Assembly: GCF_044324785.1 (NCBI RefSeq) | Contig: NZ_CP172127.1 | Strand: one strand, 5' to 3' | Length of the DNA stretch: 64,000 nt | Origin: Escherichia coli | GTDB taxonomy: Bacteria > Pseudomonadota > Gammaproteobacteria > Enterobacterales > Enterobacteriaceae | Shown here: piece after piece, positions 1 to 64,000 of the stretch | How positions within the stretch are numbered: position 1 is the first letter of the stretch | Layout: each line of letters opens with the position of its first letter | Program-made: the position numbers and the translations under genes | Notes under the pieces: model-generated | Databases searched by the model: none | What the model was told of the DNA's origin: nothing | The model's input: the letters and a program-made list of their open reading frames with translations, nothing else

Positions 1-357
1 CGCAAAGGCTTTTTGCGCCCGCTCATAAAACGCAAAACGATTGATGCGGATGATGTCAGGACAGGGGGCTTGTAGTGAAAGCGCATTACGATAACGTCGT
101 TCTACTTCAGGATCGAGAGTGTCACCTTCTACCGCCGCCATCATCACCAGCGGCGGTGCATAACTGTCCAGTTCAAATAACGGGATTATCGCCTGGAGCA
201 AGTCGCTCACCAACAGGCCATCAGCGCGGATCACCTGCGGTCCCATCGAATGGGCGGGAAAGTGAGCATCGGAAAAAATAATTTCATCTCCATGTCCCAT
301 CTCTGCCAGCACTTTCAATAGTTCGGGAGAAATTAACGGCGAAATTGTTTTCAGCAT
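1..357 (-). CDS. fucU: L-fucose mutarotase FucU, partial (C-terminal end runs off the window)
   Basis: Reverse complement of 301-357 translates [19 protein letters not shown]..., the FucU N-terminus; ATG (rc) at 355-357 just downstream of the fucK stop; absent from the ORF track because it is truncated by the window edge. Confidence 0.8.
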
Positions 358-358
358 T

Positions 359-1807
359 TCACACTTCCTCTATAAATTCAGGTTCAGTTTGCGGGTAGAA
401 ATAACGGTACTGATAATGAATCTGTGCACGGGCTTCTTCCGGGCTGTTAAATTCCCCTACGCCATACCAACCGAACAGCGCAGCTCCTGCGACGGTCGTT
501 TCGGCATCGTCGAGAACTTTTACCGGAATATCAAGCATATTGGCTTTAATCTGATTCCACAATGTGTTGCGACTTCCTCCGCCGACTAACAATAATTCAG
601 AGGCTTTAAAGTGCCCGATTTTTTCCAGCATCTGTAGATTGCGCTGTAATTGCGCAGTTAACCCTTCCAGCGCCGCGCGATAGAAATGCCCCCGCGTGGT
701 ATTAAGCGTCACTCCTTGCCAGCCAGCGTTCTGACACGACAATAAATCACACTGCATTTTCACACCATCCGCGCCAGGTGCGATCAGACGAGCCTCTTCA
801 ATCAACATTTGCCAGGGAGTTTCAGCCGTCCAGAACAGCTTTCTCACCCATTCCAGCACGCCGGATGCCAGCCATTGCATACCTGGGTTATACAACCCTG
901 CCTGACTATCCAGTTCGCAGGTCGAACCGGCGTACTGACTTAACAGCGAAGTATCAACCTGGGCGCTACGGACCATTAAAATTTCCCATGTACCGGAAGA
1001 GAGCACGGGTTCATTTTGTTCGGCACCAGCGCCAAAAAGGGCGAACTGGGTATCGTGACCTGCGGAAATCACCGGTATGCCAACGGGTAAGCCGAGCATT
1101 CCTGCGGCGCTGTTCTGTAACGTACCAATCTGTTCACCCGCTTCCACCAGACGAGGGAAGAGTCGGCGTGGAATACCGGTGGCTTGTAAAATTTGCGGAC
1201 TGAAATCGCGTTGCTGGATATCCAGCATCTGGCTGGTTCCGGCCATCGTGATATCAGTAGTGAATTCGCCGGTTAAACGGTGGTTAATCAGCGACGAAAT
1301 AAACAGCCAGGCGTGCGCGCGTTCCAGCAGTTGTGGATGATTTTCTTTCAACCACACCAACTTATATAACGTATTGAAACTAAAGGCTCCGACGCCAGAA
1401 ATAGCCTGCAACTGCTGTGCGGAGATCAACCGTTCAATATTGTCCATTACCGCTGCTGTTCGCGGACATTTCCAGCTAATGATCGGATAGAGCAGATTGC
1501 CTTGCTTATCTACCAGAGCGCCATCCACACCAAAGGTGGTGACGGCGATACCGCGGATGTGGCATTCAGTCAGCTTACTATTGATTTGCCGACAGCAATC
1601 AGCAAAGCGTTGCAAAATGGCGTCTAAAGACCACTGGTGCCAGGTGTTGTTTTCCATCGCGATATCGCTGGCATTAGGCGTTGAGGCGCGGGCAACAATT
1701 TTTCCCTGCCGATTAACCGCGATGGCCCTGACATTGGTCGCGCCACAGTCGAGTACCAGGATAACTTCTTGTTTCATAATCGCTCCTGCAATATAGCCGG
1801 ATAACAT
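359..1807 (-). CDS. fucK: L-fuculokinase
   Basis: 482-aa ORF; FGGY kinase sequence with the FucK N-terminus [21 protein letters not shown]; position in fucPIKU operon. Confidence 0.93.
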
Positions 1808-1885
1808 TGCTTATCCGGCTAACCACTCTTGCTTGTTCAGGCCCGGTAGCCGGAGCGACCGGGCATCACATCAGGGAGTAATGTA

Positions 1886-3661
1886 TTAACGCTTGTACAA
1901 CGGGCCGTAGTTCTGGCAAGCGCGGTAATCCTGGCCTTCAATATCCATGCCGTGCGCGGCCCAGGCAGAAGGACGATACACTTTGGTCTCTTCAACGTTG
2001 TGCATACATACCGGGATACGCAGCATGGAGGCAAGAGTGATAAAGTCTGCGCCAACGTGGCCGATGGTCAGAACCCCGTGGTTAGCGCCCCAGTTCGCCA
2101 TTACCGAGTACACATCCGTAAACGGCCCTTTACCGGTGAGGCGCGGTGCAAACCAGGTGGTTGGCCAGGTTGAGTTGGTGCGTTTGTTGAGGATGTCATG
2201 CACATCCTTCGGCAATTCCACGCTCCAGCCTTCCGCGATTTGCAGTACCGGTCCCAGGCCTTTGATGATGTTGACACGAGTCATGGTGAACGGGACGCCG
2301 CCTTCGGTAAGGAAGCGGGAAGAGTAACCGCCGCCACGGAAGTATTCGTGGATCGCCGGGCACCATTCGGTAGCGGCGAGGCAAGCGTCAGCCTCTTGCT
2401 GAGAGATTTCCCAGTGCGGCTTCATCGTCGGGTTACCTTCGCTGTCGCGTTGTTTACAGGAACCGTCCAGCGCAGCAGAACCTGAGTTGATCAAATGGAT
2501 GATGCCGTGTTCTGCCAGTCCGTCCAGTTTATGCCCCGTTACACGCTCAATTGCTTCTGGTGACCAGTAGGTACGCACATCGGCAAATACCTGAGCGGTG
2601 CCGGTGAGCTGGTGACCCATTAGCATTGCCACGCCGTTAAGACTGTCGTTTTCGGTCGCCACGACAAAGGGTTCGCGCACGCCATTCCAGTCAAATGAAC
2701 TGTTGAGGATCGCTTCGGCGGTGTCACCATTGGGATATTGATCGGTCCAGTGACGTTGTCCCTGGAAGCCCGCAGCGATGGCGTTGTAGCCAAGTGATTC
2801 TTCCACGCGACCAATATCGGCCAGTTTGCTGTTGCCTTGCATCATGTCGCGGATACACATCGCCATCAGTAAACTTTCGCGCAGAACTGCGCGGCTTTGC
2901 TCGGCATTGCGTTGATACTGTTTGTTATTTTCATCTTCGCCATAGCGGAAGTTTTTATCAGCCCAGGCCAGCGCCATTTCCAGTTCGGCTTCGTCGTAAA
3001 TCTTCTGATCGATACGGCGACGCAGTTCGGTCATATCCACCGCCTGGACTTTCATTCCCAGCCAGGATTCAAAGAAGTTGTGATCAACAATGGAACCGGC
3101 GATACCCATCGAAACGCCGCCCAGCGACAGATAGCTTTTACCTTTCATGCTGGCGACTGCTAAACCGGCGCGGGCAAAGCGCAGCAGTTTTTCTTCAACA
3201 TCGGCAGGAATCGATGTGTCATCGGCATCCTGAACATCATGACCGTAAATGGAGAATGCCGGGATGCCTTTCTGGCTGTGAGCTGCCAGAGCCGCTGCCA
3301 GGTAAACAGCGCCGGGACGTTCAGTGCCGTTAAAGCCCCAAATGGCTTTCGGGCGGGTTGGATCCATGTCGATGGTTTCACTGCCATAGCACCAGCAAGG
3401 CGTTACCGTAATGGTGAGGCCTACATTCTGACTGCTGAATTTTTCTTCGCAAGCAGCGGCTTCAGCCATACCCGCGATACAGGTATCGGAAATGACACAC
3501 TCGACGGCAGCTCCGCAGGCATGGCGCAGTTTCTCGGTCAGCAGTGCAGCCGTGGCTTTCGCCATATTCATTGTTTGTTCTTCAAGCGACTCACGAACAC
3601 CCATGCGACGACCGTCAATAACCGGGCGGATACCAATTTTCGGTAAGCTGATTTTTTTCAT
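1886..3661 (-). CDS. fucI: L-fucose isomerase
   Basis: 591-aa [22 protein letters not shown]...; length and sequence match FucI; operon context. Confidence 0.95.
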
Positions 3662-3693
3662 TACTGATTCCTCACTTTATTCGGAAAATATGT

Positions 3694-5010
3694 TCAGTTA
3701 GTTGCCGTTTGAGAACGGAAACGGGCAAAGATAAAGATGACTGCGAAGCAGAGTGCCGGGATCAGTTCGGCAGTGGGGATGTTGCCCGCTGCGTCACTGA
3801 CAAACCCCATGACCGGAGTGACAATACCGCCGCCAATAATGGTCATAACGATGAAGGACGAACCGTATTTGGTGTCCTGGCCGAGATTTTTAATGCCCAG
3901 CGAGAAGATTGTTGGGTACTGAATCGACATAAAGGCACTGCATAAAGTCAGGGCTATTAAGCCCACATGACCGCCAGCGAAGGCTGAGATCAGGCACAGT
4001 GCCATAGCGATTAATGCGTAGGCGGCCAGGACTTTGTGTGGTGCGAAGCGACTGATGAGCCAGGTACCGGTGAAACGACCAATAAAGAAGCACACCATGG
4101 TTCCGGTTAAATAGTTAGCGGCAAAGCCTGCAGTCATACCTGGAATTTCTTCTACAGCGTAGCGAATCAAATAGCTCCAGCAGGCCGTTTGTGCGCCGAC
4201 ATAGCAGAATTGCGCTAATACCGCCCAGCGCCAGTGACGAATACGCGCCAGACGAGAAAGCGATGCGGAGAACGATCCTTGTTTGGCGTCACTGTGATTA
4301 TCACTCTGCAATGCCGGGAATTTCGTCAGCATGATCAGCAGGGCGACCAGTAACACGATAGCCACGATGATCATATAAGGTGTCTGTACCGATAATACCA
4401 GGCTGTGTTTATACGCACTCAATTGCTCTGGAGACATTTTATCGAGAACGTCTTGCGATTGATGTGGCACGTTAGACAAAATAAGACTTTGCCCAAAGAC
4501 AACCGCGATAATTGCGCCAAATGAGTTAAATGTTTGCGCAAGATTTAAGCGGAAGTGACCACTGCTTTCCGGCCCTAATACCGTAACAAAAGGGTTTGCG
4601 GCAGTTTCCAGACAACCTAATCCAGCTGCAATAATAAATAGGCCAACTAAAAATAAGGTGTAGTTCATTATTTCTGCAGCGGGCCAGAATAATGCAGCGC
4701 CCAAGGCATATAAAAATAATCCGGTAATAATCCCTGCTTTATAACTGAGTTTTTTCATCAATATCCCAGCAGGGATTGGGATAATGAAATAACCAAAGTA
4801 AAAGGCCGATTGGATCAGGCCAGCCTGGAAATTTGTCAGCGTAAAAGCCTGCTGGAATTGAGGTAATAAAATGTCGTTAAGGTTATTGGCTACCGCCCAA
4901 AGAAAAAACAGTGAGCACAGCAGCGCGAATGGAATAATGTAACTTCTGCTTTGCCCTGCATCTTTATCTACCGCACGGTAACTCTGCGTTTGTATTGATG
5001 TGTTTCCCAT
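3694..5010 (-). CDS. fucP: L-fucose:H+ symporter (MFS)
   Basis: 438-aa multi-pass hydrophobic ORF; length and context match FucP. Confidence 0.93.
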   Translation of the reverse strand: MGNTSIQTQSYRAVDKDAGQSRSYIIPFALLCSLFFLWAVANNLNDILLPQFQQAFTLTNFQAGLIQSAFYFGYFIIPIPAGILMKKLSYKAGIITGLFLYALGAALFWPAAEIMNYTLFLVGLFIIAAGLGCLETAANPFVTVLGPESSGHFRLNLAQTFNSFGAIIAVVFGQSLILSNVPHQSQDVLDKMSPEQLSAYKHSLVLSVQTPYMIIVAIVLLVALLIMLTKFPALQSDNHSDAKQGSFSASLSRLARIRHWRWAVLAQFCYVGAQTACWSYLIRYAVEEIPGMTAGFAANYLTGTMVCFFIGRFTGTWLISRFAPHKVLAAYALIAMALCLISAFAGGHVGLIALTLCSAFMSIQYPTIFSLGIKNLGQDTKYGSSFIVMTIIGGGIVTPVMGFVSDAAGNIPTAELIPALCFAVIFIFARFRSQTATN

Positions 5011-5556
5011 AGCATCCTCTTAGGTTCAGAAGCTTAAGCACGTAATCGGTTATGTTTTCAAAAGTGCAAAACCAGCGAGTTCGGGCTTCATATCAGTGAA
5101 TATTTGCCTGTCAGAAATGAACTCATGGATTCATTTTCAAATAAAAAACGCTCTGTAATATGACGGCGGTCACACTTATTAGCTGGGAGGTGACTTTATG
5201 TGACTACCATCACTTTAATAATCGAAATTTCATGCCCGTTTCAGAAAATAAATCATAAAAAACACAAACCCGATGACCGTATTAATTGTTTGTGCCGAAA
5301 ACGGGCATTTCTGGCGAGGGGGAATGGAAAAATGACCGTTTTGATAAATATTTTTAAGAGCGGTCATTTTTAATAGGGTTATAAAAAGAGAACTTGCAGT
5401 TATTTACTGTGATTAGTTGAACCAGGTCACAAAATATAAGCTTGTGAATTTCTTTCTGGTTAATCAGGAAGAAGATGGTGGGTAATTAAACGGCTAATTC
5501 AATAGTGTGAAAGGAACAACATTATTGCCCTGTTTTGAATCAGAGAGAGGTAGCTA
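5011..5556. promoter_or_regulatory. Divergent fucPIKU / fucAO control region (expected FucR- and CRP-dependent promoters)
   Basis: 546-bp AT-rich non-coding gap between divergently oriented fucP and fucA; individual binding sites not mapped by me. Confidence 0.5.
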
Positions 5557-6204
5557 ATGGAACGAAATAAACTTGCTCGTCAGATTATTGACACTTGCCT
5601 GGAAATGACCCGCCTGGGACTGAACCAGGGGACAGCGGGTAACGTCAGTGTACGTTATCAGGATGGGATGCTGATTACGCCTACAGGTATTCCATATGAA
5701 AAACTGACGGAGTCGCATATTGTCTTTATTGATGGCAACGGTAAACATGAGGAAGGAAAGCTCCCCTCAAGCGAATGGCGTTTCCATATGGCGGCCTATC
5801 AAAGCAGACCGGATGCCAACGCGGTTGTTCACAATCATGCCGTTCATTGCACAGCAGTTTCCATTCTTAACCGACCGATCCCCGCTATTCACTACATGAT
5901 TGCGGCGGCTGGCGGTAATTCTATTCCTTGCGCGCCTTATGCGACCTTTGGAACACGCGAACTTTCTGAACATGTTGCGCTGGCTCTCAAAAATCGTAAG
6001 GCAACTTTGTTACAACATCATGGGCTTATCGCTTGTGAGGTGAATCTGGAAAAAGCGTTATGGCTGGCGCATGAAGTTGAAGTGCTGGCGCAACTTTACC
6101 TGACGACCCTGGCGATTACGGACCCGGTGCCAGTGCTGAGCGATGAAGAGATTGCCGTAGTGCTGGAGAAATTCAAAACCTACGGGTTACGGATTGAAGA
6201 GTAA
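5557..6204 (+). CDS. fucA: L-fuculose-1-phosphate aldolase
   Basis: 215-aa ORF MERNKLARQIIDTCLEMTRLGLNQGTAGNVS...; class II aldolase; correct length. Confidence 0.95.
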   Translation: MERNKLARQIIDTCLEMTRLGLNQGTAGNVSVRYQDGMLITPTGIPYEKLTESHIVFIDGNGKHEEGKLPSSEWRFHMAAYQSRPDANAVVHNHAVHCTAVSILNRPIPAIHYMIAAAGGNSIPCAPYATFGTRELSEHVALALKNRKATLLQHHGLIACEVNLEKALWLAHEVEVLAQLYLTTLAITDPVPVLSDEEIAVVLEKFKTYGLRIEE

Positions 6205-6228
6205 TTTCGTAAAGCAACAAGGAGAAGG

Positions 6229-7380
6229 ATGATGGCTAACAGAATGATTCTGAACGAAACGGCATGGTTTGGTCGGGGGGCTGTTGGAGCTTTAACCGAT
6301 GAGGTGAAACGCCGTGGTTATCAGAAGGCGCTGATCGTCACCGATAAAACGCTGGTGCAATGCGGCGTGGTGGCAAAAGTGACCGATAAGATGGATGCTG
6401 CAGGGCTGGCATGGGCGATTTACGACGGCGTAGTGCCCAACCCAACAATTACTGTCGTCAAAGAAGGGCTCGGTGTATTCCAGAATAGCGGCGCGGATTA
6501 CCTGATCGCTATTGGTGGTGGTTCTCCACAGGATACTTGTAAAGCGATTGGCATTATCAGCAACAACCCAGAGTTTGCCGATGTGCGTAGCCTGGAAGGG
6601 CTTTCCCCGACCAATAAACCCAGTGTACCGATTCTGGCAATCCCCACCACAGCAGGCACTGCGGCAGAAGTGACCATTAACTACGTGATTACTGACGAAG
6701 AGAAACGGCGCAAGTTTGTTTGCGTTGATCCGCATGATATCCCGCAGGTGGCGTTTATTGACGCTGACATGATGGATGGTATGCCTCCAGCGCTGAAAGC
6801 CGCGACGGGTGTCGATGCGCTCACTCATGCTATTGAGGGGTATATTACCCGTGGCGCGTGGGCGCTAACCGATGCGCTGCACATTAAAGCGATTGAAATC
6901 ATTGCTGGGGCGCTGCGAGGATCGGTTGCTGGTGATAAGGATGCCGGAGAAGAAATGGCGCTCGGGCAGTATGTTGCGGGTATGGGATTCTCGAATGTTG
7001 GGTTAGGGTTGGTGCATGGTATGGCGCATCCACTGGGCGCGTTTTACAACACGCCACACGGTGTTGCGAACGCCATCCTGTTACCGCATGTCATGCGCTA
7101 TAACGCTGACTTTACCGGTGAGAAGTACCGCGATATTGCGCGCGTTATGGGCGTGAAAGTGGAAGGTATGAGCCTGGAAGAGGCGCGTAATGCCGCTGTT
7201 GAAGCGGTGTTTGCTCTCAACCGTGATGTCGGTATTCCGCCACATTTACGTGATGTTGGTGTACGCAAGGAAGACATTCTGGCACTGGCGCAGGCGGCAC
7301 TGGATGATGTTTGTACCGGTGGCAACCCGCGTGAAGCAACGCTTGAGGATATTGTAGAGCTTTACCATACCGCCTGGTAA
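6229..7380 (+). CDS. fucO: L-1,2-propanediol oxidoreductase (lactaldehyde reductase), iron-containing ADH
   Basis: 383-aa ORF MMANRMILNETAWFGRGAVGAL...; start may be the second ATG (6232). Confidence 0.93.
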   Translation: MMANRMILNETAWFGRGAVGALTDEVKRRGYQKALIVTDKTLVQCGVVAKVTDKMDAAGLAWAIYDGVVPNPTITVVKEGLGVFQNSGADYLIAIGGGSPQDTCKAIGIISNNPEFADVRSLEGLSPTNKPSVPILAIPTTAGTAAEVTINYVITDEEKRRKFVCVDPHDIPQVAFIDADMMDGMPPALKAATGVDALTHAIEGYITRGAWALTDALHIKAIEIIAGALRGSVAGDKDAGEEMALGQYVAGMGFSNVGLGLVHGMAHPLGAFYNTPHGVANAILLPHVMRYNADFTGEKYRDIARVMGVKVEGMSLEEARNAAVEAVFALNRDVGIPPHLRDVGVRKEDILALAQAALDDVCTGGNPREATLEDIVELYHTAW

Positions 7381-7398
7381 ATGCGCTGATGTGATAAT

Positions 7399-7428
7399 GC
7401 CGGATGCGACGTTTGCGCCGTATCCGGC
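7399..7428. repeat. REP (repetitive extragenic palindrome) element
   Basis: gccggatgcgacgtttgcgccgtatccggc, the typical GCCGGATG...CATCCGGC-type palindrome, between convergent fucO and xni. Confidence 0.7.
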
Positions 7429-7434
7429 TCGCCG

Positions 7435-8301
<867 letters not shown>

Positions 8302-9669
8302 TTAATCGCAGGCAACGATCTTCATTGCCAGGCCACCGCGAGAGGTTTCGCGGTACTTGGCGTTCATATCTTTACCTGTTTCGTACATGGTTTCGATAAC
8401 TTTATCGAGGCAGACGCGCGGCTCGCTGGTACGGCGCAGCGCCATACGCGCGGCGTTCACCGCTTTTACTGCCGCAATGGCGTTACGCTCGATGCACGGT
8501 ACCTGTACCTGTCCAGCAACCGGGTCACACGTCAGACCGAGGTTATGCTCCATGGCGATTTCCGCCGCGATGCACACCTGCGCCGGGCTTGCGCCTAATA
8601 GTTCTGCCAGACCAGCAGCCGCCATTGAGCACGCCACGCCAACTTCACCCTGGCAACCCACTTCGGCACCAGAAATCGACGCGTTCATCTTATAAAGAGA
8701 ACCAATCGCGCTGGCTACCAGCAGGTAACGAGCCAGTGAGTTAGCGTTCACTTCGCGGATAAACTTGTCGTAGTACGCCAGCACTGCCGGGATAATCCCG
8801 CACGCACCGTTAGTCGGCGCAGTCACCACACGACCGCCCGCAGCGTTCTCTTCGTTCACTGCCAGTGCGAACATGTTGATCCAGTCAACAACCGCCATCG
8901 GGTCAGTGGTGGTTTTATCCTGGCTGACCAGCATCCGGCGTAGTGCCGCAGCACGGCGTGGAACGCGCAGTTTGCCAGGCAACACGCCTTCGGTGGAAAT
9001 ACCGCGCTCAATACCGCCACGCATGACTTCCCAGACGTTCGCCAGGTGCTGTTCCAGCTCTTCTTTGCTGTGCAGCGCCAGCTCGTTTTTCATCATCAGG
9101 CCAGAGAGTGACAGCCCGGTTTCCTGACAATGTTTTTGCAGATCGGCTGCTGAACTATACGGATAAGGAACTTCAACCGGTGCGCTATCCTGCTGGCCAA
9201 AATGTTCTTCATCAACGATAAAGCCACCGCCGATAGAGTAGTAAGTCTGGCTGTAAACGACTTTATCGCCCGCCAGCGCGGTAATGCGCATACCGTTTTC
9301 ATGCAGAGAAAGGTTGTCGGCATGGAAGTTCATGCACTGATCAACCGGGAACTCCACTTCATGCTGACCGTTTGCCAGCATCAGGCGACCATGAGTATTC
9401 ACATCCTGAATAAAACCAGGGATGGAATCGATATCCACGGTATCCGGCAGGTTACCCGCCAGGCCCATAATAATGGCGATATCAGTGTGGTGGCCTTTAC
9501 CAGTCAGAGAGAGCGAGCCGTACACGTCAACCACCACGCGGGTCACGTCTTTAAGCAGGTTACGGGCAATCAGATCGTCGGTAAATTGTTTACCCGCTTT
9601 CATTGGTCCAACGGTATGAGAACTGGAAGGGCCAATGCCGATTTTGAAAATATCGAATACGCTAATCAT
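8302..9669 (-). CDS. sdaB: L-serine deaminase II (L-serine dehydratase)
   Basis: 455-aa ORF MISVFDIFKIGIGPSSSHTVGPMKAG...; downstream of sdaC in the same orientation. Confidence 0.93.
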   Translation of the reverse strand: MISVFDIFKIGIGPSSSHTVGPMKAGKQFTDDLIARNLLKDVTRVVVDVYGSLSLTGKGHHTDIAIIMGLAGNLPDTVDIDSIPGFIQDVNTHGRLMLANGQHEVEFPVDQCMNFHADNLSLHENGMRITALAGDKVVYSQTYYSIGGGFIVDEEHFGQQDSAPVEVPYPYSSAADLQKHCQETGLSLSGLMMKNELALHSKEELEQHLANVWEVMRGGIERGISTEGVLPGKLRVPRRAAALRRMLVSQDKTTTDPMAVVDWINMFALAVNEENAAGGRVVTAPTNGACGIIPAVLAYYDKFIREVNANSLARYLLVASAIGSLYKMNASISGAEVGCQGEVGVACSMAAAGLAELLGASPAQVCIAAEIAMEHNLGLTCDPVAGQVQVPCIERNAIAAVKAVNAARMALRRTSEPRVCLDKVIETMYETGKDMNAKYRETSRGGLAMKIVACD

Positions 9670-9726
9670 AGGAAATACATCGCGTTAAAACGGAGGAAGC
9701 GCCGCCCGAAAGCGGCGCGAAAGGAC

Positions 9727-11016
9727 TTAGCTGAACAGAGAGTAGAAGATTGCGGAGATTGCAATCAGACCCATCACGACAACGAATACGTTGCTGATGT
9801 GACCGCTGTACTTACGCATTGCCGGTACTTTCTGAATTGCGTACATCGGCATCAGGAACAGGATCATCGCGATGATTGGGCCGCCCAGGGTTTCAATCAT
9901 ACCCAGGATGCTCGGGTTCAGGGTGGCAACAATCCAGGTCGTTACCAGCATGAACAGCGCAGTGATACGGTTCAGCTTATTGATTTCGATAGACTTACCT
10001 TTACCACGCAGAGATTTAATCACCATACCGTTGAAGCCTTCACGTGCGCCCAGGTAGTGGCCGAGGAAGGATTTGGTGATAGCGATAATCGCGATAATCG
10101 GAGCCATCCACGCGATAACCGGTGCGTTAAAGTGGTTAGCCAGGTAAGACAGAATTGAGATGTTCTGCTCTTTAGCCGCAGCCAGGTCTGCCGGAGTCAG
10201 GCTCAGTACGCAGCTGAATACGAAGAACATTACGGTCAGCACCATCATGATGTGTGCGAATGCCAGGATCTTCGAGCATTTCTGTTCTGCCATATCGCCG
10301 TACTCTTCACGCTTCGCAACAGCGAAAGAAGAGATGATCGGAGAGTGGTTGAACGAGAACACCATTACCGGAATTGCCAGCCACAGGGTCATCCACAGAC
10401 CGTTTCCGGTTGCCGATGCAGTGTCCAGAGACAGCGTTTCCAGTGCTGCGCCGTTCCACTGCGGGATCAGGTACAGAGCCAGCAGCATCAGTACGCCAAC
10501 AAACGGGAATACCAGAATACTCATCGCTTTAACGATCATCTGCTCACCGAAGCGAACGATGGTCATCATACCCACGATCAGGATCAGCGACAGAATCGCA
10601 CGCGGCGGTGGTGTCATACCCAGCTGGTGAGACATGAAGCTTTCAACTGTATTGGTGATTGCCACGCTATAAACCAGCAGGATCGGGTAGATAGCGAAGA
10701 AGTAGAGCAGGGTAATCAGTTTACCTGCGCCAATACCAAAGTGTTCTTCTACAACCTCGGTGATGTCTTCGCCCGGGTTTTTACCAGACAGTACGAAGCG
10801 AGTCAGACCGCGGTGAGCAAAAAATGTCATCGGGAACGCAAGGATAGCCATGATGATCAGCGGGATCATACCGCCAACACCGGCGTTGATTGGCAGGAAC
10901 AGCACGCCCGCGCCGATTGCCGTGCCGTAAAGGCCCAGCATCCACATGGTGTCTGTCTTGCGCCAGGCACTACGAGAGTCTTTCGACGCAATCGTGCTGG
11001 TTTGAGTCGTTTCCAT
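9727..11016 (-). CDS. sdaC: Serine:H+ transporter
   Basis: 429-aa polytopic membrane [34 protein letters not shown]...; sdaCB operon context. Confidence 0.93.
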
Positions 11017-11571
11017 CTATTTCTCCTGGAGGAATGCAAATAATTCAGCTTTTAGCCAGTTCAGCCCGGGAAGGTGCCTGACCGTAAAAATGAAATCTGT
11101 CTATCGGCGATGGCTTAATCATTTACCGCCGTAATAATTTGAGGGCGGAAAGATACACACAAGTTATGTATCTATCAGTGATCTTGATCCCAAATACAAT
11201 AATCTACTTGGAAGATAGATTATCCCAACGCTTTACTCTGTAAATCAAAAGTAAAAGAGAATTTAAGGGCAATATTTGCCCATTAAACGACATCTGACTT
11301 CTTCCGGGGCGCGCAATATATGTAGGTTGAACTGAAAAAATCAATACTTTTAGTTAATCATGGCGATAATTTCTTTTTCATAGCGATAAAATGTGGTTTA
11401 TGAAAATAGGGAAACGTTTGCGTTACAACATAAATTGTATGACATATTAACTGTAATGATATTTATCGCGTGAGGGTGGTAAGAAACATTCATATAACAA
11501 ATGAAATAAATTGATGGGTATGTGACCAAAAACGAGAAAACCCGGCAACAAACGTCACCGGGGGAGGGAGA

Positions 11572-12936
11572 TTACGTGCAGATTTCGTAGCAAGGGATGT
11601 AGGCTGAGCCTGGCAACTTCATACGATGCTGGGCAACAAAACCCTGTAGCAGGTCGTCCATACGACGCATAATCTCTTTATCGCCGTTGATTTTGTAAGG
11701 ACCAAACTCTTCAATGGCGCGAATACCGACTTCTTTTACGTTACCCGCCACAATACCGGAAAACGCACGGCGCAGGTCAGCAGCCAGCACTTCAACGGGT
11801 TGATCCGGGTAAAGCTTCAGATTTGCCATATTCTCGTGAGACGGCTCAAACGGCATTTGCAAATCTGGCGCAATGCGCATTGACCAGTTAAAGCTGTAGG
11901 CATCGCCTGTGTCGCGGCGATTTTCTTTCACCAGCGGCATCGATTTTTTCATCTGACGAGCGACTTCAGCGGCGTCATCAATGATGATGCGGTAATGGCG
12001 GCGCGCGTTTTCACCCAACGTATGCACGACAAACTCGTCCAGTACGTGGAAGTAGTCGGCGCTCTCTTTCGGGCCGGTGAGGATCAATGGTAAAACCTGA
12101 TCTTTGTTGGCCGGGTTCATTAAAATTCCCAGCAAATACAGCAACTCTTCTGCCGTACCCACACCGCCAGGGAAGATAATGATACCGTGAGCGATACGGA
12201 CAAACGCTTCCAGACGTTTTTCGATATCTGGCATGATGATCAATTCGTTGACCAGCGGGTTAGGCGGTTCAGCGGCGATAATCGACGGCTCTGTCATACC
12301 AATAAAACGACTGTCTTTGTAACGCTGCTGTGCGTGTCCGACCGCAGCACCTTTCATCGGCGCTTCCATCGCTCCCGGACCACAGCCGGTGCAGATATTC
12401 AGCTCACGCAGGCCCAGCTGATTCCCGACGCGACGGGCATACAAATATTCGTTTTCGTTAATTGAGTGACCACCCCAGCACACCACCATATTTGGCGCTT
12501 CACCCACATGCAGCGCGCGAGCGTTACGCAAGATGGAAAAGACCAGGTTAGTGATGTGGACGGAGTTGTCGAGATTCAGGTTGGGAAAACGAACGGTGTT
12601 ATGGATTTGCCCGTAAACGAAGAGAATGTCACGCAGAACCGCGAACAAGTTGGCCTGCAAAGCGCGAATAATTCGCCCATCGACAAAAGCCTCTTCCGGG
12701 GGATTAATCAGTTCCAGCTTTACGCCGCGTTCACGGCGCAGGACGTTAATATCGAAATTTTCAAAACGAGACAGCAATTCTTTGCTGTTATCGGTCAAAC
12801 TACCGGAGTTCAGTACGGCAAGTGAACAGTTGCGAAACAGTTGATAGAGGTCGCTGCTGGCGGTGCGTTTAAGCATATCCACTTCCAGCTGCGACAACAT
12901 ATCCATGGAGCCAAGCGGGCTAATATGTGTAATCAA
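11572..12936 (-). CDS. ppnN: Pyrimidine/purine nucleotide 5'-monophosphate nucleosidase (LOG-family)
   Basis: 454-aa [37 protein letters not shown]...; matches YgdH/PpnN. Confidence 0.9.
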
Positions 12937-13047
12937 GAAAAACTCCTTATGGGACGAATATCGTCATTCCCTTTGATTACAATAGCCCTGCCTGATGACC
13001 TTTCACAACCTTCTGCGTGAATCCAGCACGCAAAATTGAGAAAAAAT

Positions 13048-13896
13048 TTATTGCCGAACCAGTCTTGTGGTCGATGGGACAAAATCGCTATTACTGCGCC
13101 ACGGGTTAATGTCCAGACCGCCACGACGGGTATAACGTGCGTAAACGCTCAATTTCTCTGGCTGGCAGAAGCGTAACAGGTCATTAAAGATGCGTTCCAC
13201 GCACTGTTCGTGGAACTCGTTGTGATGGCGGAAAGAGACCAGGTAACGCAGCAGTTTTTCTCTGTCAATTTGGCGTCCACGATACTGAATTTGGATCGAA
13301 CCCCAATCTGGTTGATGGGTGATCAGGCAGTTTGATTTCAGCAGGTGGCTGACAAGCGTCTCTTCCACTACTTTTTCACCACTGGTGGCATTCTCCAGAT
13401 AGTCAGTAGTGAATTCATAGTTATCGATAGTGATATCCTGGTCATCAATGCAAGTGCCATTGAAATGACCTATCGGCTGGCCTTCCAGTTCATCAAGACG
13501 ATATAACGCCACGCTAACATTACCCTGAGCGCAAGTGCTTAAGTCGCGCTCCAGCGTCTGGCGCACCTCATCCCAGTTATTAAAACGCGTCTGGTTAAAA
13601 CTGTTGAGATAGAGCTTAAAACTCTTCGACTCAATCAGATTTGCGCTGGTGTAATCAAGTTCAACATGACCGACGGCGACCTGCGGCAAACCTTTCGCAT
13701 TCAGCCAGGAAAGTTCATACAGCGTCCAGATATCCGTACCGTGAAAAGGCAGGTTATCCGCTTTCAGATCCAGCGGATCGCGATTCAGACTACGCGGAAC
13801 GCCTTGTAGCAGGCTGGCGTCATAGGTATCCCGGTAATCGGTTGATTTTCCAAGAGTCAGGCCCGCAAGTGCCTGATGGTTTGCATAAGAAGACAT
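13048..13896 (-). CDS. queF: NADPH-dependent 7-cyano-7-deazaguanine (preQ0) reductase
   Basis: 282-aa [43 protein letters not shown]...; QueF/YqcD. Confidence 0.92.
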
Positions 13897-13963
13897 GTTT
13901 CACCGTCATAAACCAGATAAACTAAACGACAAGTGTATCTGGTTTAAGTGAAGAGAGAAATTA

Positions 13964-14509
13964 GTGGACGATTTGACCGCACAAGCCCTGAAAGATTTTA
14001 CTGCACGCTACTGCGATGCGTGGCATGAAGAGCATAAAAGCTGGCCGTTGAGTGAGGAACTGTACGGCGTTCCTTCACCGTGCATTATTTCAACCACCGA
14101 AGATGCCGTATACTGGCAACCCCAGCCGTTTACCGGGGAACAAAATGTAAACGCGGTTGAACGCGCTTTTGATCTTGTGATACAACCCACAATTCATACC
14201 TTTTATACGACTCAGTTTGCCGGGGATATGCACGCGCAGTTTGGCGATATCAAACTGACATTGCTGCAAACCTGGAGTGAAGACGACTTCCGTCGGGTGC
14301 AGGAAAATCTGATTGGTCATCTGGTGACTCAGAAAAGGCTAAAATTGCCGCCCACGCTATTTATCGCGACGCTGGAAGAAGAGTTAGAGGTCATCTCGGT
14401 GTGTAATCTCTCCGGTGAAGTGTGTAAAGAGACGCTGGGAACACGTAAACGGGCGCATTTAGCCTCAAATCTTGCGGAATTCCTTAATCAACTTAAGCCT
14501 CTTCTGTAA
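13964..14509 (+). CDS. syd: SecY-interacting protein Syd
   Basis: 181-aa [38 protein letters not shown]... Confidence 0.92.
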
Positions 14510-14727
14510 TCCAAATACCCCATCTGGTTGTGAGAGATCTCTTACAGACTCTGTAGGAGATCGCCAGGAAATAAGCGAATACTTAAAAAGATAAGAATCG
14601 TTATTTTCATTTAAAATCAATATATTGCTTGTTAATTCTTAACTTTCATATGAAATTTTCCTTAAGGCATTGTCTGTAAGCGCCTTGTAAGACTTCGCGA
14701 AAAAGACGATTCTATCTTCGTCGACAG

Positions 14728-15086
14728 GGAGTCAGACAACGAAGTGAACATCAGGATGATGACACTTCTGAAGGACACACCAAGATGGTGTTTCAGGGAA
14801 AGGCTTCTGGATGAAGCGAAGAGGATGACGCAGGACGCGTTAAAGGACACCTCCAGGATGGAGAATGAGAACCAGTCAGGATGATTCGGTGGGTCAGGAA
14901 GGCCAGGGACACTTCAGGATGAAGTATCACATCGGGGTGGTGTGAGCAGGAAGCAATAGTTCAGGATGAACGATTGGCCGCAAGGCCAGAGGAAAAGTTG
15001 TCAAGGATGAGCAGGGAGCAACAAAAGTAGCTGGAATGCTGCGAAACGAACCGGGAGCACTGTGAATACAGTGCTCCCTTTTTTTA
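14728..15086 (+). ncRNA. csrB: CsrB small RNA (CsrA-sequestering sRNA)
   Basis: About 360-nt non-coding stretch between syd and yqcC densely packed with CAGGA(U)G / AGGA motifs (caggatga, aaggacac, caggatgg, tcaggatg, caaggatg ...), ending in the GC hairpin gggagcactgtgaatacagtgctccc + T8; sequence matches K-12 CsrB as recalled. Confidence 0.9.
15053..15086 (+). terminator. Rho-independent terminator of csrB
   Basis: Perfect 10-bp stem gggagcactg/cagtgctccc with a 6-nt loop followed by TTTTTTTT. Confidence 0.9.
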
Positions 15087-15130
15087 TTCCTGCTATCCTT
15101 CGCGGCAGTTTTTCTTATTGAGGTTGCTTT

Positions 15131-15460
15131 ATGACCACTCATGACCGCGTTCGTCTCCAGTTGCAGGCGCTTGAAGCGTTACTGCGTGAACATCAGCACT
15201 GGCGAAACGATGAACCCCAGCCGCATCAATTTAATAGTACCCAACCGTTCTTTATGGACACCATGGAACCACTGGAGTGGTTGCAGTGGGTGCTGATCCC
15301 GCGAATGCACGATTTGTTAGATAACAACCAGCCATTACCGGGCGCTTTTGCCGTTGCTCCCTATTATGAAATGGCGCTGGCGACGGACCACCCGCAACGC
15401 GCGCTTATTCTGGCTGAGCTGGAAAAACTGGATGCTCTTTTTGCGGATGATGCGAGCTAA
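15131..15460 (+). CDS. yqcC: Conserved protein YqcC (DUF446)
   Basis: 109-aa ORF MTTHDRVRLQLQALEALLREHQHWRNDEPQ...; stop overlaps the truC start (TAATG). Confidence 0.85.
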   Translation: MTTHDRVRLQLQALEALLREHQHWRNDEPQPHQFNSTQPFFMDTMEPLEWLQWVLIPRMHDLLDNNQPLPGAFAVAPYYEMALATDHPQRALILAELEKLDALFADDAS

Positions 15461-16242
15461 TGCTGGAAATACTCTATCAGGATGAATGGCTGGTTGCGGT
15501 AAATAAACCCTCCGGCTGGCTGGTTCACCGCAGCTGGCTGGATCGCGACGAGAAAGTAGTGGTCATGCAAACCGTGCGTGACCAGATAGGCCAGCATGTG
15601 TTTACTGCTCATCGTCTGGACCGACCAACTTCTGGTGTGTTGTTGATGGGATTATCCAGCGAGGCCGGACGGCTGCTGGCACAACAGTTTGAACAGCACC
15701 AAATCCAGAAACGTTACCATGCGATCGTGCGCGGCTGGTTGATGGAAGAAGCAGTTCTGGATTATCCACTGGTGGAAGAACTGGACAAAATCGCTGATAA
15801 ATTTGCCCGCGAAGATAAAGGCCCACAGCCAGCAGTGACGCATTATCGCGGTCTGGCGACCGTAGAAATGCCGGTAGCGACCGGACGTTACCCGACCACG
15901 CGCTACGGCCTGGTGGAACTGGAGCCGAAAACCGGACGCAAGCACCAGCTCCGTCGCCATCTTGCCCATTTGCGGCACCCGATTATTGGCGACAGCAAAC
16001 ATGGTGATTTACGCCAGAATCGCAGCGGTGCTGAACATTTTGGCCTTCAGCGGTTAATGCTACATGCCAGTCAGTTGTCATTGACGCATCCTTTTACTGG
16101 CGAGCCGTTGACTATTCACGCGGGCCTGGACGGCACCTGGATGCAGGCGTTATCACAATTTGGCTGGCGGGGTCTGCTTCCTGAAAATGAAAGGGTTGAG
16201 TTCAGTGCTCCATCGGGTCAGGATGGAGAGATAAGTTCCTAA
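15460..16242 (+). CDS. truC: tRNA pseudouridine(65) synthase
   Basis: 260-aa [28 protein letters not shown]...; RluA-family pseudouridine synthase motifs. Confidence 0.92.
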
Positions 16243-16259
16243 TCCAGGGAGAAAACGGT

Positions 16260-16709
16260 ATGGCGGAAATTGGTATTTTTGTCGGCACTATGTACGGAAA
16301 TTCGCTGTTAGTGGCGGAAGAAGCGGAAGCAATTCTGACCGCGCAGGGCCACAAAGCAACGGTATTTGAAGATCCTGAATTAAGCGACTGGCTGCCCTAT
16401 CAGGATAAGTATGTTCTGGTGGTTACGTCCACGACCGGGCAGGGCGACCTTCCTGATAGCATTGTGCCGCTCTTTCAGGGAATTAAAGATACCCTGGGCT
16501 TCCAGCCGAATCTGCGTTATGGCGTGATTGCGCTCGGCGACAGCAGTTATGTGAATTTCTGCAATGGCGGCAAACAGTTCGATGCCTTGTTGCAGGAACA
16601 GAGCGCTCAGCGGGTTGGCGAAATGCTGTTGATTGACGCCAGTGAGAACCCGGAACCGGAAACGGAATCAAATCCGTGGGTCGAACATTGGGGCACGCTG
16701 TTGTCCTGA
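16260..16709 (+). CDS. yqcA: Flavodoxin-like protein
   Basis: 149-aa [41 protein letters not shown]... with flavodoxin fold signature (T-S-T-T-G-x-G-D). Confidence 0.88.
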
Positions 16710-17143
16710 TATGTTCAGCGAGCGGTAAATGCCGTTTTAGCGGTGCTGAATCGAATCTTTTCAGGCAAATGCCAGTAAAAACTGCTTCATAGCGCGGATT
16801 TTTACTGGCGTTTGCCTGGAGTCAAGCGATCCATTTCATACTCTTCTTTATTTCTTCGTTTTAACCCTTCCTTTCTTGTTTTTGTTTTCATTTCCGTGAA
16901 GTGGATTCCACCGTCCAGGGCTAATGCCAAAATCGGGCCTCATTGAACGCATTAATGTTGTGTTGTTGCACGGTGAGCCGCTATGGCGCGCTTTTTATAC
17001 TGCTATTGCCAGATATAAACACGCGCCGTATTCGGCGAACGACCTATAAAAACGGCAAAAAACACCCTACGTCACCTCTGATTTCCTGGCGATGTCGCAG
17101 TCCAGAGTGAGCGTGGCTAACGCGAATTTTCAGGAGTGCAACA

Positions 17144-18496
17144 ATGAGTTCTTTAAGTCAGGCTGCGAGCAGTGTGGAAAAACGCACAAATGCTCGTTAC
17201 TGGATAGTGGTGATGTTGTTTATCGTCACATCCTTCAACTACGGCGACCGCGCTACGCTTTCTATTGCCGGTTCGGAAATGGCCAAAGATATCGGCCTTG
17301 ATCCCGTGGGAATGGGCTATGTGTTCTCTGCTTTCTCATGGGCTTATGTTATCGGACAGATCCCTGGTGGTTGGTTGCTGGATCGTTTTGGTTCAAAACG
17401 CGTCTACTTCTGGTCGATCTTTATCTGGTCGATGTTTACCTTGCTGCAAGGCTTCGTCGATATTTTTAGTGGATTCGGCATTATCGTTGCCCTGTTTACG
17501 CTGCGCTTCCTGGTCGGGCTTGCTGAAGCGCCATCTTTCCCCGGCAACAGTCGCATTGTTGCGGCCTGGTTTCCGGCGCAGGAAAGGGGAACGGCGGTGT
17601 CGATTTTTAACTCCGCCCAATACTTCGCAACGGTGATCTTCGCGCCGATTATGGGCTGGCTGACGCATGAAGTGGGCTGGTCACACGTCTTCTTCTTTAT
17701 GGGCGGTCTGGGCATTGTCATCAGCTTTTTCTGGCTGAAAGTCATCCACGAGCCAAATCAACATCCGGGTGTAAATCAGAAAGAGCTGGAGTACATCGCC
17801 GCGGGTGGCGCGCTGATCAATATGGATCAGCAAAACACCAAAGTTAAAGTGCCGTTCAGCGTGAAGTGGGGGCAGATCAAACAGCTGCTCGGGTCACGGA
17901 TGATGATCGGCGTTTATATCGGTCAGTACTGTATCAACGCCCTGACTTACTTTTTCATTACCTGGTTTCCGGTTTATCTGGTGCAGGCGCGTGGGATGTC
18001 GATCCTGAAAGCGGGCTTTGTGGCTTCCGTTCCGGCGGTTTGCGGTTTTATCGGCGGTGTGCTGGGTGGGATTATTTCCGACTGGCTGATGCGCCGCACG
18101 GGATCGCTGAACATTGCGCGTAAAACACCGATCGTAATGGGCATGTTGCTGTCGATGGTGATGGTGTTCTGCAACTACGTCAACGTTGAGTGGATGATCA
18201 TCGGCTTTATGGCGCTGGCCTTCTTCGGTAAGGGCATCGGGGCGCTGGGTTGGGCAGTAATGGCAGATACCGCGCCAAAAGAGATCAGCGGTCTTTCCGG
18301 TGGCCTGTTCAACATGTTCGGTAACATTTCTGGCATCGTCACGCCAATCGCAATTGGTTATATCGTTGGCACGACTGGCTCGTTTAATGGGGCGCTGATT
18401 TATGTTGGTGTTCATGCCTTAATCGCGGTACTGAGCTACCTGGTGCTGGTGGGCGATATCAAGCGTATCGAGTTGAAACCTGTTGCGGGGCAATAA
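17144..18496 (+). CDS. gudP: Glucarate/galactarate MFS transporter
   Basis: 450-aa polytopic [43 protein letters not shown]...; first gene of gudPXD. Confidence 0.92.
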
Positions 18497-18497
18497 G

Positions 18498-19838
18498 ATG
18501 GCGACACAATCCAGTCCTGTTATTACTGATATGAAAGTCATTCCGGTGGCCGGGCATGACAGCATGTTGCTTAATATTGGTGGTGCACATAACGCATATT
18601 TCACCCGCAATATTGTGGTACTCACCGATAACGCCGGGCATACCGGTATTGGTGAAGCGCCGGGCGGAGAGGTGATTTATCAGACGCTTGTCGATGCTAT
18701 TCCGATGGTGCTGGGCCAGGAAGTTGCGCGCCTGAATAAAGTGGTTCAGCAGGTGCATAAAGGTAATCAGGCAGCCGATTTTGATACCTTCGGCAAAGGT
18801 GCCTGGACCTTTGAATTGCGCGTTAACGCCGTGGCGGCGCTGGAAGCCGCCTTGCTTGACCTGCTAGGTAAGGCGCTGAATGTTCCGGTCTGCGAACTGT
18901 TAGGGCCAGGCAAGCAACGCGATGCTATTACCGTCCTCGGTTATCTGTTTTATATCGGTGATCGGACCAAAACCGATCTTCCTTATCTGGAAAATACGCC
19001 GGGCAACCATGAGTGGTATCAGTTGCGCCATCAGAAAGCGATGAACAGCGAAGCCGTTGTGCGTCTGGCGGAAGCCTCACAGGATCGCTACGGCTTTAAA
19101 GATTTCAAACTTAAGGGCGGCGTGTTACCTGGCGAGCAAGAAATCGACACTGTTCGTGCATTGAAGAAACGCTTCCCGGATGCGCGGATTACCGTTGATC
19201 CCAACGGTGCATGGCTGCTTGATGAAGCCATTTCTCTGTGCAAAGGGCTGAATGATGTTCTTACCTATGCCGAAGATCCATGCGGAGCAGAACAGGGGTT
19301 CTCCGGACGTGAAGTGATGGCGGAGTTTCGGCGGGCGACCGGCTTGCCCGTCGCGACTAATATGATCGCCACCAACTGGCGCGAAATGGGCCATGCGGTA
19401 ATGCTCAATGTGGTGGATATTCCACTTGCCGATCCGCATTTCTGGACGCTTTCCGGTGCAGTCCGCGTGGCGCAGCTTTGCGACGATTGGGGGCTGACCT
19501 GGGGCTGCCATTCCAATAACCACTTTGATATCTCTCTGGCGATGTTTACCCATGTGGGTGCGGCGGCACCGGGTAATCCTACCGCTATCGATACCCACTG
19601 GATTTGGCAGGAGGGCGATTGTCGCCTGACCAAAAATCCGCTGGAGATTAAAAACGGAAAAATTGCCGTTCCTGATGCGCCCGGTCTGGGCGTGGAACTG
19701 GACTGGGAGCAGGTACAAAAGGCGCATGAGGCCTATAAACGTCTGCCTGGCGGTGCGCGTAACGACGCGGGCCCGATGCAGTACCTGATCCCCGGCTGGA
19801 CCTTTGACCGTAAACGTCCCGTTTTCGGCCGTCATTGA
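18498..19838 (+). CDS. gudX: Glucarate dehydratase-related protein (enolase superfamily)
   Basis: ORF 18483-19838; start placed at the ATG giving [32 protein letters not shown]... (446 aa); paralogue of the following gene. Confidence 0.9.
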
Positions 19839-19858
19839 TTTTGAAAAAGGACATAAAG

Positions 19859-21199
19859 ATGAGTTCTCAATTTACGACGCCTGTTGTTACTGAAATGCAT
19901 GTCATCCCGGTGGCGGGCCATGACAGTATGCTGATGAATCTGAGTGGTGCACACGCACCGTTCTTCACGCGTAATATTGTGATTATCAAAGATAATTCTG
20001 GTCACACCGGCGTAGGGGAAATTCCCGGCGGCGAGAAAATCCGTAAAACGCTGGAAGATGCGATTCCGCTGGTGGTGGGGAAAACGCTGGGTGAATACAA
20101 AAACGTTCTGACGCTGGTGCGTAATACATTTGCCGATCGTGATGCCGGCGGGCGCGGTTTGCAGACATTTGATTTGCGGACCACTATTCATGTGGTTACC
20201 GGGATAGAAGCGGCAATGCTGGATCTGCTGGGGCAGCATCTGGGGGTTAACGTGGCATCGCTGCTGGGCGATGGTCAACAGCGTAGCGAAGTCGAAATGC
20301 TCGGTTATCTGTTCTTCGTCGGTAATCGCAAAGCCACACCGCTGCCGTATCAAAGCCAGCCGGATGATAAATGTGACTGGTATCGCCTGCGTCACGAAGA
20401 AGCGATGACGCCGGATGCGGTGGTGCGCCTGGCGGAAGCGGCATATGAAAAATATGGCTTCAACGATTTCAAACTGAAGGGCGGTGTACTGGCCGGGGAA
20501 GAAGAAGCCGAATCTATTGTGGCACTGGCGCAACGCTTCCCACAGGCGCGTATTACCCTCGATCCTAACGGTGCCTGGTCGCTGAACGAAGCGATTAAAA
20601 TCGGTAAATACCTGAAAGGTTCGCTGGCTTATGCAGAAGATCCGTGTGGTGCGGAGCAAGGTTTCTCCGGGCGTGAAGTGATGGCGGAGTTCCGTCGCGC
20701 GACTGGCCTGCCGACCGCAACCAATATGATCGCCACCGACTGGCGGCAGATGGGCCATACGCTCTCGTTACAATCCGTTGATATCCCGCTGGCGGATCCG
20801 CATTTCTGGACGATGCAAGGTTCGGTACGTGTGGCGCAAATGTGCCATGAATTTGGCCTGACCTGGGGTTCACACTCTAACAACCACTTCGATATTTCCC
20901 TGGCGATGTTTACCCATGTAGCCGCTGCTGCACCGGGTAAAATTACTGCTATTGATACGCACTGGATCTGGCAGGAAGGCAATCAGCGTCTGACCAAAGA
21001 ACCGTTTGAGATCAAAGGCGGGCTGGTACAGGTGCCGCAAAAACCAGGATTGGGCGTAGAAATCGATATGGATCAGGTGATGAAAGCCCACGAGCTGTAT
21101 CAGAAACACGGGCTTGGCGCGCGTGACGATGCAATGGGAATGCAGTACCTGATTCCTGGCTGGACGTTCGATAACAAGCGTCCGTGCATGGTGCGTTAA
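19859..21199 (+). CDS. gudD: D-glucarate dehydratase
   Basis: ORF 19835-21199; start at the ATG giving [36 protein letters not shown]... (446 aa). Confidence 0.92.
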
Positions 21200-21210
21200 G
21201 ACAGAAAACC

Positions 21211-21238
21211 AAAACCGGCTCTGTCAGGAGCCGGTTTG
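21211..21238 (+). terminator. Probable terminator of the gud operon
   Basis: Hairpin ccggctc-tgtcagg-agccgg followed by TTT, 12 nt after the gudD stop. Confidence 0.5.
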
Positions 21239-21320
21239 AGACTGATGCCAAACGCAAAATTGCCTGTTGCGCTACGTATCAGGCCAACATACTTTTTAAT
21301 TCATTGAATTTAATTGATTT

Positions 21321-21355
21321 TGTAGGCCGGATAAGGCGTTAACGCCGCATCCGGC
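21321..21355. repeat. REP element
   Basis: gtaggccggataaggcgttaacgccgcatccggcat palindromic unit between convergent gudD and barA. Confidence 0.7.
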
Positions 21356-21429
21356 ATAAACACAGGCACCTTGTCACCAATCTGAAACCAGCGTCATAAA
21401 AAGCCGATTGCTACTCGACAAGACGTCCA

Positions 21430-24186
21430 TTACCCGAGAATTTTGCTGGCTTCGCGCGCTACATTATCCATCTCGTCCAACAGTTCCAGCAGCTCCGGCT
21501 CCAAATCTTCTTCTTTAGTACCGCTACGTAGCTGTTGTTCGATCAGTTGGCAGAGATTCTTCATACGCGGCACACCGCTATAGCCGCAACTGCCATGCAG
21601 TTTATGAATCAAATCAACCAGGCCTTCCGGGTTTTCTCCAACCAGCTGTTCCTCAACTTTGTTGCGAACTTCAGGCAGGAAATCGAGTAACATTTGCAGC
21701 ATATCGCGCGCTAAATCGGTTTTTCCTGCTGCCTGGCGTAGTGCCAGTTGCCAGTCGAGGGTCGCATTCGGGTTCACCACAATTTCGTTGACTTCGGGCG
21801 TCACGACGCGAGACGAAATACCGCTGCCAGGCTTGTAGCGCAACAACAAATTATGCAATCGCTCTTCTTCAATCGGTTTCGCCAGATAATCGCTCATCCC
21901 TGCGCCAAGCAGCTTCTCTTTTTGCCCGGCCATTGCATGCGCCGTTACCGCGATAACCGGCGTTTGTTGCTGATGGGGGAGCTGGTGGATGAGCTCGCAG
22001 GCCCGAATGCCATCCATGTCAGGCATTTGAATATCCATTAAGATCAAATCGAACGGCATCTGTTTCGCCCGTTCAACCGCCTGATGCCCGCTATCGCAAA
22101 GTTCCACATGTTGCACCATATCTTCCAGCAATGCGCCGATAAGTTTCAGGTTAGCGGGGTTGTCATCAACCGCCATGACTGTCATTGCCAGCTTACTTTC
22201 ATCGGTTACAGGCAAAAGCGTGTTTTGTTTGTGATGACAAAATTCCGTCAGGGCAGGCAGCAGGCGCGTAGGTGTTAATGGTTTCAGCAGACACGCGCCG
22301 ATACCATCTTGCTTGAGTTTTTCAGCATTGACTTGTGCATGGCAAGGAAGTGCCAGCATCAGGAAATCGGTCATCGATACCGCTTTCGCTAATCGCTCAT
22401 GTTGCATTGTTAGCGGCTCGCGGAAGGTCACCGCGATGCCTAACAACATCATGTCGTAATGCGCGGGAGGCAGCGCGGAGAACGTTGGGCTATAAACCAC
22501 TTCCAGCGGCGTTTCACTTAAAATATCCAGCGTGCATTGCGCTGCTGCGGAGTTTGGTTCGACATAGGCCAGGCGCTTACCTGCGAGGCACTGGGTGGAT
22601 GGCCCTTCGATAATAATGTTCGGGTTCAGATCGAGATTAATGTGGAACCAGAAAGTTGAACCGCGATTCGGCTGGCTATGGAACGAAATATCGCCGCCCA
22701 TTTCATTAACCAGTTTTTGTGTAATCACCAGCCCCAGCCCGGTGCCACCATGACGGCGGGAAATACTGGCATCAGCCTGTCGGAAGGCCTGGAATAAGCG
22801 CGATTGATCGCGTTCAGGAATACCAATGCCGGTATCCCGAATCTGCACTTCAATCTGCACTTTGGTATTACTCAGCGCACGTTTTTCTACCAGAATATCA
22901 ATGTTGCCATTCTCGGTGAATTTAATTGCATTCCCCACCAGGTTAGTGATGATTTGCTGTAATCGCAGTGGGTCGCCAATTACGTTATCGGGCACGTCGC
23001 TCTTAATATTGAGCGTCAGTTCCAGCCCTTTATCGTGAGAAGAATGTGCCAGCAGGGTAACGACTTCATCCAGCGTGCTGCGTAGTGGGAATGGAATACT
23101 TTCCAGAATCAGCTTACCTGCTTCCAGTTTCGAGAAGTCGAGAACATCATTAATAATTGCCAGCAAATTATTTGCCGAACGTTCAATCGTATTCAGGTGA
23201 TCGCGCTGCGTTGGTGTTAATTCTGTTTTCAGCGTCAGGCGGGTAAAGCCAATAACACCATTCAGTGGTGTACGCAGCTCGTGTGACATATTTGCCAAAA
23301 ACTCGGATTTAATACGCGCCGCTTCCTGGGCGCGCTTTTTCGCCAGATCCAACTCAACGTTCTGAATTTCCATCTGCTCCAGCGTTTCACGCAGATCGGA
23401 CGTCGCCTGGTCGATATTGTGCTGCATCTCTTCGTGATAAGCAGCCAGCGACATTGCCATCGAGTTGATACCGTTTTTCAGCATATCCAGCTCGCCGAGC
23501 ATAAATCCTTCCACCCGGCTGTCGAGTTGCCCGCGACGGATGCGGTCGACGGTATTCACCATATTGCGAATCGGACCGGTTACATCGCGCATTAAGCGCC
23601 AGCCAAAAATAAGCGCAATACCGATACAAAACAGCATCATCACGCTGGAAATAAAGATCTCTTTATATTGCTGCAAGCGAACCGATTTAAGATCCAGCTC
23701 AAGCGCAATATATCCCAACATATTTTGACTATTTTTGGCATCGCTACTGGGCGATTCGTCGGGGGAGTAACTCTCAGAAATAATCGGCGTGCGGAGGATC
23801 ATAATATCGCCGTCACGAGTGACAGTGAGCTGGCGAGGAAACGGCACGTTGCTGCCGAGCTGCATTGATGAGGGATCAAGATGAAAATTGGAGGTGACAA
23901 AGAGTCGGTTATTTTCATCATAAACCGAAATCGCGCGAACAATATCGGAATGGCGACGATGCAGTACGCTTATTAACTGACCGATAGATTCGCGATTTTG
24001 CAGGCTCATGCCATATTCAGTAGAAACTGCAAGCGGCTCAATAATGCTGGCTCCGGCATCTTCCAGTTGACGCTGCAAGTCGTTATAGCGATGCACAACG
24101 AAAAAGATACTCAGCAATAAACCAATAAGGACGGTCGGTGCCAGGATCAGAATCATCATGCGTGCGCGCAGGCTGTAGTTGGTCAT
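21430..24186 (-). CDS. barA: Hybrid sensor histidine kinase BarA (BarA/UvrY two-component system)
   Basis: 918-aa [29 protein letters not shown]... with HAMP, HisKA (SHELRTPLN), receiver ([11 protein letters not shown]) and HPt regions. Confidence 0.95.
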
Positions 24187-24242
24187 GGAGTTCCGTTATG
24201 GGACAATTAAGGTCACACTGTTAAATTGAGAAAGTCTCGCCA

Positions 24243-25544
24243 ATGGCGCAATTCTACTCTGCAAAACGACGCACGACGACGCGTCAGATCATAACTGTTT
24301 CAGTCAACGACCTCGACTCTTTTGGTCAGGGCGTGGCACGACATAACGGCAAAGCGTTATTTATTCCTGGATTACTGCCACAGGAAAACGCGGAAGTTAC
24401 TGTTACTGAAGATAAAAAACAATACGCCCGCGCTAAAGTCGTACGCCGGTTAAGCGATAGCCCGGCACGCGAAACGCCACGCTGCCCTCATTTTGGCGTA
24501 TGCGGCGGCTGTCAGCAACAACACGCCAGCGAGGATTTACAGCAGCGAAGCAAAAGTGCGGCACTCGCCCGATTAATGAAACACGAAGTCTCTGAAGTGA
24601 TCGCCGATGTTCCCTGGGGCTATCGCCGTCGTGCGCGTTTAAGTTTGAACTACTTACCGAAAACACAGCAACTTCAGATGGGGTTTCGCAAAGCGGGCTC
24701 CAGTGACATTGTCGACGTTAAACAATGCCCCATTTTAGTGCCCCAACTTGAAGCATTGCTGCCCAAAGTCAGGGCATGCCTGGGCAGCTTACAAGCTATG
24801 CGCCATCTTGGTCATGTTGAACTGGTACAGGCAACCAGCGGCAAGCTGATGATTTTGCGCCATACCGCACCGCTAAGTTCGGCAGATCGCGAAAAACTGG
24901 AACGCTTTTCGCATTCTGAAGGCCTGGATCTGTATCTCGCCCCCGATAGTGAGATACTCGAAACCGTCTCTGGTGAGATGCCCTGGTATGACTCAAACGG
25001 GTTGCGCTTAACTTTTAGCCCGCGCGATTTTATTCAGGTCAATGCGGGTGTGAACCAAAAAATGGTAGCGCGAGCGTTGGAATGGCTGGATGTGCAACCT
25101 GAAGATCGCGTACTGGATTTGTTCTGCGGTATGGGCAACTTTACACTGCCATTGGCGACACAAGCTGCCAGTGTGGTGGGTGTAGAAGGTGTTCCGGCGC
25201 TGGTGGAAAAAGGCCAGCAGAATGCGCGTCTTAATGGCTTACACAATGTGACGTTTTATCACGAAAATCTTGAAGAAGATGTCACAAAGCAGCCGTGGGC
25301 GAAAAACGGCTTCGATAAAGTGTTGCTGGACCCGGCGCGAGCAGGTGCCGCAGGTGTTATGCAGCAAATTATAAAACTGGAACCTATTCGTATAGTTTAT
25401 GTATCCTGTAATCCTGCAACGCTGGCTCGGGATAGCGAAGCGTTATTAAAAGCAGGATATACCATTGCGCGACTGGCGATGCTGGATATGTTCCCACACA
25501 CGGGACATCTGGAATCGATGGTACTTTTCTCGCGCGTTAAATAG
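24243..25544 (+). CDS. rlmD: 23S rRNA (uracil1939-C5)-methyltransferase
   Basis: 433-aa [37 protein letters not shown]... with Fe-S cysteine cluster ([11 protein letters not shown]); RumA. Confidence 0.93.
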
Positions 25545-25591
25545 TTACGATTTGCCGATTTCGGCAGGTCTGGTCCCTAAAGGAGAGGACG

Positions 25592-27826
25592 ATGGTTGCG
25601 GTAAGAAGTGCACATATCAATAAGGCTGGTGAATTTGATCCGGAAAAATGGATCGCAAGTCTGGGTATTACCAGCCAGAAGTCGTGTGAGTGCTTAGCCG
25701 AAACCTGGGCGTATTGTCTGCAACAGACGCAGGGGCATCCGGATGCCAGTCTGTTATTGTGGCGTGGTGTTGAGATGGTGGAGATCCTCTCGACATTAAG
25801 TATGGACATTGACACGCTGCGGGCGGCGCTGCTGTTCCCTCTGGCGGATGCCAACGTAGTCAGCGAAGATGTGCTGCGTGAGAGCGTCGGTAAGTCGGTC
25901 GTTAACCTTATTCACGGCGTGCGTGATATGGCGGCGATCCGCCAGCTGAAAGCGACGCATACCGATTCTGTTTCCTCCGAACAGGTCGATAACGTTCGCC
26001 GGATGTTATTGGCGATGGTCGATGATTTCCGCTGCGTGGTCATCAAACTGGCAGAGCGTATTGCTCATCTGCGCGAAGTAAAAGACGCGCCGGAAGATGA
26101 ACGCGTACTGGCGGCAAAAGAGTGCACCAATATCTACGCGCCGTTGGCGAACCGTCTTGGGATTGGACAACTGAAATGGGAGCTGGAAGATTACTGCTTC
26201 CGTTATCTCCACCCGACCGAATACAAACGCATCGCAAAACTGCTGCATGAACGCCGTCTCGACCGCGAACACTATATCGAAGAGTTTGTCGGCCATCTGC
26301 GCGCTGAGATGAAAGCTGAAGGCGTTAAAGCTGAAGTGTATGGTCGACCGAAACACATCTACAGCATCTGGCGCAAAATGCAGAAAAAGAACCTCGCCTT
26401 CGATGAGCTGTTTGATGTGCGTGCGGTACGTATTGTCGCCGAGCGTTTACAGGATTGTTATGCCGCACTGGGGATAGTGCACACTCACTATCGCCACCTG
26501 CCGGATGAGTTTGACGATTACGTCGCTAACCCGAAACCAAACGGTTATCAGTCTATTCATACCGTGGTTCTGGGGCCTGGTGGTAAAACTGTTGAAATCC
26601 AGATCCGCACCAAACAGATGCATGAAGATGCAGAGTTGGGTGTTGCTGCGCACTGGAAATATAAAGAGGGCGCGGCTGCTGGCGGCGCACGTTCGGGACA
26701 TGAAGACCGAATTGCCTGGCTGCGTAAACTGATTGCGTGGCAGGAAGAGATGGCTGATTCCGGCGAAATGCTCGACGAAGTACGCAGCCAGGTCTTTGAC
26801 GACCGGGTGTATGTCTTTACGCCGAAAGGTGATGTTGTTGATTTGCCTGCGGGATCAACGCCGCTGGACTTCGCTTACCACATCCACAGTGATGTCGGGC
26901 ACCGCTGCATCGGGGCAAAAATTGGCGGGCGCATTGTGCCGTTCACCTACCAGCTGCAGATGGGCGACCAGATTGAAATTATCACCCAGAAACAGCCGAA
27001 CCCCAGCCGTGACTGGTTAAACCCAAACCTCGGTTACGTCACAACCAGCCGTGGGCGTTCGAAAATTCACGCCTGGTTCCGTAAACAGGACCGTGACAAA
27101 AACATTCTGGCTGGGCGGCAAATCCTTGACGACGAGCTGGAACATCTGGGGATCAGCCTGAAAGAAGCAGAAAAACATCTGCTGCCGCGTTACAACTTCA
27201 ATGATGTCGACGAGTTGCTGGCGGCAATTGGTGGCGGGGATATCCGTCTCAATCAGATGGTGAACTTCCTGCAATCGCAATTTAATAAGCCGAGTGCCGA
27301 AGAGCAGGATGCCGCCGCACTGAAGCAACTTCAGCAAAAAAGCTATACGCCGCAAAACCGCAGTAAAGATAACGGTCGTGTGGTGGTTGAAGGGGTCGGT
27401 AACCTGATGCACCACATCGCGCGCTGCTGCCAGCCGATTCCTGGAGATGAGATTGTCGGCTTCATTACCCAGGGGCGCGGTATTTCAGTACATCGCGCCG
27501 ATTGTGAACAACTGGCGGAACTGCGCTCCCATGCGCCAGAACGTATTGTTGATGCGGTATGGGGCGAGAGCTACTCCGCCGGATATTCGCTGGTGGTCCG
27601 CGTGGTGGCTAATGATCGTAGTGGGTTGTTACGTGATATCACGACCATTCTCGCCAACGAGAAAGTGAACGTACTTGGCGTTGCCAGCCGTAGCGACACC
27701 AAACAGCAACTGGCGACCATCGACATGACCATTGAGATTTACAACCTGCAAGTGCTGGGGCGCGTGCTGGGTAAACTCAACCAGGTGCCGGATGTTATCG
27801 ACGCGCGTCGGTTGCACGGGAGTTAG
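25592..27826 (+). CDS. relA: GTP pyrophosphokinase ((p)ppGpp synthetase I)
   Basis: 744-aa ORF MVAVRSAHINKAGEFDPEKWIASLGITSQKSCE... ending ...VIDARRLHGS. Confidence 0.95.
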   Translation: MVAVRSAHINKAGEFDPEKWIASLGITSQKSCECLAETWAYCLQQTQGHPDASLLLWRGVEMVEILSTLSMDIDTLRAALLFPLADANVVSEDVLRESVGKSVVNLIHGVRDMAAIRQLKATHTDSVSSEQVDNVRRMLLAMVDDFRCVVIKLAERIAHLREVKDAPEDERVLAAKECTNIYAPLANRLGIGQLKWELEDYCFRYLHPTEYKRIAKLLHERRLDREHYIEEFVGHLRAEMKAEGVKAEVYGRPKHIYSIWRKMQKKNLAFDELFDVRAVRIVAERLQDCYAALGIVHTHYRHLPDEFDDYVANPKPNGYQSIHTVVLGPGGKTVEIQIRTKQMHEDAELGVAAHWKYKEGAAAGGARSGHEDRIAWLRKLIAWQEEMADSGEMLDEVRSQVFDDRVYVFTPKGDVVDLPAGSTPLDFAYHIHSDVGHRCIGAKIGGRIVPFTYQLQMGDQIEIITQKQPNPSRDWLNPNLGYVTTSRGRSKIHAWFRKQDRDKNILAGRQILDDELEHLGISLKEAEKHLLPRYNFNDVDELLAAIGGGDIRLNQMVNFLQSQFNKPSAEEQDAAALKQLQQKSYTPQNRSKDNGRVVVEGVGNLMHHIARCCQPIPGDEIVGFITQGRGISVHRADCEQLAELRSHAPERIVDAVWGESYSAGYSLVVRVVANDRSGLLRDITTILANEKVNVLGVASRSDTKQQLATIDMTIEIYNLQVLGRVLGKLNQVPDVIDARRLHGS

Positions 27827-27921
27827 TCTTACATAGCTGGATATGGCGTCAGCCGTATCCAGCGATATCTTTTACTCGAAGGTATTACACCTGACAGACC
27901 CGCAATTTTCAGGACAATTCA

Positions 27922-28713
27922 ATGAATCAAATCGACCGTTTGCTCACTATTATGCAGCGCCTGCGCGACCCGGAAAACGGCTGCCCGTGGGATAAAGAGC
28001 AGACATTTGCCACCATTGCGCCTTACACCCTTGAAGAAACCTACGAGGTGCTTGATGCCATCGCCCGCGAAGACTTTGACGATCTGCGCGGTGAACTGGG
28101 CGATCTGCTATTCCAGGTGGTGTTTTACGCGCAAATGGCTCAGGAAGAAGGGCGCTTTGACTTTAATGATATTTGCGCTGCTATTAGCGATAAATTAGAA
28201 CGTCGCCATCCGCATGTTTTTGCTGACAGTTCTGCCGAAAACAGTAGTGAAGTGCTTGCCCGTTGGGAGCAAATTAAAACCGAAGAGCGCGCGCAGAAAG
28301 CGCAGCATTCGGCGCTGGACGATATTCCTCGTAGTTTACCGGCTTTAATGCGTGCGCAAAAAATCCAGAAACGTTGCGCCAACGTTGGCTTCGACTGGAC
28401 GACGCTTGGTCCGGTAGTCGATAAAGTCTACGAAGAGATCGACGAGGTGATGTACGAGGCGCGGCAGGCTGTTGTCGACCAGGCTAAACTGGAGGAGGAA
28501 ATTGGTGACCTGCTGTTTGCCACGGTCAATCTGGCTCGTCATTTAGGGACAAAAGCGGAAATCGCATTGCAAAAAGCGAACGAAAAATTCGAGCGTCGTT
28601 TTCGCGAAGTGGAGCGTATTGTTGCCGCGCGTGGACTGGAAATGACAGGTGTTGACCTCGAAACAATGGAAGAAGTCTGGCAACAGGTAAAACGGCAGGA
28701 AATTGATCTCTAA
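27922..28713 (+). CDS. mazG: Nucleoside triphosphate pyrophosphohydrolase MazG
   Basis: 263-aa ORF MNQIDRLLTIMQRLRDPENGCPWDKEQTFATIAPYTLEETYEV... Confidence 0.93.
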   Translation: MNQIDRLLTIMQRLRDPENGCPWDKEQTFATIAPYTLEETYEVLDAIAREDFDDLRGELGDLLFQVVFYAQMAQEEGRFDFNDICAAISDKLERRHPHVFADSSAENSSEVLARWEQIKTEERAQKAQHSALDDIPRSLPALMRAQKIQKRCANVGFDWTTLGPVVDKVYEEIDEVMYEARQAVVDQAKLEEEIGDLLFATVNLARHLGTKAEIALQKANEKFERRFREVERIVAARGLEMTGVDLETMEEVWQQVKRQEIDL

Positions 28714-28925
28714 GGGAATTACGTGGTCAAGCGCGATTTGTGTCATTTTTTAAATGACAAGCGCTTGATTTGCGTCAAAAACATTTACCCCAAAGGGGCT
28801 ATTTTCTCACTCCTGATTTCAATAGTGCGCTGGCGAAGAGGAGGGATAATGAAAGTTTGTGGCACAGGTCATGTTCGGGTATACTGCTTTCCCGTCCTGG
28901 TTATTCCATCGTCTTTTCAACCTAA

Positions 28926-30578
<1,653 letters not shown>

Positions 30579-30650
30579 GTAAAAAAGTTAGAACGGCAAC
30601 GCGTACCCTGGGTACGCGTTGTTTGTCTGGAGTTTCAGTTTAACTAGTGA

Positions 30651-31964
<1,314 letters not shown>

Positions 31965-31984
31965 GTCTGACTTTATCTGATTTA

Positions 31985-32016
31985 AAAATGCCAGCCTTCG
32001 GGCTGGCATTTTTTAT
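31985..32016. terminator. Bidirectional intrinsic terminator between convergent eno and ygcG
   Basis: aaaaatgccagcc-ttcg-ggctggcatttttt: 9-bp GC-rich stem flanked by an A-run and a T-run. Confidence 0.85.
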
Positions 32017-32023
32017 GGTTGAG

Positions 32024-32896
32024 TTACCAGCGACCGGACGCGCCGCCACCGCCAGAAGAACCGCCCCCGCCGCTAAATCCGCCGCCACTTGAGCCGCCAC
32101 CGGAACCGCTGTTGTCTGAATGATAACTTCTACCAGATGCTTTTTTCTGAAGTACACATAAACAGGTAAAGACCATAATGGTGGTGAAAGTAAAAAAGAA
32201 GAAAAATACAGCAATGGAAAAAGTTTTATCGGAGAACAGGAATAAATCTAAAAGATAGATTGCTGAAATACAGACACTGCTTTTACATGCGCGACAAAAA
32301 TTACTGCCTTGATGAAAAAACCAGAAAGGGAAAAACATCACTGCAAATACCCAAAAAATAGCAAAGTAGTAATGATCGCTGGAAGACGCTGATTCACTTT
32401 CTGAAGGATTAGCCGAATATTGGTGTTGTGAAGTGAGTTGGTTATTCAAAGCGATTATAGCTAACTCTAATCCCTTAGCTAATTTTTGTTGTTTAAATGC
32501 GGGTATCATGTTGCTACGGATGATATCTCCAGCCAGAGCATCGGTTACCTTTTCTTCCAGCCCATAACCTACCTGGATGCGGACAGTACGATCCGACCAG
32601 GCAACAATGATCAGTATCCCATCATTGCGTTTGGCATCTCCTAAACGCCAATTGTTAAAAACCCTTGTAGCATATTGTTCAATTGTCTCGTCTTTGGTTG
32701 TGGGAATAATTAATACAGCAATTTGTACTTGGGTATTATTGAAAATAGATTCTAACTTCCGCGTCAGTTCTTTCTTTTCTTGTGAGTTTAAGCTACTCGT
32801 AAGATCCGTAACTTGTTGCTGTAATGATGGGACAATAGTTGGTTGGGCTGCAACAAAGGAACACACGAATGTGAACATTAGTATGAAATAGCGCAT
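32024..32896 (-). CDS. ygcG: TPM-domain membrane protein YgcG with Gly/Ser-rich C-terminal tail
   Basis: ORF 32024-32965; start placed at the ATG giving [20 protein letters not shown]... (290 aa, signal peptide-like); ends ...[28 protein letters not shown]. Confidence 0.8.
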
Positions 32897-33189
32897 TATA
32901 AATTTCTCATTAAATCTGGATAAATAAATTGACGGCGGCATCGGTAATTTGAGATTCGTTATCATTAAAAACGAACACAGAAAAAATAAATATAAATTTG
33001 GTGAATGTTTTTGACATGATTAAATCCATTTTCTTTATTTTCTTCTGACATAATACGTTACTCCCTTTAATTATTAACGATATGTTTCGCATTTTTCTTT
33101 AAACCTGCATGTAACAGAATGTTAATAAGACATGATTGTTGCGGCAGGATCTGCAATAATTAACAATTATCCACTTCACTGAGAATGCT

Positions 33190-33861
33190 ATGCAGTACCC
33201 GATTAACGAGATGTTCCAGACCCTGCAAGGTGAGGGTTACTTTACCGGCGTTCCCGCCATTTTTATTCGTTTACAGGGATGCCCGGTTGGCTGTGCCTGG
33301 TGCGACACCAAACACACCTGGGAAAAGCTTGAGGATCGGGAAGTCTCCCTTTTCAGCATTCTGGCGAAGACCAAAGAGAGTGATAAGTGGGGGGCGGCGA
33401 GCAGTGAAGACTTGCTGGCTGTCATTGGTCGCCAGGGATACACCGCGCGGCATGTGGTGATTACGGGTGGTGAGCCTTGCATTCATGATTTGCTGCCACT
33501 GACTGACCTGCTCGAAAAGAACGGTTTTAGCTGCCAGATCGAAACCAGTGGTACTCATGAGGTACGCTGCACACCGAATACCTGGGTTACCGTATCGCCA
33601 AAGCTGAACATGCGCGGCGGCTATGAAGTGTTGTCACAGGCACTGGAGCGAGCCAACGAAATCAAGCATCCAGTGGGACGCGTACGTGATATTGAAGCAC
33701 TGGATGAACTACTGGCAACACTGACCGATGATAAACCGCGAGTCATTGCGCTGCAGCCGATTAGCCAAAAGGATGATGCCACACGTTTGTGCATTGAAAC
33801 CTGCATTGCACGTAATTGGCGTTTGTCGATGCAAACACATAAATATTTAAATATTGCCTGA
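33190..33861 (+). CDS. queE: 7-carboxy-7-deazaguanine synthase (radical SAM)
   Basis: 223-aa ORF MQYPINEMFQTLQGEGYFTGVPAIFIRLQGCPVGCAWCDTKH... (CxxxCxxC-type radical SAM cluster); YgcF. Confidence 0.92.
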   Translation: MQYPINEMFQTLQGEGYFTGVPAIFIRLQGCPVGCAWCDTKHTWEKLEDREVSLFSILAKTKESDKWGAASSEDLLAVIGRQGYTARHVVITGGEPCIHDLLPLTDLLEKNGFSCQIETSGTHEVRCTPNTWVTVSPKLNMRGGYEVLSQALERANEIKHPVGRVRDIEALDELLATLTDDKPRVIALQPISQKDDATRLCIETCIARNWRLSMQTHKYLNIA

Positions 33862-34099
33862 TTAAACATTTATAAGCGTTATAAATGGGTGGGACCTGTA
33901 AAGACTTCTACTCATTTATATTCTTTGTCGCCTCTGAAAAACCTCCATTTTGCCCATCCTGGGCTAATCATTATCATTCTCTACAAATTCTATGGCGTTA
34001 ATTTTTCGTTGGAGTGAAAATTATTGCGGTGAAATTTGGTAGATTTTAGTTTGAATAGAGTTATTTTAAATATTTATCTTTTTAATCAATGGATTAAAT

Positions 34100-34199
34100 G
34101 CTCTTTAACATAATGGATGTGTTGTTTGTGTGATCCTGTAAAGTTGGTAGATTGTGACTGGCTTAAAAAATCATTAATTAATAATAGGTTATGTTTAGA
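34100..34199 (+). promoter_or_regulatory. CRISPR leader (array at 34200-34777)
   Basis: AT-rich sequence ...tggtagattgtgactggcttaaaaaatcattaattaataataggttatgtttagag directly abutting the first repeat; degenerate repeats are at the opposite end of the array. Confidence 0.75.
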
Positions 34200-34777
34200 G
34201 TGTTCCCCGCGCCAGCGGGGATAAACCGGGCGTTTCATGCTCATTGTTACCAACCCGCCAGTGTTCCCCGCGCCAGCGGGGATAAACCGCCGATGATCGG
34301 GCTCGGCATTTCGTCGAGGGGGTGTTCCCCGCGCCAGCGGGGATAAACCGGCTTGCAGCAGCTGCGCCAACGTCTGAATATGGTGTTCCCCGCGCCAGCG
34401 GGGATAAACCGATGGTGAGTGGTTGCATATGTGCCTGGCTATCGTGTTCCCCGCGCCAGCGGGGATAAACCGAGGCTATCTATCAGCCATTCTTCATCTA
34501 CTGAGTGTTCCCCGCGCCAGCGGGGATAAACCGGTCTGCTCGTGAGTCCGCGGCGCGAATTGCCGGTGTTCCCCGCGCCAGCGGGGATAAACCGCGAAGC
34601 TCCTTCCGTTGATTACCAAAATGTTGGTGTTCCCCGCGCCAGCGGGGATAAACCGACCGCCCGAACGGCAAAGGGGGCTTCTGGAAGGAGTTCCCCACGT
34701 CAGCGGGGATAAACCGGACACAGAGCGCCGCTATAGCGCCTATGCCAAGAGTTCCCCGCACCAGCGGGAATAAACCA
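34200..34777 (+). CRISPR. Type I-E CRISPR array, 10 repeats (29 bp, GTGTTCCCCGCGCCAGCGGGGATAAACCG), 9 spacers of 32 bp; last two repeats degenerate
   Basis: Repeats start at 34200, 34261, 34322, 34383, 34444, 34505, 34566, 34627, 34688 (gagttccccacgtcagc...), 34749 (gagttccccgcaccagcgggaataaacca); 61-bp periodicity read directly from the sequence. Confidence 0.97.
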
Positions 34778-35245
34778 CCATATAACCCGTTATCTCTTTC
34801 TCAAGTTTTTATATTAGCAGTACTCGTATTAAGCAACATATCCACGTAACACCTCATGTTCAAAATAGTTCTCCATGCCAGAGAAGTTCACAATTATCGA
34901 TACAAAAAATTAAATTTAATCAAAGTGTTATTTGTATGATTCTTAAATCGTTAAGAAATTTTAATCTATTGTTTTTTTAATATTGAATTAATGCCTGTTA
35001 ATTTTTTCTTTAGAATAACAGTGTATTTTTTAAGCTTGTTATTCATTGATTAAGTAATAAATCTGGAAGTTTGTCTTTGTTTTGAGGCTAATGAGTGGTT
35101 TTACATAACCGCCTCTATAGGCTGTTGATGAATAGTTCTTATGAATAAAGATATCCAGTTCATACTTTAAATGAAAATTGATAAAGTACGGTTTGCGTTG
35201 TCTTTTATTCTAAGGACATCGAGTGTAGTTAATATTCCTTGTAAC

Positions 35246-35370
35246 AACAGGGATAAACCGAACTAGTTAAAGTTTTTATTATGTTCCCTGCATCAGCGGG
35301 GATAAACCGGACTTGTTATCATTTTTTAAGTTGTCGAACTTATGTTCCCCGCGTCAGCGGGGATAACCAT
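35246..35370 (+). CRISPR. Degenerate CRISPR mini-array (one truncated and two mutated repeats, one 32-bp spacer)
   Basis: cagggataaaccg (35248-35260), tgttccctgcatcagcggggataaaccg (35282-35309), 32-bp spacer, atgttccccgcgtcagcggggataacca (35342-35369). Confidence 0.75.
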
Positions 35371-35415
35371 TCAGGTATGTTCAGGCCGGGCAGTTTCCCG
35401 CCCGGTCTTCCTCAC

Positions 35416-36894
35416 TTACGCATTCGACCAGCTCTGGATCGAATCCGCATTCCCCAATTCCCCATGCATCACTTCATACGATTTTTTCAGGATCACATCA
35501 GTGTGCTTGGTTAGGTCTTTGAAAATGCCTTTATTCATCGCGTCGTAGCGTTTGGCGTTGCTCTCAACAGGCATAAAGATATCTTTCACGCGAACCATTT
35601 TGTCGACAGCCGTTGCGTAATCCGGGTATAGCCCCAGACCTACCGCCGTATTAATCGCTGCCCCCAGGCTTGCACAACCATTAATGGCGTTACGGCGTGC
35701 CGGAAGGTTGAACACGTCGGCAAAAATCTGCATAAACAGATCGCTGTTCGAACCGCCGCCAGTAATGATCACATGCTTTGCAAAGTGATTCATTTCATTA
35801 CACATATTGTCGTAATTGTTCTTCAGCGTCAGCGCCACGCTTTCCAGTATCGAACGATATATCCATGCGTAATCCATGCTGGAATCAAAGCCGATCATAA
35901 TCCCGCGTTTGTACGGTTCCCACGGATTGGTCAGCCAGTCCAGCACCGTCATCAGACCATTACAGCCAGGCGGCACACAAGACGCTTTTTTGTTGAGCAA
36001 ATCTTCCGGTGAAAGATCCTGTGCTTTGGCATCCTGAATTAACGACTCGCCTAACATGTCGCGCAGCCAGCTCACTGTCCACATGCCTTTGCGGATACCG
36101 TAACCTTCATACAGCAATGTTTGCGGAATAGAAGACATAATCGGCCAGTACGCTACCGGATCTTTCGGCAGTGCTTTGCCGTTCATCATCAACGCGATGT
36201 AAGTGCCAAGAGAAATTACCGCAGTTTCATCATCCAGTAACCCGGCTCCCAGTGCTTCTACCGGTTTATCACTGGTGGTACAAACAACCGGCAGCCCAGC
36301 CGGGAAATGTGTCGCCAGCGCGGCTTGAGGAGTGATATGCCCAAGAACAGTGCCCGGCATTTGCACATCAAACAGCATATGACGGGGGATATTAAACTTA
36401 TCCATTACCGCAGCCTCTTCGCTCCATGCCCAGGTCTTATAATCCACCGGCCACTGACCAAAATAGTTGGCGATATTGTCTTTAAACTCGCCGGTTAAGC
36501 GATGCGTCAGATAACCCGAAAAAGAGGTGACATATGCCACGTCAGGATTCGTATGTTCGTAAGGGCGTGTAACGCGTGCATCCTGCCAGCTGATCAACGG
36601 TGCAGCTGGCGTGCCATCGGCTTTCAATAACGCACGGCAGCAACGGATGGATCCCAGACCAATACCGACAATATCGTCTTTATTCCCGGCAAACTGACTC
36701 ATCAAATCGTGACCGGCAAAACATAATGATGCCCATAAATCGTCGTCAGGATGTTCTGCAGTATCGGCATCTGGCGTGTGCATCGGCTGCAATAAACCTT
36801 TGCCTTCGCAAACCACGTTACCTTCCAGATCGTACATCACCACTTTTGTGCTCTGACTTCCACCATCAATCCCTATGATGTATTTCTTCGACAT
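35416..36894 (-). CDS. ygcE: FGGY-family carbohydrate kinase (substrate unknown)
   Basis: 492-aa ORF MSKKYIIGIDGGSQSTKVVMYDLEGNVVCEGKG...; FGGY kinase N-terminal motif. Confidence 0.85.
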   Translation of the reverse strand: MSKKYIIGIDGGSQSTKVVMYDLEGNVVCEGKGLLQPMHTPDADTAEHPDDDLWASLCFAGHDLMSQFAGNKDDIVGIGLGSIRCCRALLKADGTPAAPLISWQDARVTRPYEHTNPDVAYVTSFSGYLTHRLTGEFKDNIANYFGQWPVDYKTWAWSEEAAVMDKFNIPRHMLFDVQMPGTVLGHITPQAALATHFPAGLPVVCTTSDKPVEALGAGLLDDETAVISLGTYIALMMNGKALPKDPVAYWPIMSSIPQTLLYEGYGIRKGMWTVSWLRDMLGESLIQDAKAQDLSPEDLLNKKASCVPPGCNGLMTVLDWLTNPWEPYKRGIMIGFDSSMDYAWIYRSILESVALTLKNNYDNMCNEMNHFAKHVIITGGGSNSDLFMQIFADVFNLPARRNAINGCASLGAAINTAVGLGLYPDYATAVDKMVRVKDIFMPVESNAKRYDAMNKGIFKDLTKHTDVILKKSYEVMHGELGNADSIQSWSNA

Positions 36895-36920
36895 GATTTT
36901 TCTCCTGTAATTTTTCTGGC

Positions 36921-38198
36921 TTACTTGCTGTTAGCCGTTGCGGGGGTGCTATCAGCAGTACGAATTTTTTGGAACAGCAAAAAGGTAAAGACGATCACCA
37001 TGGCAAGCGCCGCCATGCCCATCAGCCACATATTGCGGTAGGCTTCTGCTGCGGGCAGGGTGTCTTGCCAGTGGCCGATAATTGGGTAAACGAAGACATC
37101 CGGCAGGAATCCAATCACCGAACAAATACCTACCGTGGTGCCCATAATGTAAGACGGTGTTCTTGCTTCGCCAGGGCAGGCCCAGTACAGCCCGCGTGAG
37201 GCGTAACAGGTGAATCCCAGCAGTAAAATCAGGCCAATCCCCATCGCGACCGATTGCGGGTTAGAGTTCGTGACGAGCAGGGCAGTTAACGCCAGCAGGC
37301 CGAGTACGGAAAGGATTTGGATCACGCGGGTAGGGGATTTCACTTTACTGTAGGTGGTAATAATGCCGCCAAGTGGGCCGCACAGCGCGCGGAAGATTTT
37401 GTTGATCACAATCCCCATGTAGCTCGCCGCCACCAGCGACATGCCGTACATTTCGGTCAGATAGTTGGTGGAGTAACTCAGAATGGCGTAGATGGTGAAG
37501 ACGCCAAAAATCACCATGCTGCAATACCAGGTGGTGCTGATACGCAAAACGGCCAGGATGTCGCTAAGCTGGAATGACTGTTTTTCTTCGTTATTGGCAC
37601 TGCGCAGGTTGTTGTTATCGCTAACAAAAAACCAGCACAGAATCCCCAACAAGATGTAAACCACACTGTAGATGATAATGACCGTTTTCAGGCTGGTGCT
37701 GTCATCCGGTGCAAAGCGAGAAAAGACCCACATGGTAAACACCGCCAGCGACATTACACCGACGCCGCGCAGCCCTTCCATCCAGCCCATAATTTTCCCT
37801 TGCTCACTATGATCGCCCAGCAATGAGGCGGCTTTAATCGACACCGACCACAGCATTAAAATCGTCGTTATCGCAAAGGCGATCTGAATACAGAGCATTA
37901 CCCACAGTGGTGGATATGTTGCCATTATCAGGCCCAGCAATCCGGTAATGATCATCGCGGAAGTAATCATTTTGCGGTGTGAAAATTTATCGGCAATAAC
38001 GCCGCTGGGGGCATAAAGAATAATAGCCGCAATACCAAAGGTACTCATTATTAAACCTATCTCGGTATTGCTGAATCCCATAAATTTCGCCATGGGAATT
38101 TGATAAATATAACGTAAATAAGCCAGGTCAAAACTAACGCCGCCGCTAAAACTAATTATCGCGAGGGTTATCCAACGGCGATATGAGTTGTGTTGCAT
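36921..38198 (-). CDS. yqcE: MFS transporter (substrate unknown)
   Basis: 425-aa polytopic ORF MQHNSYRRWITLAIISFSGGVSFDLAYLRYIYQIP... Confidence 0.85.
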   Translation of the reverse strand: MQHNSYRRWITLAIISFSGGVSFDLAYLRYIYQIPMAKFMGFSNTEIGLIMSTFGIAAIILYAPSGVIADKFSHRKMITSAMIITGLLGLIMATYPPLWVMLCIQIAFAITTILMLWSVSIKAASLLGDHSEQGKIMGWMEGLRGVGVMSLAVFTMWVFSRFAPDDSTSLKTVIIIYSVVYILLGILCWFFVSDNNNLRSANNEEKQSFQLSDILAVLRISTTWYCSMVIFGVFTIYAILSYSTNYLTEMYGMSLVAASYMGIVINKIFRALCGPLGGIITTYSKVKSPTRVIQILSVLGLLALTALLVTNSNPQSVAMGIGLILLLGFTCYASRGLYWACPGEARTPSYIMGTTVGICSVIGFLPDVFVYPIIGHWQDTLPAAEAYRNMWLMGMAALAMVIVFTFLLFQKIRTADSTPATANSK

Positions 38199-38516
38199 AT
38201 CGTATTCCCATTTGTAATAGACAAAAAAAAGAGAAAAGTAAGCCGCCCTTTCAGGTGGATTACTTTTCTCAGGTCTCTAGTAATTGCAATAAGAAATAAC
38301 ATGGAAAGCAGTGGTGTTGTGTGAGAGTAATCACGCTTCTGCTTTTTAAAATTATTTGACAATTCGAATATCACACTGTGATTACGATCACATTAGCGAT
38401 TATGCCCTTATGATAAAAATTATCTCCAGTTACCAGAGATAATGAGAAAGGTAACTTCCCTCTCGCGGGGGAAGTTACCTTTCTTTTTTTTTGCCTTACG
38501 GAAATTGGAGCTAACT

Positions 38517-39302
38517 ATGTCAATCGAATCTCTCAATGCGTTCTCAATGGATTTTTTCTCCCTGAAAGGTAAAACCGCTATTGTTACCGGCGGGAATAGC
38601 GGTTTAGGCCAGGCATTTGCCATGGCGCTGGCCAAAGCAGGCGCAAATATCTTTATTCCAAGCTTCGTTAAAGATAACGGCGAAACAAAGGAAATGATTG
38701 AAAAACAGGGTGTTGAAGTTGACTTTATGCAGGTGGATATCACCGCAAAAGGCGCGCCGCAGAAGATAATCGCCGCCTGTTGCGAACGTTTCGGTACCGT
38801 CGATATTCTGGTTAACAATGCCGGTATTTGTAAGCTGAATAAGGTGCTGGACTTCGGTCGTGCCGACTGGGATCCAATGATTGATGTGAACCTGACCGCC
38901 GCATTCGAGTTAAGCTATGAAGCTGCAAAAATTATGATCCCGCAGAAAAGCGGTAAAATCATTAATATCTGTTCATTATTCTCTTACTTAGGTGGACAAT
39001 GGTCACCTGCATATTCTGCCACTAAACATGCTCTTGCCGGATTCACCAAAGCTTATTGTGATGAACTAGGTCAATATAATATTCAGGTAAATGGTATTGC
39101 CCCTGGCTATTATGCAACAGATATTACGCTGGCGACACGCAGTAATCCAGAAACCAATCAGCGCGTTCTTGATCATATTCCGGCAAACCGTTGGGGCGAT
39201 ACTCAGGATTTAATGGGCGCAGCCGTATTCCTCGCAAGTCCGGCTTCAAATTATGTTAACGGGCATTTATTAGTGGTCGATGGCGGTTATTTAGTGCGCT
39301 AA
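38517..39302 (+). CDS. ygcW: Short-chain dehydrogenase/reductase (SDR)
   Basis: ORF 38442-39302; start placed at the ATG giving MSIESLNAFSMDFFSLKGKTAIVTGGNSGLGQAFA... (Rossmann TGGxSGxG motif), 261 aa. Confidence 0.85.
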   Translation: MSIESLNAFSMDFFSLKGKTAIVTGGNSGLGQAFAMALAKAGANIFIPSFVKDNGETKEMIEKQGVEVDFMQVDITAKGAPQKIIAACCERFGTVDILVNNAGICKLNKVLDFGRADWDPMIDVNLTAAFELSYEAAKIMIPQKSGKIINICSLFSYLGGQWSPAYSATKHALAGFTKAYCDELGQYNIQVNGIAPGYYATDITLATRSNPETNQRVLDHIPANRWGDTQDLMGAAVFLASPASNYVNGHLLVVDGGYLVR

Positions 39303-39371
39303 TCCATAACGGTGGTTTCTGTTTTCTCTTATTAATGATTATTCCATTTTTATTATCAGGAAGGAATTACT

Positions 39372-40826
39372 ATGTCTTTATCTCGCGCAGCGATAGTCGA
39401 CCAGCTAAAGGAAATTGTTGGTGCAGATCGCGTAATTACCGATGAAACAGTATTAAAGAAAAACAGTATTGACCGTTTTCGCAAATTTCCGGATATTCAT
39501 GGCATTTATACTTTGCCGATTCCGGCAGCGGTCGTAAAACTCGGTTCCACAGAACAAGTATCCCGTGTGCTGAATTTTATGAATGCGCACAAAATTAACG
39601 GTGTGCCGCGTACCGGTGCTTCCGCTACCGAAGGTGGGCTGGAAACCGTTGTGGAAAACTCGGTGGTGCTCGACGGCTCTGCCATGAATCAAATCATTAA
39701 TATTGATATTGAGAATATGCAGGCCACGGCGCAATGTGGTGTTCCGCTGGAAGTGCTGGAAAACGCGTTGCGTGAAAAAGGTTACACCACGGGGCATTCT
39801 CCGCAGTCAAAGCCGCTGGCGCAGATGGGCGGCCTGGTAGCAACCCGCAGTATTGGGCAGTTCTCCACACTCTACGGCGCAATCGAAGATATGGTCGTTG
39901 GTCTGGAAGCAGTATTGGCTGATGGCACCGTGACACGCATTAAAAACGTGCCACGTCGCGCGGCTGGCCCGGACATTCGTCACATCATCATCGGCAACGA
40001 AGGTGCATTGTGCTATATCACTGAAGTAACAGTGAAAATCTTTAAATTCACCCCAGAAAACAACCTCTTCTACGGCTATATCCTGGAAGACATGAAAACC
40101 GGCTTCAACATCCTGCGTGAAATCATGGTGGAAGGGTATCGTCCGTCGATCGCTCGTTTGTATGACGCCGAAGATGGCACCCAACACTTCACCCATTTTG
40201 CCGACGGAAAATGCGTGTTGATCTTTATGGCTGAAGGTAACCCTCGCATTGCGAAGGCGACGGGCGAAGGGATTGCGGAAATCGTAGCTCGCTACCCGCA
40301 ATGCCAGCGCGTGGACAGCAAGCTGATCGAAACCTGGTTTAACAACCTGAACTGGGGACCGGATAAAGTAGCTGCCGAACGTGTGCAGATCCTCAAAACC
40401 GGCAACATGGGCTTTACCACCGAAGTGTCCGGCTGCTGGAGCTGCATTCACGAAATCTACGAAAGCGTTATTAACCGTATTCGTACCGAGTTCCCGCACG
40501 CCGACGACATCACCATGCTGGGCGGTCACTCCTCTCATAGCTACCAGAACGGCACCAACATGTACTTCGTCTACGACTACAACGTCGTTGACTGTAAGCC
40601 GGAAGAGGAAATCGACAAGTACCACAATCCGCTCAACAAAATCATCTGCGAAGAAACCATTCGCCTCGGTGGTTCGATGGTGCACCACCACGGTATCGGT
40701 AAACATCGCGTTCACTGGAGCAAACTGGAACACGGCAGCGCGTGGGCGTTGCTGGAAGGGCTGAAAAAGCAGTTCGATCCTAACGGCATTATGAATACGG
40801 GTACTATCTATCCGATTGAAAAATAA
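39372..40826 (+). CDS. ygcU: FAD-linked oxidoreductase (FAD-binding PCMH type)
   Basis: 484-aa ORF MSLSRAAIVDQLKEIVGADRVITDETVLKKNSIDRFRKFP... Confidence 0.85.
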   Translation: MSLSRAAIVDQLKEIVGADRVITDETVLKKNSIDRFRKFPDIHGIYTLPIPAAVVKLGSTEQVSRVLNFMNAHKINGVPRTGASATEGGLETVVENSVVLDGSAMNQIINIDIENMQATAQCGVPLEVLENALREKGYTTGHSPQSKPLAQMGGLVATRSIGQFSTLYGAIEDMVVGLEAVLADGTVTRIKNVPRRAAGPDIRHIIIGNEGALCYITEVTVKIFKFTPENNLFYGYILEDMKTGFNILREIMVEGYRPSIARLYDAEDGTQHFTHFADGKCVLIFMAEGNPRIAKATGEGIAEIVARYPQCQRVDSKLIETWFNNLNWGPDKVAAERVQILKTGNMGFTTEVSGCWSCIHEIYESVINRIRTEFPHADDITMLGGHSSHSYQNGTNMYFVYDYNVVDCKPEEEIDKYHNPLNKIICEETIRLGGSMVHHHGIGKHRVHWSKLEHGSAWALLEGLKKQFDPNGIMNTGTIYPIEK

Positions 40827-40919
40827 TGTGTCAGGCAGCGTTCCACGATGACGGGGCGTTGCCATTTCGGCTTCTCAGGCGAGAAGCCGTTCTTATTACC
40901 GGACAATGAAGGGGTAAAG

Positions 40920-42257
40920 ATGAACACTTCACCGGTGCGAATGGATGATTTACCGCTTAACCGTTTTCACTGTCGAATTGCTGCGCTCACTTTCGGCGCG
41001 CACCTGACCGACGGTTATGTTCTCGGCGTCATTGGTTACGCCATTATTCAGCTTACACCCGCCATGCAACTGACGCCGTTTATGGCGGGAATGATTGGCG
41101 GCTCGGCGCTCCTTGGTTTGTTTCTTGGCAGCCTGGTTCTTGGATGGATCTCCGACCATATTGGTCGGCAAAAAATCTTCACCTTCAGCTTTTTGCTGAT
41201 TACGCTCGCTTCGTTCTTGCAATTTTTTGCCACCACGCCAGAGCATCTTATTGGGCTGCGCATTTTGATCGGCATTGGGCTGGGAGGCGATTACTCAGTC
41301 GGTCACACCTTGCTGGCTGAATTTTCCCCGCGCCGCCATCGCGGTGTTTTGCTGGGCGCATTCAGCGTGGTGTGGACCGTAGGCTATGTGTTGGCAAGTA
41401 TTGCCGGACATCACTTTATTAGCGAAAGCCCGGAGGCCTGGCGCTGGCTGCTGGCATCGGCAGCTCTGCCCGCGTTGTTGATTACGTTATTACGCTGGGG
41501 AACGCCAGAATCGCCACGCTGGCTACTGCGCCAGGGGCGTTTTGCAGAAGCTCACGCTATCGTGCATCGCTATTTTGGTCCCCATGTTTTACTGGGCGAT
41601 GAAGTGGCAACGGCGACCCATAAACACATCAAAACCTTGTTCTCTTCGCGCTACTGGCGGCGCACGGCGTTTAACAGCGTCTTCTTTGTCTGCCTCGTAA
41701 TCCCATGGTTTGTGATTTATACCTGGCTGCCAACTATCGCCCAAACTATTGGTCTGGAAGATGCGCTGACTGCCAGCCTGATGCTTAATGCGTTGTTAAT
41801 TGTGGGCGCGCTGCTGGGATTAGTTCTGACGCACCTGCTGGCACATCGCAAATTTTTGCTGGGAAGTTTTTTGCTGCTGGCGGCAACGCTGGTAGTAATG
41901 GCCTGTTTGCCTTCCGGCAGTTCATTAACGCTGCTGCTTTTTGTTCTCTTCAGCACCACCATTTCTGCAGTCAGTAATCTGGTGGGCATTTTGCCTGCGG
42001 AAAGTTTTCCTACTGACATTCGCTCGCTGGGCGTCGGTTTTGCCACCGCCATGAGTCGGTTGGGGGCGGCGGTAAGTACTGGCCTGCTGCCGTGGGTGCT
42101 GGCGCAGTGGGGAATGCAAGTCACCTTATTGCTCCTGGCGGCAGTGTTGTTGGTTGGTTTTGTCGTGACCTGGCTATGGGCACCAGAAACCAAAGCACTC
42201 CCGCTGGTGGCGGCGGGAAATGTAGGAGGTGCGAATGAACATTCTGTTAGCGTTTAA
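40920..42257 (+). CDS. ygcS: MFS transporter (substrate unknown)
   Basis: ORF 40848-42257; start placed at the ATG giving MNTSPVRMDDLPLNRFHCRIAALTFGAHLTDGY... (445 aa). Confidence 0.82.
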   Translation: MNTSPVRMDDLPLNRFHCRIAALTFGAHLTDGYVLGVIGYAIIQLTPAMQLTPFMAGMIGGSALLGLFLGSLVLGWISDHIGRQKIFTFSFLLITLASFLQFFATTPEHLIGLRILIGIGLGGDYSVGHTLLAEFSPRRHRGVLLGAFSVVWTVGYVLASIAGHHFISESPEAWRWLLASAALPALLITLLRWGTPESPRWLLRQGRFAEAHAIVHRYFGPHVLLGDEVATATHKHIKTLFSSRYWRRTAFNSVFFVCLVIPWFVIYTWLPTIAQTIGLEDALTASLMLNALLIVGALLGLVLTHLLAHRKFLLGSFLLLAATLVVMACLPSGSSLTLLLFVLFSTTISAVSNLVGILPAESFPTDIRSLGVGFATAMSRLGAAVSTGLLPWVLAQWGMQVTLLLLAAVLLVGFVVTWLWAPETKALPLVAAGNVGGANEHSVSV

Positions 42258-43014
42258 AGCCGAACCGGATGCCGGAATGCTGGCGGAAAAAGAGTGGCAG
42301 GCGGCGGTTCAGGGTAATAGCGGACCGGATGTTTCGCTTCTGCGAAGTTTACTCGGTGCTGATGAACAGGCTGCCGCCGCGCTGCTGTTGGCGCAGAGAA
42401 AAAACGGTACGTCGATGTCTTTAACCGCGTTGAGCATGGGGGATGAACGGGCGTTGCACTGGCTGCGCTATCTCATGGCTCTTGGGTTTGAGGAAGCTGT
42501 ATTGCTGGAGATGGCGGCAGATCTGCGCTTTGCGCCGGAATTTGTCGCTCGCCATATTGCCGAATGGCAGCGTCAGAATCCGCTGGATCTGATAATTACC
42601 GGCTGCCAAAGCAGCGAAGGGCAGAATGGGCAAACGCCATTTTTGCTGGCGGAAATGCTGGGCTGGCCCTGCTTCACCCAGGTGGAGCGTTTTACTCTCG
42701 ACGCGCCGTTTATCACCCTCGAACAGCGTACTGAAAACGGGCTGCGCTGTTGCCGGGTTCGCATGCCTGCGGTGATTGCCGTGCGTCAGTGCGGTGAAGT
42801 GGCCTTGCCAGTACCGGGAATGCGCCAGCGTATGGCGGCGGGGAAAGCAGAAATTATCCGTAAAACTGTTGCTGCCGAATCGCCAGCGATGCAGTGTCTG
42901 CAACTGGCAAGAGCAGAGCAACAACGCGGAGCGACGCTGATTGATGGGCAAACGGTAGCAGAAAAAGCGCAAAAGCTATGGCAGGACTATTTACGCCAAA
43001 GGATGCAGCCATGA
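42235..43014 (+). CDS. ygcR: Electron transfer flavoprotein beta-subunit-like protein (FixA-like)
   Basis: ORF 42229-43014, MNILLAFKAEPDAGMLAEKEWQAAVQ...; stop overlaps the ygcQ start (ATGA). Confidence 0.82.
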   Translation: MNILLAFKAEPDAGMLAEKEWQAAVQGNSGPDVSLLRSLLGADEQAAAALLLAQRKNGTSMSLTALSMGDERALHWLRYLMALGFEEAVLLEMAADLRFAPEFVARHIAEWQRQNPLDLIITGCQSSEGQNGQTPFLLAEMLGWPCFTQVERFTLDAPFITLEQRTENGLRCCRVRMPAVIAVRQCGEVALPVPGMRQRMAAGKAEIIRKTVAAESPAMQCLQLARAEQQRGATLIDGQTVAEKAQKLWQDYLRQRMQP

Positions 43015-43871
43015 ATATCGCAATTGTGACAATAAATCAGGAGAATGCCGCAATAGCGAGCTGGCTGGCAGAACAGGATTTCAGCGGTTGTACCCTGGCG
43101 CACTGGCAGATTGAACCTCAGCCCGTAGTGGCGGAACAGGTGCTGGATGCGCTGGTGGAACAGTGGCAGCGAACGCCTGCGGACGTTGTTCTCTTTCCGC
43201 CGGGAACGTTTGGTGATGAACTGTCGACACGGTTGGCCTGGCGATTACATGGTGCAAGCATCAGCCAGGTGACTTCGTTAGATATTTCAACCGGAAGCGT
43301 GCGCAAATACCACTGGGGAAATGCGCTAACGGCGACGCTGCAAACAGAAAAACGCCCGCTATGCCTTTCCCTTGCCCGCCAGACGGGAGCAGTGAAAAAC
43401 GCCACATTGCCCTCTGGTATGCAGCAACTGAACATTGTCCCCGGCGCGCTTCCCGACTGGCTGGTTAGCACAGAGGATCTGAAAAATGTTACCCGTGACC
43501 CATTAGCTGAGGCCAGACGGGTGCTGGTGGTGGGGCAGGGCGGAGAGGCAGATAACCAGGAAATCGCTATGCTGGCAGAAAAGCTGGGAGCCGAAGTGGG
43601 CTACAGTCGGGCACGAGTGATGAACGGTGGCGTTGATGCCGAAAAAGTGATTGGTATTTCCGGACATCTGCTGGCACCTGAGGTGTGTATTGTTGTTGGC
43701 GCTTCCGGCGCAGCAGCGTTAATGGCGGGCGTCCGCAATAGCAAGTTTGTGGTGGCGATTAATCATGACGCCAGCGCGGCGGTATTTTCACAGGCAGATG
43801 TTGGCGTGGTTGATGACTGGAAAGCGGTGCTGGAGGCACTGGTGACAACCATTCACGTAGATTGCCAATAA
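43011..43871 (+). CDS. ygcQ: Electron transfer flavoprotein alpha-subunit-like protein (FixB-like)
   Basis: ORF 42978-43871; start at the ATG giving MNIAIVTINQENAAIASWLAEQDFSG... (286 aa). Confidence 0.82.
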   Translation: MNIAIVTINQENAAIASWLAEQDFSGCTLAHWQIEPQPVVAEQVLDALVEQWQRTPADVVLFPPGTFGDELSTRLAWRLHGASISQVTSLDISTGSVRKYHWGNALTATLQTEKRPLCLSLARQTGAVKNATLPSGMQQLNIVPGALPDWLVSTEDLKNVTRDPLAEARRVLVVGQGGEADNQEIAMLAEKLGAEVGYSRARVMNGGVDAEKVIGISGHLLAPEVCIVVGASGAAALMAGVRNSKFVVAINHDASAAVFSQADVGVVDDWKAVLEALVTTIHVDCQ

Positions 43872-43915
43872 CGTGCTGCCGGATGATCCTGCCTACGGTT
43901 CTGGGCTGGGGACTT

Positions 43916-43954
43916 GTAAGCCTGATAAGACGCGTCAAGCGTCGTATCAGGCGC
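43916..43954. repeat. REP element
   Basis: gtaagcctgataagacgcgtcaagcgtcgtatcaggcgc palindromic unit between convergent ygcQ and ygcP. Confidence 0.7.
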
Positions 43955-44017
43955 TGAATGTCGGATGTGGCGTGCAGCCTACAAATCACACAAATTCAAC
44001 TCGTTACGAGTATCCCG

Positions 44018-44593
44018 TCAAAGCAATTTTTTCGCTAACGTCCAGACCCCGGTATTCGTGGTGGAAAGCGCCACGACACCCGCGTTAATCGCATTACGCG
44101 CATCTTCTTCATCGCACACCAGCCCGCCGGCAATCAGCGGTTGGCGGATTTTCTCCGTCACCCAGCCCAGAACTTTAGGCATACAGCCTGGCAGGATCTC
44201 AATACAATCCGGATTCGATTGCGCAACTTGCTTATCAATGTTGTGAAACGAAATCGAATCAACAATAAACAGGCGATGAATACAGAAAAAACCTTCCGCT
44301 CTTGCCGCTTTCAGCATCGATGCTTTCGTGCTGATAATGCCGTCCGCCTCGGTCACCAGTTTCAAAAACTGAATCACCACTTCTTTATTTGACGCGCCTT
44401 CCAGCAAATCAACATGAATAAAAGCATATTTTCCGGCATTTTTAATCTTTTTAACGATTTGACTAATGGTGCAGATATTGCCGTACAACACGGAAATAAA
44501 CTGGCATTCAGAGTCGATTGCCAGTTGCAGGCTGGCATTATCTTTAACGGCAGCAATCACCGGATTCTGGCGGAGCAGGTGTAAGAGGGGCAT
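44018..44593 (-). CDS. ygcP: GlpP-family putative antiterminator/regulatory protein
   Basis: 191-aa ORF MPLLHLLRQNPVIAAVKDNASLQLAIDSECQFISVLYGNIC... Confidence 0.8.
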   Translation of the reverse strand: MPLLHLLRQNPVIAAVKDNASLQLAIDSECQFISVLYGNICTISQIVKKIKNAGKYAFIHVDLLEGASNKEVVIQFLKLVTEADGIISTKASMLKAARAEGFFCIHRLFIVDSISFHNIDKQVAQSNPDCIEILPGCMPKVLGWVTEKIRQPLIAGGLVCDEEDARNAINAGVVALSTTNTGVWTLAKKLL

Positions 44594-44609
44594 AAATTAT
44601 CCTTATTAT

Positions 44610-44870
44610 TTATCCAAAACGGTAGGTGATGCCGAATCCGGAAGGCGGATAGCGCCACTGTTGTAGTGTTGATTCGTCGCACAGCAAACGGCAGGTGCCA
44701 CACTCCAGGCAGCCGTGATAATCAATGCGTAAGTCACCTTCCGGTGTGAGCGAAAAAAGACCTGCCGGACAGGCGTTAATTAATCGTTCTGCCATCTGAC
44801 GCTCAACGGAGTCAGCCGGAACAATGTGCGGCGCATCAGCAACGCGCCAGAGATTACGGGCTACAGACAT
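44610..44870 (-). CDS. ygcO: Ferredoxin-like protein (FixX-like)
   Basis: ORF 44610-44906; start at the ATG giving MSVARNLWRVADAPHIVPADSVERQ... (86 aa) with C-terminal CxxC...CxxxC cysteines. Confidence 0.78.
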   Translation of the reverse strand: MSVARNLWRVADAPHIVPADSVERQMAERLINACPAGLFSLTPEGDLRIDYHGCLECGTCRLLCDESTLQQWRYPPSGFGITYRFG

Positions 44871-46132
44871 CGCAGACTCCTGATAACATCGCCCGCCAGA
44901 TGCCACAGGCCGTGACGACGTAAATGACGCCAGAATAACTGGCGCAGCGGTGGAACAGGTTTATCACCCTGATCCCATAAATCGCGGGAAATATCCTGCA
45001 TTAACGCAGGCCACGCCCGATACCAGCCAGGGCGTTGCAAAAGCGCCGGAACATGCTGATAACGTTGTAGAACATCCCATAGCAGGCTGCGCTCGACGTT
45101 GTGATGATAAAGCGCAAACAGATTTTGCGGCTCGCGGTGCTGGCAGGCGCTTATCAGCGTTTGTGCCGCCGCCTGTGCGCCAGTCAGCGCCATATCCATG
45201 CCGCGCACGGAAATTCCGGTATTGACGCAACTGCGCAACGCATCGCCCAGCAGCAGCCAGCCGTTACCGGCGTATTGCACCGGCATACTGTGCAAGCCAC
45301 CTTCTGGCACCAGATGCGCACCATACTCCAGTGATTCCGTGTTTTTGATAAGCGGGCGCACTGCCGGATGCGTTTTAAAGCGAGCCAGCAGCTCGCTTGC
45401 CGGAACACGACTTTGCGTAAGGGAAGAGAGCGGGCAAACAATCCCTAACGAGAGCGTTTGTTGATTAGTATAAAGAAATGCGCCGCCGGGTAAGTCATCA
45501 CAGATTCCGCCGCTGAACAGCAACGCTGCGCCTTCGTTATTCTCCAGATGAAAACGTTCTTCAATAGCGGATGTTTCCAGCGCCAGCACTTCTTTGATCC
45601 CCAACGCCATCGCTTCGCCAGCAGGACGAGTCACTAACCCGTGACGCTCAGCCAGGACGCTGTTGGCACCTTCTGCCAGCACCACATAACGGGCGCGGAG
45701 AATATCGTCACCACAAATGACACCACACACCCTGCCGTTTTCTTCATACAGCGCATCCACCGTCGCACCAGGGATGCATTCGACACCTTCTTTTTCGGCT
45801 TCGGCAACCAGCCACGGATCGAACCGTGCACGTAATACACTCCAGGATTCACCGCCGGGCTGTAAGCTGGAAAACGTCGTTGCGCCATCCGGCGTTAACA
45901 GGGAAAGGCTTTCGTGAGTGATGCGTCGTTCAAGAGGCGCGGTCAGATGAAATTGTGGGAGGAGTTCCGCGAGCGCCTGGGTATATAAACGCCCGCCGGA
46001 AAGATTTTTGCTGCCGGGGATTTCAGCGCGTTCCAGTAACAAAACGGATAAACCCACTCGCGCGCAGCGTAACGCGCAAGCGGTGCCTGCAATACCGGCA
46101 CCAATAATAATAATGTCGCAGTCGTCTTCCAT
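44861..46132 (-). CDS. ygcN: FAD-dependent oxidoreductase (FixC-like ETF-quinone oxidoreductase type)
   Basis: ORF 44861-46162; start at the ATG giving MEDDCDIIIIGAGIAGTACALRCAR... (GxGxxG FAD motif), 423 aa. Confidence 0.82.
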   Translation of the reverse strand: MEDDCDIIIIGAGIAGTACALRCARVGLSVLLLERAEIPGSKNLSGGRLYTQALAELLPQFHLTAPLERRITHESLSLLTPDGATTFSSLQPGGESWSVLRARFDPWLVAEAEKEGVECIPGATVDALYEENGRVCGVICGDDILRARYVVLAEGANSVLAERHGLVTRPAGEAMALGIKEVLALETSAIEERFHLENNEGAALLFSGGICDDLPGGAFLYTNQQTLSLGIVCPLSSLTQSRVPASELLARFKTHPAVRPLIKNTESLEYGAHLVPEGGLHSMPVQYAGNGWLLLGDALRSCVNTGISVRGMDMALTGAQAAAQTLISACQHREPQNLFALYHHNVERSLLWDVLQRYQHVPALLQRPGWYRAWPALMQDISRDLWDQGDKPVPPLRQLFWRHLRRHGLWHLAGDVIRSLRCL

Positions 46133-46209
46133 GTCATGCCCCAGATATCCAGAACACAACACCCTAACATAGCGTTACTTAAGGGAAATTGACCGCCGAC
46201 ACACTCTTA

Positions 46210-46575
46210 TCATTCGCCGCGATAGATACACCCTGCGGTGCAGGTTTCTTTTACCATCACCGCACTTAACAGCGGCACAACGGGTTTAACCTGATCCCAA
46301 ATCCATTTTGCTAAAACTTCGCTGGTTGGGTTTTCCAGACCTGGAATATCATTGAGATAATGGTGATCGAGGCGCTCATAAGTTGGCTTAAACGCCGCTT
46401 TCAGTTCAGCGAAATCGATAATCCAGCCCGTATGCGGATCGACTTCCCCGGTAATTTCCAGTCGCACCATAAAGGAATGCCCGTGCAGGCGACCACATTT
46501 ATGTCCTTCCGGGACGTGTGGTAAGCGGTGAGCGGCTTCGAAGGTGAAATCTTTAAATAACGTGGTGGACATCAT
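46210..46575 (-). CDS. queD: 6-carboxy-5,6,7,8-tetrahydropterin synthase
   Basis: ORF 46210-46659; start at the ATG giving [35 protein letters not shown]... (121 aa). Confidence 0.88.
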
Positions 46576-46890
46576 AATTTCTCTACAGGACGATAAAACC
46601 GCCGTAGAGTACCGGAAAGGCTGTTTTTTCGCATTATCTAAAACGACTTTGTTGCGCAAAATCGCTGATTTATCTTAATGATTGGCTAAATTCATTTGTT
46701 TTTCATTGGGTTGGTTAATCTGTTTTGTTGTTAAAGACTATTGCTAAAACAGGTTAGTCGATTTGGTTATTAGTTATCGCTATCCCGTCTTTAATCCACA
46801 CCGTTCACCCCGTTAACCTTACCTTCTCTTCTGTTTTATGGGCGCTGACAGGGCGCAGAAACAGCTTTGCTTACTGGAACATAACGACGC

Positions 46891-48690
46891 ATGACGACAC
46901 AGGCCCCACCTTCCGCGTTGCTTCCGTTGAACCCGGAGCAACTGGCACGCCTTCAGGCGGCCACGACCGATTTAACTCCCACCCAGCTTGCCTGGGTTTC
47001 TGGCTATTTCTGGGGCGTGCTCAACCAGCAGCCTGCTGCGCTTGCAGCGACGCCAGCGCCCGCCGCAGAAATGCCGGGTATAACTATTATCTCCGCCTCG
47101 CAAACCGGCAATGCGCGCCGGGTTGCTGAAGCATTACGCGATGATTTATTGGCGGCAAAACTGAACGTTAAGCTGGTGAACGCGGGCGACTATAAATTCA
47201 AACAAATCGCCAGCGAAAAACTGCTCATCGTGGTGACGTCAACGCAAGGGGAAGGGGAACCGCCGGAAGAAGCCGTCGCGCTGCATAAGTTCCTGTTCTC
47301 CAAAAAAGCGCCAAAGCTGGAAAACACCGCGTTTGCCGTGTTTAGCCTCGGCGATAGCTCTTATGAATTTTTCTGCCAGTCCGGGAAAGATTTTGACAGC
47401 AAGCTGGCGGAACTGGGCGGTGAACGCCTGCTCGACCGTGTCGATGCCGACGTTGAATACCAGACCGCTGCCAGCGAGTGGCGCGCCCGCGTGGTTGATG
47501 TTCTGAAGTCCCGTGCGCCTGTCGCGGCACCTTCGCAATCCGTCGCTACTGGCGCGGTAAATGAAATCCACACCAGCCCGTACAGCAAAGACGCGCCGCT
47601 GGTGGCGAGCCTTTCGGTTAACCAGAAAATTACCGGGCGTAACTCTGAAAAAGACGTTCGCCATATCGAAATTGACTTAGGTGACTCTGGCCTGCGTTAT
47701 CAGCCGGGTGACGCGCTGGGCATCTGGTATCAGAACGATCCGGCACTGGTGAAAGAACTTGTCGAACTGCTGTGGCTGAAAGGCGATGAAACTGTCACCG
47801 TTGACGGCAAAACGCTGACCCTGAGCGAAGCGCTACAGTGGCACTTTGAACTCACCGTCAACACCGCGAATATTGTTGAGAACTACGCCACGCTTACCCG
47901 CAGCGAAACGCTGCTGCCGCTGGTGGGCGATAAAGCGAAGTTACAGCATTACGCCGCGACCACGCCGATTGTTGACATGGTGCGTTTCTCTCCGGCGCAA
48001 CTGGATGCCGAAGCGCTGATTAACCTGCTGCGCCCGCTGACCCCGCGTCTGTATTCCATCGCCTCCTCGCAGGCGGAAGTCGAGAACGAAGTACACGTTA
48101 CCGTTGGTGTGGTGCGTTACGACGTGGAAGGCCGCGCCCGTGCCGGTGGTGCCTCCAGTTTCCTCGCGGACCGTGTGGAAGAAGAGGGCGAAGTCCGCGT
48201 CTTTATCGAACATAACGATAACTTCCGCCTGCCAGCCAATCCGGAAACCCCGGTGATTATGATTGGCCCAGGCACCGGCATCGCGCCGTTCCGCGCCTTT
48301 ATGCAGCAACGCGCCGCCGACGAAGCGCTGGGGAAAAACTGGCTGTTCTTTGGCAACCCGCACTTTACGGAAGATTTCCTCTACCAGGTGGAATGGCAGC
48401 GCTACGTCAAAGAGGGCGTGCTGACGCGTATCGATCTTGCCTGGTCGCGCGATCAAAAAGAAAAAATTTACGTACAAGACAAACTGCGCGAACAGGGCGC
48501 GGAGCTATGGCGCTGGATCAATGACGGTGCCCACATTTATGTCTGCGGCGACGCTAATCGCATGGCGAAAGACGTTGAGCAGGCACTTCTGGAAGTGATT
48601 GCCGAATTTGGTGGCATGGACACCGAAGCGGCGGATGAATTTTTAAGTGAGCTGCGCGTAGAGCGCCGTTATCAGCGAGATGTCTACTAA
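46891..48690 (+). CDS. cysJ: Sulfite reductase [NADPH] flavoprotein alpha-component
   Basis: 599-aa [45 protein letters not shown]... ending ...ERRYQRDVY. Confidence 0.96.
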
Positions 48691-50402
48691 TGAGCGAAAA
48701 ACATCCAGGGCCTTTAGTGGTCGAAGGAAAACTGACAGACGCCGAGCGCATGAAGCTTGAAAGCAACTACCTGCGCGGCACCATTGCGGAAGATTTAAAC
48801 GACGGTCTGACCGGCGGCTTTAAGGGCGACAACTTCCTGCTGATCCGCTTCCACGGCATGTATCAGCAAGATGACCGCGACATCCGCGCCGAACGTGCTG
48901 AACAGAAGCTGGAGCCACGTCATGCAATGCTGTTGCGCTGTCGTCTGCCGGGTGGGGTGATTACCACCAAACAGTGGCAGGCGATCGATAAATTTGCCGG
49001 TGAAAACACCATCTATGGCAGCATTCGCCTGACCAACCGCCAGACGTTTCAGTTCCACGGCATTCTGAAAAAGAACGTCAAACCGGTGCACCAGATGCTG
49101 CACTCGGTCGGTCTTGATGCGCTGGCGACTGCTAACGACATGAACCGTAACGTACTCTGCACCTCGAACCCTTACGAGTCGCAGCTGCACGCGGAAGCCT
49201 ATGAATGGGCGAAGAAAATCTCTGAACATCTGCTGCCTCGTACCCGCGCGTATGCAGAGATCTGGCTCGATCAGGAAAAAGTCGCCACTACTGATGAAGA
49301 GCCGATCCTTGGTCAGACCTACCTGCCGCGTAAGTTCAAAACCACGGTAGTGATCCCGCCGCAGAACGATATCGATCTGCACGCCAACGACATGAACTTC
49401 GTGGCGATCGCCGAAAACGGCAAGCTGGTGGGCTTTAACCTGCTGGTGGGCGGTGGGCTTTCCATCGAGCACGGCAACAAGAAAACCTACGCCCGCACCG
49501 CGAGTGAGTTTGGCTATCTGCCGCTGGAGCATACACTGGCAGTGGCGGAAGCCGTCGTGACAACTCAGCGTGACTGGGGTAACCGAACCGATCGTAAAAA
49601 TGCCAAAACCAAATACACGCTGGAGCGCGTGGGGGTTGAGACGTTTAAAGCGGAAGTGGAGCGTCGCGCGGGGATCAAATTTGAACCGATCCGTCCGTAT
49701 GAGTTCACCGGACGCGGCGATCGTATTGGTTGGGTTAAGGGCATTGATGATAACTGGCACCTGACGCTGTTTATCGAAAATGGTCGCATCCTTGATTATC
49801 CGGGGCGTCCGCTGAAAACTGGCCTGCTGGAGATCGCGAAGATCCACAAAGGTGATTTCCGCATTACGGCGAACCAGAATCTGATCATCGCCGGTGTGCC
49901 GGAAAGCGAGAAAGCGAAGATCGAGAAGATCGCCAAAGAGAGCGGGTTAATGAATGCCGTCACGCCGCAGCGTGAAAACTCAATGGCCTGCGTGTCATTC
50001 CCGACTTGCCCGCTGGCGATGGCCGAAGCCGAGCGTTTCCTGCCGTCTTTTATCGACAACATCGATAATTTAATGGCGAAACATGGTGTCAGCGATGAGC
50101 ATATCGTGATGCGTGTAACAGGCTGCCCGAACGGTTGTGGTCGCGCGATGCTGGCGGAAGTGGGCCTGGTGGGTAAAGCGCCGGGTCGCTACAACCTACA
50201 TCTTGGCGGCAACCGCATTGGGACACGTATCCCACGGATGTATAAAGAAAACATCACCGAGCCGGAAATCCTGGCGTCGCTTGATGAACTGATAGGGCGC
50301 TGGGCGAAAGAGCGCGAAGCGGGTGAAGGCTTCGGCGACTTTACGGTGCGTGCGGGCATCATTCGCCCGGTGCTCGATCCGGCGCGCGATTTGTGGGATT
50401 AA
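48690..50402 (+). CDS. cysI: Sulfite reductase [NADPH] hemoprotein beta-component
   Basis: 570-aa [39 protein letters not shown]...; start overlaps the cysJ stop. Confidence 0.96.
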
Positions 50403-50418
50403 CCATCAGCCCGGTCTT

Positions 50419-50455
50419 GTAGGCCTGATAAGACGCGTGAGCGTCGCATCAGGCA
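50419..50455. repeat. REP element
   Basis: gtaggcctgataagacgcgtgagcgtcgcatcaggca palindromic unit in the cysI-cysH gap. Confidence 0.7.
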
Positions 50456-50475
50456 AGGCAAACAGTGAGGAATCT

Positions 50476-51210
50476 ATGTCCAAACTCGATCTAAACGCCC
50501 TGAACGAACTGCCGAAGGTAGATCGCATTCTGGCGCTTGCAGAAACTAACGCCGAACTGGAAAAACTGGATGCTGAAGGCCGCGTTGCCTGGGCGCTGGA
50601 TAATCTGCCCGGTGAATATGTACTTTCTTCCAGTTTCGGCATTCAGGCGGCGGTGAGCCTGCATCTGGTGAATCAGATTCACCCGGATATCCCGGTGATC
50701 CTGACCGATACGGGTTATCTGTTCCCGGAAACCTACCGCTTTATTGACGTGTTAACGGACAAACTCAAGCTCAACCTGAAAGTGTACCGAGCTACCGAAA
50801 GCGCCGCCTGGCAGGAAGCACGCTACGGCAAACTGTGGGAGCAGGGCGTTGAAGGCATTGAAAAGTACAATGACATCAACAAAGTCGAACCGATGAACCG
50901 GGCGCTGAAAGAACTGAATGCGCAAACGTGGTTTGCTGGCCTGCGCCGCGAACAATCCGGCAGTCGCGCCAATTTACCGGTGCTGGCAATTCAGCGTGGC
51001 GTATTTAAAGTGCTGCCGATTATCGACTGGGATAACCGAACGATATATCAGTATCTGCAAAAACATGGCCTGAAATATCATCCATTATGGGACGAAGGAT
51101 ATTTATCCGTCGGTGATACCCATACAACCCGTAAATGGGAACCCGGCATGGCGGAAGAAGAAACGCGTTTCTTTGGCTTAAAAAGGGAATGTGGGCTGCA
51201 CGAAGGGTAA
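50476..51210 (+). CDS. cysH: Phosphoadenosine phosphosulfate (PAPS) reductase
   Basis: ORF 50323-51210; start at the ATG giving [31 protein letters not shown]... (244 aa); upstream in-frame extension runs through the REP and is not credible. Confidence 0.94.
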
Positions 51211-51474
51211 ATATTGCCGGATAAATTAAACGCCTCTGTCAGAAATGATGGGGGCGTTTTTATTTTGCGAGCAGCATTCCGGCATTTAAAGGTGAACATC
51301 GCAGGGAGAATTAACAGGTATAGAATGGAGTTGGGTGCTTGAGGCTGTCTGGCGTTAAGCATTCGCGAGGTTCCAGATGGACAAAAGCCCCAGGCGATAT
51401 TTCTATCAACCTGAGGCCAGCGTTCGAACCTAAGCAATTCGAATGTTAGTCTCTTCTTTGCAGGGAGGCAAGAC

Positions 51475-51627
51475 ATGCTGACAAAATATGCCCTTGTGGC
51501 AATCATCGTACTGTGTTGTACAGTACTGGGATTCACGCTGATGGTAGGCGACTCGTTGTGTGAGTTGAGTATCAGAGAACGTGGTATGGAGTTTAAGGCA
51601 GTTCTCGCTTACGAATCGAAGAAGTAG
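51475..51627 (+). CDS. Hok/Gef-family type I toxin (small membrane peptide)
   Basis: 50-codon [53 protein letters not shown] preceded by SD gggagg; N-terminal TM helix, LCE motif and C-terminal AYES motif as in Hok/HokC(Gef) (MK...LCE...AYES); not in the supplied ORF track (below its length cut-off); corresponds to the position where K-12 carries a sok-like sRNA annotation (recalled). Confidence 0.75.
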
Positions 51628-51821
51628 CCACCACGCGGGGGTAAAACCCCGCGTACTGAATTGTGATGGTTTGGTCTCCTGCACCCTTTTTTAATTTATA
51701 TTGTTTATGTGAATATTATGCCTATGTTTATTATTCATATATATTACGGATGAAAATTATTTGATTATTCATAATGTAAATATTTTATTGAACGATATAT
51801 ATCACAGATAATTTTTAATAT

Positions 51822-54521
51822 ATGCGTAAATATCCTTTAAGTTTACTGAAGGATAAAAATATTGTGACTTTTTTTGATTTCTGGGGAAAAACCCGACGCG
51901 GCGAGAAAGACGGGGGCGACGACTATCACCTTCTTTGCTGGCATTCGCTGGATGTAGCCGCGATGGGCTATTTAATGGTTAAAAGCAATTGCTTCGGGCT
52001 GGCTGACTATTTTCGTCAACTAGGTTTCGCTGATACGGAGCAGGCAGCACAATTTTTCGCCTGGCTATTGTGCTGGCACGATACTGGAAAATTTGCCCGC
52101 TCTTTTCAGCAACTTTACCTGCACCCGCAACTCAAGGTTCCGGAAAGCTCTAGAAAAAATTACGAAAAAATCTCTCATTCAACGCTGGGTTACTGGTTGT
52201 GGCACCATTATTTAAGTGAATGCGAAGAATTGCTTCCTGCATCTTCACTCTCTCCGCGCAAGCTCAAACGGGTAATAGATATGTGGATGCCCATAACTAC
52301 CGGGCATCATGGTCGGCCTCCTGACCGTATGGATGAACTGGACAACTTTCTGCCTGAAGACAAAGCTGCCGCACGAGATTTTCTCCTTGCAATCAAGGCA
52401 CTGTTTCCGCTCATAGAGATCCCCACATTCTGGGATGATGACGAGGGCGTTGAACTCATAAAACAACTTTCCTGGTATATCTCTGCAACCGTCGTACTCG
52501 CAGACTGGACGGGATCGTCAGCGCGATTTTTTCCACGCGTCGCGCAGGCAATGGATATTGAAGATTACTGGCAGAAGGCTTTAGTTCAGGCTCAAAACGC
52601 ATTAACCGTCTTTCCTCCAAAAGCACAAACCGCGCCTTTCACCGGAATTAATACGCTGTTTCCTTTTATTGAGCACTCGACACCGTTACAGCAAAAGGTG
52701 CTGGATCTGGATATCAGCCAGCCTGGGCCACAGTTATTTATTCTGGAGGATGTGACTGGCGCAGGTAAAACAGAAGCGGCGCTTATCCTGGCCCACAGGT
52801 TGATGGCTGCGGGGAAAGCACAGGGTTTGTTTTTTGGCCTGCCAACAATGGCAACGGCCAATGCCATGTACGATCGGCTGGTCAAAACCTGGCTTGCTTT
52901 CTATTCGCCACAATCCCGCCCCAGCCTGGTGCTGGCACACAGTGCCCGCACATTAATGGATCGCTTTAATGAATCACTCTGGTCCGGTGATTTAGTCGGG
53001 TCAGAAGAACCGGATGAACAAACGTTCAGTCAGGGATGTGCGGCCTGGTTTGCCGACAGTAACAAGAAGGCGTTGCTGGCTGAAATTGGCGTCGGCACTT
53101 TGGATCAGGCGATGATGGCGGTGATGCCGTTCAAACATAATAATCTGCGGCTTCTGGGGCTGAGTAATAAAATCCTGCTGGCTGATGAGATCCACGCCTG
53201 TGACGCTTACATGTCATGCATTCTTGAAGGGCTGATCGAGCGGCAGGCGCGTGGCGGAAACAGCGTCATTTTGCTTTCTGCCACGTTATCTCAACAGCAG
53301 CGCGACAAACTCGTTGCTGCCTTTGCGCGTGGTACAGAGGGCCAGCAAGAAGCTCCGTTCCTGGAAAAGGATGATTACCCCTGGCTGACGCACGTTACGA
53401 AATCCGATGTGCATTCACACCGGGTAGCGACGCGCAAAGACGTTGAGCGTAGCGTGAGCGTGGGTTGGCTTCATAGCGAACAAGAATGTATTGCGCGTAT
53501 CGAATCGGCAGTAAGTCAGGGGAAATGCATCGCCTGGATCCGGAATTCTGTCGATGACGCTATTAAGGTTTATCGTCAGTTGCTTGCCCGCGGCGTCATT
53601 CCTGCTTCCAGCCTTTCTCTGTTTCATAGCCGCTTTGCTTTTAGCGATCGCCAGCGAATTGAAACGGAAACGCTGGCACGCTTCGGTAAAAGTTGTAGTT
53701 TACAGAGATCATCGCAAGTCATTGTTTGTACACAAGTAATTGAACAAAGTGTGGATATTGACCTGGACGAAATGATATCCGACCTGGCCCCTGTTGATTT
53801 GCTGATCCAACGGGCGGGGCGATTACAGCGGCATATCCGCGATATTAATGGTCAGTTAAAGCGTGACGGAAAAGACGAGCGTTCCCCTCCTGAATTGCTG
53901 ATTCTGGCCCCCGTCTGGGACGACGCTCCAGGTGACGAATGGTTCGGCAGTGCCATGCGTAACAGTGCATATGTCTATCCCGATCATGGACGAATCTGGC
54001 TGACGCAGCGTGTACTGCGTGAGCAAGGCGCTATTCAAATGCCACACGCAGCCCGCCTTCTTATTGAATCAGTCTACGGTGAGGACGTGGTAATGCCGGA
54101 AGGATTTGCCCGCAGCGAGCAGGAACAAGTGGGCAAATATTACTGCGATCGCGCAATGGCTAAAAAGTTTGTGCTGAACTTCAGGCCCGGCTATGCCGCC
54201 AATATCAACGATTACCTCCCGGAAAAACTGTCGACACGTCTGTCTGAGGAGTCTGTTTCCCTGTGGCTGTCTACCTGTATTGCCGGTGTGGTAAAGCCTT
54301 ATGCCAACGGTGCTCACGCATGGGAAATGAGCGTTGTCAGAGTGCGTCGAAGCTGGTGGAAAAAACATCGCGATGAGTTTTCTTTACTGGAAGGGGATGC
54401 GTTCAGACAGTGGTGCGTTGAACAGCGGCAAGATCCGGAGATGGCAAATGTGATTTTAGTTACCGATGACGAAAGTTGCGGGTATTCGGCTACGGAGGGA
54501 TTGATAGGTAAGGTTGATTGA
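51822..54521 (+). CDS. cas3: Cas3 helicase-nuclease (type I-E)
   Basis: 899-aa ORF with HD nuclease N-terminal region (HSLDVA...), DEAD-like helicase Walker A (EDVTGAGKTEAA) and DExH box (LLADEIHACD); an alternative GTG start at 51864 is possible. Confidence 0.93.
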   Translation: MRKYPLSLLKDKNIVTFFDFWGKTRRGEKDGGDDYHLLCWHSLDVAAMGYLMVKSNCFGLADYFRQLGFADTEQAAQFFAWLLCWHDTGKFARSFQQLYLHPQLKVPESSRKNYEKISHSTLGYWLWHHYLSECEELLPASSLSPRKLKRVIDMWMPITTGHHGRPPDRMDELDNFLPEDKAAARDFLLAIKALFPLIEIPTFWDDDEGVELIKQLSWYISATVVLADWTGSSARFFPRVAQAMDIEDYWQKALVQAQNALTVFPPKAQTAPFTGINTLFPFIEHSTPLQQKVLDLDISQPGPQLFILEDVTGAGKTEAALILAHRLMAAGKAQGLFFGLPTMATANAMYDRLVKTWLAFYSPQSRPSLVLAHSARTLMDRFNESLWSGDLVGSEEPDEQTFSQGCAAWFADSNKKALLAEIGVGTLDQAMMAVMPFKHNNLRLLGLSNKILLADEIHACDAYMSCILEGLIERQARGGNSVILLSATLSQQQRDKLVAAFARGTEGQQEAPFLEKDDYPWLTHVTKSDVHSHRVATRKDVERSVSVGWLHSEQECIARIESAVSQGKCIAWIRNSVDDAIKVYRQLLARGVIPASSLSLFHSRFAFSDRQRIETETLARFGKSCSLQRSSQVIVCTQVIEQSVDIDLDEMISDLAPVDLLIQRAGRLQRHIRDINGQLKRDGKDERSPPELLILAPVWDDAPGDEWFGSAMRNSAYVYPDHGRIWLTQRVLREQGAIQMPHAARLLIESVYGEDVVMPEGFARSEQEQVGKYYCDRAMAKKFVLNFRPGYAANINDYLPEKLSTRLSEESVSLWLSTCIAGVVKPYANGAHAWEMSVVRVRRSWWKKHRDEFSLLEGDAFRQWCVEQRQDPEMANVILVTDDESCGYSATEGLIGKVD

Positions 54522-54547
54522 GATGCCCTGGCGTCGGATGACGCCAG

Positions 54548-54576
54548 GGCTTATCCCCGCTGACGCGGGGAACAGG
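54548..54576 (-). repeat. Solitary CRISPR-repeat-like sequence in inverted orientation downstream of cas3
   Basis: Minus-strand reading cctgttccccgcgtcagcggggataagcc matches the array repeat at 25 of 27 aligned positions; immediately preceded by a second perfect hairpin gccctggcgtc-ggat-gacgccagggc (54525-54550). Confidence 0.8.
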
Positions 54577-54950
54577 AGCATAAAATGATATACGTGTATC
54601 ACTAACTTGGTTAATCCCTTAGACAGGGAACTGAAGACGTTTATATCAAAAATAAGGGTTATTCGAAATAAAGAAAATCTCTAAGAGTTATTGATATACG
54701 TAACAATGTCCGGAAGCAGAGTTGAAAAACCTTTTGATAAAGAATACTTTGGTTTTTATTAAGTGATAGAGCCTGAGCGAAAAGGATTATAGAAAATTAT
54801 CTTTATATATTCGTGTGATTTATTGATTATTTAATAATAATCTAATTTTCAATATATTCATTTAATATGATGTAATCTCTCTTTTCGATTGATTCTTGAA
54901 TATGGTGATGGACAACCTACCATGGATGGTCTTATTTGCGAGGAAAGCGT
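54577..54950 (+). promoter_or_regulatory. cas3-cse1 intergenic region, expected Cascade operon promoter (Pcas; H-NS/LeuO-controlled in K-12)
   Basis: About 370 bp of strongly AT-rich non-coding DNA upstream of cse1 with a good RBS (gagga) before the ATG at 54951; promoter elements not mapped. Confidence 0.5.
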
Positions 54951-56509
54951 ATGGAATTTTTTTCAATTATAACAACCCCGTGGTTGCCCGTTCGTTATAA
55001 AGACGGAACGACAGGCAAACTGGCGCCAGTCGATCTGGCGGATGAAAATGTTGTCGATATCGCTGCGCCGCGGGCAGATCTCCAGGGGGCGGCCTGGCAG
55101 TTTTTGCTGGGGCTACTACAAACCAGCTTCGCGCCAAAAGATCATCGTCGTTGGGATGATATCTGGGAAGACGGACTGGAAGCTGAAAAGCTACGGGAAG
55201 CATTGCTATCTTTAGAACATGCTTTCCAGTTTGGCCCAGATTCCCCTTCATTTATGCAGGATTTCGAGGCGCTCACGGGAGATAAAGTTCAGATCGCTTC
55301 GCTACTGCCTGAGATTCCCGGCGCTCAAACAACGAAGTTTAATAAAGACCACTTTATTAAACGTGGCGTGACTGAACACGTATGCCCTCATTGTTCTGCG
55401 TTAGCTCTGTTCTCCCTACAGTTAAATGCACCGTCAGGCGGCAAAGGCTATCGCACCGGTTTACGCGGCGGTGGGCCGATGACCACTCTGATTGAATTAC
55501 AGGAATATCAGGGCAATCAACAAACGCCATTGTGGCGCAAACTGTGGCTCAACGTGATGCCGCAGGATGAAGCCGACTTACCGCTACCCAAAAAATTTGA
55601 CGATCTGGTTTTCCCCTGGCTTGGCCCGACGCGTACCAGCGAACTGACCGGTGCGGTGGTAACCGATGATCAGGTTAATAAACTCCAGGCGTACTGGGGA
55701 ATGCCACGGCGTATTCGTATTGATTTTAATACCACGACAGTCGGCAACTGCGATATTTGCGGTGAGCAGAGCGACGCGCTGCTAAGCCTGATGACGACCA
55801 AAAATTACGGCGCTAACTATGCCATGTGGCTGCATCCCTTAACGCCTTACCGTGTACCCCTTAAAGAGGGTGGCGAGTTTTACTCGGTCAAACCACAACC
55901 GGGCGGTTTAATCTGGCGCGACTGGTTAGGCCTTATCGAAACGGGTAAGTCAGAAAACAATACGGAACTTCCTGCACTGGTGGTGAAACTCTTTAATGCC
56001 AGCAGTCTGAAACAGGCAAAAGTGGGCCTGTGGGGATTTGGTTATGATTTTGACAACATGAAAGCGCGCTGTTGGTACGAACACCATTTCCCGCTACTGC
56101 TCAATAAAAAAGAAGGCCAGATACCGAAGCTGCGGCTGGCTGCGCAAACGGCTTCACGGATTCTGAGTCTGTTACGGAGTGCATTGAAAGAAGCATGGTT
56201 CTCCGATCCAAAAGGTGCAAGGGGTGATTTCAGTTTTGTGGATATCGACTTCTGGAACAAAACTCAGCATCGCTTCCTGAGGTTAGTGCGCCAAATTGAA
56301 GAAGGTCAGGATGCGGATGAATTACTCGGCAAATGGCAAAAGGAAATTTGGTTATTCGCGCGTCAGGATTTTGACGAGCGTGTATTCACTAATCCTTATG
56401 AGCCCGTTGATTTGAAACGCGTCATGACCGCGCGCAAGAAATATTTTACAACATCGGCGGAGAAGCAAAGTGCTAAAGCCGCCAGGGAGAAAAAGCAGGA
56501 GGCTGCTGA

Positions 56510-56513
<4 letters not shown>
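54951..56513 (+). CDS. casA: Cse1 / CasA (Cas8e), Cascade large subunit
   Basis: ORF 54936-56513; start chosen at MEFFSIITTPWLPVRYKDG... after RBS; first gene after cas3, about 520 aa; highly divergent from the K-12 CasA sequence as I recall it. Confidence 0.85.
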
Positions 56514-58116
<1,603 letters not shown>

Positions 58117-58126
58117 GGGGCGGCTA

Positions 58127-58873
58127 ATGAGCCAATATTTGATTTTTCAGCTTCATGGGCCAATGGCATCCTGGGGCGTCGATGCCCCCGGCGAAGTGCG
58201 TCATACCCATGAACTGCCTTCGCGCTCAGCATTGCTGGGGCTGCTGGCTGCCGGGGTAGGGATTCGGCGTGATGATACCGAACGATTAAACGCGTTTAAC
58301 CGCCACTATTCACTGGTGGTTTGCGCCAGCCGTAACCCGCGCTGGGCACGGGATTATCACACGGTCCAGATGCCAAAAGAGGTGCGTAAAGCGCGTTATT
58401 TCAGCCGTCGCGAAGAGTTGAGCGCCCCTGATCTTCTGAGCGCGATTATCTCCCGGCGCGACTACTACACCGATGCCTGGTGGATGGTGGCGGTGGCAAC
58501 AACCCCCGATGCGCCTTACAGCCTTGAACAGTTGCAGGACGGTTTACGTCATCCGGTTTTTCCGCTTTATCTGGGGCGAAAAAGTCATCCGCTGGCGTTA
58601 CCACTTGCGCCGTTACTGCTCGAAGGCAACGCGTCTGATGTCTTACGTAACGCATACCAACAGTATCAGGATAGTTTCCGCGAACTGAAAGTCTCACTCC
58701 CGAAACTTCAGGATGAATGCTGGTGGGAAGGGGAACACGACGGCCTGGTCGCGAGCAAAATATTACGTCGCCGGGATGTTCCTTTAAATCGTCAGCAGTG
58801 GCTGTTTGGGGAACGCACCATCAATCAGGGGCCGTGGCTCAGCAAGGAGGAACCATGTACCTCTCAAGAATAA
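58127..58873 (+). CDS. casD: Cas5e / CasD
   Basis: 248-aa ORF MSQYLIFQLHGPMASWGVDAPGEVRHT...SRSALLGLLAAGVGIRRDDT..., alignable to K-12 CasD (MRSYLILRLAGPMQAWGQPT...). Confidence 0.88.
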   Translation: MSQYLIFQLHGPMASWGVDAPGEVRHTHELPSRSALLGLLAAGVGIRRDDTERLNAFNRHYSLVVCASRNPRWARDYHTVQMPKEVRKARYFSRREELSAPDLLSAIISRRDYYTDAWWMVAVATTPDAPYSLEQLQDGLRHPVFPLYLGRKSHPLALPLAPLLLEGNASDVLRNAYQQYQDSFRELKVSLPKLQDECWWEGEHDGLVASKILRRRDVPLNRQQWLFGERTINQGPWLSKEEPCTSQE

Positions 58874-59501
58874 CCTTACATACCGGCCAGCTTTCGCCTG
58901 CGCAGTTGCTGCATTTGGTGGATCGCGGTGAATATGTAATGCATCAGTGGCTGTGGGATCTTTTTCCTGGCGGCAAAGAAAGGCAATTTCTTTATCGTCG
59001 GGAAGAACTCCAGGGGGCGTTTCGCTTTTTTGTCCTGTCGCAGGAACGCCCGGCGGAAAGTGATATTTTCACCATCGAATGCCGACCATTTGCGCCAGAG
59101 TTGCGTACCGGACAATCCCTTTGTTTCAACCTCCGGGCGAATCCAACAATTTGTAAAGCGGGCAAACGCCACGACTTGCTGATGGAGGCGAAACGGCAGG
59201 TGAGGGGGCAGGTGGAAGGAAGTGATGTCTGGTTGCATCAACAACAGGCTGCGCTGGACTGGCTGGCAGCGCAGGGGGAGAGAAGCGGTTTTACACTGCT
59301 GGATACTTCGGTTGATGCCTACCGACAACAGCAACTGCGGCGGGAAAACTCCCGGCAACTGATCCAGTTCAGTAGCGTGGATTATACGGGGATGCTTACG
59401 GTCACCGATCCTGGGTTATTTCTGCAACGTCTCAGTCAGGGGTATGGCAAAAGCCGGGCGTTCGGTTGTGGTCTGATGCTGATCAAACCCGGAGCAGAGG
59501 C

Positions 59502-59505
<4 letters not shown>
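58855..59505 (+). CDS. casE: Cas6e / CasE crRNA endoribonuclease
   Basis: Start at ATG 58855 after RBS aaggagg; MYLSRITLHTGQLSPAQLLHLVD... (K-12 CasE begins MYLSKVII...); overlaps the cas5 3' end by 19 nt; 216 aa. Confidence 0.88.
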
Positions 59506-60715
<1,210 letters not shown>

Positions 60716-60811
60716 GTTATCCGTTCTTTAAAAATAAGGAAATGTTTTAATTTAGTTGGTAGATTGTTGATGCGGAATAAATTTGTTTAAAAACAGTTAT
60801 GTATGCTTAGT
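60716..60811 (+). promoter_or_regulatory. CRISPR leader (array at 60812-61512)
   Basis: AT-rich 96 bp between the cas2 stop and the first repeat (…ggaaatgttttaatttagttggtagattgttgatgcggaataaatttgtttaaaaacagttatgtatgcttagt). Confidence 0.75.
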
Positions 60812-61512
60812 GTGTTCCCCGCGCCAGCGGGGATAAACCGTTTCACCGTCGTTCCGTCCGCGCGCTTAGCCTGTGTTCCCCGCGCCAGCGGGGATAAACC
60901 GATTGCGCGGACCGGGCCAGCGCGTCGATTTCTGTGTTCCCCGCGCCAGCGGGGATAAACCGGTGACGACGATCCCAACGCTGCAAAAGGTTAAGTGTTC
61001 CCCGCGCCAGCGGGGATAAACCGCCGTGCTCAATTCAACACCCGACACTGCGCGAGTGTTCCCCGCGCCAGCGGGGATAAACCGTTGTAATTTTGTTCAG
61101 TCTGGCCCATAGCGCGCGTGTTCCCCGCGCCAGCGGGGATAAACCGTTTTGTGAGTATCTTATTTGTCTGGCTCGGTGGTGTTCCCCGCGCCAGCGGGGA
61201 TAAACCGATCTGTTTGCAGATCAACAGGCCCGTAAGGACGTGTTCCCCGCGCCAGCGGGGATAAACCGATAACGCCCGCGCGATCTGGATTATCAGTTAC
61301 GTGTTCCCCGCGCCAGCGGGGATAAACCGCCCGACGGCAGTCGGAGATTAACTATATATGTGTGTTCCCCGCGCCAGCGGGGATAAACCGGGTAAAAACA
61401 CGGTCTGAACCGACATTCATGTGTGTTCCCCGCGTCAGCGGGGATAAACCGGACGCACTGGATGCGATGATGGATATCACTTAGAATTCCCCGCCCCTGC
61501 GGTAGAACTCGC
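60812..61512 (+). CRISPR. Type I-E CRISPR array, 12 repeats (11 canonical 29-bp GTGTTCCCCGCGCCAGCGGGGATAAACCG plus 1 degenerate terminal), 11 spacers of 32-33 bp
   Basis: Repeats start at 60812, 60873, 60934, 60995, 61056, 61118, 61179, 61240, 61301, 61362, 61423 (gcgTcagc variant) and degenerate 61484 (gaattccccgcccctgcggtagaactcgc). Confidence 0.97.
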
Positions 61513-61532
61513 AGCTCTCATTTTCAAACCCA

Positions 61533-62570
61533 TCAAGACGCCTTCGCCAGCTCCTTCACCAGCGGTAGCATTATCCGCATAACATCACGGCAGCGACGTT
61601 CTATTCTTCCTGGAAGTGCCTTATCAATATGTTGTTGATTATCCAGTCTTACGTCATGCCAGCTATTTCCCGCAGGGAATGCGGCTGTTTTTGCGCGTTG
61701 CTGATAACCATCTTTATTCCCAAGATTCCAGTTTGTCGCTTCCACCGAAAGTACAGCAATGCCCGCTTTGTCGAATATTTCGGCGTCATTACAACACCCA
61801 GTGCCTTTCGGATAATTTTTATTCAAACCCGGATTGGTCGTTGCGGCAATTCCATGACTACGCGCAATTGCCAGCGCCCTGTCGCGCGTTAATTTCCTTA
61901 CTGCTTCAGGGGTTTTTACACCGCTGTTGAAATACAATTTATCGCCAACAATTAAGTTATCGAGATTAATCACCAGCAGCGTATTTTTCTTTTCGGTGTC
62001 ACTCATCCGCTTGAGTAAATTCTCAGCGCCTAATTTTCCTTCCTCTTCGCCGCTGGTCGCCACAAATCGAATACCATACTCGGTAGGCGTATTTTTCAGA
62101 CGTTCTGCCAATTCCAGCATGACACCTAAACCTGCGGCGTTATCATCCATTCCTTGTAACGTCAGCCCGCCGAGATTGGCATCGGCGTCAGCATCGCTCA
62201 GCGGGGCGTAAGTATCCAGATGCGCCATAATGATGATCTGCTGCGGCGCTTTGCCTTCATGAGCGGCAATCACCGTACTTCCCGTCACGTTATGCCAGCT
62301 CTTGCGATTATCGCGGGCGGTATAAATATACCGACTATTAAATGTCCGAATATCACTGCGATAACCCATTTGCTGAAACTGTTGGCGAATATAATCGGCA
62401 GATAACATTTCTGCAGGAGTTCCGGTCATGCGTCCCGGAAAGAAAGTAGCAATATGTCGTGCCTGGGTATTAGCAAAATCGCCAGGTTTAGGTGACGAGG
62501 CGTGTACGGGGAGAATAAAGCATACGCCGAGCGCCAGGGCAGCGGTACGGTGGCGCAATGCGGAAAACAT
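61533..62570 (-). CDS. iap: Alkaline phosphatase isozyme conversion aminopeptidase
   Basis: 345-aa ORF MFSALRHRTAALALGVCFILPVHASSPKPGDF... (signal peptide, M28-type peptidase). Confidence 0.92.
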   Translation of the reverse strand: MFSALRHRTAALALGVCFILPVHASSPKPGDFANTQARHIATFFPGRMTGTPAEMLSADYIRQQFQQMGYRSDIRTFNSRYIYTARDNRKSWHNVTGSTVIAAHEGKAPQQIIIMAHLDTYAPLSDADADANLGGLTLQGMDDNAAGLGVMLELAERLKNTPTEYGIRFVATSGEEEGKLGAENLLKRMSDTEKKNTLLVINLDNLIVGDKLYFNSGVKTPEAVRKLTRDRALAIARSHGIAATTNPGLNKNYPKGTGCCNDAEIFDKAGIAVLSVEATNWNLGNKDGYQQRAKTAAFPAGNSWHDVRLDNQQHIDKALPGRIERRCRDVMRIMLPLVKELAKAS

Positions 62571-62821
62571 AGTGAGTCCTTAAATACCATGCAAATTTTT
62601 TTACCGCCATAGTATGAAACTGCCGCTGCGCTAAAACAATTTCAAATCTTCCTAAACGCCCGAAATCCGGTGCCTTAAGCACTTTTTGATATTAGCTTTG
62701 CCAAATCGTTATTCCGTTAAGGAACTACTCATTCTAATTGGTAATTTCATTCGTTCTCTTACGCTCCCTATAGTCGAAACATCTGATGGCAAGAAAATAG
62801 CGGTATTGCAAAGGAACGGTT

Positions 62822-63730
62822 ATGGATCAAAAACGACTTACTCACCTGCGGCAACTGGAGGCGGAAAGCATCCACATTATTCGCGAGGTGGCGGCAGAAT
62901 TCTCAAATCCGGTGATGCTCTACTCTATCGGTAAAGATTCCAGCGTCATGTTGCATCTGGCGCGCAAGGCGTTTTATCCAGGTACGCTGCCTTTCCCGTT
63001 GCTGCATGTCGATACCGGCTGGAAATTCCGCGAGATGTATGAGTTCCGCGATCGTACGGCGAAAGCCTACGGCTGCGAGCTGCTGGTGCATAAAAACCCG
63101 GAAGGCGTGGCGATGGGGATTAATCCATTCGTACACGGCAGCGCGAAACATACCGATATTATGAAAACTGAAGGCCTGAAACAGGCGCTGAACAAATACG
63201 GTTTTGATGCCGCCTTCGGTGGTGCGCGCCGTGACGAAGAGAAATCCCGCGCTAAAGAGCGAATCTACTCTTTCCGTGACCGCTTCCATCGCTGGGATCC
63301 GAAAAATCAGCGCCCGGAGCTGTGGCACAACTACAACGGGCAAATTAACAAAGGCGAAAGCATCCGCGTCTTCCCGCTCTCTAACTGGACCGAGCAGGAT
63401 ATCTGGCAATACATCTGGCTGGAAAATATTGACATTGTTCCACTGTATCTCGCTGCGGAACGACCGGTTCTGGAACGCGACGGTATGTTGATGATGATTG
63501 ATGACAACCGTATCGACCTGCAACCGGGAGAAGTGATTAAAAAACGGATGGTGCGTTTCCGTACGCTGGGCTGCTGGCCGCTGACCGGTGCGGTGGAGTC
63601 AAATGCACAAACACTGCCGGAAATCATCGAAGAGATGCTGGTTTCCACCACCAGTGAACGCCAGGGTCGCGTGATTGACCGCGACCAGGCGGGATCCATG
63701 GAGTTGAAAAAACGTCAGGGGTATTTTTAA
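62822..63730 (+). CDS. cysD: Sulfate adenylyltransferase subunit 2
   Basis: 302-aa [50 protein letters not shown]... (PAPS-reductase-like fold). Confidence 0.96.
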
Positions 63731-63731
63731 G

Positions 63732-64000
63732 ATGAACACCGCACTTGCACAACAAATCGCCAATGAAGGCGGCGTCGAAGCCTGGATGATTGCGCAACAA
63801 CATAAAAGCCTGCTGCGTTTTCTGACCTGTGGTAGCGTCGATGACGGCAAAAGTACCCTGATTGGTCGCCTGCTGCACGATACCCGCCAAATCTACGAAG
63901 ATCAGCTCTCATCGCTGCATAACGACAGTAAACGTCACGGCACCCAGGGCGAAAAGCTGGATCTGGCACTGCTGGTGGACGGCCTGCAAGCTGAGCGCGA
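63732..64000 (+). CDS. cysN: Sulfate adenylyltransferase subunit 1 (GTPase), N-terminal part; continues beyond window
   Basis: ATG at 63732 two nt after the cysD stop; [48 protein letters not shown]... (P-loop GxxDDGKST). Confidence 0.93.

Follow-up and report, generated by a model that had tools for sequence, protein, structure and literature searches.

A canonical csrB locus and a convergent barA gene in the ancestral Escherichia coli gene order

The Gac, Var, and Bar systems share a common logic, in which a tripartite kinase acts through a FixJ/NarL-type regulator and an upstream palindrome, and the output, a sponge RNA rich in GGA motifs, titrates a CsrA/RsmA protein. This logic, which is established knowledge, unites BarA–UvrY–CsrB with GacS/GacA–RsmY/RsmZ of Pseudomonas and VarS/VarA–CsrB1-3 of Vibrio; the RsmY/RsmZ and CsrB1-3 RNAs belong to other Rfam families in CsrB's clan. 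The Pseudomonas and Vibrio sponge RNAs are not known to be linked to the kinase gene. BarA–UvrY orthologues activate such RNAs in many Gammaproteobacteria (PMC7652899). At the Moritella and Alcanivorax loci, our own searches found no csrB-like RNA closer than 10 kb to the BarA homologue, and the same was true of the other gammaproteobacterial loci with a BarA homologue of less than 50% identity. The described system that we used for comparison throughout is that of E. coli K-12 MG1655. K-12 csrB (b4408) has the same 369-nt length and the same syd/yqcC flanks as the gene described here, from which it differs at positions 52, 64, 155, and 340 of the RNA and at three AT-rich spacer positions upstream. 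K-12 BarA (b2786) shares its architecture and its site between gudD and rlmD with the BarA of this strain, and the differences are synonymous only.

The DNA that we analyzed is a 64,000-nucleotide stretch of an E. coli genome (the window). Almost certainly it holds a canonical E. coli csrB locus together with barA in their ancestral neighborhood, and the closeness of the two genes reflects inherited gene order, not functional coupling in cis. The elements, their positions, and their conservation given below come from analysis of the sequence; binding, activation, and sequestration we infer or take from the literature. The features are as follows.

13964–14509, + strand: syd (SecY-interacting protein), the upstream neighbor of csrB; NCBIfam NF003439, 284.9 bits against a cut-off of 153
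14529–14546, no strand assigned: UvrY-P site, 18-nt inverted repeat TGTGAGAGATCTCTTACA; exact match, centered at -183/-182 from 14720
14552–14560, + strand: additional UvrY half-site TGTAGGAGA, 5 bp 3′ of the inverted repeat; identified by inspection of the sequence
14615–14627, + strand: IHF-like site AATCAATATATTG (WATCAANNNNTTR), -105 to -93; consensus match
14685–14713, + strand: probable csrB promoter, -35 TTGTAA (14685–14690), 17-nt spacer, -10 GATTCT (14708–14713); placed by geometry from 14720
14720–15088, + strand: csrB, 369-nt CsrA-sequestering small RNA; Rfam RF00018 and alignment to K-12 b4408
14783, + strand: G to A at csrB position 64, loop CAGGAUG to CAAGAUG, GGA site 4 lost; alignment to K-12 and PCN033
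14874, + strand: G to A at csrB position 155, in the hairpin stem beneath GGA site 12; alignment
15053–15085, + strand: csrB intrinsic terminator, 11-bp stem, 4-nt loop, T7 tract; terminator scan and RF00018 positions 321–346
15131–15460, + strand: yqcC; Pfam DUF446
15460–16242, + strand: truC; NCBIfam TruC model
16260–16709, + strand: yqcA; NCBIfam flavodoxin model
17144–21199, + strand: gudP, gudX, gudD (glucarate transport and dehydratases), which make up the variable interval separating yqcA from barA; NCBIfam matches
21430–24186, - strand: barA, tripartite hybrid sensor histidine kinase, 918 aa; NCBIfam NF008318

An initial annotation of this DNA had recognized CsrB, and both the Rfam model and the K-12 gene bear this out. 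The RF00018 covariance model matched 14729–15088 on the + strand with 375 bits (gathering score 71, E = 5.5e-109) over all of its positions (1–356 of 356). Alignment to the 369-nt b4408, to which the gene is identical at 365/369 positions with four substitutions, set the ends at 14720 and 15088, the start site being carried over from the K-12 annotation. The extent first proposed, 14728–15086, thus lies at the right locus, with its 5′ end 8 nt inside the gene and its 3′ end 2 nt short. The first estimate of about 18 GGA motifs was too low; we counted 21, compared with 22 in K-12 and with a + strand background in the window of 5.3 ± 2.6 per 369 nt, where the highest count outside csrB was 13. 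Five of the motifs are full CAGGATG repeats, and partition-function folding gave P(unpaired) ≥ 0.7 for 17 of the 21; the fold z-score of the RNA was -4.57. Of 5426 complete E. coli genomes, 5425 gave a match to the csrB region (14400–15200); the best match reached 98.7% identity across 24 kb and 99.6% across that region. When 13500–25000 was searched with Rfam at permissive settings, the only other RNA returned was a sub-threshold REP-like naRNA4 match at 21325–21361. CsrA sequestration has been demonstrated for the K-12 RNA (PMC5027483), and 99% identity to that molecule suggests that the CsrB of this strain would also bind and sequester multiple CsrA dimers.

The known cis-elements upstream of csrB, with a putative IHF site among them, all appear to be intact, so that csrB is expected to be regulated here as in K-12. 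First, the initial annotation had suggested a scan for the UvrY palindrome, and that scan found TGTGAGAGATCTCTTACA exactly at its published position: the repeat adjoins the stop codon of syd (itself in the position of K-12 b2793), ~183 bp upstream of the csrB start site, and is equal in sequence and position to the UvrY site that DNase I footprinting and ChIP-exo have defined (Zere et al., 2015; PMC4682653). This is its single locus in the window, where 0.01 would be expected by chance. The repeat is exact in the csrB upstream regions of 25 of 34 other species, and its start lies at -189 to -195 in the 32 loci where csrB matches over its full length and the upstream sequence is complete. Second, the TGTAGGAGA half-site has been described for csrB of E. 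coli and Salmonella (PMC4682653) and is partially conserved in an alignment of 33 sequences. Third, the IHF-like site falls in the interval between two UvrY cross-linking regions in which a putative IHF site has been placed (PMC4682653), and the CA and TT positions of its core are conserved across species; so permissive a consensus matches the window 9 times, versus 2.7 expected, and the match is weak evidence by itself. Finally, the promoter hexamers are conserved in the 33 aligned sequences, with TTG, the A, and CT invariant, although the -10 hexamer agrees with consensus at only 3/6 positions. A σ70 consensus scan of 14400–15200 reported no promoter, because TTGTAA-17-GATTCT falls below its threshold, and we dismissed the blank scan as an argument against a csrB gene. 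A weak promoter is as expected for one that depends on an activator.

Comparison with the K-12 csrB promoter, also proposed at the outset, found the UvrY inverted repeat at -183/-182, the half-site, the hexamers, and the IHF consensus positions to be identical. The spacer has three substitutions (14621, 14624, and 14628), all at positions that are degenerate in the IHF consensus or flank it. Because csrB begins at 14720, this spacer is 14510–14719; the upstream region originally delimited, 14510–14727, starts correctly and runs past that end.

The barA gene lies at 21430–24186, as first annotated. Its 918-aa product scored 1623.9 bits against NF008318 (cut-off 890), with residues 1–917 on profile positions 1–917 of 920, and contains sCache_4, HAMP, HisKA, HATPase_c, Response_reg, and Hpt domains (Pfam). 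The protein is identical to K-12 BarA at 918/918 residues, and alignment of the two places phosphorelay residues H302, D718, and H861; the genes differ at 24 nucleotides (0.87%), all synonymous. This BarA protein is also the commonest E. coli allele. Given 100% identity to the K-12 protein, it would be expected to phosphorylate UvrY in response to carboxylates. That BarA acts through UvrY, as the initial annotation stated, is the established pathway; UvrY itself is not encoded in the window, where a tblastn search for uvrY matched only BarA's own receiver domain.

The steps of the BarA–UvrY–CsrB–CsrA pathway are established in the Csr literature, and we mapped them onto this sequence. BarA would sense short-chain carboxylates and phosphorylate UvrY, whose gene lies elsewhere in the genome. 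UvrY-P would then bind the inverted repeat ~183 bp upstream of the start site, and IHF probably bends the AT-rich DNA around 14615–14627, which would bring UvrY-P to the weak σ70 promoter. Transcription of csrB would start at G14720 and stop at the 15053–15085 terminator. The resulting 369-nt RNA, with ~17 of its 21 GGA motifs predicted to be accessible, would sequester CsrA dimers away from mRNAs; CsrD and RNase E would degrade it via the unstructured segment just 5′ of the terminator.

The RNA that would perform this role carries four differences from K-12. At position 52 (C to A), PCN033 shares the A, which 9 of 35 other aligned sequences carry as well, and 18 carry C; at position 340 (G to A), A is present in 33 of the 35 and restores a Watson–Crick pair in the terminator. 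The remaining two substitutions, one rare and one apparently unique, mean that the CsrB of this strain is not strictly identical to the molecule that has been studied. G14783A and G14874A might make it a functionally altered, slightly weakened allele with a reduced capacity to hold CsrA, which we consider unlikely. G14783A destroys a GGA that is predicted to be unpaired when the change is reverted (P = 0.98), alters a G shared by 34 of the 35 other csrB sequences in the alignment, and is rare: of 5421 complete E. coli genomes, 10 contain its exact 61-mer. G14874A occurs in 0 of 5425 complete genomes and in no metagenome stretch, compared with 59 stretches for the wild-type 26-mer that served as a positive control. 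Moreover, mutating GGA to CCA in a CsrA binding site eliminates both binding by CsrA and regulation (earlier work cited in PMC5027483). Against a weakened allele, 21 of 22 GGA motifs are retained, 17 of them predicted to be accessible, and the sites are redundant. In predicted folds, G14874A changes the local hairpin from -6.2 to -5.0 kcal/mol, a cost of only 1.2 kcal/mol, and GGA site 12 remains unpaired (0.98 versus 1.00). K-12 also encodes csrC, elsewhere in its genome, and thus csrC probably backs up CsrB in this strain too; loss of one csr RNA results in a compensatory rise of the other (PMC7652899). The 3′ turnover segment (GGA sites 16–22 in the K-12 comparison), which includes GGA sites 20–21 and the RNase E site near positions 327–331 (Vakulskas et al., 2016; PMC5027483), is the same as in K-12. 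Finally, errors of sequencing or assembly in the source genome may account for either change, as may neutral mutations private to this strain. We regard as distinctly improbable the stronger proposal that the strain represents an E. coli lineage absent among the 5426 complete genomes, with a csrB allele that is real, selected, and measurably shifts CsrA titration; if it were true, the allele would represent a mutation that naturally tunes a sponge RNA.

The canonical locus also has the expected surroundings. The 3′ ends of csrB (15088) and barA (21430) are separated by 6341 bp, within the 7 kb first noted, and the genes are convergent, so that barA is upstream of csrB in the signaling pathway only and not on the DNA. 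The initial description of a known arrangement was apt: the order syd-csrB-yqcC-truC-yqcA-gudP-gudX-gudD-barA-rlmD-relA is that of K-12 MG1655 (2,913,699–2,925,280) reversed, and the same csrB–barA layout is found in PCN033. Across 34 species, csrB is convergent to barA with a gap of 1.67–9.46 kb, in a conserved block relA-rlmD-barA-(gud)-yqcA-truC-yqcC-csrB-syd-queF, in which the yqcC-truC-yqcA segment (15131–16709 here) always accompanies csrB. The gud genes are missing from E. albertii, Pluralibacter, and RIT691, and there the csrB–barA gap narrows to 1.7–2.8 kb.

Could selection for keeping a sensor beside its main regulatory output, by co-inheritance or co-localization, explain this closeness better than passive gene order? 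Among loci with a BarA at least 70% identical and a full 10-kb flank, 33 of 34 have csrB less than 10 kb from barA and always convergent, and the arrangement reaches Pantoea stewartii. However, relA, rlmD, yqcA, truC, yqcC, syd, and queF are all conserved in order too; as every neighbor is kept, the conservation is not specific to the csrB–barA pair. The distance separating csrB from barA ranges from 1.7 kb to over 10 kb according to whether the gud operon intervenes, and the signal runs through UvrY, whose gene is outside the window and ~0.9 Mb away in K-12. No csrB was found within 10 kb of barA in Yersinia, Rahnella, Rouxiella, or Edwardsiella, and the BarA/UvrY–CsrB circuit still operates in Yersinia. 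A candidate csrB-like RNA across barA in Edwardsiella (locus L042), where a segment dense in GGA has 20 motifs, was rejected because it gave no Rfam CsrB match. Moreover, csrC, the other main UvrY target (PMC4682653), has no Rfam match anywhere in the window. With the whole neighboring block conserved and the spacing variable, we judge a functional linkage very improbable and favor inherited gene order.

The notion that the GGA-rich stretch is chance composition or a coding piece, with no RNA gene, deserves practically no credence: the purine-rich sequence does lift the expectation to 12 GGA motifs per 369 nt (12.0 ± 2.7 in mononucleotide shuffles of csrB, versus 21 observed), but the full-length covariance-model match and csrB orthologues at the equivalent position in 34 species rule it out, a conserved promoter and a terminator flank it, and 14510–15130 contains no ORF of at least 80 aa.

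The csrB–barA locus of this strain is ordinary and already described, a textbook instance of the Csr/BarA–UvrY arrangement, and with a known layout and known cis-elements it matters little in itself. The UvrY site, its distance to the start site, and the promoter hexamers are nearly invariant over ~34 enterobacterial species, and the csrB–barA linkage belongs to a larger conserved block in which the spacing is determined by whether the gud operon is there. Natural csrB alleles without one conserved GGA, which make up ~0.2% of E. coli, are possible natural tests of site redundancy.

The csrB–barA observation of the initial annotation is correct, descriptive, and previously known. By the tests that sequence allows, the window contains a CsrB-family RNA, a predicted UvrY-activated promoter, and a BarA equivalog, with a putative IHF site that matches a loose consensus. 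Searching the entire window with Rfam gave a single CsrB match (RF00018; 14729–15088, + strand; 375 bits, gathering score 71; E = 5.5e-109), which covered the full model. Alignment to the annotated K-12 MG1655 record extended the gene to 14720–15088, and the limits first assigned, 14728–15086, were therefore too short, lacking the first 8 and the last 2 nt of a gene that was itself correctly recognized.

Features of the csrB–barA region (positions in the window unless noted)
14510–14719: syd–csrB spacer, 210 bp
14529–14546: inverted repeat TGTGAGAGATCTCTTACA, UvrY site
14552–14560: accessory half-site TGTAGGAGA
14615–14627: IHF-like site, match to consensus WATCAANNNNTTR
14685–14690 and 14708–14713: TTGTAA and GATTCT, likely csrB promoter
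14720–15088, + strand: csrB
15053–15078: csrB terminator (terminator scan), followed by T7
21430–24186, − strand: barA
Gene order: queF (−), syd, csrB, yqcC, truC, yqcA, gudP, gudX, gudD, barA (−), rlmD, relA
K-12 MG1655 csrB: b4408, 369 nt, 2,924,156–2,924,524

CsrB contained 21 GGA triplets, not the approximately 18 first counted; that lower figure is near the predicted number of accessible motifs, 17 with P(unpaired) ≥ 0.7. Mononucleotide-shuffled csrB sequences carried 12.0 ± 2.7 GGA triplets, and the background across the window was 5.3 ± 2.6 per 369 nt, with a maximum of 13 in any other stretch of that length. K-12 csrB has 22, the number given in the literature (Vakulskas et al., 2016; PMC5027483). 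Of 5426 complete E. coli genomes, 5425 had a csrB-region match. At the barA locus, csrB was single-copy in every other species examined except an uncultured Enterobacteriaceae MAG (L034), where two tandem full-length copies lie downstream of barA (15983–16343 and 16670–17029, − strand; 251 and 256 bits by Rfam); Pseudocitrobacter csrB (L017) may carry a partial 5′ duplication.

The assignment of barA was confirmed by a match to NCBIfam NF008318 (1623.9 bits; cut-off 890) and by identity to K-12 BarA at 918 of 918 residues, including H302, D718, and H861. The protein has sCache_4, HAMP, HisKA, HATPase_c, receiver, and HPt domains, and all 24 nucleotide differences from K-12 barA are synonymous. 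The csrB and barA genes are convergent and 6341 bp apart, in agreement with the earlier "within 7 kb" and with the label of a known arrangement that was given to the pair at the outset. The order from queF to relA is that of K-12 in reverse and recurs in strain PCN033. No uvrY gene lies in the window, where tblastn with K-12 UvrY matched only the receiver domain of BarA. The convergent gudD–barA spacer holds a subthreshold Rfam match to the REP-derived family naRNA4 (21325–21361; 38.4 bits, gathering score 59.5), which is probably a REP element.

The upstream region named in the initial annotation (14510–14727) began correctly but ran past the end of the spacer at 14719. First, the proposed scan for a UvrY palindrome found one exact copy of the 18-nt repeat TGTGAGAGATCTCTTACA in the window (chance expectation 0.01), centered at −183/−182 relative to G14720, the start site carried over from K-12; the same position was given for the K-12 site by Zere et al. 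(2015; PMC4682653), who mapped it with ChIP-exo and with DNase I footprints of UvrY-P. The accessory half-site, 5 bp downstream of the repeat, was already described in that study. Second, the IHF-like match (−105 to −93), to a loose consensus, falls between the two UvrY cross-linking regions, the interval in which Zere et al. (2015) placed a putative IHF site. Third, the proposed comparison with the K-12 promoter revealed three spacer differences (14621, 14624, and 14628), all at N positions of WATCAANNNNTTR or just beyond and none at its fixed positions. The likely promoter hexamers, separated by 17 nt, were missed by a promoter consensus scan, being below the strength that it needs. Finally, alignment of the csrB upstream sequence with that of 32 other species showed conserved islands at the inverted repeat, the half-site, the IHF CA...TT core, and both hexamers. 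The repeat was exact in 25 of 34 species; its start lay at −189 to −195 in the 32 loci where csrB matched over its full length and the sequence upstream was complete.

Combined with activities from the literature (PMC4682653, PMC5027483, PMC7652899), these sequence elements and their conservation suggest how the circuit would work. Short-chain carboxylates (formate, acetate) would stimulate BarA, leading to phosphorylation of UvrY; UvrY-P would bind the far-upstream repeat, with IHF required for optimal UvrY binding and csrB expression; and the GGA motifs of the transcript would hold CsrA dimers, keeping them off mRNAs. RNase E would cut the unstructured segment directly 5′ of the terminator, a cut against which CsrA on GGA sites 20 and 21 would shield CsrB unless overridden by CsrD. 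The 3′ turnover segment is unchanged relative to K-12.

The csrB allele differs from that of K-12 at positions 52, 64, 155, and 340. The A at position 52 (C in K-12) also occurs in PCN033 and 9 of 35 other aligned sequences, 18 of which have C, and the A at position 340 (G in K-12) occurs in 33 of the 35. G14783A (position 64) changes a CAGGAUG loop to CAAGAUG and removes GGA site 4; the exact 61-mer with this change was found in 10 of 5421 complete E. coli genomes, and G is the base in 34 of the 35 other sequences in the csrB alignment. G14874A (position 155) was found in none of 5425 complete E. coli genomes and in no metagenome stretch, versus 59 with the wild-type 26-mer; it is predicted to weaken one hairpin by 1.2 kcal/mol and to leave its GGA unpaired. 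Because 21 of 22 GGA motifs are kept, any functional effect is probably small. The unusual changes may be sequencing errors, and an allele with a real regulatory effect is unlikely.

The window as a whole is E. coli-like. Over positions 12000–36000 (24 kb), the top identity among 5426 complete E. coli genomes was 98.7%, and most genomes among the matches listed reached at most 97.6%, though BarA is identical to that of K-12. The strain seems to come from a lineage for which complete E. coli genomes are sparse, or else from a close relative under another name. The mazE–mazF toxin–antitoxin pair is missing between relA (end 27826) and mazG (start 27922), which are just 95 nt apart; the pair occupies this position in four of five fetched contigs with the same BarA and in K-12, and one metagenome contig (L003) shares the mazEF-less layout. 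A sok antitoxin RNA (RF01794; 51333–51490, + strand; 111.7 bits, gathering score 59) lies between cysH and cas3, the hokX/sokX position of the K-12 map. The type I-E cas operon (51822–60425, + strand; cas3, casA, casB, casC, casD, casE, cas1) is a variant unlike that of K-12: Cas3 scored 420 bits, under the NF007248 cut-off of 569, and CasA scored 610 bits with TIGR02547 versus only 104 with NF007247. casC appears to be interrupted by an in-frame stop (57307–57309), its pieces being ORFs 57061–57309 and 57511–58116 in one frame, the second matching profile positions 151–325 only. Two short CRISPR arrays (60811–60962 and 61050–61268; period 61; 2.5 and 3.6 copies; repeat including GTGTTCCCCGCGCCAGCGGGGATAAACCG) lie ~90 bp apart between cas1 and the aminopeptidase gene iap (61533–62570).

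From genomes representing individual species, loci that encode BarA were taken with 10 kb of flanking DNA and searched for csrB by nhmmer and GGA-density counts, and six of them also by Rfam. In 34 loci, csrB lay past the barA 3′ end on the opposite strand, at gaps of 1.67–9.46 kb. Among loci with a full flank and BarA at least 70% identical, 33 of 34 had csrB nearby; in the sole exception, Citrobacter gillenii, csrB is presumably just past the locus edge, as yqcC ends ~50 bp from it. Short gaps marked loci without the gud operon (E. albertii, Pluralibacter, RIT691). In Erwiniaceae, gudD–gudP–yqcA or more was kept downstream of barA in six of seven loci, and additional DNA displaced csrB to ~10 kb (9.4 kb in Pantoea stewartii). 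In the fetched loci of Yersinia, Rahnella, Rouxiella, and Edwardsiella, the relA–queF block was not beside barA. Gene order across the fetched loci thus shows that the unit of conservation is the entire relA–queF block, not the csrB–barA pair as such. Because this whole block is conserved and UvrY, the pathway link between barA and csrB, is encoded at a distant locus, we conclude that the closeness of csrB and barA reflects inherited gene order.

Follow-up and report, generated by a model that had tools for sequence, protein, structure and literature searches.

In Escherichia coli, Rho-dependent 3′ ends have been described as stable stem-loops that lack a U-rich tail and are followed by sequence with more C than G, with exonucleases trimming the RNA back to the stem-loop and with terminator types switching easily through loss of U content (Dar & Sorek 2018, NAR, PMC6061677). 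The hairpin described here, formed by a long inverted repeat between yqcA and gudP, resembles these protective stem-loops in lying shortly after a stop codon, in being U-less on its 3′ side and in having an unstructured tract with more C than G next to it. It differs in scale and composition: whereas the described structures are typically terminator-sized, the stem here is much longer (20–27 bp, −37 kcal/mol) and holds an A-run and a U-run inside it.

Bidirectional-type intrinsic terminators combine an A-tract, a G+C stem-loop and a U-tract. The ancestral module from which the hairpin appears to descend is built alike, from A4–5, a compensating stem and T5–7, and also lies between two genes. 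By contrast, the inner G+C stem of the E. coli element is down to four weak pairs, its U-run is sequestered and nothing U-rich follows; further, the two genes flanking the yqcA/gudP site have the same orientation, with no convergent partner. REP and BIME elements share with the present hairpin the character of an imperfect intergenic palindrome after a gene end, and a REP-like sequence (GCCGGGT...ACCCGGC) occupies the equivalent place after yqcA in Enterobacter and the Citrobacter freundii group. Unlike REP elements, the hairpin is single-copy in E. coli, does not contain the REP consensus and carries no repeat annotation in K-12.

In lambda sib retroregulation by RNase III, a long helix forms only when transcription reads past a U-run. 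The hairpin here, in a comparison drawn from general background, shares with sib the nested registers and an outer helix of RNase III length, but its inner register is too weak to terminate. Finally, the CpxR box is a tandem repeat, GTAAA-N5-GTAAA; the two candidate boxes at this locus are inverted with respect to each other, ~36 bp apart and far upstream.

A long inverted repeat between yqcA and gudP

The window, a 64,000-nt stretch of the E. coli chromosome, has the gene order syd, csrB, yqcC, truC, yqcA, gudP, gudX, gudD. Its + strand corresponds to the minus strand of K-12, whose coordinates are obtained as 2939244 minus the window coordinate. A first-pass annotation had reported an inverted repeat of two 20-nt arms, complementary at 19 of 20 positions around a 17-nt loop, ~50 nt after the yqcA stop and ~330 nt before gudP. 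Rereading the sequence returned exactly this geometry, with a left (5′) arm, CAGGCAAATGCCAGTAAAAA, at 16762–16781 and a right (3′) arm, TTTTTACTGGCGTTTGCCTG, at 16799–16818 (+ strand). By measurement, the repeat begins 52 nt after the stop codon of the flavodoxin gene yqcA (16260–16709, + strand), in whose 3′ UTR the hairpin would fall, and ends 325 nt before the ATG of gudP (17144–18496, + strand), which has the same orientation.

Both arms are composite. Within the left arm, GCCAGTAAAAA (16771–16781) is the older portion of the stem, and the outer 8 nt (16762–16769) are paired only in Escherichia, as judged from per-helix pairing in 16 species; the arm closes with an A5 run (16777–16781), which the alignment identifies as the ancestral A-tract 5′ of the variable centre. 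The 17-nt loop (16782–16798) is the hypervariable centre of the element. Its interior is predicted to form a weak 4-bp inner stem, C16782–G16797, U16783·G16796, G16784–C16795 and C16785–G16794, with A16798 bulged. The right arm opens with T5 (16799–16803), the ancestral U-tract, which is base-paired in E. coli, and closes with TTTGCCTG (16811–16818), an Escherichia-specific extension that stands in place of the ancestral TTTTCATA. The sole position that is not a Watson–Crick pair, T16770/G16810, reads as a U·G wobble in + strand RNA and as an A·C mismatch in − strand RNA.

A 101-nt RNA carrying the repeat folds at −46.3 kcal/mol on the + strand (z = −6.6; none of 200 shuffles was as stable) and at −38.3 kcal/mol on the − strand. 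The 57-nt hairpin alone folds at −36.8 kcal/mol, with a helix of 23–27 pairs that includes one U·G pair and one bulged A. Nowhere else in the 64-kb window is there an inverted repeat with 20-nt arms, at most one mismatch and a loop of 3–40 nt, and by our own arithmetic such a repeat is expected by chance ~1e-4 times per window. The repeat is real, non-random and conserved.

Occurrence and variation within E. coli

The element occurs in single copy in 5,425 of 5,426 complete E. coli genomes (median of 1 place per genome). Matches in a plasmid collection were confined to three E. coli records of 4.8–4.9 Mb, which are chromosome-sized and carry the same locus. A dispersed repeat or a mobile-element relic is ruled out by the single copy in E. 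coli and by absence from phages. The K-12 hairpin is identical to that in the window, and the K-12 annotation has neither a repeat feature nor any other annotation at this place. A permissive Rfam 15 scan (E ≤ 1) of positions 13500–19000, together with eight other genera, returned only CsrB and no family at the hairpin.

Variation is concentrated outside the arms. K-12 and three of four sampled variant strains have the arms of the window, the other single-nucleotide differences falling in the loop or the flanks. In the divergent strain L083 there are two differences in the arms: a C-to-U change that keeps its pair as G·U, and one that breaks the outermost pair. Across the sampled E. coli and six Escherichia lineages hardly any change is seen at the 40 arm positions, in contrast to the variable loop and flanks, and two Escherichia loop haplotypes that differ at ~10 of 17 positions are identical at all 40 arm nucleotides. 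Inversion of the loop between Escherichia lineages found no support, direct and inverted alignments being about equally poor.

Comparative anatomy across Enterobacteriaceae

We compared 80 yqcA loci, one genome per species; in 70 of them gudP lies downstream of yqcA within the fetched flank. Long spacers are found in Escherichia, part of Citrobacter, Salmonella, Silvania, Kosakonia, Phytobacter, Superficieibacter, Raoultella and Atlantibacter, and carry a series of blocks at nearly fixed spacing: TCAAGCGA, then after 64–65 nt TTTCATTTCCGTGA, then after 77 nt TTGTTGCACGGTGAG, followed by TATACT. Short spacers (Enterobacter, the C. freundii group and others) have the promoter-proximal blocks only, and yqcA is followed there by either a REP-like element or a plain terminator. 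The E. coli hairpin marks the upstream boundary of this long layout, with its end 3 nt short of the TCAAGCGA block. This block, GTCAAGCGATCCATTTCATACTC (16821–16843, + strand), opens the series of fixed-spacing blocks upstream of gudP; its core TCAAGCGA occurs in 14 of 14 aligned Escherichia, Citrobacter and Salmonella spacers, and most of the long-type spacers have it exactly or with one change. Another conserved block, at 16918–16932, resembles the left arm.

At the place of the hairpin other genera have the motif GGGCAAATGCC.GTAAAA, of which GTAAAA is retained in most genera, and the A-run columns of the alignment are invariant or nearly so. There follows a centre of ~17–19 nt that is unrelated between lineages and usually self-complementary (CCTTTCA/TGAAAGG, CCCTTTC/GAAAGGG, CCGC/GCGG, ACCGCT/AGTGGT and CCCTGC/GCAGGG in different lineages). 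In 18 of 21 species a T-run of 4–7 follows at a fixed position (−22 to −25 counted from TCAAGCGA), and ACnGGC and GTTTTCA often come after it. The palindrome singled out in the first pass belongs, when followed across the Enterobacteriaceae, to this old module. Its long-hairpin form is limited to Escherichia, part of Citrobacter, Superficieibacter, Salmonella (where it is weak) and one Kosakonia.

A stable hairpin lies within 150 nt of the yqcA stop in all 81 sequences folded, be it a proximal terminator, a REP-like element or the present hairpin. E. coli has no yqcA-proximal terminator, and the present hairpin is both its only strong structure and the most stable of all 81 when 60-nt structures are compared. 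The proximal terminator CCCTCCC...GGGAGGG, which follows yqcA in Citrobacter and Salmonella, is missing from Escherichia. Species with a good yqcA-proximal terminator keep the second hairpin too, which is therefore more than simply 'the' terminator of yqcA. Presence of the module goes with that of the gudP upstream region, not with yqcA, and the interval from it to the conserved blocks downstream hardly varies (57–59 nt); this tie to the gudP region suggests, from the alignment, an architecture at the level of DNA. Kosakonia, Phytobacter and Silvania conserve the primary sequence of the left arm, and of the block 5′ of it, with neither a complementary right arm nor a significant hairpin, and pairing therefore cannot be the sole constraint. 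A single consensus RNA structure for the whole module was rejected: across 23 species RNAalifold gives only 2 invariant pairs.

Evidence for base pairing and for the strand

Pairing was counted in a 16-sequence alignment (Escherichia, Citrobacter, Salmonella and Superficieibacter) with the E. coli structure as the reference. Standard pairs fill 82% of pair cells, against 33–51% when the 3′ partners are slid by 1–3 columns. Pair 16–48 is A:U in seven sequences, C:G in four and U:A in two, pair 12–52 is U·G in some sequences and U–A in others, and both partners have changed at three of the four inner pairs. In total, 18 cells show two-sided changes, compared with 11.3 ± 2.3 in shuffles, a count that was reached in 4 of 500. 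Salmonella has a deletion of 10 nt between the arms.

The self-complementary spacer, the parallel changes in the two half-sites and the Salmonella deletion fit a hairpin and would not be expected of a protein-binding palindrome. The binding site for a dimeric regulator that the first-pass annotation had offered as one option is disfavoured by the same features, and keeps some plausibility through the conservation of the left arm without a partner. Hairpin formation accounts for the inverted repeat as such; this can be reconciled with a DNA-level reading, in which the left arm may be an older protein site. As to the strand, G·U cells outnumber A·C cells by 36 to 18 overall and by 14 to 2 within Escherichia, which favours the + strand; for the core alone, the + strand is the more stable in only 14 of 23 species. 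We take the + strand as the probable working strand, on a strand signal that is weak.

Terminator-like ancestry and changes in Escherichia

Judged from the alignment, the ancestral layout of A-run, variable stem-loop and T5–7 is that of a two-way-type intrinsic terminator. To rank registers we used a d'Aubenton-Carafa-type formula, supplied with modern energies, whose scores order registers relative to each other only. On this terminator-like scale the inner hairpin with its T-run in Citrobacter, Raoultella and Superficieibacter ranks at least as high as those species' own yqcA-proximal terminators, and all three E. coli registers score far below these homologues. The E. coli inner stem next to T5 comprises four weak pairs (−2.8 kcal/mol); the full stem combines high stability (−36.8 kcal/mol) with an A/U-rich middle portion.

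The Escherichia form differs from the widespread one in the right flank, where TTTTCATAGGG has become TTTGCCTGGAG through four substitutions in seven nucleotides. Three of the four pair with the ancestral left flank CAGGCA, and it is through this cluster of changes that a helix of 20–27 bp has come to enclose the old U-run. The first-pass annotation had overlooked this T5 (16799–16803), hidden inside the 3′ arm, along with the probable descent of the element from a terminator-like module kept elsewhere. Its remark that the stem has no clean U-tract after it and is not a textbook terminator holds: the sequence that comes after the full stem is GAGTCAAG, given as GAGTCAAGCGA where a U-tract was looked for, GTTTG comes after the middle of the stem, GTTTGCCT directly follows the middle register, and no E. 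coli register is terminator-like. The U-rich tract of ~7–9 nt that an intrinsic terminator has right after its stem is absent from the hairpin, and a consensus scan of 16200–17300 gave no intrinsic terminator on the + strand. On these modelled registers, the E. coli hairpin itself most likely no longer terminates transcription.

A candidate protective stem-loop at the end of yqcA

Immediately downstream of the stem, positions 16819–16896 (+ strand) form an unstructured, pyrimidine-rich and G-poor tract, a candidate rut-like Rho-loading region for rightward transcripts on the basis of composition and folding. It holds 19 C and 8 G (C/G = 2.38, in the top 0.9% of 78-nt windows) and 16 YC dimers, and 60-nt windows starting from 16820–16840 fold at 0 to −2.6 kcal/mol. 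The equivalent spacer of 56–57 nt in 31 species has on average 32% C and 13% G. The locus thus has the two features of the class described by Dar and Sorek, a stable stem-loop after the gene without a U-rich tail and unstructured C-over-G sequence just downstream, and because of this match we favour a mechanism of the Rho-dependent 3′-end kind.

Our preferred reading, held tentatively and at slightly less than even confidence, is that the repeat forms, where yqcA gives way to gudP, an RNA 3′ stem-loop of terminator descent, by which the yqcA transcript is ended or protected and gudPXD is shielded from read-through. It builds on the structure, conservation, covariation, terminator-like ancestry and downstream composition that we observe at the locus; that transcripts end at the hairpin and that Rho acts there, we infer by analogy. 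The stem-loop would form on rightward transcripts, in the yqcC–truC–yqcA direction, ~50 nt into the yqcA 3′ UTR. It would have originated as an old two-way-type intrinsic terminator (A-run, short G+C stem-loop, U-run) bordering the gudP control region on its upstream side; within the genus Escherichia, decay of the inner stem and outward growth of the stem would then have placed the U-run within a 23–27-bp helix, leaving no free U-tract. Rho would release RNA polymerase in the C-rich, G-poor, unstructured stretch just downstream, 3′ exonucleases would trim the RNA back to the hairpin, and the hairpin would serve both as protection of the yqcA mRNA and as a boundary against read-through into gudPXD.

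Of the options offered in the first pass, an RNA stability element is the best supported, its role at a transcript 3′ end being a prediction from the modelled structure. Several observations run against a yqcA 3′ stem-loop: the module follows the gudP upstream region, a second hairpin stands beside good proximal terminators in other species, and the strand signal is weak. The accessible supplementary tables of 3′-end and full-length transcript studies yielded no yqcA 3′ ends, Rho-dependence or RNase data, and the accessible literature nothing usable on published 3′ ends, start sites or small RNAs at the yqcA/gudP locus.

Published putative CpxR boxes and the gudP promoter

Both arms are listed as putative gudP CpxR boxes in Table S4 of Zhao et al. 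2022 (PMC9600279), with PSSM scores of 11.12 and 9.68. Putative box 1, GCAAAtgccaGTAAA (16765–16779, + strand), is given at position −365, and putative box 2, TTTACtggcgTTTGC in + strand letters (16801–16815, − strand), at position −329. The same places emerge from a pattern match, in which GCAAATGCCAGTAAA (16765–16779, +) and GCAAACGCCAGTAAA (16801–15, −) match the consensus GTAAA-N5-GTAAA, each arm agreeing at 9 of 10 consensus positions (GCAAA-N5-GTAAA). In that study gudP mRNA was at 0.42x in cpxA24 and at 1.91x in a cpxA deletion; its PSSM screen returned more than 10,000 sites, and the promoter set used for gel shifts did not include gudP (Zhao et al. 2022). Deletion of cpxR raises gudP by log2 1.5 in LB (Choudhary 2020); in the supplements to that work gudP figures only as a differentially expressed gene and is missing from the operons that have a CpxR ChIP-exo peak.

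The likely −10 of gudP is TATACT at 16995–17000, and the TGTTGCACGGTGAG block adjoins the gudP promoter. The only element common to the gud and gar control regions is GCGCT..TTATACT, located at this likely −10.

Alternative explanations

Instead of an RNA structure, the arms could be paired inverted sites on DNA for a regulator of gudPXD, either CpxR (GYAAA-N5-GTAAA) or a factor recognising GGCWWWYGCCA, a reading that we regard as doubtful and yet deserving of serious weight. The arms are already in print as putative CpxR boxes and gudP mRNA is altered in cpx mutants; GYAAANNNNNGTAAA occurs in the 64 kb just at the two arm sites; and GGCWWWYGCCA occurs three times in the yqcA–gudP spacer (in both arms and at 16919–16929) and is absent from the other non-coding DNA of the window. 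The near-constant spacing from the arms to the other conserved blocks and the conservation of the left arm in distant genera that have no pairing partner point the same way. Against CpxR stand the missing ChIP-exo peak at gudP and the sheer number of sites in the PSSM screen. Moreover, garL, garP and garD, which have no palindrome, rise more than gudP does in the cpxR deletion, and equally in baeR and zraR deletions, so the effect on gudP expression is probably indirect. The CpxR consensus is common to the family, yet the first pentamer of the box is unconserved beyond Escherichia and a few Citrobacter (GCATT, GCGTT and GCATA are found instead); the locus thus shows neither a Cpx-specific expression response nor conserved boxes. 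An arm-to-arm distance that varies (by the 10 nt lost in Salmonella), a self-complementary spacer and covarying arms are predicted by a hairpin and not by a protein site, and ~190–245 nt upstream of the likely gudP −10 is an unusual place for one. The same remoteness from the promoter counts against an operator for CdaR, the activator of glucarate and galactarate genes. The gudPXD operon is CdaR-activated. Only position upstream of a CdaR-activated operon commends this regulator, named as a candidate in the first pass, and we find the idea very improbable. The garP–garD spacer of K-12, the control region of the other CdaR-dependent operons, has no similar palindrome, arm sequence or GGCWWWYGCCA, and thus no motif in common with the repeat; and the whole hairpin module is absent from Enterobacter, the C. 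freundii group, Lelliottia and others that retain gudP with its conserved proximal promoter blocks.

The element might also have no present function in E. coli, being a decayed terminator whose palindrome was kept or lengthened by template switching or arm-to-arm conversion. We consider such a relic unlikely. The weakness of the inner stem (merely −2.8 kcal/mol) and the want of any terminator-like register speak for it, the four substitutions of the Escherichia extension fall within 7 nt on one side, with three appearing to copy the complement of the ancestral left flank, and covariation of the arms can come from concerted evolution. The loop has been replaced wholesale between Escherichia lineages, and in two genomes without the gud operon the breakpoint lies at the hairpin centre. 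A functionless remnant, however, fits poorly with arms that stay nearly invariant in E. coli and six Escherichia lineages while loop and flanks vary, with a U·G wobble that has been kept rather than 'corrected', and with the presence of the hairpin in all but one of the 5,426 genomes; in addition, a simple template switch would give TGCCTGAAAA, whereas TGCCTGGAG is observed. Quite unlikely, in our estimate, is a different role in RNA, either in the destabilisation of read-through transcripts through RNase III cleavage at the hairpin, in the manner of lambda sib, or as the terminator of a small unannotated transcript. A near-continuous helix of ~20 bp suffices for RNase III, and the modelled helix of 23–27 bp, with one wobble and one bulge, is a cleavage candidate by length; it could equally be a target for destabilisation instead of protection. 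Its two nested registers, the inner stem with U5 and the full stem, would suit the sib comparison, in which the inner U5 end would be the protected form. As for a small transcript, Citrobacter, Salmonella, Kosakonia and Phytobacter have ~85 nt of conserved sequence between the yqcA-proximal terminator and the hairpin with its T-run, the layout of an sRNA gene, and this stretch holds a small covarying hairpin with the loop TGCCAGT. Yet neither E. coli nor the eight other genera have an Rfam family there, the spacer contains no convincing conserved promoter, most of the conserved stretch upstream is gone from E. coli, and a U-run of 4–6 is short for an Hfq-type sRNA; a literature search found no paper tying gudT or yqcA to an sRNA, and no expression data. 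Two other candidates were rejected: a − strand promoter, TTGACT (16825–16820) and AAAAAT (16803–16798), has a −10 that is unconserved in other genera although TTGAC falls within an invariant block, and small open reading frames across the spacer (42 aa on the − strand, 44 aa on the + strand) traverse an inter-block segment of hypervariable sequence that shifts by ±1 nt from genus to genus. More speculative, and to our minds improbable, is a two-register switch in the 3′ UTR, alternating between a short hairpin stopped at U5 and a full helix that is cut by RNase III or bound by protein, which would couple yqcA mRNA and gudPXD read-through to envelope stress or carbon status. The proteins of such a switch, if it is true, would be CpxR or a factor recognising GGCWWWYGCCA on DNA. 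A kindred and likewise improbable reading takes the element as a natural record of palindrome growth by template switching.

Implications

For regulon prediction the locus carries a caution, in that both gudP 'CpxR boxes' are the two arms of one RNA-type hairpin. A protective 3′ stem-loop at the end of yqcA would not surprise a specialist; it would be an ordinary, previously unannotated example of a described class. If this preferred reading is true, the hairpin would add to the cases of Rho-terminated operons whose ends E. coli marks and protects and would be, in practical terms, a natural insulator of the inducible glucarate operon from a housekeeping operon. The unusually clear series from an apparent canonical terminator in Citrobacter and its relatives to a U-less long hairpin in Escherichia would then illustrate, within one family, the proposed switch between terminator types.

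Conserved blocks and a leader hairpin upstream of gudP

Between the big hairpin, the long inverted repeat that lies downstream of yqcA, and the start of gudP, comparison of around 30 species reveals a set of conserved blocks on the + strand (window 16821-17012). The blocks, GTCAAGCGAYC..TTTCAYACTC, TTTCATTTCCGTGAAGT..TTCCA, GGGCTWWTGCCA.AA, TGTGTTGTTGCACGGTGAG and GCTTTTTATACT, keep a nearly fixed spacing across these species, with several of them invariant, and are separated by sequence that is constant in length yet hypervariable. The first block, through AAGCGA-N6-TCACA, is a candidate CRP-like site.

Further downstream, a conserved hairpin is found in the 5′ leader of gudP (17073-17110, + strand), roughly 35-70 nt upstream of the ATG. 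It takes the form CACCTCTGA...(T/C)CAGAGTGA in E. coli and CATTCTGA...(A/T)CAGAATG in most other genera, with CATCCTGT/ACAGGATG and CTTCCTGA/TCAGGATG as less common forms; across 64 of 71 loci, these variants amount to compensatory changes at two positions of the stem. A consensus terminator scan of 16200-17300 returned a single match, a terminator-like site on the − strand (CGCCGAATACGGCG then CGTGTTTATA, 17024-17037), which falls within the likely gudP leader, a short distance downstream of the putative gudP −10 element.

Other structured elements in the window

The CsrB small RNA lies at 14729-15088 (+ strand), where it matches its Rfam family over the full length with 375 bits, and occupies the same place in all eight other genera scanned. 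A perfect inverted repeat at 31984-32013 (AAAAATGCCAGC / GCTGGCATTTTT; 12-nt arms, 6-nt loop) closes the frame 30651-31964; with an A-run before it and a T-run after it, it resembles an intrinsic terminator of the two-way type. Among the inverted repeats of the window, AGAAAGGTAACTTCCC / GGGAAGTTACCTTTCT at 38444-38485 ranks second in strength, with perfect 16-nt arms and an 8-nt loop, and is located where a long open frame (38397-39302) begins.

Arms, loop and breakpoints of the big hairpin

The 434-nt yqcA-gudP spacer holds three copies of the motif GGCWWWYGCCA (16764-16774, 16806-16816 on the − strand and 16919-16929), two of which are the arms of the big hairpin. The six other copies in the window all lie within long open reading frames, and none was found in the garP-garD spacer, the control region of other CdaR-regulated operons. 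In Citrobacter and Salmonella (loci L007, L008 and L021-L024), a small hairpin sits about 35-60 nt after the yqcA stop, with the yqcA-proximal terminator on one side and the big hairpin on the other. Its stem covaries (TTGCTT/AAGCAA, CTGCTTA/TAAGCAG and CTTGC/GCAAG) around a conserved loop, TGCCAG(T), whose sequence is also contained in the big hairpin's arms (TGCCAGTAAAA). This stretch of the spacer has been lost from E. coli.

The Escherichia loops of the big hairpin (16782-16798; loci L004 and L005) fall into two sharply distinct haplotypes, of CTGCTTCATAGCGCGGA versus CTYGCAAATRWGACGGT type, with about 10 differences over the 17 loop positions and none over the 40 arm positions that flank them. 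Inversion of the loop does not account for the difference. In two Citrobacter loci in which gudP does not adjoin yqcA (L011 and L019), the left half of the conserved module that encloses the hairpin is kept up to the hairpin centre, beyond which divergence is complete; the gud operon was thus lost through a deletion or replacement whose breakpoint falls within the palindrome.

Follow-up and report, generated by a model that had tools for sequence, protein, structure and literature searches.

Results

Gene content of the relA-mazG interval

The window, that is, the whole 64-kb stretch of Escherichia coli DNA that was analysed, carries relA and mazG on the plus strand, with rlmD upstream of relA and with pyrG and eno downstream of mazG. 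The first gene of the pair, located at 25592-27826, encodes a GTP diphosphokinase of 744 amino acids that matches the RelA equivalog NF008124 from end to end (1678 bits). Its stop codon is the TAG at 27824-27826, and the relA label is also given in the annotation of matching E. coli genomes. The second gene, located at 27922-28713, encodes a nucleoside triphosphate pyrophosphohydrolase of 263 amino acids, which is recognized as MazG by TIGR00444 (418 bits) and NF007113 (370 bits). The ORF coordinates and family matches bear out the gap of 95 bp, between a relA end at 27826 and a mazG start at 27922, that had been described in an earlier reading of the letters of this DNA (hereafter the sequence-only reading).

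This intergenic spacer (27827-27921, plus strand) contains neither mazE nor mazF and is identical in E. coli N3. The earlier statement that it holds no ORF is essentially right, as the sole mechanical ORF starting inside it (27843-27995, 50 amino acids) runs into mazG out of frame. A mazEF (chpA) module consists of an ORF for MazE, an AbrB/SpoVT-type antitoxin, followed by an ORF for MazF, a PemK/MazF endoribonuclease, and 95 bp are too small to accommodate such a pair. When K-12 MazE and MazF were used as tblastn queries (E ≤ 1e-3), zero matches were obtained across the whole 64-kb window; no mazEF coding sequence was turned up in the interval, in agreement with what had been claimed.

Alignment to the K-12-type locus

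The order relA, mazE, mazF, mazG, which had been given for K-12, was found in the annotation of the K-12-like strain JB41, where the distance from the relA stop to the mazG start is 731 bp. The locus of this strain was taken as the K-12 side of the junction comparison. Identity between the two loci extends through the relA stop codon, breaks, and restarts at about position 27888 (CACCTGACAGACCCGCAATTTTCAGGACAATTCAATG), approximately 34 bp before mazG. K-12 and the window thus agree in their flanking genes, around the relA stop and over the 34 bp before mazG. In contrast, the sequence in between differs: K-12 has about 700 bp, comprising PmazE with its operator palindrome, mazE and mazF, whereas the window has an allele-specific segment of 61 bp with a hairpin (27827-27887, plus strand). 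The K-12-type right junction reads TCACAGGTTTC. The shared segment just upstream of mazG (27888-27921, plus strand) includes a promoter-like CTGACA-16-GACAAT (27891-27918) and a CAGGA ribosome-binding region.

The sequence-only reading had proposed such an alignment as a way of defining the breakpoints. The left breakpoint is exact and lies at the relA stop. The right breakpoint is fuzzy: since weak similarity continues to the left of 27888 over a further 12-22 bp (13 of 22 bases), the edge is placed between about 27866 and 27888, and there is no clean deletion breakpoint. Between the relA stop and this edge, the JB41 alignment gave no homology to cassette remnants, namely the PmazE operator palindrome and the mazF 3' flank, and the 61-bp segment is unrelated to the sequence of the mazEF cassette. 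Judged by this alignment, the 61-bp and mazEF segments are alternative alleles rather than a sequence and its deletion derivative. The absence of scars that had been reported at the junction was also confirmed. No FRT-like site with up to three mismatches was found in the window, and no flanking repeats (target-site duplications) were found at the junction, the only repeats being trivial short ones within relA and mazG.

The flanks of the junction are only about 97-98% identical to K-12. E. coli N3 shares the final 1 kb of relA at 100% identity but mazG at just 98.5% (window 26827-28713). The nine bases preceding the mazG ATG correspond to the K-12 version (ACAATTCA) and not to that of B2-type strains with the same allele (ACATTCTA). 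Together, the identity at the relA 3' end, the divergence of mazG and the bases next to the ATG suggest, at the sequence level, a recombination mosaic around the junction.

Structure of the spacer hairpin

A REP-derived hairpin (27836-27863, plus strand), which begins 9 nt past the relA stop codon, is predicted to have a 12-bp stem (27836-27847 paired with 27852-27863, including one G.U pair) and a GUCA loop. The palindrome gctggata (27836-27843) and tatccagc (27856-27863), which had been described as an 8-bp stem with 12 intervening nucleotides, is indeed present but constitutes the outer part of this 12-bp stem with a 4-nt loop. When one mismatch is allowed, the stem reaches 15 bp. For the isolated hairpin the folding energy is -23.3 kcal/mol (z = -6.4), a value that no sequence among 200 shuffles reached, so that its stability is far beyond chance. 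The K-12 relA-mazE spacer, in contrast, shows no comparable RNA structure (z = -0.4).

A similar hairpin (-22 kcal/mol, z = -4.7) is found in SCPM-O-B-8794, a lineage with about 92% identity in relA and mazG. All five stem substitutions in this lineage keep the pairing, one of them being a compensatory change from T-A to C-G. Pairing is 100% kept across the three distinct sequences that enter the covariation analysis, a set with which the shuffle control was not beaten (141/500). A scan of 27500-28200 against Rfam at E ≤ 10 returned no family. In strain A34 (from a genet), there is a 2-bp deletion in the 5' arm of the hairpin. The stem is followed by the tail GATATCTTTT (27864-27873, plus strand), a weak U-tract picked up as part of a terminator-like scan match, which in the minimum-free-energy structure also supplies the 5' side of another, weaker hairpin (27864-27886).

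Relationship of the hairpin to REP elements

Canonical REP palindromes (GTAGGCCGGATAAGGCG...CGCCATCCGGC) begin a few bases past the relA stop in the relA-mazG spacers of Citrobacter, Salmonella arizonae and Klebsiella. The hairpin of the window aligns with the REP found at the same position in Citrobacter gillenii, as well as with a canonical REP at 21322-21355 of the window. Its core is at most two mismatches away from the 13-mer GCCGGATAAGGCG, a pattern with 8 occurrences in the window where 1.8 would be expected. The hairpin departs from the REP consensus (5' GTAG, GCCGGAT core) by having ATAG for GTAG and CTGGAT for CCGGAT; the Escherichia lineage with about 92% identity keeps both GTAG and CCGGAT.

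Like the REP/BIME elements of Enterobacteriaceae, the hairpin is extragenic, located just past a stop codon, and formed by an imperfect palindrome of about 30 nt. It matches the definition of a REP as an extragenic imperfect palindrome of about 30-40 nt with a stable stem-loop, and it is positionally homologous to the REPs of related species. Unlike canonical REP/BIME elements, which are present in many copies per genome, it is decayed and single-copy, as the exact 61-bp segment occurs once per genome. We therefore read the hairpin as a decayed, positionally homologous, single-copy REP, although an imperfect one, which would have been the ancestral occupant of the spacer and would have been replaced when mazEF arrived. 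REP mobilisation probably no longer acts on it. Canonical or near-canonical REP elements were also observed in other intergenic spacers of the window, at 7416, 17024, 21322-21355, 43920 and 50423.

Frequency of the two alleles among E. coli genomes

The 61-bp allele was found at ≥95% identity in 1000 of 5426 complete E. coli genomes (about 18%), and 985 of these matches are at least 99% identical. The segment is single-copy in each genome and chromosomal in every case. According to their listed sources, which include humans, animals and wastewater, the carriers are mostly natural isolates. Among them are CFT073, Nissle 1917 (EcN), ATCC 25922 and O25b:H4-ST131, which are members of phylogroup B2. 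In the annotation of CFT073, the gene order is relA-mazG-pyrG, with nothing between relA and mazG.

The K-12 mazEF cassette was found in 4419 of the 5426 genomes. The two counts add up to 5419, leaving 7 genomes over, and are consistent with two mutually exclusive alleles at relA-mazG, with disjointness deduced from the summed counts alone. By the same counts, seven of the 5426 complete genomes seem to lack both the 61-bp allele and any detectable mazEF cassette. In strain SW07163, mazF is split or partial (in two places), possibly because of an IS insertion.

Along 15 kb, E. coli N3 is the closest complete genome to the window (99.2% identity), and many other genomes, which match across the junction as one colinear piece of equal length, reach 98.9%. 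With these identities the window is E. coli proper, and an origin in a different species was rejected. The arrangement of the window is an ordinary, common form and one of the two common alleles in E. coli.

The relA-mazG interval in other Enterobacterales

A scan seeded with MazG, with one genome per species, yielded 80 Enterobacterales loci. The 3' end of relA was located upstream of mazG in 78 of them by tblastn, and no MazE or MazF homologue was detected by tblastn in any of the 80. In most of these other Enterobacterales, the relA-mazG gap measures about 45-140 bp; a few gaps reach 230-420 bp, and that of Superficieibacter about 950 bp. The same 95-bp spacer as in the window is present in two divergent Escherichia lineages labelled E. 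coli, SCPM-O-B-8794 and E69 (about 92% and about 95-96% identical in relA and mazG, respectively).

The gaps of Superficieibacter (loci L018, 545-1500, and L019; about 950 bp) and Pectobacterium (L063-L065; about 415 bp) are unusually long. Neither MazE nor MazF was found in them, and no ORF was convincing apart from one encoding a hydrophobic sequence of 112 amino acids (L018, 1066-1404); the gaps may result from the insertion of other material at the same hotspot.

A different situation was observed in the type strain of E. albertii, NBRC 107761, whose relA-mazG spacer is 261 bp long (locus L006, 1240-1500). The first 35 bp or so of this spacer are homologous to the promoter region of K-12 mazEF, its last part is the 3' end of mazF with the flank (AGGAATTACAACTCA joined to CTTCTGTTCTGGTCACAGG), and REP/BIME units separate the two remnants. 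By its sequence, it is a degraded mazEF cassette and has the appearance of a genuine cassette loss; nothing alike is present in the window.

CRISPR-Cas locus in the window

A type I-E CRISPR-Cas locus is located downstream of cysJIH (51822-61268) and comprises cas3, cse1, cse2, cas7, cas5e and cas1e, together with two short CRISPR arrays (60811-60962 and 61050-61268) with a 61-bp period. The cas7/casC gene (57061-58116) carries a single in-frame stop at 57307-57309, because of which Cascade is probably defective. Cas3 scored 420 bits, below the cut-off of 569 bits for the K-12-type equivalog, and is thus not a K-12-type equivalog.

Discussion

Direction of change at the relA-mazG locus

Given that relA and mazG are adjacent without mazEF in other Enterobacterales and in divergent Escherichia, the mazEF-free form is ancestral and mazEF was inserted in part of E. 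coli. On this comparative evidence, K-12 carries the derived state. The window very probably corresponds to the ancestral uninterrupted relA-mazG arrangement, which never held mazEF, and the K-12-type insertion of about 700 bp would have replaced a decayed-REP spacer with a hairpin at the relA 3' end. By describing mazEF as absent with K-12 as the reference, the sequence-only reading took the change in the wrong direction, since the mazEF-free state is common to other Enterobacterales.

The main alternative is a secondary natural loss, in which an ancestor had relA-mazEF-mazG as in K-12 and the cassette was deleted later. Cassette loss does occur at this site, as indicated by the E. albertii type strain, in which remnants of the promoter and of the mazF 3' flank are retained with REP/BIME elements between them. 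The window, however, is devoid of such remnants, its 61 bp being unrelated to the cassette ends and aligning instead with the REPs of Citrobacter spacers. Moreover, the same spacer is found in the Escherichia lineages that are about 92% and 96% identical, and a deletion would not recreate a sequence of the outgroup type unless the allele had been re-imported by recombination. We consider this scenario improbable.

The probability of an engineered mazEF deletion in a laboratory strain, whether by lambda-Red/FLP or by a scarless knock-out, is close to nil. Although mazEF deletion mutants are in wide laboratory use, the 61 bp are not present in K-12 and therefore cannot derive from the deletion of K-12 sequence, the flanks have only the limited identity to K-12 given above, and no FRT-like site is present. 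The junction also matches 1000 genomes, mostly natural isolates from many hosts, and these observations refute an engineered origin in practice. The earlier suggestion of a natural allele thus holds, with the same 61 bp in genomes from varied hosts and with CFT073 having nothing between relA and mazG. An assembly artefact, in which the mazEF segment was collapsed or dropped, is just as negligible, since the same contiguous arrangement is found in 1000 complete genomes and a unique non-K-12 sequence fills the gap.

An ancestral mazEF-free arrangement is in line with the literature. Fraikin, Goormaghtigh and Van Melderen (J Bacteriol 2020, PMC7167474) state that many strains, for instance UTI89, do not have these systems, that relA and mazG make up a bicistronic, undisturbed operon in such strains, and that the toxin-antitoxin pair was inserted into the intercistronic region. 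The mazEF-free loci of UTI89 and CFT073 (PMC7167474) have the same gene order as the window, the 61-bp spacer is 100% identical in CFT073, and the conclusion is the same. No substantive difference separates these mazEF-free strains from the window, the flanks being about 1-2.5% diverged. The arrangement and the direction of change are therefore already published (PMC7167474), and there is nothing new in the allele itself. A parallel case is provided by dinB-yafP and dinB-yafNO-yafP, in which a type II toxin-antitoxin pair lies between two cistrons in some E. coli only (PMC7167474), at a locus different from relA-mazG.

The degraded cassette of E. albertii implies that mazEF, whether inherited or transferred, has not been confined to E. 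coli within the genus Escherichia. The mazEF insertion may thus predate E. coli as a species, so that a simple scenario with B2 splitting off before the insertion becomes more complicated.

Possible function of the spacer hairpin

A loose terminator scan matched the hairpin with 12 pairs, 7 of them G-C, a loop of 4 nt and the tail given above, with 1 site found against 0.8 expected. The U-run is short and displaced, with four U starting 7 nt after the 12-bp stem. As the U-tract is weak, efficient intrinsic termination is doubtful and would be partial at most. The promoter-like CTGACA-16-GACAAT is a consensus match only and is no more frequent than expected by chance (1 found against 0.7 expected).

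REPs protect upstream mRNA against 3' exonucleases. In addition, REPs located at most 15 nt from the stop codon stall terminating ribosomes and lower translation, according to the summary of Liang et al. 2015 given in PMC12306157. The hairpin would define or protect the 3' end of the relA mRNA, as a barrier to 3' exonucleases and a partial terminator, and it probably marks or stabilises this end. Its position within 15 nt of the stop codon suggests that it could also dampen RelA translation. The expression of mazG would then depend on read-through or on the weak promoter-like sequence of the 34-bp segment that K-12 also has.

A more far-reaching proposal is that the decayed REP hairpin is a working cis-regulator, through stop-codon stalling, 3'-end protection or partial termination, and that the mazEF polymorphism is older than the species. 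We regard this combined proposal as rather unlikely. If the hairpin did act in this way, mazEF-free (B2-type) and mazEF-bearing E. coli would have systematically different dosages of RelA and MazG, whatever the effect of MazF itself.

Significance

The locus matters little beyond bookkeeping, in that it confirms K-12 as the derived state. A minor addition concerns the spacer element that gave way to mazEF: it appears to be a REP-derived hairpin, which lies near enough to the relA stop that it may affect RelA expression. A chromosomal mazEF is lacking at relA-mazG in about 18% of the complete E. coli genomes, among them those of major extraintestinal pathogens and of the probiotic Nissle 1917. 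This frequency bears on claims that present MazEF as a relA-linked module with a general role in stress or cell death.

Follow-up and report, generated by a model that had tools for sequence, protein, structure and literature searches.

The AT-rich ygcG segment between eno and queE of Escherichia coli as a probable reduced form of a lemA-TPM gene cluster

In this work we analysed an AT-rich segment located between the eno and queE genes of Escherichia coli, within a 64-kb stretch of chromosomal DNA which as a whole is referred to below as the window. The segment, at positions 32024-33189, comprises ygcG, on the minus strand at 32024-32896, together with 293 bp that reach to the start of queE (33190), and very likely represents a reduced form of a lemA-TPM cluster residing in the variable eno-queE cargo site. 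The long form in Escherichia has lemA and, behind it, three TPM-domain genes at this site; the short form, found in most E. coli and in the strain analysed, keeps two pieces, a relic of lemA (yqcG in K-12) and the single TPM gene ygcG. The low GC content would then have three causes acting together: the cargo lies below host GC in all of its forms (0.45 for the long cluster, 0.42 for lemA), the encoded membrane protein is rich in Phe, Ile, Asn and Lys, and the relic with the distal spacer, free of coding constraint, would have drifted towards AT.

The compositional anomaly is in itself of little importance, being a textbook AT-rich, H-NS-bound islet already tabulated for K-12. What is new is the origin proposed for two genes that are so far uncharacterised, ygcG and yqcG, which would be what survives of a lemA-TPM operon, the lemA origin of the segment being a modest point, as well as the finding that Enterobacteriaceae differ in the cargo they carry at eno-queE.

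Setting, base composition and the YgcG protein

Gene coordinates were taken from the nearly identical E. coli strain N3, which in a search of complete E. coli genomes was the closest one, with 100% identity across 32024-33189. The gene order up to the locus is fuc, sda, csrB, gud, barA, rlmD, relA, mazG, pyrG and eno; ygcG and the yqcG remnant lie between eno and queE on the strand opposite eno, and beyond queE there follow the CRISPR array, ygcE ... cysJIH, cas3-cas2, the second array and iap. The features of the locus are as follows:

31984..32013, no strand: eno/ygcG hairpin, AAAAAATGCCAGCC-CGAA-GGCTGGCATTTTT, between the convergent genes eno and ygcG
32024..32896, minus strand: ygcG, 290-aa TPM-domain membrane protein (ORF, annotation, Pfam PF04536)
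32897..32909, minus strand: 13-nt spacer from the stop of the relic ORF to the ygcG start codon
32910..33051, minus strand: counterpart of K-12 yqcG, frameshifted (strain N3 annotation, lemA alignment)
33018..33099, no strand: distal spacer, specific to the short form and very AT-rich (alignment of queE-upstream DNA)
33100..33189, no strand: queE-proximal conserved block (alignment across Escherichia forms)
33190..33861, plus strand: queE (context), GC 0.515, 672 bp
33862..34201, plus strand: CRISPR leader (context), AT-rich, GC 0.32-0.34 (repeat search and GC profile)

An earlier note, made from the letters alone, had described ygcG and its upstream region as markedly AT-rich relative to the neighbouring genes, and measurement bore this out. 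The GC content of 32024-33189 is 0.3825 versus 0.5063 for the 64-kb window, and when windows of equal length (1166 bp) were slid along the sequence, as that note had proposed, only 0.33% of them were as AT-rich (mean 0.506, sd 0.038, minimum 0.365). The profile runs from 0.51 at the eno end through 0.30-0.41 across the segment to 0.55 inside queE. The gap to queE, which had been called visibly lower in GC than the flanking genes, has a GC of only 0.290 (32897-33189, 293 bp as measured), compared with 0.503 for eno and 0.515 for queE. The gene ygcG ranks lowest among the 48 genes of the window in total GC (0.414, z = -3.8 against the 47 others), in GC3 (0.375, z = -3.0) and in GC of codon positions 1+2 (0.433, z = -2.3).

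The same note had held that values within the normal range would speak against an anomaly. GC and GC3 stand apart from those of the 47 other genes of the window, but codon adaptation is unremarkable: calculated against a reference set of 25 ribosomal-protein genes it is 0.362 for ygcG versus 0.451 +/- 0.10 for the other genes (7th lowest of 48, z = -0.9), and since ygcG is low without being an outlier this index was dropped as a discriminator. The host-atypical composition expected of an acquired islet is nevertheless present in GC (z = -3.8), in GC3 (z = -3.0) and in the rank of the segment among sliding windows (0.3rd percentile).

Low GC might also be a mere by-product of what the locus encodes, that is, of a membrane protein rich in Phe, Ile, Asn and Lys next to an ordinary AT-rich promoter spacer, with neither foreign origin nor silencing involved. 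We consider this improbable, although several observations agree with it: no gene of the window has a lower value for codon positions 1+2, the amino acids of YgcG predict a GC (0.481) that is the second lowest of the 48 genes, the Phe-rich membrane region encoded at about 32111-32356 has a GC of 0.34 with runs of Phe codons, and the conserved block next to queE is AT-rich as well (0.36). However, 0.481 is the value predicted from the protein together with local codon usage, and the observed one is 0.415; the residual of -0.066 (z = -2.8) means that synonymous choices are AT-biased too. Amino-acid composition covers only about 0.04 of the 0.10 deficit and accounts for a part of it only, GC3 is the lowest of the 48 genes, and other membrane transporters encoded in the window have a GC of 0.47-0.54. 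At synonymous sites, too, the GC of ygcG lies well beyond the range of the membrane-protein genes present in the window. Moreover, the patchy distribution of the cargo and the published binding of H-NS, both described below, would be left without explanation. The lowest GC of the short form (0.25-0.27) coincides exactly with the relic and distal spacer, which together have a GC of 0.27, and the exception to the AT-richness of ygcG is the stretch encoding its Gly/Ser tail (32027-32110, GC 0.74).

The AT-rich DNA had also been placed adjacent to the CRISPR leader, which turned out to be incorrect. The repeats of the neighbouring array occupy 34202-34777 on the plus strand; those closest to queE are perfect, and those at 34690-34777 are degenerate. 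This puts the leader at 33862-34201, immediately behind queE. The segment is not contiguous with it, as the 672 bp of queE (GC 0.515) lie in between, and two separate AT-rich tracts flank queE rather than one block.

As for the product of ygcG, its description as a protein with a signal peptide, a TPM domain and a Gly/Ser-rich tail held. The annotated start at 32896 gives 290 aa; a longer ORF of 313 aa reaching 32965 is not the annotated gene. The N-terminus is hydrophobic and signal-like, and the TPM domain, encoded at about 32444-32812, matches Pfam TPM_phosphatase (PF04536) with 123.5 bits (cut-off 22.1, E = 6.6e-36) over 123 of the 125 model positions. Solved TPM structures were found with YgcG as well (BA41 5anp, 1.4e-23; 7tbr, 2.6e-21; 2kw7, 8.4e-19). 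The remaining PDB matches were low-complexity alignments to Gly-Ser linkers. YgcG shares its domain with TPM proteins of PF04536 such as TLP18.3, Psb32 and MOLO-1, and with BA41 (5anp) and BA42 (2lt2/4oa3), and it has the membrane anchor and the Gly-rich C-terminus of the family; its membrane region is unlike that of the paralogues (4-25% identity), and its placement in the family is by sequence. The role of the family is disputed, phosphatase being one proposal and chaperone-like assembly factor the other (PMC11237479). A scan of the proteins against NCBIfam gave nothing but sub-threshold similarities to Psb32 and MamQ. With a CRISPR array nearby, a role in defence was considered and rejected: YgcG, LemA and other TPM proteins were scanned with models of defence systems, and the sole match, to DrmB, had a meaningless E = 0.004.

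The motif of the tail is conserved in homologues of only 42-46% identity, which argues that the tail is not junk. Comparison of ygcG alleles gave dN/dS of 0.22-0.38, pointing to a gene still under purifying selection; eno and queE, both without amino-acid changes in the same comparison, are under stronger selection, and the neighbouring genes have about half the dS of ygcG (0.10).

The short and long forms of the locus and the lemA relic

The earlier note had proposed a survey of the presence or absence of ygcG across E. coli. Some part of 32024-33189 was found in 5413 of 5426 complete E. coli genomes, so this is no simple presence/absence island; variation there is, but it lies in the form of the locus. 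The short form, defined by coverage of at least 80% of the query, occurs in 3923 of the 5426 genomes. About 1,100 genomes match only over the ~200 bp beside queE, with 81-83% identity, and have a 'LemA family protein' annotated at that place. The long form resembling that of UTI89 was found, again at 80% or more of the query, in 1103 of the 5426, including NU14, O157:H7 and O145. In UTI89 eno and queE are separated by 3.8 kb containing lemA, a truncated TPM gene and TPM genes of 382 and 300 aa. KE51 (protein P0013 and its relatives) has a long form, too, in which the last gene combines a TPM3-like N-terminus with the C-terminus of YgcG, the latter nearly identical to that in the window; Z142-3 has lemA, a TPM pseudogene and a hypothetical gene. 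Other strains have IS1 insertions or IS1-bounded deletions at the locus, and intermediates occur as well.

The long cluster (UTI89, NU14, O157:H7, E. albertii, E. whittamii) has the same flanks and orientation as the segment in the window. Shared between the two are the 90 nt next to queE, the 13-nt spacing between lemA and the TPM gene, and the 3′ end by eno with its Gly tail. They differ in length (3.8 kb versus 1.2 kb), in the lemA gene, which is intact in the long cluster (204 aa), and in the TPM genes, those of the long cluster being only 26-45% identical to YgcG over full length. ST131 (O25b:H4) carries the short form and UTI89 the long one; since we take these two to belong to the same phylogroup, the forms do not simply track lineage. 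In Z142-3 a K-12-like queE (dS 0.02) stands together with the long-form spacer and lemA, so recombination has evidently broken the association of queE with a given form, right at the conserved 90-bp block.

The spacer of K-12 holds yqcG, a 46-aa product for which NCBI uses the name 'cell envelope stress response protein'. An alignment was made of the 300 bp preceding queE in the window and in K-12, UTI89, Z142-3, L009, E. albertii and E. whittamii, L009 being an Escherichia genome deposited as E. coli. Over the first ~90 bp from queE all of them are essentially the same, with no difference between short and long forms in 77 comparable columns, and this block presumably holds the queE promoter. 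Past it the short form differs in 53 of 155 comparable columns yet stays in register. The ATG of lemA aligns with the ATG at window position 33017, and the lemA codons FIFIF...YNDIQTYDEQVN align with the FIFIF... codons of the short form and 13 further residues. Ungapped identity between the relic and the first 84 nt of lemA amounts to 59.5%, compared with 29.6 +/- 4.7% and a maximum of 46% for shuffled sequences (n=5000). The stretch 32910-33017 (~105 bp) corresponds to lemA codons 1 to ~30 with a short 3′ end attached, and the distance from its stop to the ygcG start, 13 nt, equals that from the lemA stop to the start of the first TPM gene in the long form. Both position at the same locus and nucleotide homology, as given by the in-register alignment, link the relic with the 5′ end of lemA.

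In the window the yqcG frame of K-12 is broken by one additional A (A5 rather than A4, at about 33008-33012). The start codon used in K-12 is thereby no longer in frame, which is why N3 has the gene annotated as 'frameshifted'. The frame derived from lemA is still open and gives an ORF of 35 codons if read from the ATG at 33017, or of 60 codons if read from 33092. Neither K-12 YqcG nor this 60-aa ORF gave a match to Pfam LemA (PF04011) at E <= 1, as is to be expected with a model that begins at LemA residue 32, past the extent of the relic. Judging from these alignments, yqcG descends from the 5′ end of lemA without being a LemA protein, and even among short-form strains the YqcG protein of K-12 is not conserved. 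K-12 thus has a verified small stress protein that derives from a gene relic and lacks conservation within E. coli. No statement of a lemA origin for yqcG was found in the literature searched.

With the long-form consensus assumed as a proxy for the ancestral state, changes in the short form amount to 0.50 per GC site from GC to AT and 0.126 per AT site from AT to GC, that is 4:1, which has the signature of unconstrained AT-biased drift. A part of the AT-richness therefore looks like decay of a gene relic in place rather than composition brought from a donor. The relic differs by 34% from long-form lemA. A neutral divergence of about this size separates E. coli from E. albertii: for queE, the window has a dS of 0.06 with K-12, of 0.23 with UTI89 and of about 0.5 with E. 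albertii; the relic, and the short form with it, would accordingly be either very old, as old as the genus, or imported from outside.

It could be argued that such decay is the whole story, the cluster being native to Escherichia and vertically inherited, and the AT-richness having arisen in place through relaxed selection and AT-biased mutation, with no transfer at all. The 4:1 bias per site between short and long forms agrees with this, as do the pseudogenes, truncations and IS1 insertions common at the locus and the occurrence of the long form in E. albertii, E. whittamii and E. coli alike. Still, we give this explanation little credence. The intact long cluster already has a GC of only 0.454 (lemA 0.418, lemA spacer 0.337) versus 0.506 for eno, and the short form measures 0.384 on the same comparison; the lemA-TPM cargo is below host GC in every form. 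Decay within E. coli would not produce a divergence as large as the 34% of the relic, and ygcG, with dN/dS of 0.2-0.4, is not freely decaying. Finally, other genera are bare at this position or have unrelated cargo, and the cluster is present in one Klebsiella species only.

Cargo at eno-queE and the mosaic structure of ygcG

The reading of the segment as reduced lemA-TPM cargo draws further on what other species have at the same place. A queE-anchored scan with one genome per species, which did not include E. fergusonii, E. marmotae and E. ruysiae, gave 80 Enterobacteriaceae loci, 66 of them with both eno and queE. Among these 66 species the distance between the two genes ranges from 124 bp to 5.2 kb, and at least 8 unrelated types of cargo can be distinguished. 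Nine species, Pluralibacter gergoviae, Citrobacter sedlakii and Pseudescherichia vulneris among them, are bare (124-238 bp). The others contain, for example, an RpiR-NanE-PTS cassette (about 25 species), an NAD_binding_4 reductase (22), a GntP permease (7), an alcohol dehydrogenase (5) or a DUF4225 set of 36% GC (4). The lemA-TPM cluster was found in 4 scanned species only: E. albertii, E. whittamii, L009 and Klebsiella spallanzanii. LemA of the latter is 74% identical, and the other Klebsiella carry the reductase. The distribution is thus patchy, as expected of an acquired islet, with bare junctions, unrelated cargo and lemA-TPM in 4 species, and this pattern supports gain and replacement at eno-queE.

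Searches for the vehicle and the source of the cargo were negative. No integrase, transposase, tRNA gene or flanking direct repeat was found at the segment in the window, and searches of plasmids and phages gave no true copy, three 'plasmid' matches being chromosome-sized records of 4.8-4.9 Mb. In a protein search at the level of 90% clusters the best 120 matches were E. coli variants only. In a search of 1.84 billion representatives the nearest full-length relatives outside the E. coli cluster were only 42-46% identical, with the reservation that relatives of 50-83% identity would be hidden inside the E. coli cluster. From these searches no donor can be named. No RNA family of Rfam was detected in 31.9-35.5 kb.

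The ygcG gene itself is a mosaic. The 141 nt next to eno, Gly tail included, are 98.6% identical between the window and UTI89, i.e. between short and long form, and beyond them the TPM domains are only ~54% identical in protein. In L009 the last of the three TPM genes is 94% identical to the 3′ 700 nt of ygcG, and its 5′ part copies its upstream neighbour. A sliding comparison with the paralogues gave a different affinity for each part of the gene: the signal peptide and the 13-nt spacer are like those of the first TPM gene, residues 20-80 are nearest to the TPM3 type, and residues 145-262 are unique to the YgcG type (4-25% identity to other paralogues). Some long clusters have, in their last gene, an almost unchanged copy of the C-terminal 210 residues. 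An origin of ygcG by simply fusing the first TPM gene of the long cluster to its last one was considered and rejected, as the remainder belongs to a distinct paralogue. On these comparisons no single deletion accounts for ygcG. It is plausible that the GC-rich repeats of the tail and a conserved 10-residue motif served as crossover points between tandem paralogues.

H-NS, PhoP and the control region upstream of queE

The earlier note had suggested that the DNA is horizontally acquired or bound by H-NS, and support was obtained for both alternatives, for the first from the variable cargo site and for the second from the K-12 orthologue. In MG1655 the queE/ygcG spacer is one of 78 'promoter islands' (entry 2903475_338, i.e. 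position 2903475, 338 bp, in Table 1 of Panyukov & Ozoline 2013, PMC3661553). According to the same source it is H-NS-bound in the data sets of Kahramanoglou and of Oshima, it overlaps a GIST island, and the adjoining genes were called foreign by Nakamura, by Lawrence & Ochman and by Price. The H-NS-bound, 'foreign' status of the locus is hence already published for K-12. The ygcE/queE spacer, on the side of the CRISPR leader, is likewise an H-NS-bound promoter island in K-12 (PMC3661553). The island of K-12, described as AT-rich, dense in promoter-like sites, H-NS-bound and located by predicted foreign genes, is orthologous DNA: 32024-33189 is 96% identical to BW25113, and over the 300 bp preceding queE the identity to K-12 is 97%. 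It differs from the window in its yqcG frame, which is intact in K-12 and broken here by the extra A, and PMC3661553 describes it without a lemA-relic origin or a dimorphic locus.

Other K-12 data concern regulation. Binding of phospho-PhoP was shown for the 300 bp ahead of queE and also for the adjoining 300 bp, and deletion of yqcG in an mgrB mutant results in very high queE expression and severe filamentation (PMC4974570). A ChIP peak of sigma-S RNA polymerase lies on the queE/ygcG spacer (PMC4447067). By extension from K-12, the relic and spacer in the window strain would be bound by H-NS and carry sites for phospho-PhoP and sigma-S RNA polymerase, and would form a divergent control region for queE and yqcG-ygcG, as shown in K-12; AT-rich DNA of the relic kind is what H-NS would be expected to bind and silence.

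Motif scans of the window itself yielded leads only. A PhoP-box-like sequence with 2 mismatches, TGTTACATGCAGGTTTA (33100-33116, minus strand), lies at the end of the conserved 90-bp block, and it has to be read against 20 PhoP-box matches window-wide versus 15 +/- 3.7 expected by chance. The 10-bp H-NS motif gave 83 matches window-wide versus 68 +/- 9 expected, which leaves its matches in the spacer as leads too, and a simple promoter scan gave 5 promoter-like sites versus 3.6 +/- 2.1 expected.

AT-rich acquired DNA is subject to xenogeneic silencing by H-NS and to counter-silencing by PhoP, as worked out by Navarre, Fang and Will. The locus resembles this model in being AT-rich and atypical, H-NS-bound in K-12 and placed beside a PhoP-activated gene, and also in that loss of the AT-rich yqcG DNA raises queE expression (PMC4974570). 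In contrast to the model, repression of queE/ygcG by H-NS and its displacement by PhoP are putative here. We tentatively suggest, as a possibility that is rather doubtful at present, that the relic has been kept since its AT-rich DNA serves as an H-NS-loaded silencer of the queE promoter, overcome by PhoP counter-silencing. The effects of yqcG deletion would on this reading reflect removal of DNA acting in cis and not loss of a peptide, and YqcG would be a lineage-specific by-product of the signal-anchor of a dead lemA. For the PhoQ/PhoP-QueE filamentation response to antimicrobial peptides this would mean that the yqcG deletion phenotype may come from lost silencer DNA, and strains with the long form may regulate queE differently. 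As a side remark, a silencer acting in cis fits a yqcG frame that is not conserved in the window strain.

A minor observation concerns the other end of the segment. The hairpin between eno and ygcG was absent from the output of a simple promoter/terminator scan, though it is obvious by eye. Its folding energy is -20.3 kcal/mol (z = -6.0 against 200 shuffles), direct reading of the letters places an A-run and a T-run at its flanks, and it is probably a bidirectional intrinsic terminator.

Divergence beyond the ygcG islet

Window 33190-39400 was compared with loci L003, L008, L009 and L010, where L009 is an Escherichia genome deposited as E. coli. Over ygcE-yqcE-ygcW the comparison revealed just 93-95.5% identity between the window and other E. 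coli, which places the window about as far from them as from E. albertii and E. whittamii. On the eno side of the AT-rich ygcG islet (window 32024-33189) the identity to other E. coli was 98-98.6%. Synonymous divergence (dS) from UTI89, an E. coli strain with the lemA-TPM cluster, reached 0.23 for queE versus 0.06 for eno. Considering these values together with the low identity rightward, the deep divergence therefore extends well past the islet itself.

Variable content of the eno-queE gap

In Citrobacter amalonaticus, two further members of that genus and Pseudocitrobacter faecalis (L012, L015, L019 and L070) the gap between eno and queE is occupied by different cargo, which encodes a DUF4225 protein together with a pair of small membrane proteins, each ~110 aa long. 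GC content of the gap equals 0.357 in L012 and L070, and 0.47 in L015 and L019, the gaps of the latter two containing further cargo besides the DUF4225 set.

In E. coli Z142-3 (L088), eno is separated from a truncated TPM gene by a gene for a 120-aa hypothetical protein (about 3103-3465 of that locus). Farther to the right, a truncated ygcE is followed directly by queD, which implies a large deletion of ygc genes in this strain.

Other features of the window

The following RNA genes and solitary CRISPR repeat-like sequences were noted in the window:

14729-15088, CsrB regulatory RNA (375 bits), between syd and yqcC
51333-51490, sok-type antitoxin RNA (112 bits), adjoining a Hok/Gef family gene, immediately upstream of cas3
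35283-35309, orphan degenerate CRISPR repeat, ~500 bp past the end of the queE-side array
54547-54573, minus strand, CRISPR-repeat-like sequence with 3 mismatches, in the cas3-casA spacer

The last of these lies in the orientation opposite to both CRISPR arrays. DNA separating the queE-side array from the orphan repeat (34778-35282) is the most AT-rich of the window, with GC of 0.26-0.31.

Only 95 bp (27827-27921) separate the end of relA (27826) from the start of mazG (27922), the position occupied in K-12 by the mazE-mazF toxin-antitoxin pair, and mazEF thus appears to be absent from the source strain.

Follow-up and report, generated by a model that had tools for sequence, protein, structure and literature searches.

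Apparent sequence constraint on a degenerate type I-E mini-array, almost certainly CRISPR2.2, at the CRISPR-II locus of Escherichia coli

Introduction

A small array described at the type I-E CRISPR-II locus of Escherichia coli is called CRISPR2.2 by Almendros et al. (2014, PMC3903273) and by Garcia-Gutierrez et al. (PMC4489801), and these two papers trace the name to the nomenclature of Diez-Villasenor et al. (2010). CRISPR2.2 and CRISPR2.3 are described there as "separated by 0.5 kb", with leaders beside CRISPR2.1 and CRISPR2.3 alone (PMC3903273). The same study proposed that degenerate terminal repeats serve as "anchors", which recombination with consensus repeats would not easily remove. 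At the leader-distal iap end of CRISPR2.1, such a repeat sits beside an old, pervasive spacer and is proposed to resist loss.

Two other kinds of described element bear on this locus. Functional orphan arrays are known in E. coli: the anti-cas spacers of the orphan I-F array CRISPR4.1-2 correspond to I-F cas genes, and interference by them was demonstrated, according to the citation of Almendros et al. (2016) in PMC8616872. Promoter islands have been catalogued in K-12, among them 2901670_347, listed as ygcE(+)/queE(-) with a length of 347 bp at U00096.2 position 2901670 (Panyukov and Ozoline 2013, PMC3661553). This island is reported to be bound by H-NS in all ChIP data sets, RNA polymerase also binds the K-12 tract, and the joint occupancy is reported to go with little transcript output (PMC3661553).

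Results

The window, that is, the whole 64,000-nucleotide (64-kb) stretch of E. coli DNA analyzed here, spans the entire type I-E CRISPR region of that species. The features discussed below are as follows.

33190-33861, plus strand: queE (ygcF), a 223-aa ORF that borders the CRISPR-II locus on the left; annotated as queE in matching RefSeq loci
33862-34199, plus strand: leader of CRISPR2.3, 338 nt, AT-rich, ending in ...ggttatgtttaga, then the first repeat
34200-34777, plus strand: CRISPR2.3 array, 10 repeats and 9 spacers, 29-nt repeats at 61-nt spacing
34778-35231, no strand: AT-rich tract, 454 bp, separating CRISPR2.3 from CRISPR2.2
35125-35231, no strand: conserved block, 107 bp, at the right end of the tract and directly upstream of Ra
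35232-35260, plus strand: repeat Ra, ATATTCCTTGTAACAACAGGGATAAACCG, 29 nt, full-length and degenerate, 20/29 to the consensus
35261-35280, plus strand: short spacer, 20 nt, AACTAGTTAAAGTTTTTATT
35281-35309, plus strand: repeat Rb, ATGTTCCCTGCATCAGCGGGGATAAACCG, 25/29 to the array consensus
35310-35341, plus strand: long spacer, 32 nt, GACTTGTTATCATTTTTTAAGTTGTCGAACTT
35342-35369, plus strand: terminal repeat Rc, GATAACCA, 28 nt (1-nt deletion), ending in GGGGATAACCA
35384-35407, no strand: GC-rich hairpin between Rc and the ygcE stop, terminator-like, lacking a T-run, read from the sequence
35416-36894, minus strand: ygcE, a 492-aa ORF for an FGGY-family sugar kinase forming the convergent right flank; ygcE in RefSeq loci

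The final two repeats of CRISPR2.3, at 34688 and 34749, are degenerate. Beyond them the GC content falls to 17-38% (100-nt windows) for 454 bp up to Ra, or 503 bp up to Rb; the initial annotation had correctly placed AT-rich DNA before the mini-array and had put it at about 470 bp, slightly more than we measured. On the other side, the ygcE stop codon lies 46 nt beyond the end of Rc, and the GC-rich hairpin in that gap is present in predicted folds and drew no call from a terminator scan. RefSeq applies "CRISPR" to the large array only and annotates nothing between the array and ygcE, MG1655 included.

A mini-array of three repeats and two spacers

The repeat and spacer sequences quoted in the initial annotation are all present where it placed them, and the repeat similarity on which it had staked its reading lies above chance. 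Across both strands of the 64-kb window, outside the repeat arrays, the best 29-mer match to the repeat consensus attributable to background is 19/29; the one match above it (25/29), in the cas3-cse1 spacer, is another CRISPR repeat. Against the type I-E consensus, Rb scores 25/29, Rc 24/29 when aligned without gaps, and Ra 20/29, all in excess of that maximum. The letters that had been taken for a truncated repeat, cagggataaaccg, form the 3' end of Ra, which is full-length, lies in register, and has kept its hairpin, and the element therefore comprises three repeats and two spacers; the mutated repeats and the 32-nt spacer reported earlier stand, while the count of a single spacer does not.

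All three repeats are predicted to form a Cas6e-type hairpin, a 7-bp stem with a 4-nt loop in the consensus register. The Ra hairpin (-7.9 kcal/mol) carries two C-G to U-A double changes and one wobble, that of Rb (-12.1 kcal/mol) keeps its pairing through one G-U wobble, and the stem of Rc (-15.1 kcal/mol) is perfect. We considered whether the compensatory changes in the Ra stem by themselves betray selection and rejected this, since an all-transition model gives P ~0.16. The 8-nt 3' handle, ATAAACCG, is intact in Ra (GGGATAAACCG) and in Rb and altered in Rc (ATAACCA). From Rb to Rc the unit measures 61 nt, the regular type I-E length of a 29-nt repeat plus a 32-nt spacer; from Ra to Rb it measures 49 nt.

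The mini-array thus shares with the canonical type I-E arrays of the same window, CRISPR2.1 and CRISPR2.3, the repeat family, the hairpin register, the AUAAACCG handle, the 61-nt unit (Rb-spacer-Rc), and AT-rich DNA upstream in the same orientation. It differs from them in having no homologous leader and no spacer turnover, in the unit of only 49 nt, and in repeats that stand 4 to 9 mismatches off the consensus.

Identity and distribution

We regard the mini-array as almost certainly CRISPR2.2, the ygcE-proximal array of the CRISPR-II locus, an element already described. Its flanking genes are ygcE and queE/ygcF, the former being the nearer, and its repeats are of type 2 (I-E). As in published CRISPR2.2, there are three repeats and two invariable spacers, the distance from CRISPR2.3 is ~0.5 kb (454 bp measured), and a fused CRISPR2.2-3 array takes its place in some lineages. 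No structural difference was found, and the one peculiarity is that the window strain carries a rare allele. The earlier suggestion of a remnant of a separate, third array is supported: it is a small array of the same repeat family, and it has a name. The CRISPR2b of papers on STEC typing we take to be the same element.

At coverage of at least 80%, the interval is found in 4,123 of 5,426 complete E. coli genomes, in every case on the chromosome; it is missing from about 1,300 of the 5,426 and from several Escherichia species. The window allele has matches of at least 99% in 5 genomes only, with 8 substitutions clustered in 35171-35245. It is a mosaic, and mosaic alleles are a sign of recombination here.

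Frozen spacers

Throughout E. coli, CRISPR2.2 has a frozen set of spacers. Of the 4,062 E. coli genomes that carry the 32-nt spacer, 4,048 (99.7%) have it identical at 32/32 positions, and both this spacer and the 20-nt spacer are invariant among nine E. coli strains. The variability expected of an adapting type I-E array was not found; strains differ by deletion variants only. In the lineage of E69, a genome labelled E. coli that is a separate species representative in the collection and shows 15-34% divergence from K-12 at 4-fold sites of neighboring genes, 30/32 positions of the 32-nt spacer are the same. These figures support the view that this spacer is ancient and essentially fixed, and they agree with the initial annotation, which had placed it among the oldest at the locus. 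In register, the 20-nt spacer matches the start of the 32-nt spacer at 12/20 positions (P = 0.023), a weak hint of unit duplication. The idea that the shorter spacer is a decayed copy of the longer one was set aside as weak; the local alignment is not significant.

The search for the origin of the spacer suggested at the outset was run against phages, plasmids, E. coli records, and IMG/VR, and it yielded no protospacer. With the 32-nt spacer as the query, no phage match fell below E = 0.3, the matches in the plasmid set were all mislabelled E. coli chromosomes, and the sole IMG/VR match, when every sixth base was allowed to vary, was a mis-binned piece of chromosome with the same locus. A second site of ~20 nt or more was absent from 20,395 E. 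coli chromosome and plasmid records.

These results bear on the possibility that the 32-nt spacer is a working guide RNA, conserved for a nonimmune role or a role against some element. Its flanks, the intact AUAAACCG 5' handle from Rb and the perfect Rc hairpin, would suit such a guide, as would its identity in 99.7% of carriers and at 30/32 positions in E69. There is also the precedent of the functional orphan arrays of E. coli (Almendros 2016, as cited in PMC8616872): like CRISPR4.1-2 as described through that source, CRISPR2.2 is a small array with fixed spacers, retained species-wide. The orphan array, which lies away from cas genes, has anti-cas targets, however, whereas for the CRISPR2.2 spacers no target was found; the 32-nt spacer has no match of ~20 nt elsewhere in the 20,395 E. 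coli records, in phages, or in true plasmids, and the lone IMG/VR match, obtained with every sixth base free, leads back to the chromosomal locus. Moreover, in E. coli 2013C-4282 the spacer carries four changes in its central part, and H-NS silences the tract in K-12 (PMC3661553). A working guide would thus seem quite improbable.

Relatives and history of the locus

A comparison across E. coli and other Escherichia, of the kind that had been proposed earlier for E. coli and Shigella, reveals a conserved mini-array, deletion variants, and lineages without the tract. The tract is missing from B2 E. coli SF-166, E. albertii, E. whittamii, and Escherichia sp. MOD1-EC7003. In the first three, the same leader opens an array that continues without a break to an Rc-type terminal repeat (GGGGATAACCA), which adjoins the ygcE hairpin; MOD1-EC7003 retains a truncated remnant of the Rc end only (GGGGGGATAACCA). 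The presence of the same end in tract-less lineages identifies Rc as the ancestral terminal repeat of the locus, in which single fused "CRISPR2.2-3" arrays end directly.

Other genomes have lost parts of the mini-array. In E69 a tract leads into Ra, the 32-nt spacer, and Rc, with Rb and the 20-nt spacer missing; E. coli 2013C-4282 is built in the same short way and shares some of the E69-like substitutions within the conserved block. In strain TB06052, Rb and the 32-nt spacer are gone, leaving Ra, the 20-nt spacer, and Rc. An E69-like version of the complete interval did not turn up among complete E. coli genomes, in which the closest full-length match reached 80%; 2013C-4282 emerged from the same search. 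Because these deletions run from repeat to repeat, we favor an old tract that was lost repeatedly through recombination with Rc over the alternative, a single insertion of the tract into a once-continuous array; the comparison covers five outgroup lineages.

Constraint on the mini-array and the adjoining 107 bp

Divergence between K-12 and E69 provides a yardstick for this interval. At 4-fold sites it is 20% in ygcU, 34% in ygcW, 15% in yqcE, 29% in ygcE, and 28% in partial queE, or 185/779 (24%) pooled over these five neighboring genes. The left and middle parts of the tract diverge by 33%, a neutral-like rate. Divergence in the 107-bp block (35125-35231) is 10%, in Ra 0% (29/29), in the 32-nt spacer 6%, and in Rc 7%, to be compared with 6.5% in the working leader of CRISPR2.3. 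Taken together, the mini-array and the 107 bp upstream of it show 15 differences in 197 nt (7.6%), some 3 to 4 times less divergence than neutral sites (P = 3e-9 against the pooled 4-fold rate and P = 0.002 against the slowest gene).

Variation within E. coli draws the same outline. Among nine diverse strains, variable columns amount to 24-34% in the middle of the tract and 20% from Rc to the ygcE stop, against 0-3% in Ra, the 20-nt spacer, Rb, and the 32-nt spacer; in the block (35126-35231), 2 of 106 columns vary among eight diverse strains. When K-12 was used as the query against all complete E. coli genomes, the share of genomes with at least 99% identity was 57% for the left half of the tract, 88% for its right half together with the mini-array (at least 86% after subtraction of partial hits), and 27% for the adjacent 303 nt of ygcE. 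Over some 4,100 E. coli genomes, the mini-array and the 107 bp before it are thus more uniform than the coding sequence next to them. Because of these divergence, variable-column, and identity-share data, we recognize a conserved island of ~245 bp between faster-evolving flanks. The mini-array and the 107 bp upstream of it appear to be under constraint comparable to that on a real leader, rather than in neutral decay. Exchange between lineages by recombination may account for part of the low local divergence, and the window allele is itself a mosaic.

The initial annotation had called the element a fossil. That label is too simple: a fossil would be in neutral decay, whereas the divergence of 7.6% is below both the 15-34% of neutral sites and the 33% seen elsewhere in the tract. 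The strictest form of the idea would make CRISPR2.2 a functionless remnant, uniform because of a recent common ancestor, recombination, or a low rate of mutation at this spot. Its repeats are indeed degenerate, one of its spacers is down to 20 nt, it has neither leader homology (see below) nor a protospacer match, and it is easily lost, being absent from ~1,300 of 5,426 E. coli genomes and from several Escherichia species; the mosaic alleles attest to recombination at the locus. Such an account would nevertheless have to explain why 7.6% stands against 24% at pooled 4-fold sites and 33% in the adjoining tract, a comparison drawn from one genome pair, and why variable flanks bound the element on both sides (24-34% in the middle of the tract, 20% from Rc to the ygcE stop). 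Every stem change in Ra also keeps pairing, though alone this carries P ~0.16. We therefore consider a pure neutral fossil unlikely.

The AT-rich tract: leader or promoter island

The suggestion that the tract is a decayed leader found no support in sequence comparison. Smith-Waterman alignment of the tract with the leader of CRISPR2.3 was marginal (39/48 columns; z ~2, with 15 of 300 dinucleotide shuffles as good), and local alignment with the leader of CRISPR2.1 fell below shuffles. A profile of seven leader sequences, run with nhmmer against six tract alleles with filters off, gave a best E of 2.8 and negative bit scores, and the motif GTTGGTAGATTGT, common to both real leaders of the window, is absent from the tract. 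A scan for the IHF consensus was uninformative, the real leaders themselves scoring below 8/9. Because alignments, profile, and motif gave no homology, the decayed-leader reading is left with position and composition as its basis, and CRISPR2.2 appears to have no leader homologous to the known ones. Homologs of the tract were not found in phages or true plasmids.

There remains the thought that the tract, or its last ~107 bp, is a leader of a nonhomologous type, with a promoter and former integration signals. It is AT-rich, lies upstream of Ra in the orientation of the two real leaders, contains a block about as conserved as the leader of CRISPR2.3 (10% versus 6.5% divergence), shows the marginal local similarity just described (39/48 columns; 15/300 shuffles as good), and binds RNA polymerase in K-12 (PMC3661553). 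Yet the leader profile is negative, GTTGGTAGATTGT is missing, the conserved block drew no plus-strand promoter-like call, the spacer content does not vary, and the literature gives leaders to CRISPR2.1 and CRISPR2.3 alone (PMC3903273). We judge this identification distinctly unlikely. A simple scan called no plus-strand promoter-like site in the last 300 nt upstream of Ra; the simple sigma-70 scan as a whole found 4 sites in 1.7 kb versus 3.7 expected, with promoter and terminator calls not above shuffles.

Most of the tract is, in K-12, a catalogued H-NS-bound promoter island. Island 2901670_347 maps to tract positions 19-365 (window 34796-35142), given a +1978 offset between K-12 genome versions that we inferred and checked against the neighboring queE/ygcG island; the counterpart of these positions is listed as "ygcE/queE". 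The cas3-casA and queE-ygcG spacers are likewise islands (PMC3661553). The island corresponds to the fast-evolving part of the tract and includes little of the 107-bp conserved block or the mini-array.

The block itself shows no recognized motif, no promoter or terminator call, no Rfam family, and no credible ORF. A 31-codon plus-strand ORF (35171-35266) is open in E. coli, an ORF with the same start is open in E69, and four substitutions in it fall on consecutive third positions, as might be expected if the block encoded a small protein outside the CRISPR system. It has no Shine-Dalgarno sequence, however, 7 of the 8 codons changed between K-12 and E69 (counted by eye) are nonsynonymous, and its 3' half is the Ra repeat. 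Both this ORF and a 20-aa minus-strand ORF were rejected, for want of a Shine-Dalgarno sequence, for nonsynonymous divergence, or for truncation in E69. A structured small RNA would be the other non-CRISPR product: the K-12 sequence by itself predicts an extended, imperfect hairpin on the plus strand at 35118-35227 (z = -3.25), and transitions in other alleles mostly preserve its pairs. Against it, a composition-matched permutation that kept base and change type gave 3 broken pairs versus 5.5 expected (P = 0.06-0.07). With no Rfam match and nothing annotated in MG1655, a small protein or a structured small RNA is very improbable indeed.

Complementarity between 35174-35194 and the Rb/spacer junction was another candidate that we dropped. 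It is significant in the window allele only (3/1,000 shuffles) and not significant in K-12, E69, or 2013C-4282, and we treat it as lineage-specific or due to chance.

Discussion

CRISPR2.2 is probably best described as a mini-array of three degenerate repeats and two fixed spacers, separated by the AT-rich tract from the active-type CRISPR2.3. That it is a relic in which adaptation has ceased we hold with considerable confidence: since it has no leader, it would no longer acquire spacers. Any transcript of CRISPR2.2 would come from read-through out of CRISPR2.3 or from the H-NS-silenced tract. Because the hairpins are kept, the AUAAACCG handle from Rb is intact, and the Rc hairpin is perfect, Cas6e could release one canonical 61-nt crRNA with the 32-nt spacer if the region were transcribed; the 5' end of this predicted crRNA would read AUAAACCG-GACUUGUU...

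Persistence of the mini-array through targeting of a known invader does not appear to be the case. Its diverged repeats may recombine poorly with consensus repeats, in line with the "anchor" idea, or it may persist as a boundary where the transcription units of CRISPR2.3 and ygcE converge. The likeness to the iap end of CRISPR2.1 (PMC3903273) extends to a degenerate repeat with an old spacer, but that anchor is at another locus, and CRISPR2.2 also lies 454 bp away from its array. Anchor and boundary are the most economical readings, and neither accounts for the fixed letters of the spacers; as the reason for conservation, we offer one or the other tentatively.

Because the constraint equals that on a working leader across ~24% synonymous divergence, it may also be asked whether CRISPR2.2 and the 107-bp block together (35125-35369) form a selectively maintained functional unit rather than a relic. 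Candidate roles for such a unit would be that of a hard-wired guide RNA with an endogenous role or that of a cis-acting boundary insulating the CRISPR2.3 and ygcE units. On the sequence comparisons presented here, we think this rather unlikely.

Both the CRISPR2.2 array and the H-NS-bound promoter island beside it were already known, and the constraint figures may be the one point that goes beyond the literature we consulted. If that constraint does reflect function, an overlooked working element would lie at the CRISPR-II locus of K-12, the best-studied CRISPR model.

Variant alleles beside ygcE

Compared with almost every other E. coli, the window strain carries eight clustered substitutions at 35171-35245, where the AT-rich tract runs into the first repeat (Ra) of CRISPR2.2, the mini-array beside ygcE. 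Because four of the eight agree with the allele of E69 (labelled E. coli but a separate species representative) and E. coli 2013C-4282, sequence comparison suggests that the window allele is a recombinant, or mosaic. Complementarity between 35174-35194 and the junction of the second repeat (Rb) and spacer, at 19 of 23 columns, is confined to the window allele; 3 of 1,000 shuffles reached it. The 2013C-4282 and E69 genomes also share an alternative CRISPR2.2 architecture, which consists of Ra, the 32-nt spacer, and the last repeat (Rc) and lacks both Rb and the 20-nt spacer; four central positions of the 32-nt spacer are changed in 2013C-4282.

A second mini-array between cas3 and cse1

Another mini-array lies elsewhere in the window.

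54522-54935: cas3-cse1 intergenic region
54547-54636, minus strand: second mini-array, inside this region, immediately past the cas3 stop

It comprises a repeat (CTGTTCCCCGCGTCAGCGGGGATAAGCCC; 25/29 identity to the type I-E array consensus), a 32-nt spacer, and a degenerate repeat (..CAGTTCCCTGTCTAAGGGATTAACCA). The intergenic region is rarely found in this form, with full-length matches in 2 of 5,426 complete E. coli genomes, while 7 further genomes of that set align to the first ~100 nt only, at 86%. The cse1 gene beside it is of the common type. A related copy, with a 26-nt spacer, occurs in strain ECNB21-M121.

In CRISPR2.1, another type I-E array of the window, one spacer (61085-61117) is 33 nt long rather than 32 (repeat spacing, 62).

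Divergence and possible recombination around the CRISPR-II locus

The "viral" IMG/VR contig IMGVR_UViG_2531839665_000019 is an E. coli chromosome fragment with ygcE, CRISPR2.2, the tract, and the CRISPR2.3 array, and it would yield false spacer-to-virus matches. In "E. coli SCPM-O-B-8794," a separate species representative, the entire CRISPR-II locus (between queE and ygcE) is absent, and the stop of queE is connected with the hairpin at ygcE by ~150 nt of unrelated sequence.

Across 33190-42000, the window strain differs from K-12 at 5 to 14% of four-fold sites (queE, ygcE, yqcE, ygcW, and ygcU), which seemed high for one species. This divergence is uneven among the genes, as would fit frequent recombination in the neighbourhood of the CRISPR-II locus.

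Follow-up and report, generated by a model that had tools for sequence, protein, structure and literature searches.

The ygc block of Escherichia coli: a conserved catabolic module probably controlled by a GlpP-type antitermination leader

Bacillus GlpP, together with glycerol-3-phosphate, opens the glpD, glpFK and glpTQ leaders. Previous studies have described how GlpP with glycerol-3-phosphate disrupts the 5′-UTR terminators of glp leaders (PMC9604022; PMC10573289) and have outlined the mechanism of alkyl-dihydroxyacetone-phosphate (DHAP) synthase, AGPS (PMC3509576). Relatives of both proteins, YgcP and YgcU, are encoded in a block of ten E. coli genes at 35416-46132 of the 64,000-nucleotide stretch of DNA analysed here (the window). 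A literature search returned no paper characterising the pathway, and no experiment tying YgcP to the leader RNA described below or a compound to the pathway. On balance, the block is best explained as a glp-like catabolic regulon for a compound other than glycerol.

Organization and conservation of the block

All ten ygc open reading frames are intact, and the family assigned to each in the initial annotation is confirmed by Pfam and NCBIfam. The kinase gene ygcE (35416..36894, minus strand; 492 residues, Pfam FGGY_N and FGGY_C) is the second gene of the yqcE-ygcE operon, behind yqcE (36921..38198, minus), which encodes a 425-residue MFS_1 transporter resembling the anion:cation-symporter (galactonate-type) group. 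The divergent plus-strand operon comprises ygcW (38517..39302; a 261-residue SDR dehydrogenase, KduD/gluconate-5-dehydrogenase-like), ygcU (39372..40826; a 484-residue AGPS-like flavoenzyme, Pfam FAD_binding_4), ygcS (40848..42257; a 469-residue sugar-porter-type MFS transporter), ygcR (42235..43014; an ETF beta-like subunit of 259 residues, Pfam ETF) and ygcQ (43011..43871; an ETF alpha-like subunit of 286 residues, Pfam ETF_alpha and ETF). The longest frame for ygcW begins at 38442, but this extension overlaps a leader terminator, so 38517 is taken as the true start. A third unit on the minus strand encodes YgcN (44861..46132; a 423-residue FixC-like ETF:quinone oxidoreductase, Pfam ETFQO_UQ-bd), the FixX-like ferredoxin YgcO (44610..44870; 86 residues, NCBIfam FixX, E = 6.9e-24) and the GlpP-family antiterminator protein YgcP (44018..44593; 191 residues, Pfam G3P_antiterm, E = 1.4e-62). 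None of the ten proteins reaches an NCBIfam equivalog cut-off, and none therefore has an assigned specificity.

The block had been described as a cryptic island wedged between the queuosine and CRISPR genes. Both do adjoin it, but the queuosine genes are split: queE lies on the left, with a CRISPR array (34200-34783) and a pair of degenerate repeats (35281-35376), and the right flank is queD-cysJIH, so that the block separates two queuosine genes. The same queE/queD site holds the block in Klebsiella, Citrobacter, Enterobacter, Pluralibacter, Yokenella, Cedecea and others. It is carried by 5417 of 5426 complete E. coli genomes and at least 80% of it is kept in 5060 of them, most of it being lost in about 6.6%. 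Comparison with K-12 revealed neither stop codons nor frameshifts in the block genes and gave dN/dS values of 0.009-0.09 over ygcU (0.009), ygcW (0.018), ygcE (0.048), ygcP and the two transporter genes. Both leaders and both CRP-like sites are identical to K-12, in strains that differ by 3% and whose coding dS is 0.06-0.18. The block thus belongs to the E. coli core genome, is strongly constrained by purifying selection and is no strain-specific island; ‘cryptic’ is an overstatement.

The shared leader RNA and its proposed control by YgcP

The divergent ygcWUSRQ and yqcE-ygcE operons begin with the same 62-64-nt leader, a feature new in this analysis, consisting of a terminator, an antiterminator helix that overlaps it and shows covariation, and an AGAGA-N3/4-GAGA box. 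The ygcWUSRQ leader (38429..38492, plus) reads GTTAC-CAGAGA-taat-GAGAAAGGTAAC, with a terminator stem at 38444-38485, scored at 19 pairs by a terminator scan, then nine T; the terminator ends about 25 nt 5′ of the ygcW ATG. The yqcE-ygcE leader (38223..38284, minus) reads ATTAC-TAGAGA-cct-GAGAAAAGTAAT, followed by a hairpin terminator and eight T. A covariance model, R1, scores the two at 70.9 bits (E = 7.5e-14) and 69.9 bits (E = 1.3e-13), respectively. No R1 leader was found upstream of the ygcNOP unit, and the leader matched no family in an Rfam search.

A relaxed pattern search recovered 100 leader copies in 60 of 83 loci, standing before ygcW (53), yqcE (39), BCCT carrier genes (4), ygcU (3) and an ABC permease gene (1), and R1 finds additional copies in Sporomusa and the actinomycete Saccharopolyspora. 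The antiterminator helix, GTTAC/GTAAC or more generally RTTAC/GTAAY, is just 5 bp long and 96% paired; 25 sequences have G:C as its outer pair, 14 have A:U and the remaining 3 are misaligned rows, a covariation that comes from few independent lineages. Over the 83 loci, leader and YgcP occur together in 53, YgcP alone in 3, the leader alone in 7 and neither in 20. The box is common to the ygc leaders and canonical GlpP-regulated glp leaders: (A)GAGA-N3/4-GAGA also lies at the terminator foot of glpF and glpD leaders in Cytobacillus and S. aureus, a comparison of four leaders from two species to which R1 gives only 14-15 bits.

Each operon also has its own CRP-like site. The one for the ygcW promoter (38377..38392), TGTGATTACGATCACA, matches both half-sites perfectly and is the sole TGTGA-N6-TCACA match in the 64-kb window, where chance alone would give 0.07; it recurs in 42 of 43 Enterobacterales loci, its centre lying 43-45 nt before the leader. 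The site for the yqcE promoter (38320..38335; CGTGATTACTCTCACA on the minus strand) recurs in 37 of 38, its centre 42-44 nt 5′ of the leader's first conserved base. PhyloScan placed yqcE among its top CRP predictions and predicted a site for ygcW too (PMC1794230). Co-regulation, the test set by the original proposal, thus holds for seven of the ten genes, which share leader and CRP-site geometry; the ygcNOP unit lacks such a leader.

From these sequence features, the leader is most likely an RNA switch that turns the module on, and YgcP probably acts by antitermination at the two leader operons bearing CRP sites. The operons are driven from two back-to-back promoters; were the CRP sites of class II, with their centres at -41.5, the transcription start would fall 2-3 nt 5′ of the first conserved base of the leader. 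By default, the leader folds as a strong intrinsic terminator. YgcP, produced from the separate ygcNOP unit and loaded with a phosphorylated pathway intermediate, would then contact the AGAGA-N3/4-GAGA box at the terminator foot and stabilise the alternative RTTAC/GTAAY helix, allowing RNA polymerase to read through. The proposed action parallels that of Bacillus GlpP with glycerol-3-phosphate at the glp leaders.

YgcU and the enzymes of the module

The AGPS reaction involves no net redox change. By sequence, AGPS is the top PDB match of YgcU (E = 7.6e-56 with a family profile), and it fills ranks 1-31 of a fold search. The YgcU structure model is of mediocre quality (pLDDT 65). YgcU residues R262, Y398 and H438-440 align with AGPS R419, Y578 and H615-617 and are invariant in 12 orthologues. 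YgcU belongs to the GlcD/LctD superfamily, and after AGPS its best PDB matches are glycolate oxidase, LctD and LDHD; however, its C-terminal active-site motif is HHHG, as in AGPS, whereas LctD, 3pm9 and a second oxidase present in anaerobes, c15, have EHG. YgcU differs from AGPS in lacking the lipid-binding N-terminal domain of ~200 residues (484 versus 658 residues, the alignment starting near AGPS residue 180). ‘FAD-linked oxidase’, its earlier label, is too generic for a protein with the catalytic residues of alkyl-DHAP synthase, which point to chemistry on a substituted DHAP and not to simple alcohol oxidation. As AGPS catalyses no net redox change, its chemistry alone leaves the tightly linked ETF genes unexplained.

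The other enzymes are less specific in their matches. The best NCBIfam matches of YgcE, XylB and LsrK, are both far under their cut-offs, and its nearest PDB entry is LsrK 5ya0 (E = 4e-30); YgcW falls short of the NCBIfam cut-off for KduD, with 350.8 bits where 369 are required. YgcN matches FixC of PDB 7koe_C over its full length (E = 1.6e-55), and YgcP matches 3kts and 1vkf.

Together, the ygc genes are a strongly conserved catabolic module that occurs in three or more bacterial phyla. In Gammaproteobacteria and Bacillota, YgcW, YgcE and YgcU are encoded together, as a rule alongside YgcP and YgcR/YgcQ, and Actinomycetota loci have W-U-E. Among 83 loci, the neighbours of YgcU are YgcW in 78, YgcE in 71, ETF alpha (YgcQ) in 63, ETF beta (YgcR) in 60 and YgcP in 56; identities between E. 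coli and Firmicutes are 66-73% for YgcU, 64-80% for YgcW, 52-58% for YgcE and 51-62% for YgcP. Outside Enterobacterales ygcR lies directly 3′ of ygcU; within that order alone ygcS intervenes, and only there does YgcN adjoin YgcU (37 loci). In aerobic or facultative lineages (Halobacillus, Virgibacillus, Pantoea, SAR324), the ETF genes are missing beside an equally conserved YgcU. The yqcE gene is present in 48 of the 83 loci, every time beside ygcE and behind a leader copy.

Substrate class and competing explanations

Outside Enterobacterales, the transporters are BCCT or OpuA-type betaine carriers, often near MttB-family methyltransferases, and Pfam confirms BCCT (8e-116), OpuAC, MttB and a corrinoid protein in these loci. 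One leader copy heads an operon whose genes encode MttB, an ABC transporter of the OpuA type and proteins resembling PanB and proline racemase, and in Alkalihalobacillus a single co-directional array holds an AspA-like lyase, a BADH-like aldehyde dehydrogenase, an alcohol dehydrogenase, BCCT, YgcW, YgcE and YgcU. Tentatively, such contexts and the key enzyme, YgcU, suggest not an ordinary sugar but a substrate combining a glycerol-like (vicinal diol) moiety with an onium (e.g. quaternary-ammonium) or betaine-type group. The earlier view that sequence cannot reveal the substrate is correct for its exact identity and too pessimistic for its class. We give about an even chance to YgcW, YgcE and YgcU acting in that order on a phospho-keto intermediate. 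After uptake by YqcE and/or YgcS in E. coli, or by betaine carriers in other phyla, YgcW would oxidise a secondary alcohol and YgcE phosphorylate the neighbouring primary alcohol, yielding a C1-substituted dihydroxyacetone phosphate. YgcU could then cut the bond at C1 by AGPS-type flavin chemistry, with the Tyr as base, a carbanion adduct at flavin N5, and the Arg and His-His-His holding the substrate, freeing the substituent and a triose phosphate for glycolysis. Electrons would pass from the reduced flavin to YgcR/YgcQ and, in Enterobacterales, through YgcN/YgcO to quinone.

The original proposal of one catabolic unit stands: the block provides for uptake and encodes an FGGY kinase and a flavoenzyme, a dedicated ETF paired with a quinone reductase of FixC/FixX type, and a regulator resembling GlpP. 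The proposal's ‘sugar or polyol’ is doubtful. An ordinary uncharged compound of that kind, which the MFS carriers would import, YgcE phosphorylate, and YgcW and YgcU oxidise with transfer of electrons to the ETF chain, would suit the classic pairing of FGGY kinase and SDR in polyol and pentulose catabolism, the CRP control typical of sugar operons, the sugar-porter match of YgcS, and the proximity of YgcW to KduD and gluconate-5-dehydrogenase and of YgcE to xylulokinase and LsrK. We consider it unlikely, since every non-MFS transporter serving the conserved W/E/U/P core is a betaine carrier with the same leader RNA, MttB-family methyltransferases lie nearby, the YgcU residues are not of the sugar/alcohol-oxidase type, and the neighbourhoods of the 83 loci hold no conserved isomerase, aldolase or epimerase to feed a sugar phosphate into central metabolism. 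The chance is slim that the E. coli block is a silent leftover, kept in sequence but disused because its natural substrate is not met: two strong terminators would hold it off in laboratory conditions, the literature reports no phenotype or inducer, and some genomes have lost most of it, but the low dN/dS, the intact frames, the unchanged leaders and CRP-like sites and its retention by most genomes argue otherwise.

Two further readings concern YgcU itself. Its superfamily, its next-best matches and the ETF genes directly 3′ of it would fit a D-2-hydroxy-acid:ETF dehydrogenase of the LctBCD/D-2-hydroxyglutarate dehydrogenase kind, acting on lactate, glycolate or similar, with kinase and SDR as a side reaction. 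This is slimmer still, as the HHHG motif sets YgcU apart, the LctD-like c15 already fills that role in anaerobes, and YgcW, YgcE and YgcP are linked to YgcU as tightly as the ETF and are better conserved. That YgcU is a true biosynthetic alkyl-DHAP synthase making ether lipids is barely credible: sequence, fold and catalytic residues agree with AGPS, but the N-terminal part is missing, the context of CRP sites, uptake carriers, kinase and inducible antiterminator is catabolic, and the locus neighbourhoods contain neither a linked enzyme for acyl-DHAP formation nor a fatty-alcohol-forming reductase.

Within the preferred glp-like reading, the E. coli substrate could differ from that of other phyla, because the E. 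coli block has MFS transporters rather than betaine carriers. YgcS matches the Pfam sugar-porter family at 1.5e-52 and also, at 9.6e-40, TIGR00898, a family of organic-cation transporters; overexpression of this NiaP homologue increases NMN yield from nicotinamide (PMC8601175).

Gene content and conservation of the ygc block

The ygc block of Escherichia coli is an already known and annotated, but uncharacterised, gene cluster. ORF calls, together with the RefSeq annotation of strain N3, the single best match and nearest E. coli genome (99.0% identity), bear out the ten-gene block at 35416–46132 described in the initial annotation, with ygcE and yqcE leftmost on the minus strand, ygcW, ygcU, ygcS, ygcR and ygcQ in the middle on the plus strand, and ygcP, ygcO and ygcN rightmost on the minus strand. 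It is flanked on the left by queE and a CRISPR array, and on the right by queD and cysJIH. The protein families proposed for the ten products were all recovered with Pfam and NCBIfam, and none of the ten proteins reached an NCBIfam equivalog cut-off. The best NCBIfam matches of the kinase YgcE are XylB (142.9 bits, cut-off 380) and LsrK (139.8 bits, cut-off 528); it lies below every equivalog cut-off and thus matches no FGGY kinase of known specificity in that collection. YgcN matches FixC (7koe_C, E = 1.6e-55) and carries the Pfam domain ETFQO_UQ-bd, YgcO matches FixX (E = 6.9e-24), and YgcR and YgcQ exceed the cut-offs of Pfam ETF and ETF_alpha, with all NCBIfam ETF models far below theirs. 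The gene content is therefore confirmed, and the interpretation first placed on it, a cryptic island for the flavin-dependent oxidation of a sugar or polyol, is supported in part.

A literature search using the gene names, FGGY with BCCT, GlpP-like and PF04309, homoserine betaine, and residues of alkyl-DHAP synthase (AGPS) found no characterisation of the pathway. Published mentions are incidental: D-serine induces ygcU 1.69-fold and a ygcU deletion is without phenotype, and overexpression of YgcS aids NMN production from nicotinamide (PMC8601175). Where a PTS-Ntr review prints ‘YgcO’, YcgO is meant. Ten adjacent genes without a known role in the best-studied bacterium are now open to concrete experiments.

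The idea of a decaying island is not borne out. The block is carried by 5417 of the 5426 complete E. coli genomes and at least 80% of it is kept in 5060 of them; all ten genes are intact in comparison with K-12, and the order queE, block, queD recurs in many genera of the Enterobacteriaceae. dN/dS against K-12 is 0.009 for ygcU, 0.018 for ygcW, 0.029 for ygcP and 0.048 for ygcE, about 0.09 for the two transporters, and 0.13–0.33 for the ETF and quinone-reductase genes, the upper end being set by ygcR (42235–43014), whose 0.33 is well above the other genes of the block (0.009–0.17). Most of the block has been lost from about 6.6% of complete E. coli genomes, leaving stubs of ygcE or ygcN; remnants amount to 5% in DX6 and 1% in 21EVA. 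IS1397 lies inside the block in one strain, and YgcP is annotated in truncated form in Shigella flexneri and S. boydii. The window itself is not K-12 (97.1% identity to MG1655), and almost all other complete genomes fall at 95–99%. The CRISPR array at 34200–34783, between queE and ygcE, comprises ten repeats with a 61-nt period; two degenerate repeats at 35281–35376, immediately before the ygcE stop codon, appear to be what is left of a second or longer array.

Leader RNAs and probable control by YgcP and CRP

The main new result added by this analysis is a conserved GlpP-type leader RNA with a dual CRP-site architecture. Terminators with a T-run lie upstream of both ygcW and yqcE, the one before ygcW being a 19-bp hairpin followed by nine T, about 25 nt from the start. 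R1, a covariance model of this terminator/antiterminator element, identifies just two true copies in the 64-kb window, at 38429–38492 on the plus strand before ygcW (70.9 bits) and at 38284–38223 on the minus strand before yqcE (69.9 bits), and none before ygcN, ygcO, ygcP, ygcS or elsewhere in the window. The co-regulation presupposed by the initial annotation thus holds for the ygcW and yqcE operons, which open with the same leader, and is not evident for the ygcNOP unit, which has no leader detectable by R1. The true start of ygcW is 38517; the longest ORF opens at 38442 and runs through the leader terminator, and naive ORF calling, with its 38442–38516 extension, would mask the regulatory RNA.

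The same element, in sequence and in shape, stands before the ygcW orthologues of Gammaproteobacteria, Clostridia, Bacilli and Negativicutes, and R1 copies also occur in Sporomusa and in Saccharopolyspora (Actinomycetota). The motif is found in at least three phyla and has no Rfam entry: release 15 holds no family matching the leaders, yielding a weak naRNA4/REP-like match and two chance snoRNA matches only. The REP-like naRNA4 match lies at 43919–44001 on the minus strand, in the ygcQ–ygcP gap (29.5 bits against a gathering score of 59.5). A relaxed pattern recovered 100 leader copies in 60 loci, all in front of cluster operons, the downstream gene being ygcW in 53, yqcE in 39, a BCCT carrier gene in four, ygcU in three and an ABC permease gene in one. 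An R1 copy in a soda-lake Bacillota locus (L075) stands directly before an operon of MttB, PanB-like, OpuA-type and proline-racemase-like genes, which would widen the YgcP regulon. Scanning metagenomes with the plain leader pattern gave 119 matches and no new regulon member. Eleven marine matches before a conserved 182-aa ORF of a phage family were set aside as chance, with R1 reaching only about 25 bits in the six marine contigs that scored, and no terminator present. This arrangement was seen in contigs L112, L115, L120, L123, L145, L152, L163, L170, L173 and L205, and the ORF may encode a phage terminase small subunit.

Within the leader, an upstream RTTAC can pair with a GTAAY in the 5′ arm of the terminator. 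This short antiterminator helix is 96% paired, its outer pair being G:C in 25 sequences and A:U in 14, with three rows misaligned; the outer terminator stem is 95% paired and includes three pairs with changes on both sides. By locus, leader and YgcP occur together in 53 cases, YgcP alone in three, the leader alone in seven and neither in 20; the three YgcP-alone loci have variant leaders that the pattern misses, and the seven leader-alone loci are mostly truncated contigs. A predicted binding of the leader RNA by YgcP in response to a phosphate ester draws its support from this co-occurrence.

YgcP matches PF04309 (G3P_antiterm) over the full profile (E = 1.4e-62), as well as PDB entries 3kts (8.5e-28) and 1vkf (8e-15). 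Its orthologues are 51–62% identical across phyla, and its identity to Listeria GlpP is ~30% over the tblastn match span of the E. coli rows. GlpP with glycerol-3-phosphate disrupts terminators of the 5′-UTR type (PMC9604022; PMC10573289). The canonical comparison covers two species, Cytobacillus spongiae and S. aureus, with four leaders in all (glpF and glpD), in which AAGTTAATA is followed after 8–12 nt by (A)GAGA-N3/4-GAGA, the second GAGA of which opens the terminator stem. The ygc leaders read AGTTAC-Y-AGAGA-N3/4-GAGAAAAGTAAC. All ygc leaders and the four glp leaders thus have (A)GAGA-N3/4-GAGA at the terminator foot and, close to the 5′ end, a GTTA(A/C) box, and because a GAGA-type box stands in both, a putative protein-binding box is likely common to them. 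Unlike in glp, the GTTAC box of the ygc leaders lies directly against the AGAGA box, and its pairing partner is GTAAC in the terminator arm; R1 gives only 14–15 bits on the canonical leaders, so the whole-leader model does not transfer. The canonical glpP-glpFK-glpD loci were taken from PLSDB ‘plasmid’ records, several of which are unusually large (NZ_CP030101.1, NZ_CP093325.1, CP051994.1 and others); at 2.9 Mb for Listeria, 5.5 Mb for Bacillus and 683 kb, with mutS, mutL, miaA and hfq, for S. aureus, they seem to be chromosomes, or pieces of chromosomes, with a wrong label.

On the strength of the alternative pairing, the co-occurrence with YgcP and the box common to canonical GlpP targets, the leader is probably a two-state switch read by YgcP, and the regulatory scheme as a whole is likewise probable. 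It would closely parallel the Bacillus subtilis glp regulon, in which a PF04309 protein is likewise accompanied by a kinase making the phosphorylated inducer and by a flavin dehydrogenase acting on the phosphate ester of that inducer, and in which each regulated operon (glpFK, glpD, glpTQ) opens with an intrinsic terminator in its 5′-UTR. Catabolite control is added through CcpA in Bacillus glp and would be added through CRP in ygc. The enzymes are different: the ygc kinase is XylB/LsrK-like and not GlpK, YgcU is AGPS-like and not GlpD, and an SDR and an ETF are added; the carriers differ as well. Presumably the ygc effector is not glycerol-3-phosphate but another phosphate ester. GlpP-type antitermination is known from Bacilli, and no description of it in E. 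coli was found in the literature. The leaders before ygcW and yqcE would be ready-made biosensors for the inducer.

The dual CRP-site architecture is formed by two CRP-like sites in the intergenic spacer. TGTGA-N6-TCACA is matched once in the window, by the ygcW-side site (TGTGATTACGATCACA, 38377–38392), which is present in 42 of 43 Enterobacterales loci, centred 43–45 nt upstream of the leader; the yqcE-side site (38320–38335) is present in 37 of 38, centred 42–44 nt upstream. If these are class II sites, near −41.5, transcription would begin 2–3 nt before the first conserved base of the leader. Both yqcE and ygcW are among PhyloScan’s top-ranked CRP predictions (PMC1794230). The 318-bp spacer differs from that of K-12 at seven positions, all outside the leaders and the CRP-like sites, which are identical in the two.

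YgcU, its partners and the electron sink

YgcU combines a VAO-type FAD_binding_4 domain with a FAD-oxidase_C fold, and its nearest relative is AGPS. Alkyl-DHAP synthase is the best PDB relative by sequence (family profile, E = 7.6e-56) and occupies ranks 1–31 of a fold search with an AlphaFold model, which was used for ranking only: built from a 12-sequence alignment, with a pLDDT of 65 and low values in the FAD loops, it is too poor for pocket analysis. Residues of guinea-pig AGPS known from mutant entries have counterparts in YgcU, R419 (R419H, 4bc7) aligning with R262 and Y578 (Y578F, 4bca) with Y398, and the HHHG motif at H615–617 corresponds to H438–440. All of these YgcU residues are invariant in 12 orthologues; no alignment to YgcU was obtained for R447 of Dictyostelium AGPS. 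AGPS (PDB 4bby, 2uuu) and YgcU thus have in common a VAO-type FAD fold and an Arg, Tyr and HHH loop that are catalytic in AGPS, and YgcW with YgcE could make a DHAP-type substrate. The aligned residues point to an AGPS-type active site in YgcU, whose recognition is an addition of this analysis. YgcU has 484 residues against 658, the alignment opening near AGPS residue 180, and it lacks the AGPS-specific extra sequence associated with fatty-alcohol access, the N-terminal part included; without that N-terminal part, YgcU should not be filed as an AGPS. It also differs in being soluble and in having a catabolic context.

The C-terminal active-site loop separates YgcU from the GlcD/LctD-type D-2-hydroxy-acid dehydrogenases: YgcU has HHHG, whereas LctD has GEHGIG, 3pm9 AEHGIG, and a second oxidase found in anaerobes’ loci (cluster c15) GEHGLG. 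The E-H-G motif, whose Glu is a metal ligand, is absent from YgcU. In LctBCD, as in YgcU with YgcR/YgcQ, a GlcD-family flavoenzyme is encoded directly beside its own ETF, and the clusters of anaerobes also carry the LctD-like second oxidase, placed after the ETF genes, and sometimes a second ETF; E. coli has no LctD-like partner. Among the anaerobic clusters with this oxidase are L004 (13187–16591), L063 and L068, and several have a second ETF pair, a layout that resembles the electron-bifurcating LctBCD complex; the second ETF alpha subunit of L004 matches Fer4_7 only faintly.

The partners of YgcU were counted after fetching 80 genome loci and clustering their ORFs, and are given per 83 loci. 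YgcW accompanies YgcU in 78, YgcE in 71, ETF alpha in 63, ETF beta in 60, YgcP in 56, YqcE in 48, YgcS in 43 and YgcN in 37, YgcN and YgcO being confined to Enterobacterales. The first distant YgcU matches (Firmicutes, Desulfobacterota, Vibrionaceae) were 71–73% identical, and the range between E. coli and the Firmicutes clusters is 66–73%. Over the same distance YgcW, YgcU, YgcE and YgcP are 51–80% identical, whereas the ETF subunits, the least conserved across phyla, are 27–38% identical, which argues that core chemistry and effector are common to all lineages and the electron sink exchangeable. Like FixABCX, E. coli fixABCX (carnitine) and ydiQRST, the ygc block encodes ETF beta and alpha, a FixC-like flavoprotein and a FixX-like ferredoxin; unlike FixABCX and ydiQRST, it has its genes in two separate units, one on each strand, and its YgcR/YgcQ are very divergent.

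In the AGPS reaction, C1 of a substituted DHAP loses a proton, the intermediate is trapped at flavin N5 and the substituent on C1 is exchanged; oxidised FAD is required and there is no net redox change (PMC3509576). YgcU is, by contrast, ETF-linked, implying net electron flow. The ETF genes, where present, always directly follow ygcU, an order that argues for net electron transfer and against a redox-neutral exchange, so that the YgcU reaction probably leaves a reduced flavin. Alternatively, the ETF may merely keep the YgcU flavin oxidised in anaerobes, a role that would fit the absence of ETF genes from aerobic lineages; the loci of Pantoea, Erwinia, SAR324, Halobacillus and Virgibacillus have none. 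Where net transfer does take place, electrons from YgcU would pass through YgcR/YgcQ and, in Enterobacterales, reach quinone via the FixC-like YgcN and the FixX-like YgcO.

A candidate pathway and its substrate

By analogy with glpK, glpD and glpP, YgcW would oxidise a secondary alcohol and YgcE would phosphorylate the neighbouring primary alcohol; of the nearest relatives of YgcE, XylB acts on keto-sugars and LsrK on a diketone. Their joint product would be a C1-substituted DHAP, which is also the likely effector of YgcP. YgcU would then break the C1 bond by AGPS-type flavin chemistry, in a reaction that probably ends with reduced flavin, for instance an oxidative cleavage. We give even chances to YgcW, YgcE and YgcU acting in this order on a phospho-keto intermediate. 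An AGPS-like cleavage of substituted DHAP by YgcU, with or without the ETF, would put a rare flavin mechanism to a new use in catabolism.

The sugar or polyol envisaged in the initial annotation is doubtful as a substrate, since carriers under the same leader and the MttB-family enzymes point elsewhere. Loci outside Enterobacterales have a BCCT carrier (Pfam E = 8e-116) or an OpuA-type ABC system as the transporter, and MttB-family methyltransferases and corrinoid proteins are frequent neighbours. Because BCCT and OpuA-type carriers stand under the same leader, MttB-family enzymes accompany the cluster, YqcE resembles anion:cation symporters and YgcS matches organic-cation carriers, we tentatively favour a glycerol-like compound with an onium/quaternary-ammonium or betaine group over an ordinary sugar, at somewhat less than even confidence. 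The likely substrate class would thereby shrink from ‘some sugar’ to onium or betaine compounds of a glycerol-like kind, and gut and marine bacteria could have a part in turning over betaine-type osmolytes or lipid head groups and in forming trimethylamine. The E. coli substrate may differ from that of other phyla, as E. coli uses MFS carriers. Among the candidates considered, carnitine, choline and glycerophosphocholine would leave the FGGY kinase without a role; DHPS is an anion, which the carriers do not fit; and erythritol-type polyols need isomerases, none of which is conserved with the core.

A more specific and rather improbable reading is that YgcW, YgcE and YgcU form a previously unrecognised pathway in which alkyl-DHAP-synthase chemistry, run ‘in reverse’, splits glyceryl ethers or glyceryl-onium compounds. 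Starting from a 1-substituted glycerol, oxidation at C2 and phosphorylation would give a substituted DHAP, from which YgcU would expel the substituent, leaving triose phosphate. DGTS betaine lipids occur in algae, fungi and phosphate-starved bacteria, and their deacylated head group, glyceryl-trimethylhomoserine, would be one example of a substrate. It is speculative, and equally a long shot, that the accessory genes fit release of a hydroxy-betaine such as homoserine betaine, the DGTS head group. In other phyla these genes would dispose of the released homoserine betaine, through an alcohol dehydrogenase, a BADH-/SSADH-like aldehyde dehydrogenase and an AspA-like lyase, yielding fumarate and trimethylamine, through MttB-type demethylases and through PanB-like or Fae-like C1 handling; the E. 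coli module would harvest the C3 unit only. In one Alkalihalobacillus locus, genes for an AspA-like lyase, a BADH-like aldehyde dehydrogenase, an alcohol dehydrogenase, a BCCT carrier, YgcW, YgcE and YgcU form one co-directional array, and Pantoea-type loci also carry an SSADH-like dehydrogenase, an aldo-keto reductase and a formaldehyde-activating-enzyme homologue. The Saccharopolyspora flanks hold only a zinc alcohol dehydrogenase and an alpha/beta hydrolase, which are not decisive for the substrate. In the soda-lake Bacillota loci L075 (6997–14027) and L071 (10004–16605), the operon for MttB, a PanB-like protein, an OpuA-type ABC transporter and a proline-racemase-like protein adjoins the cluster.
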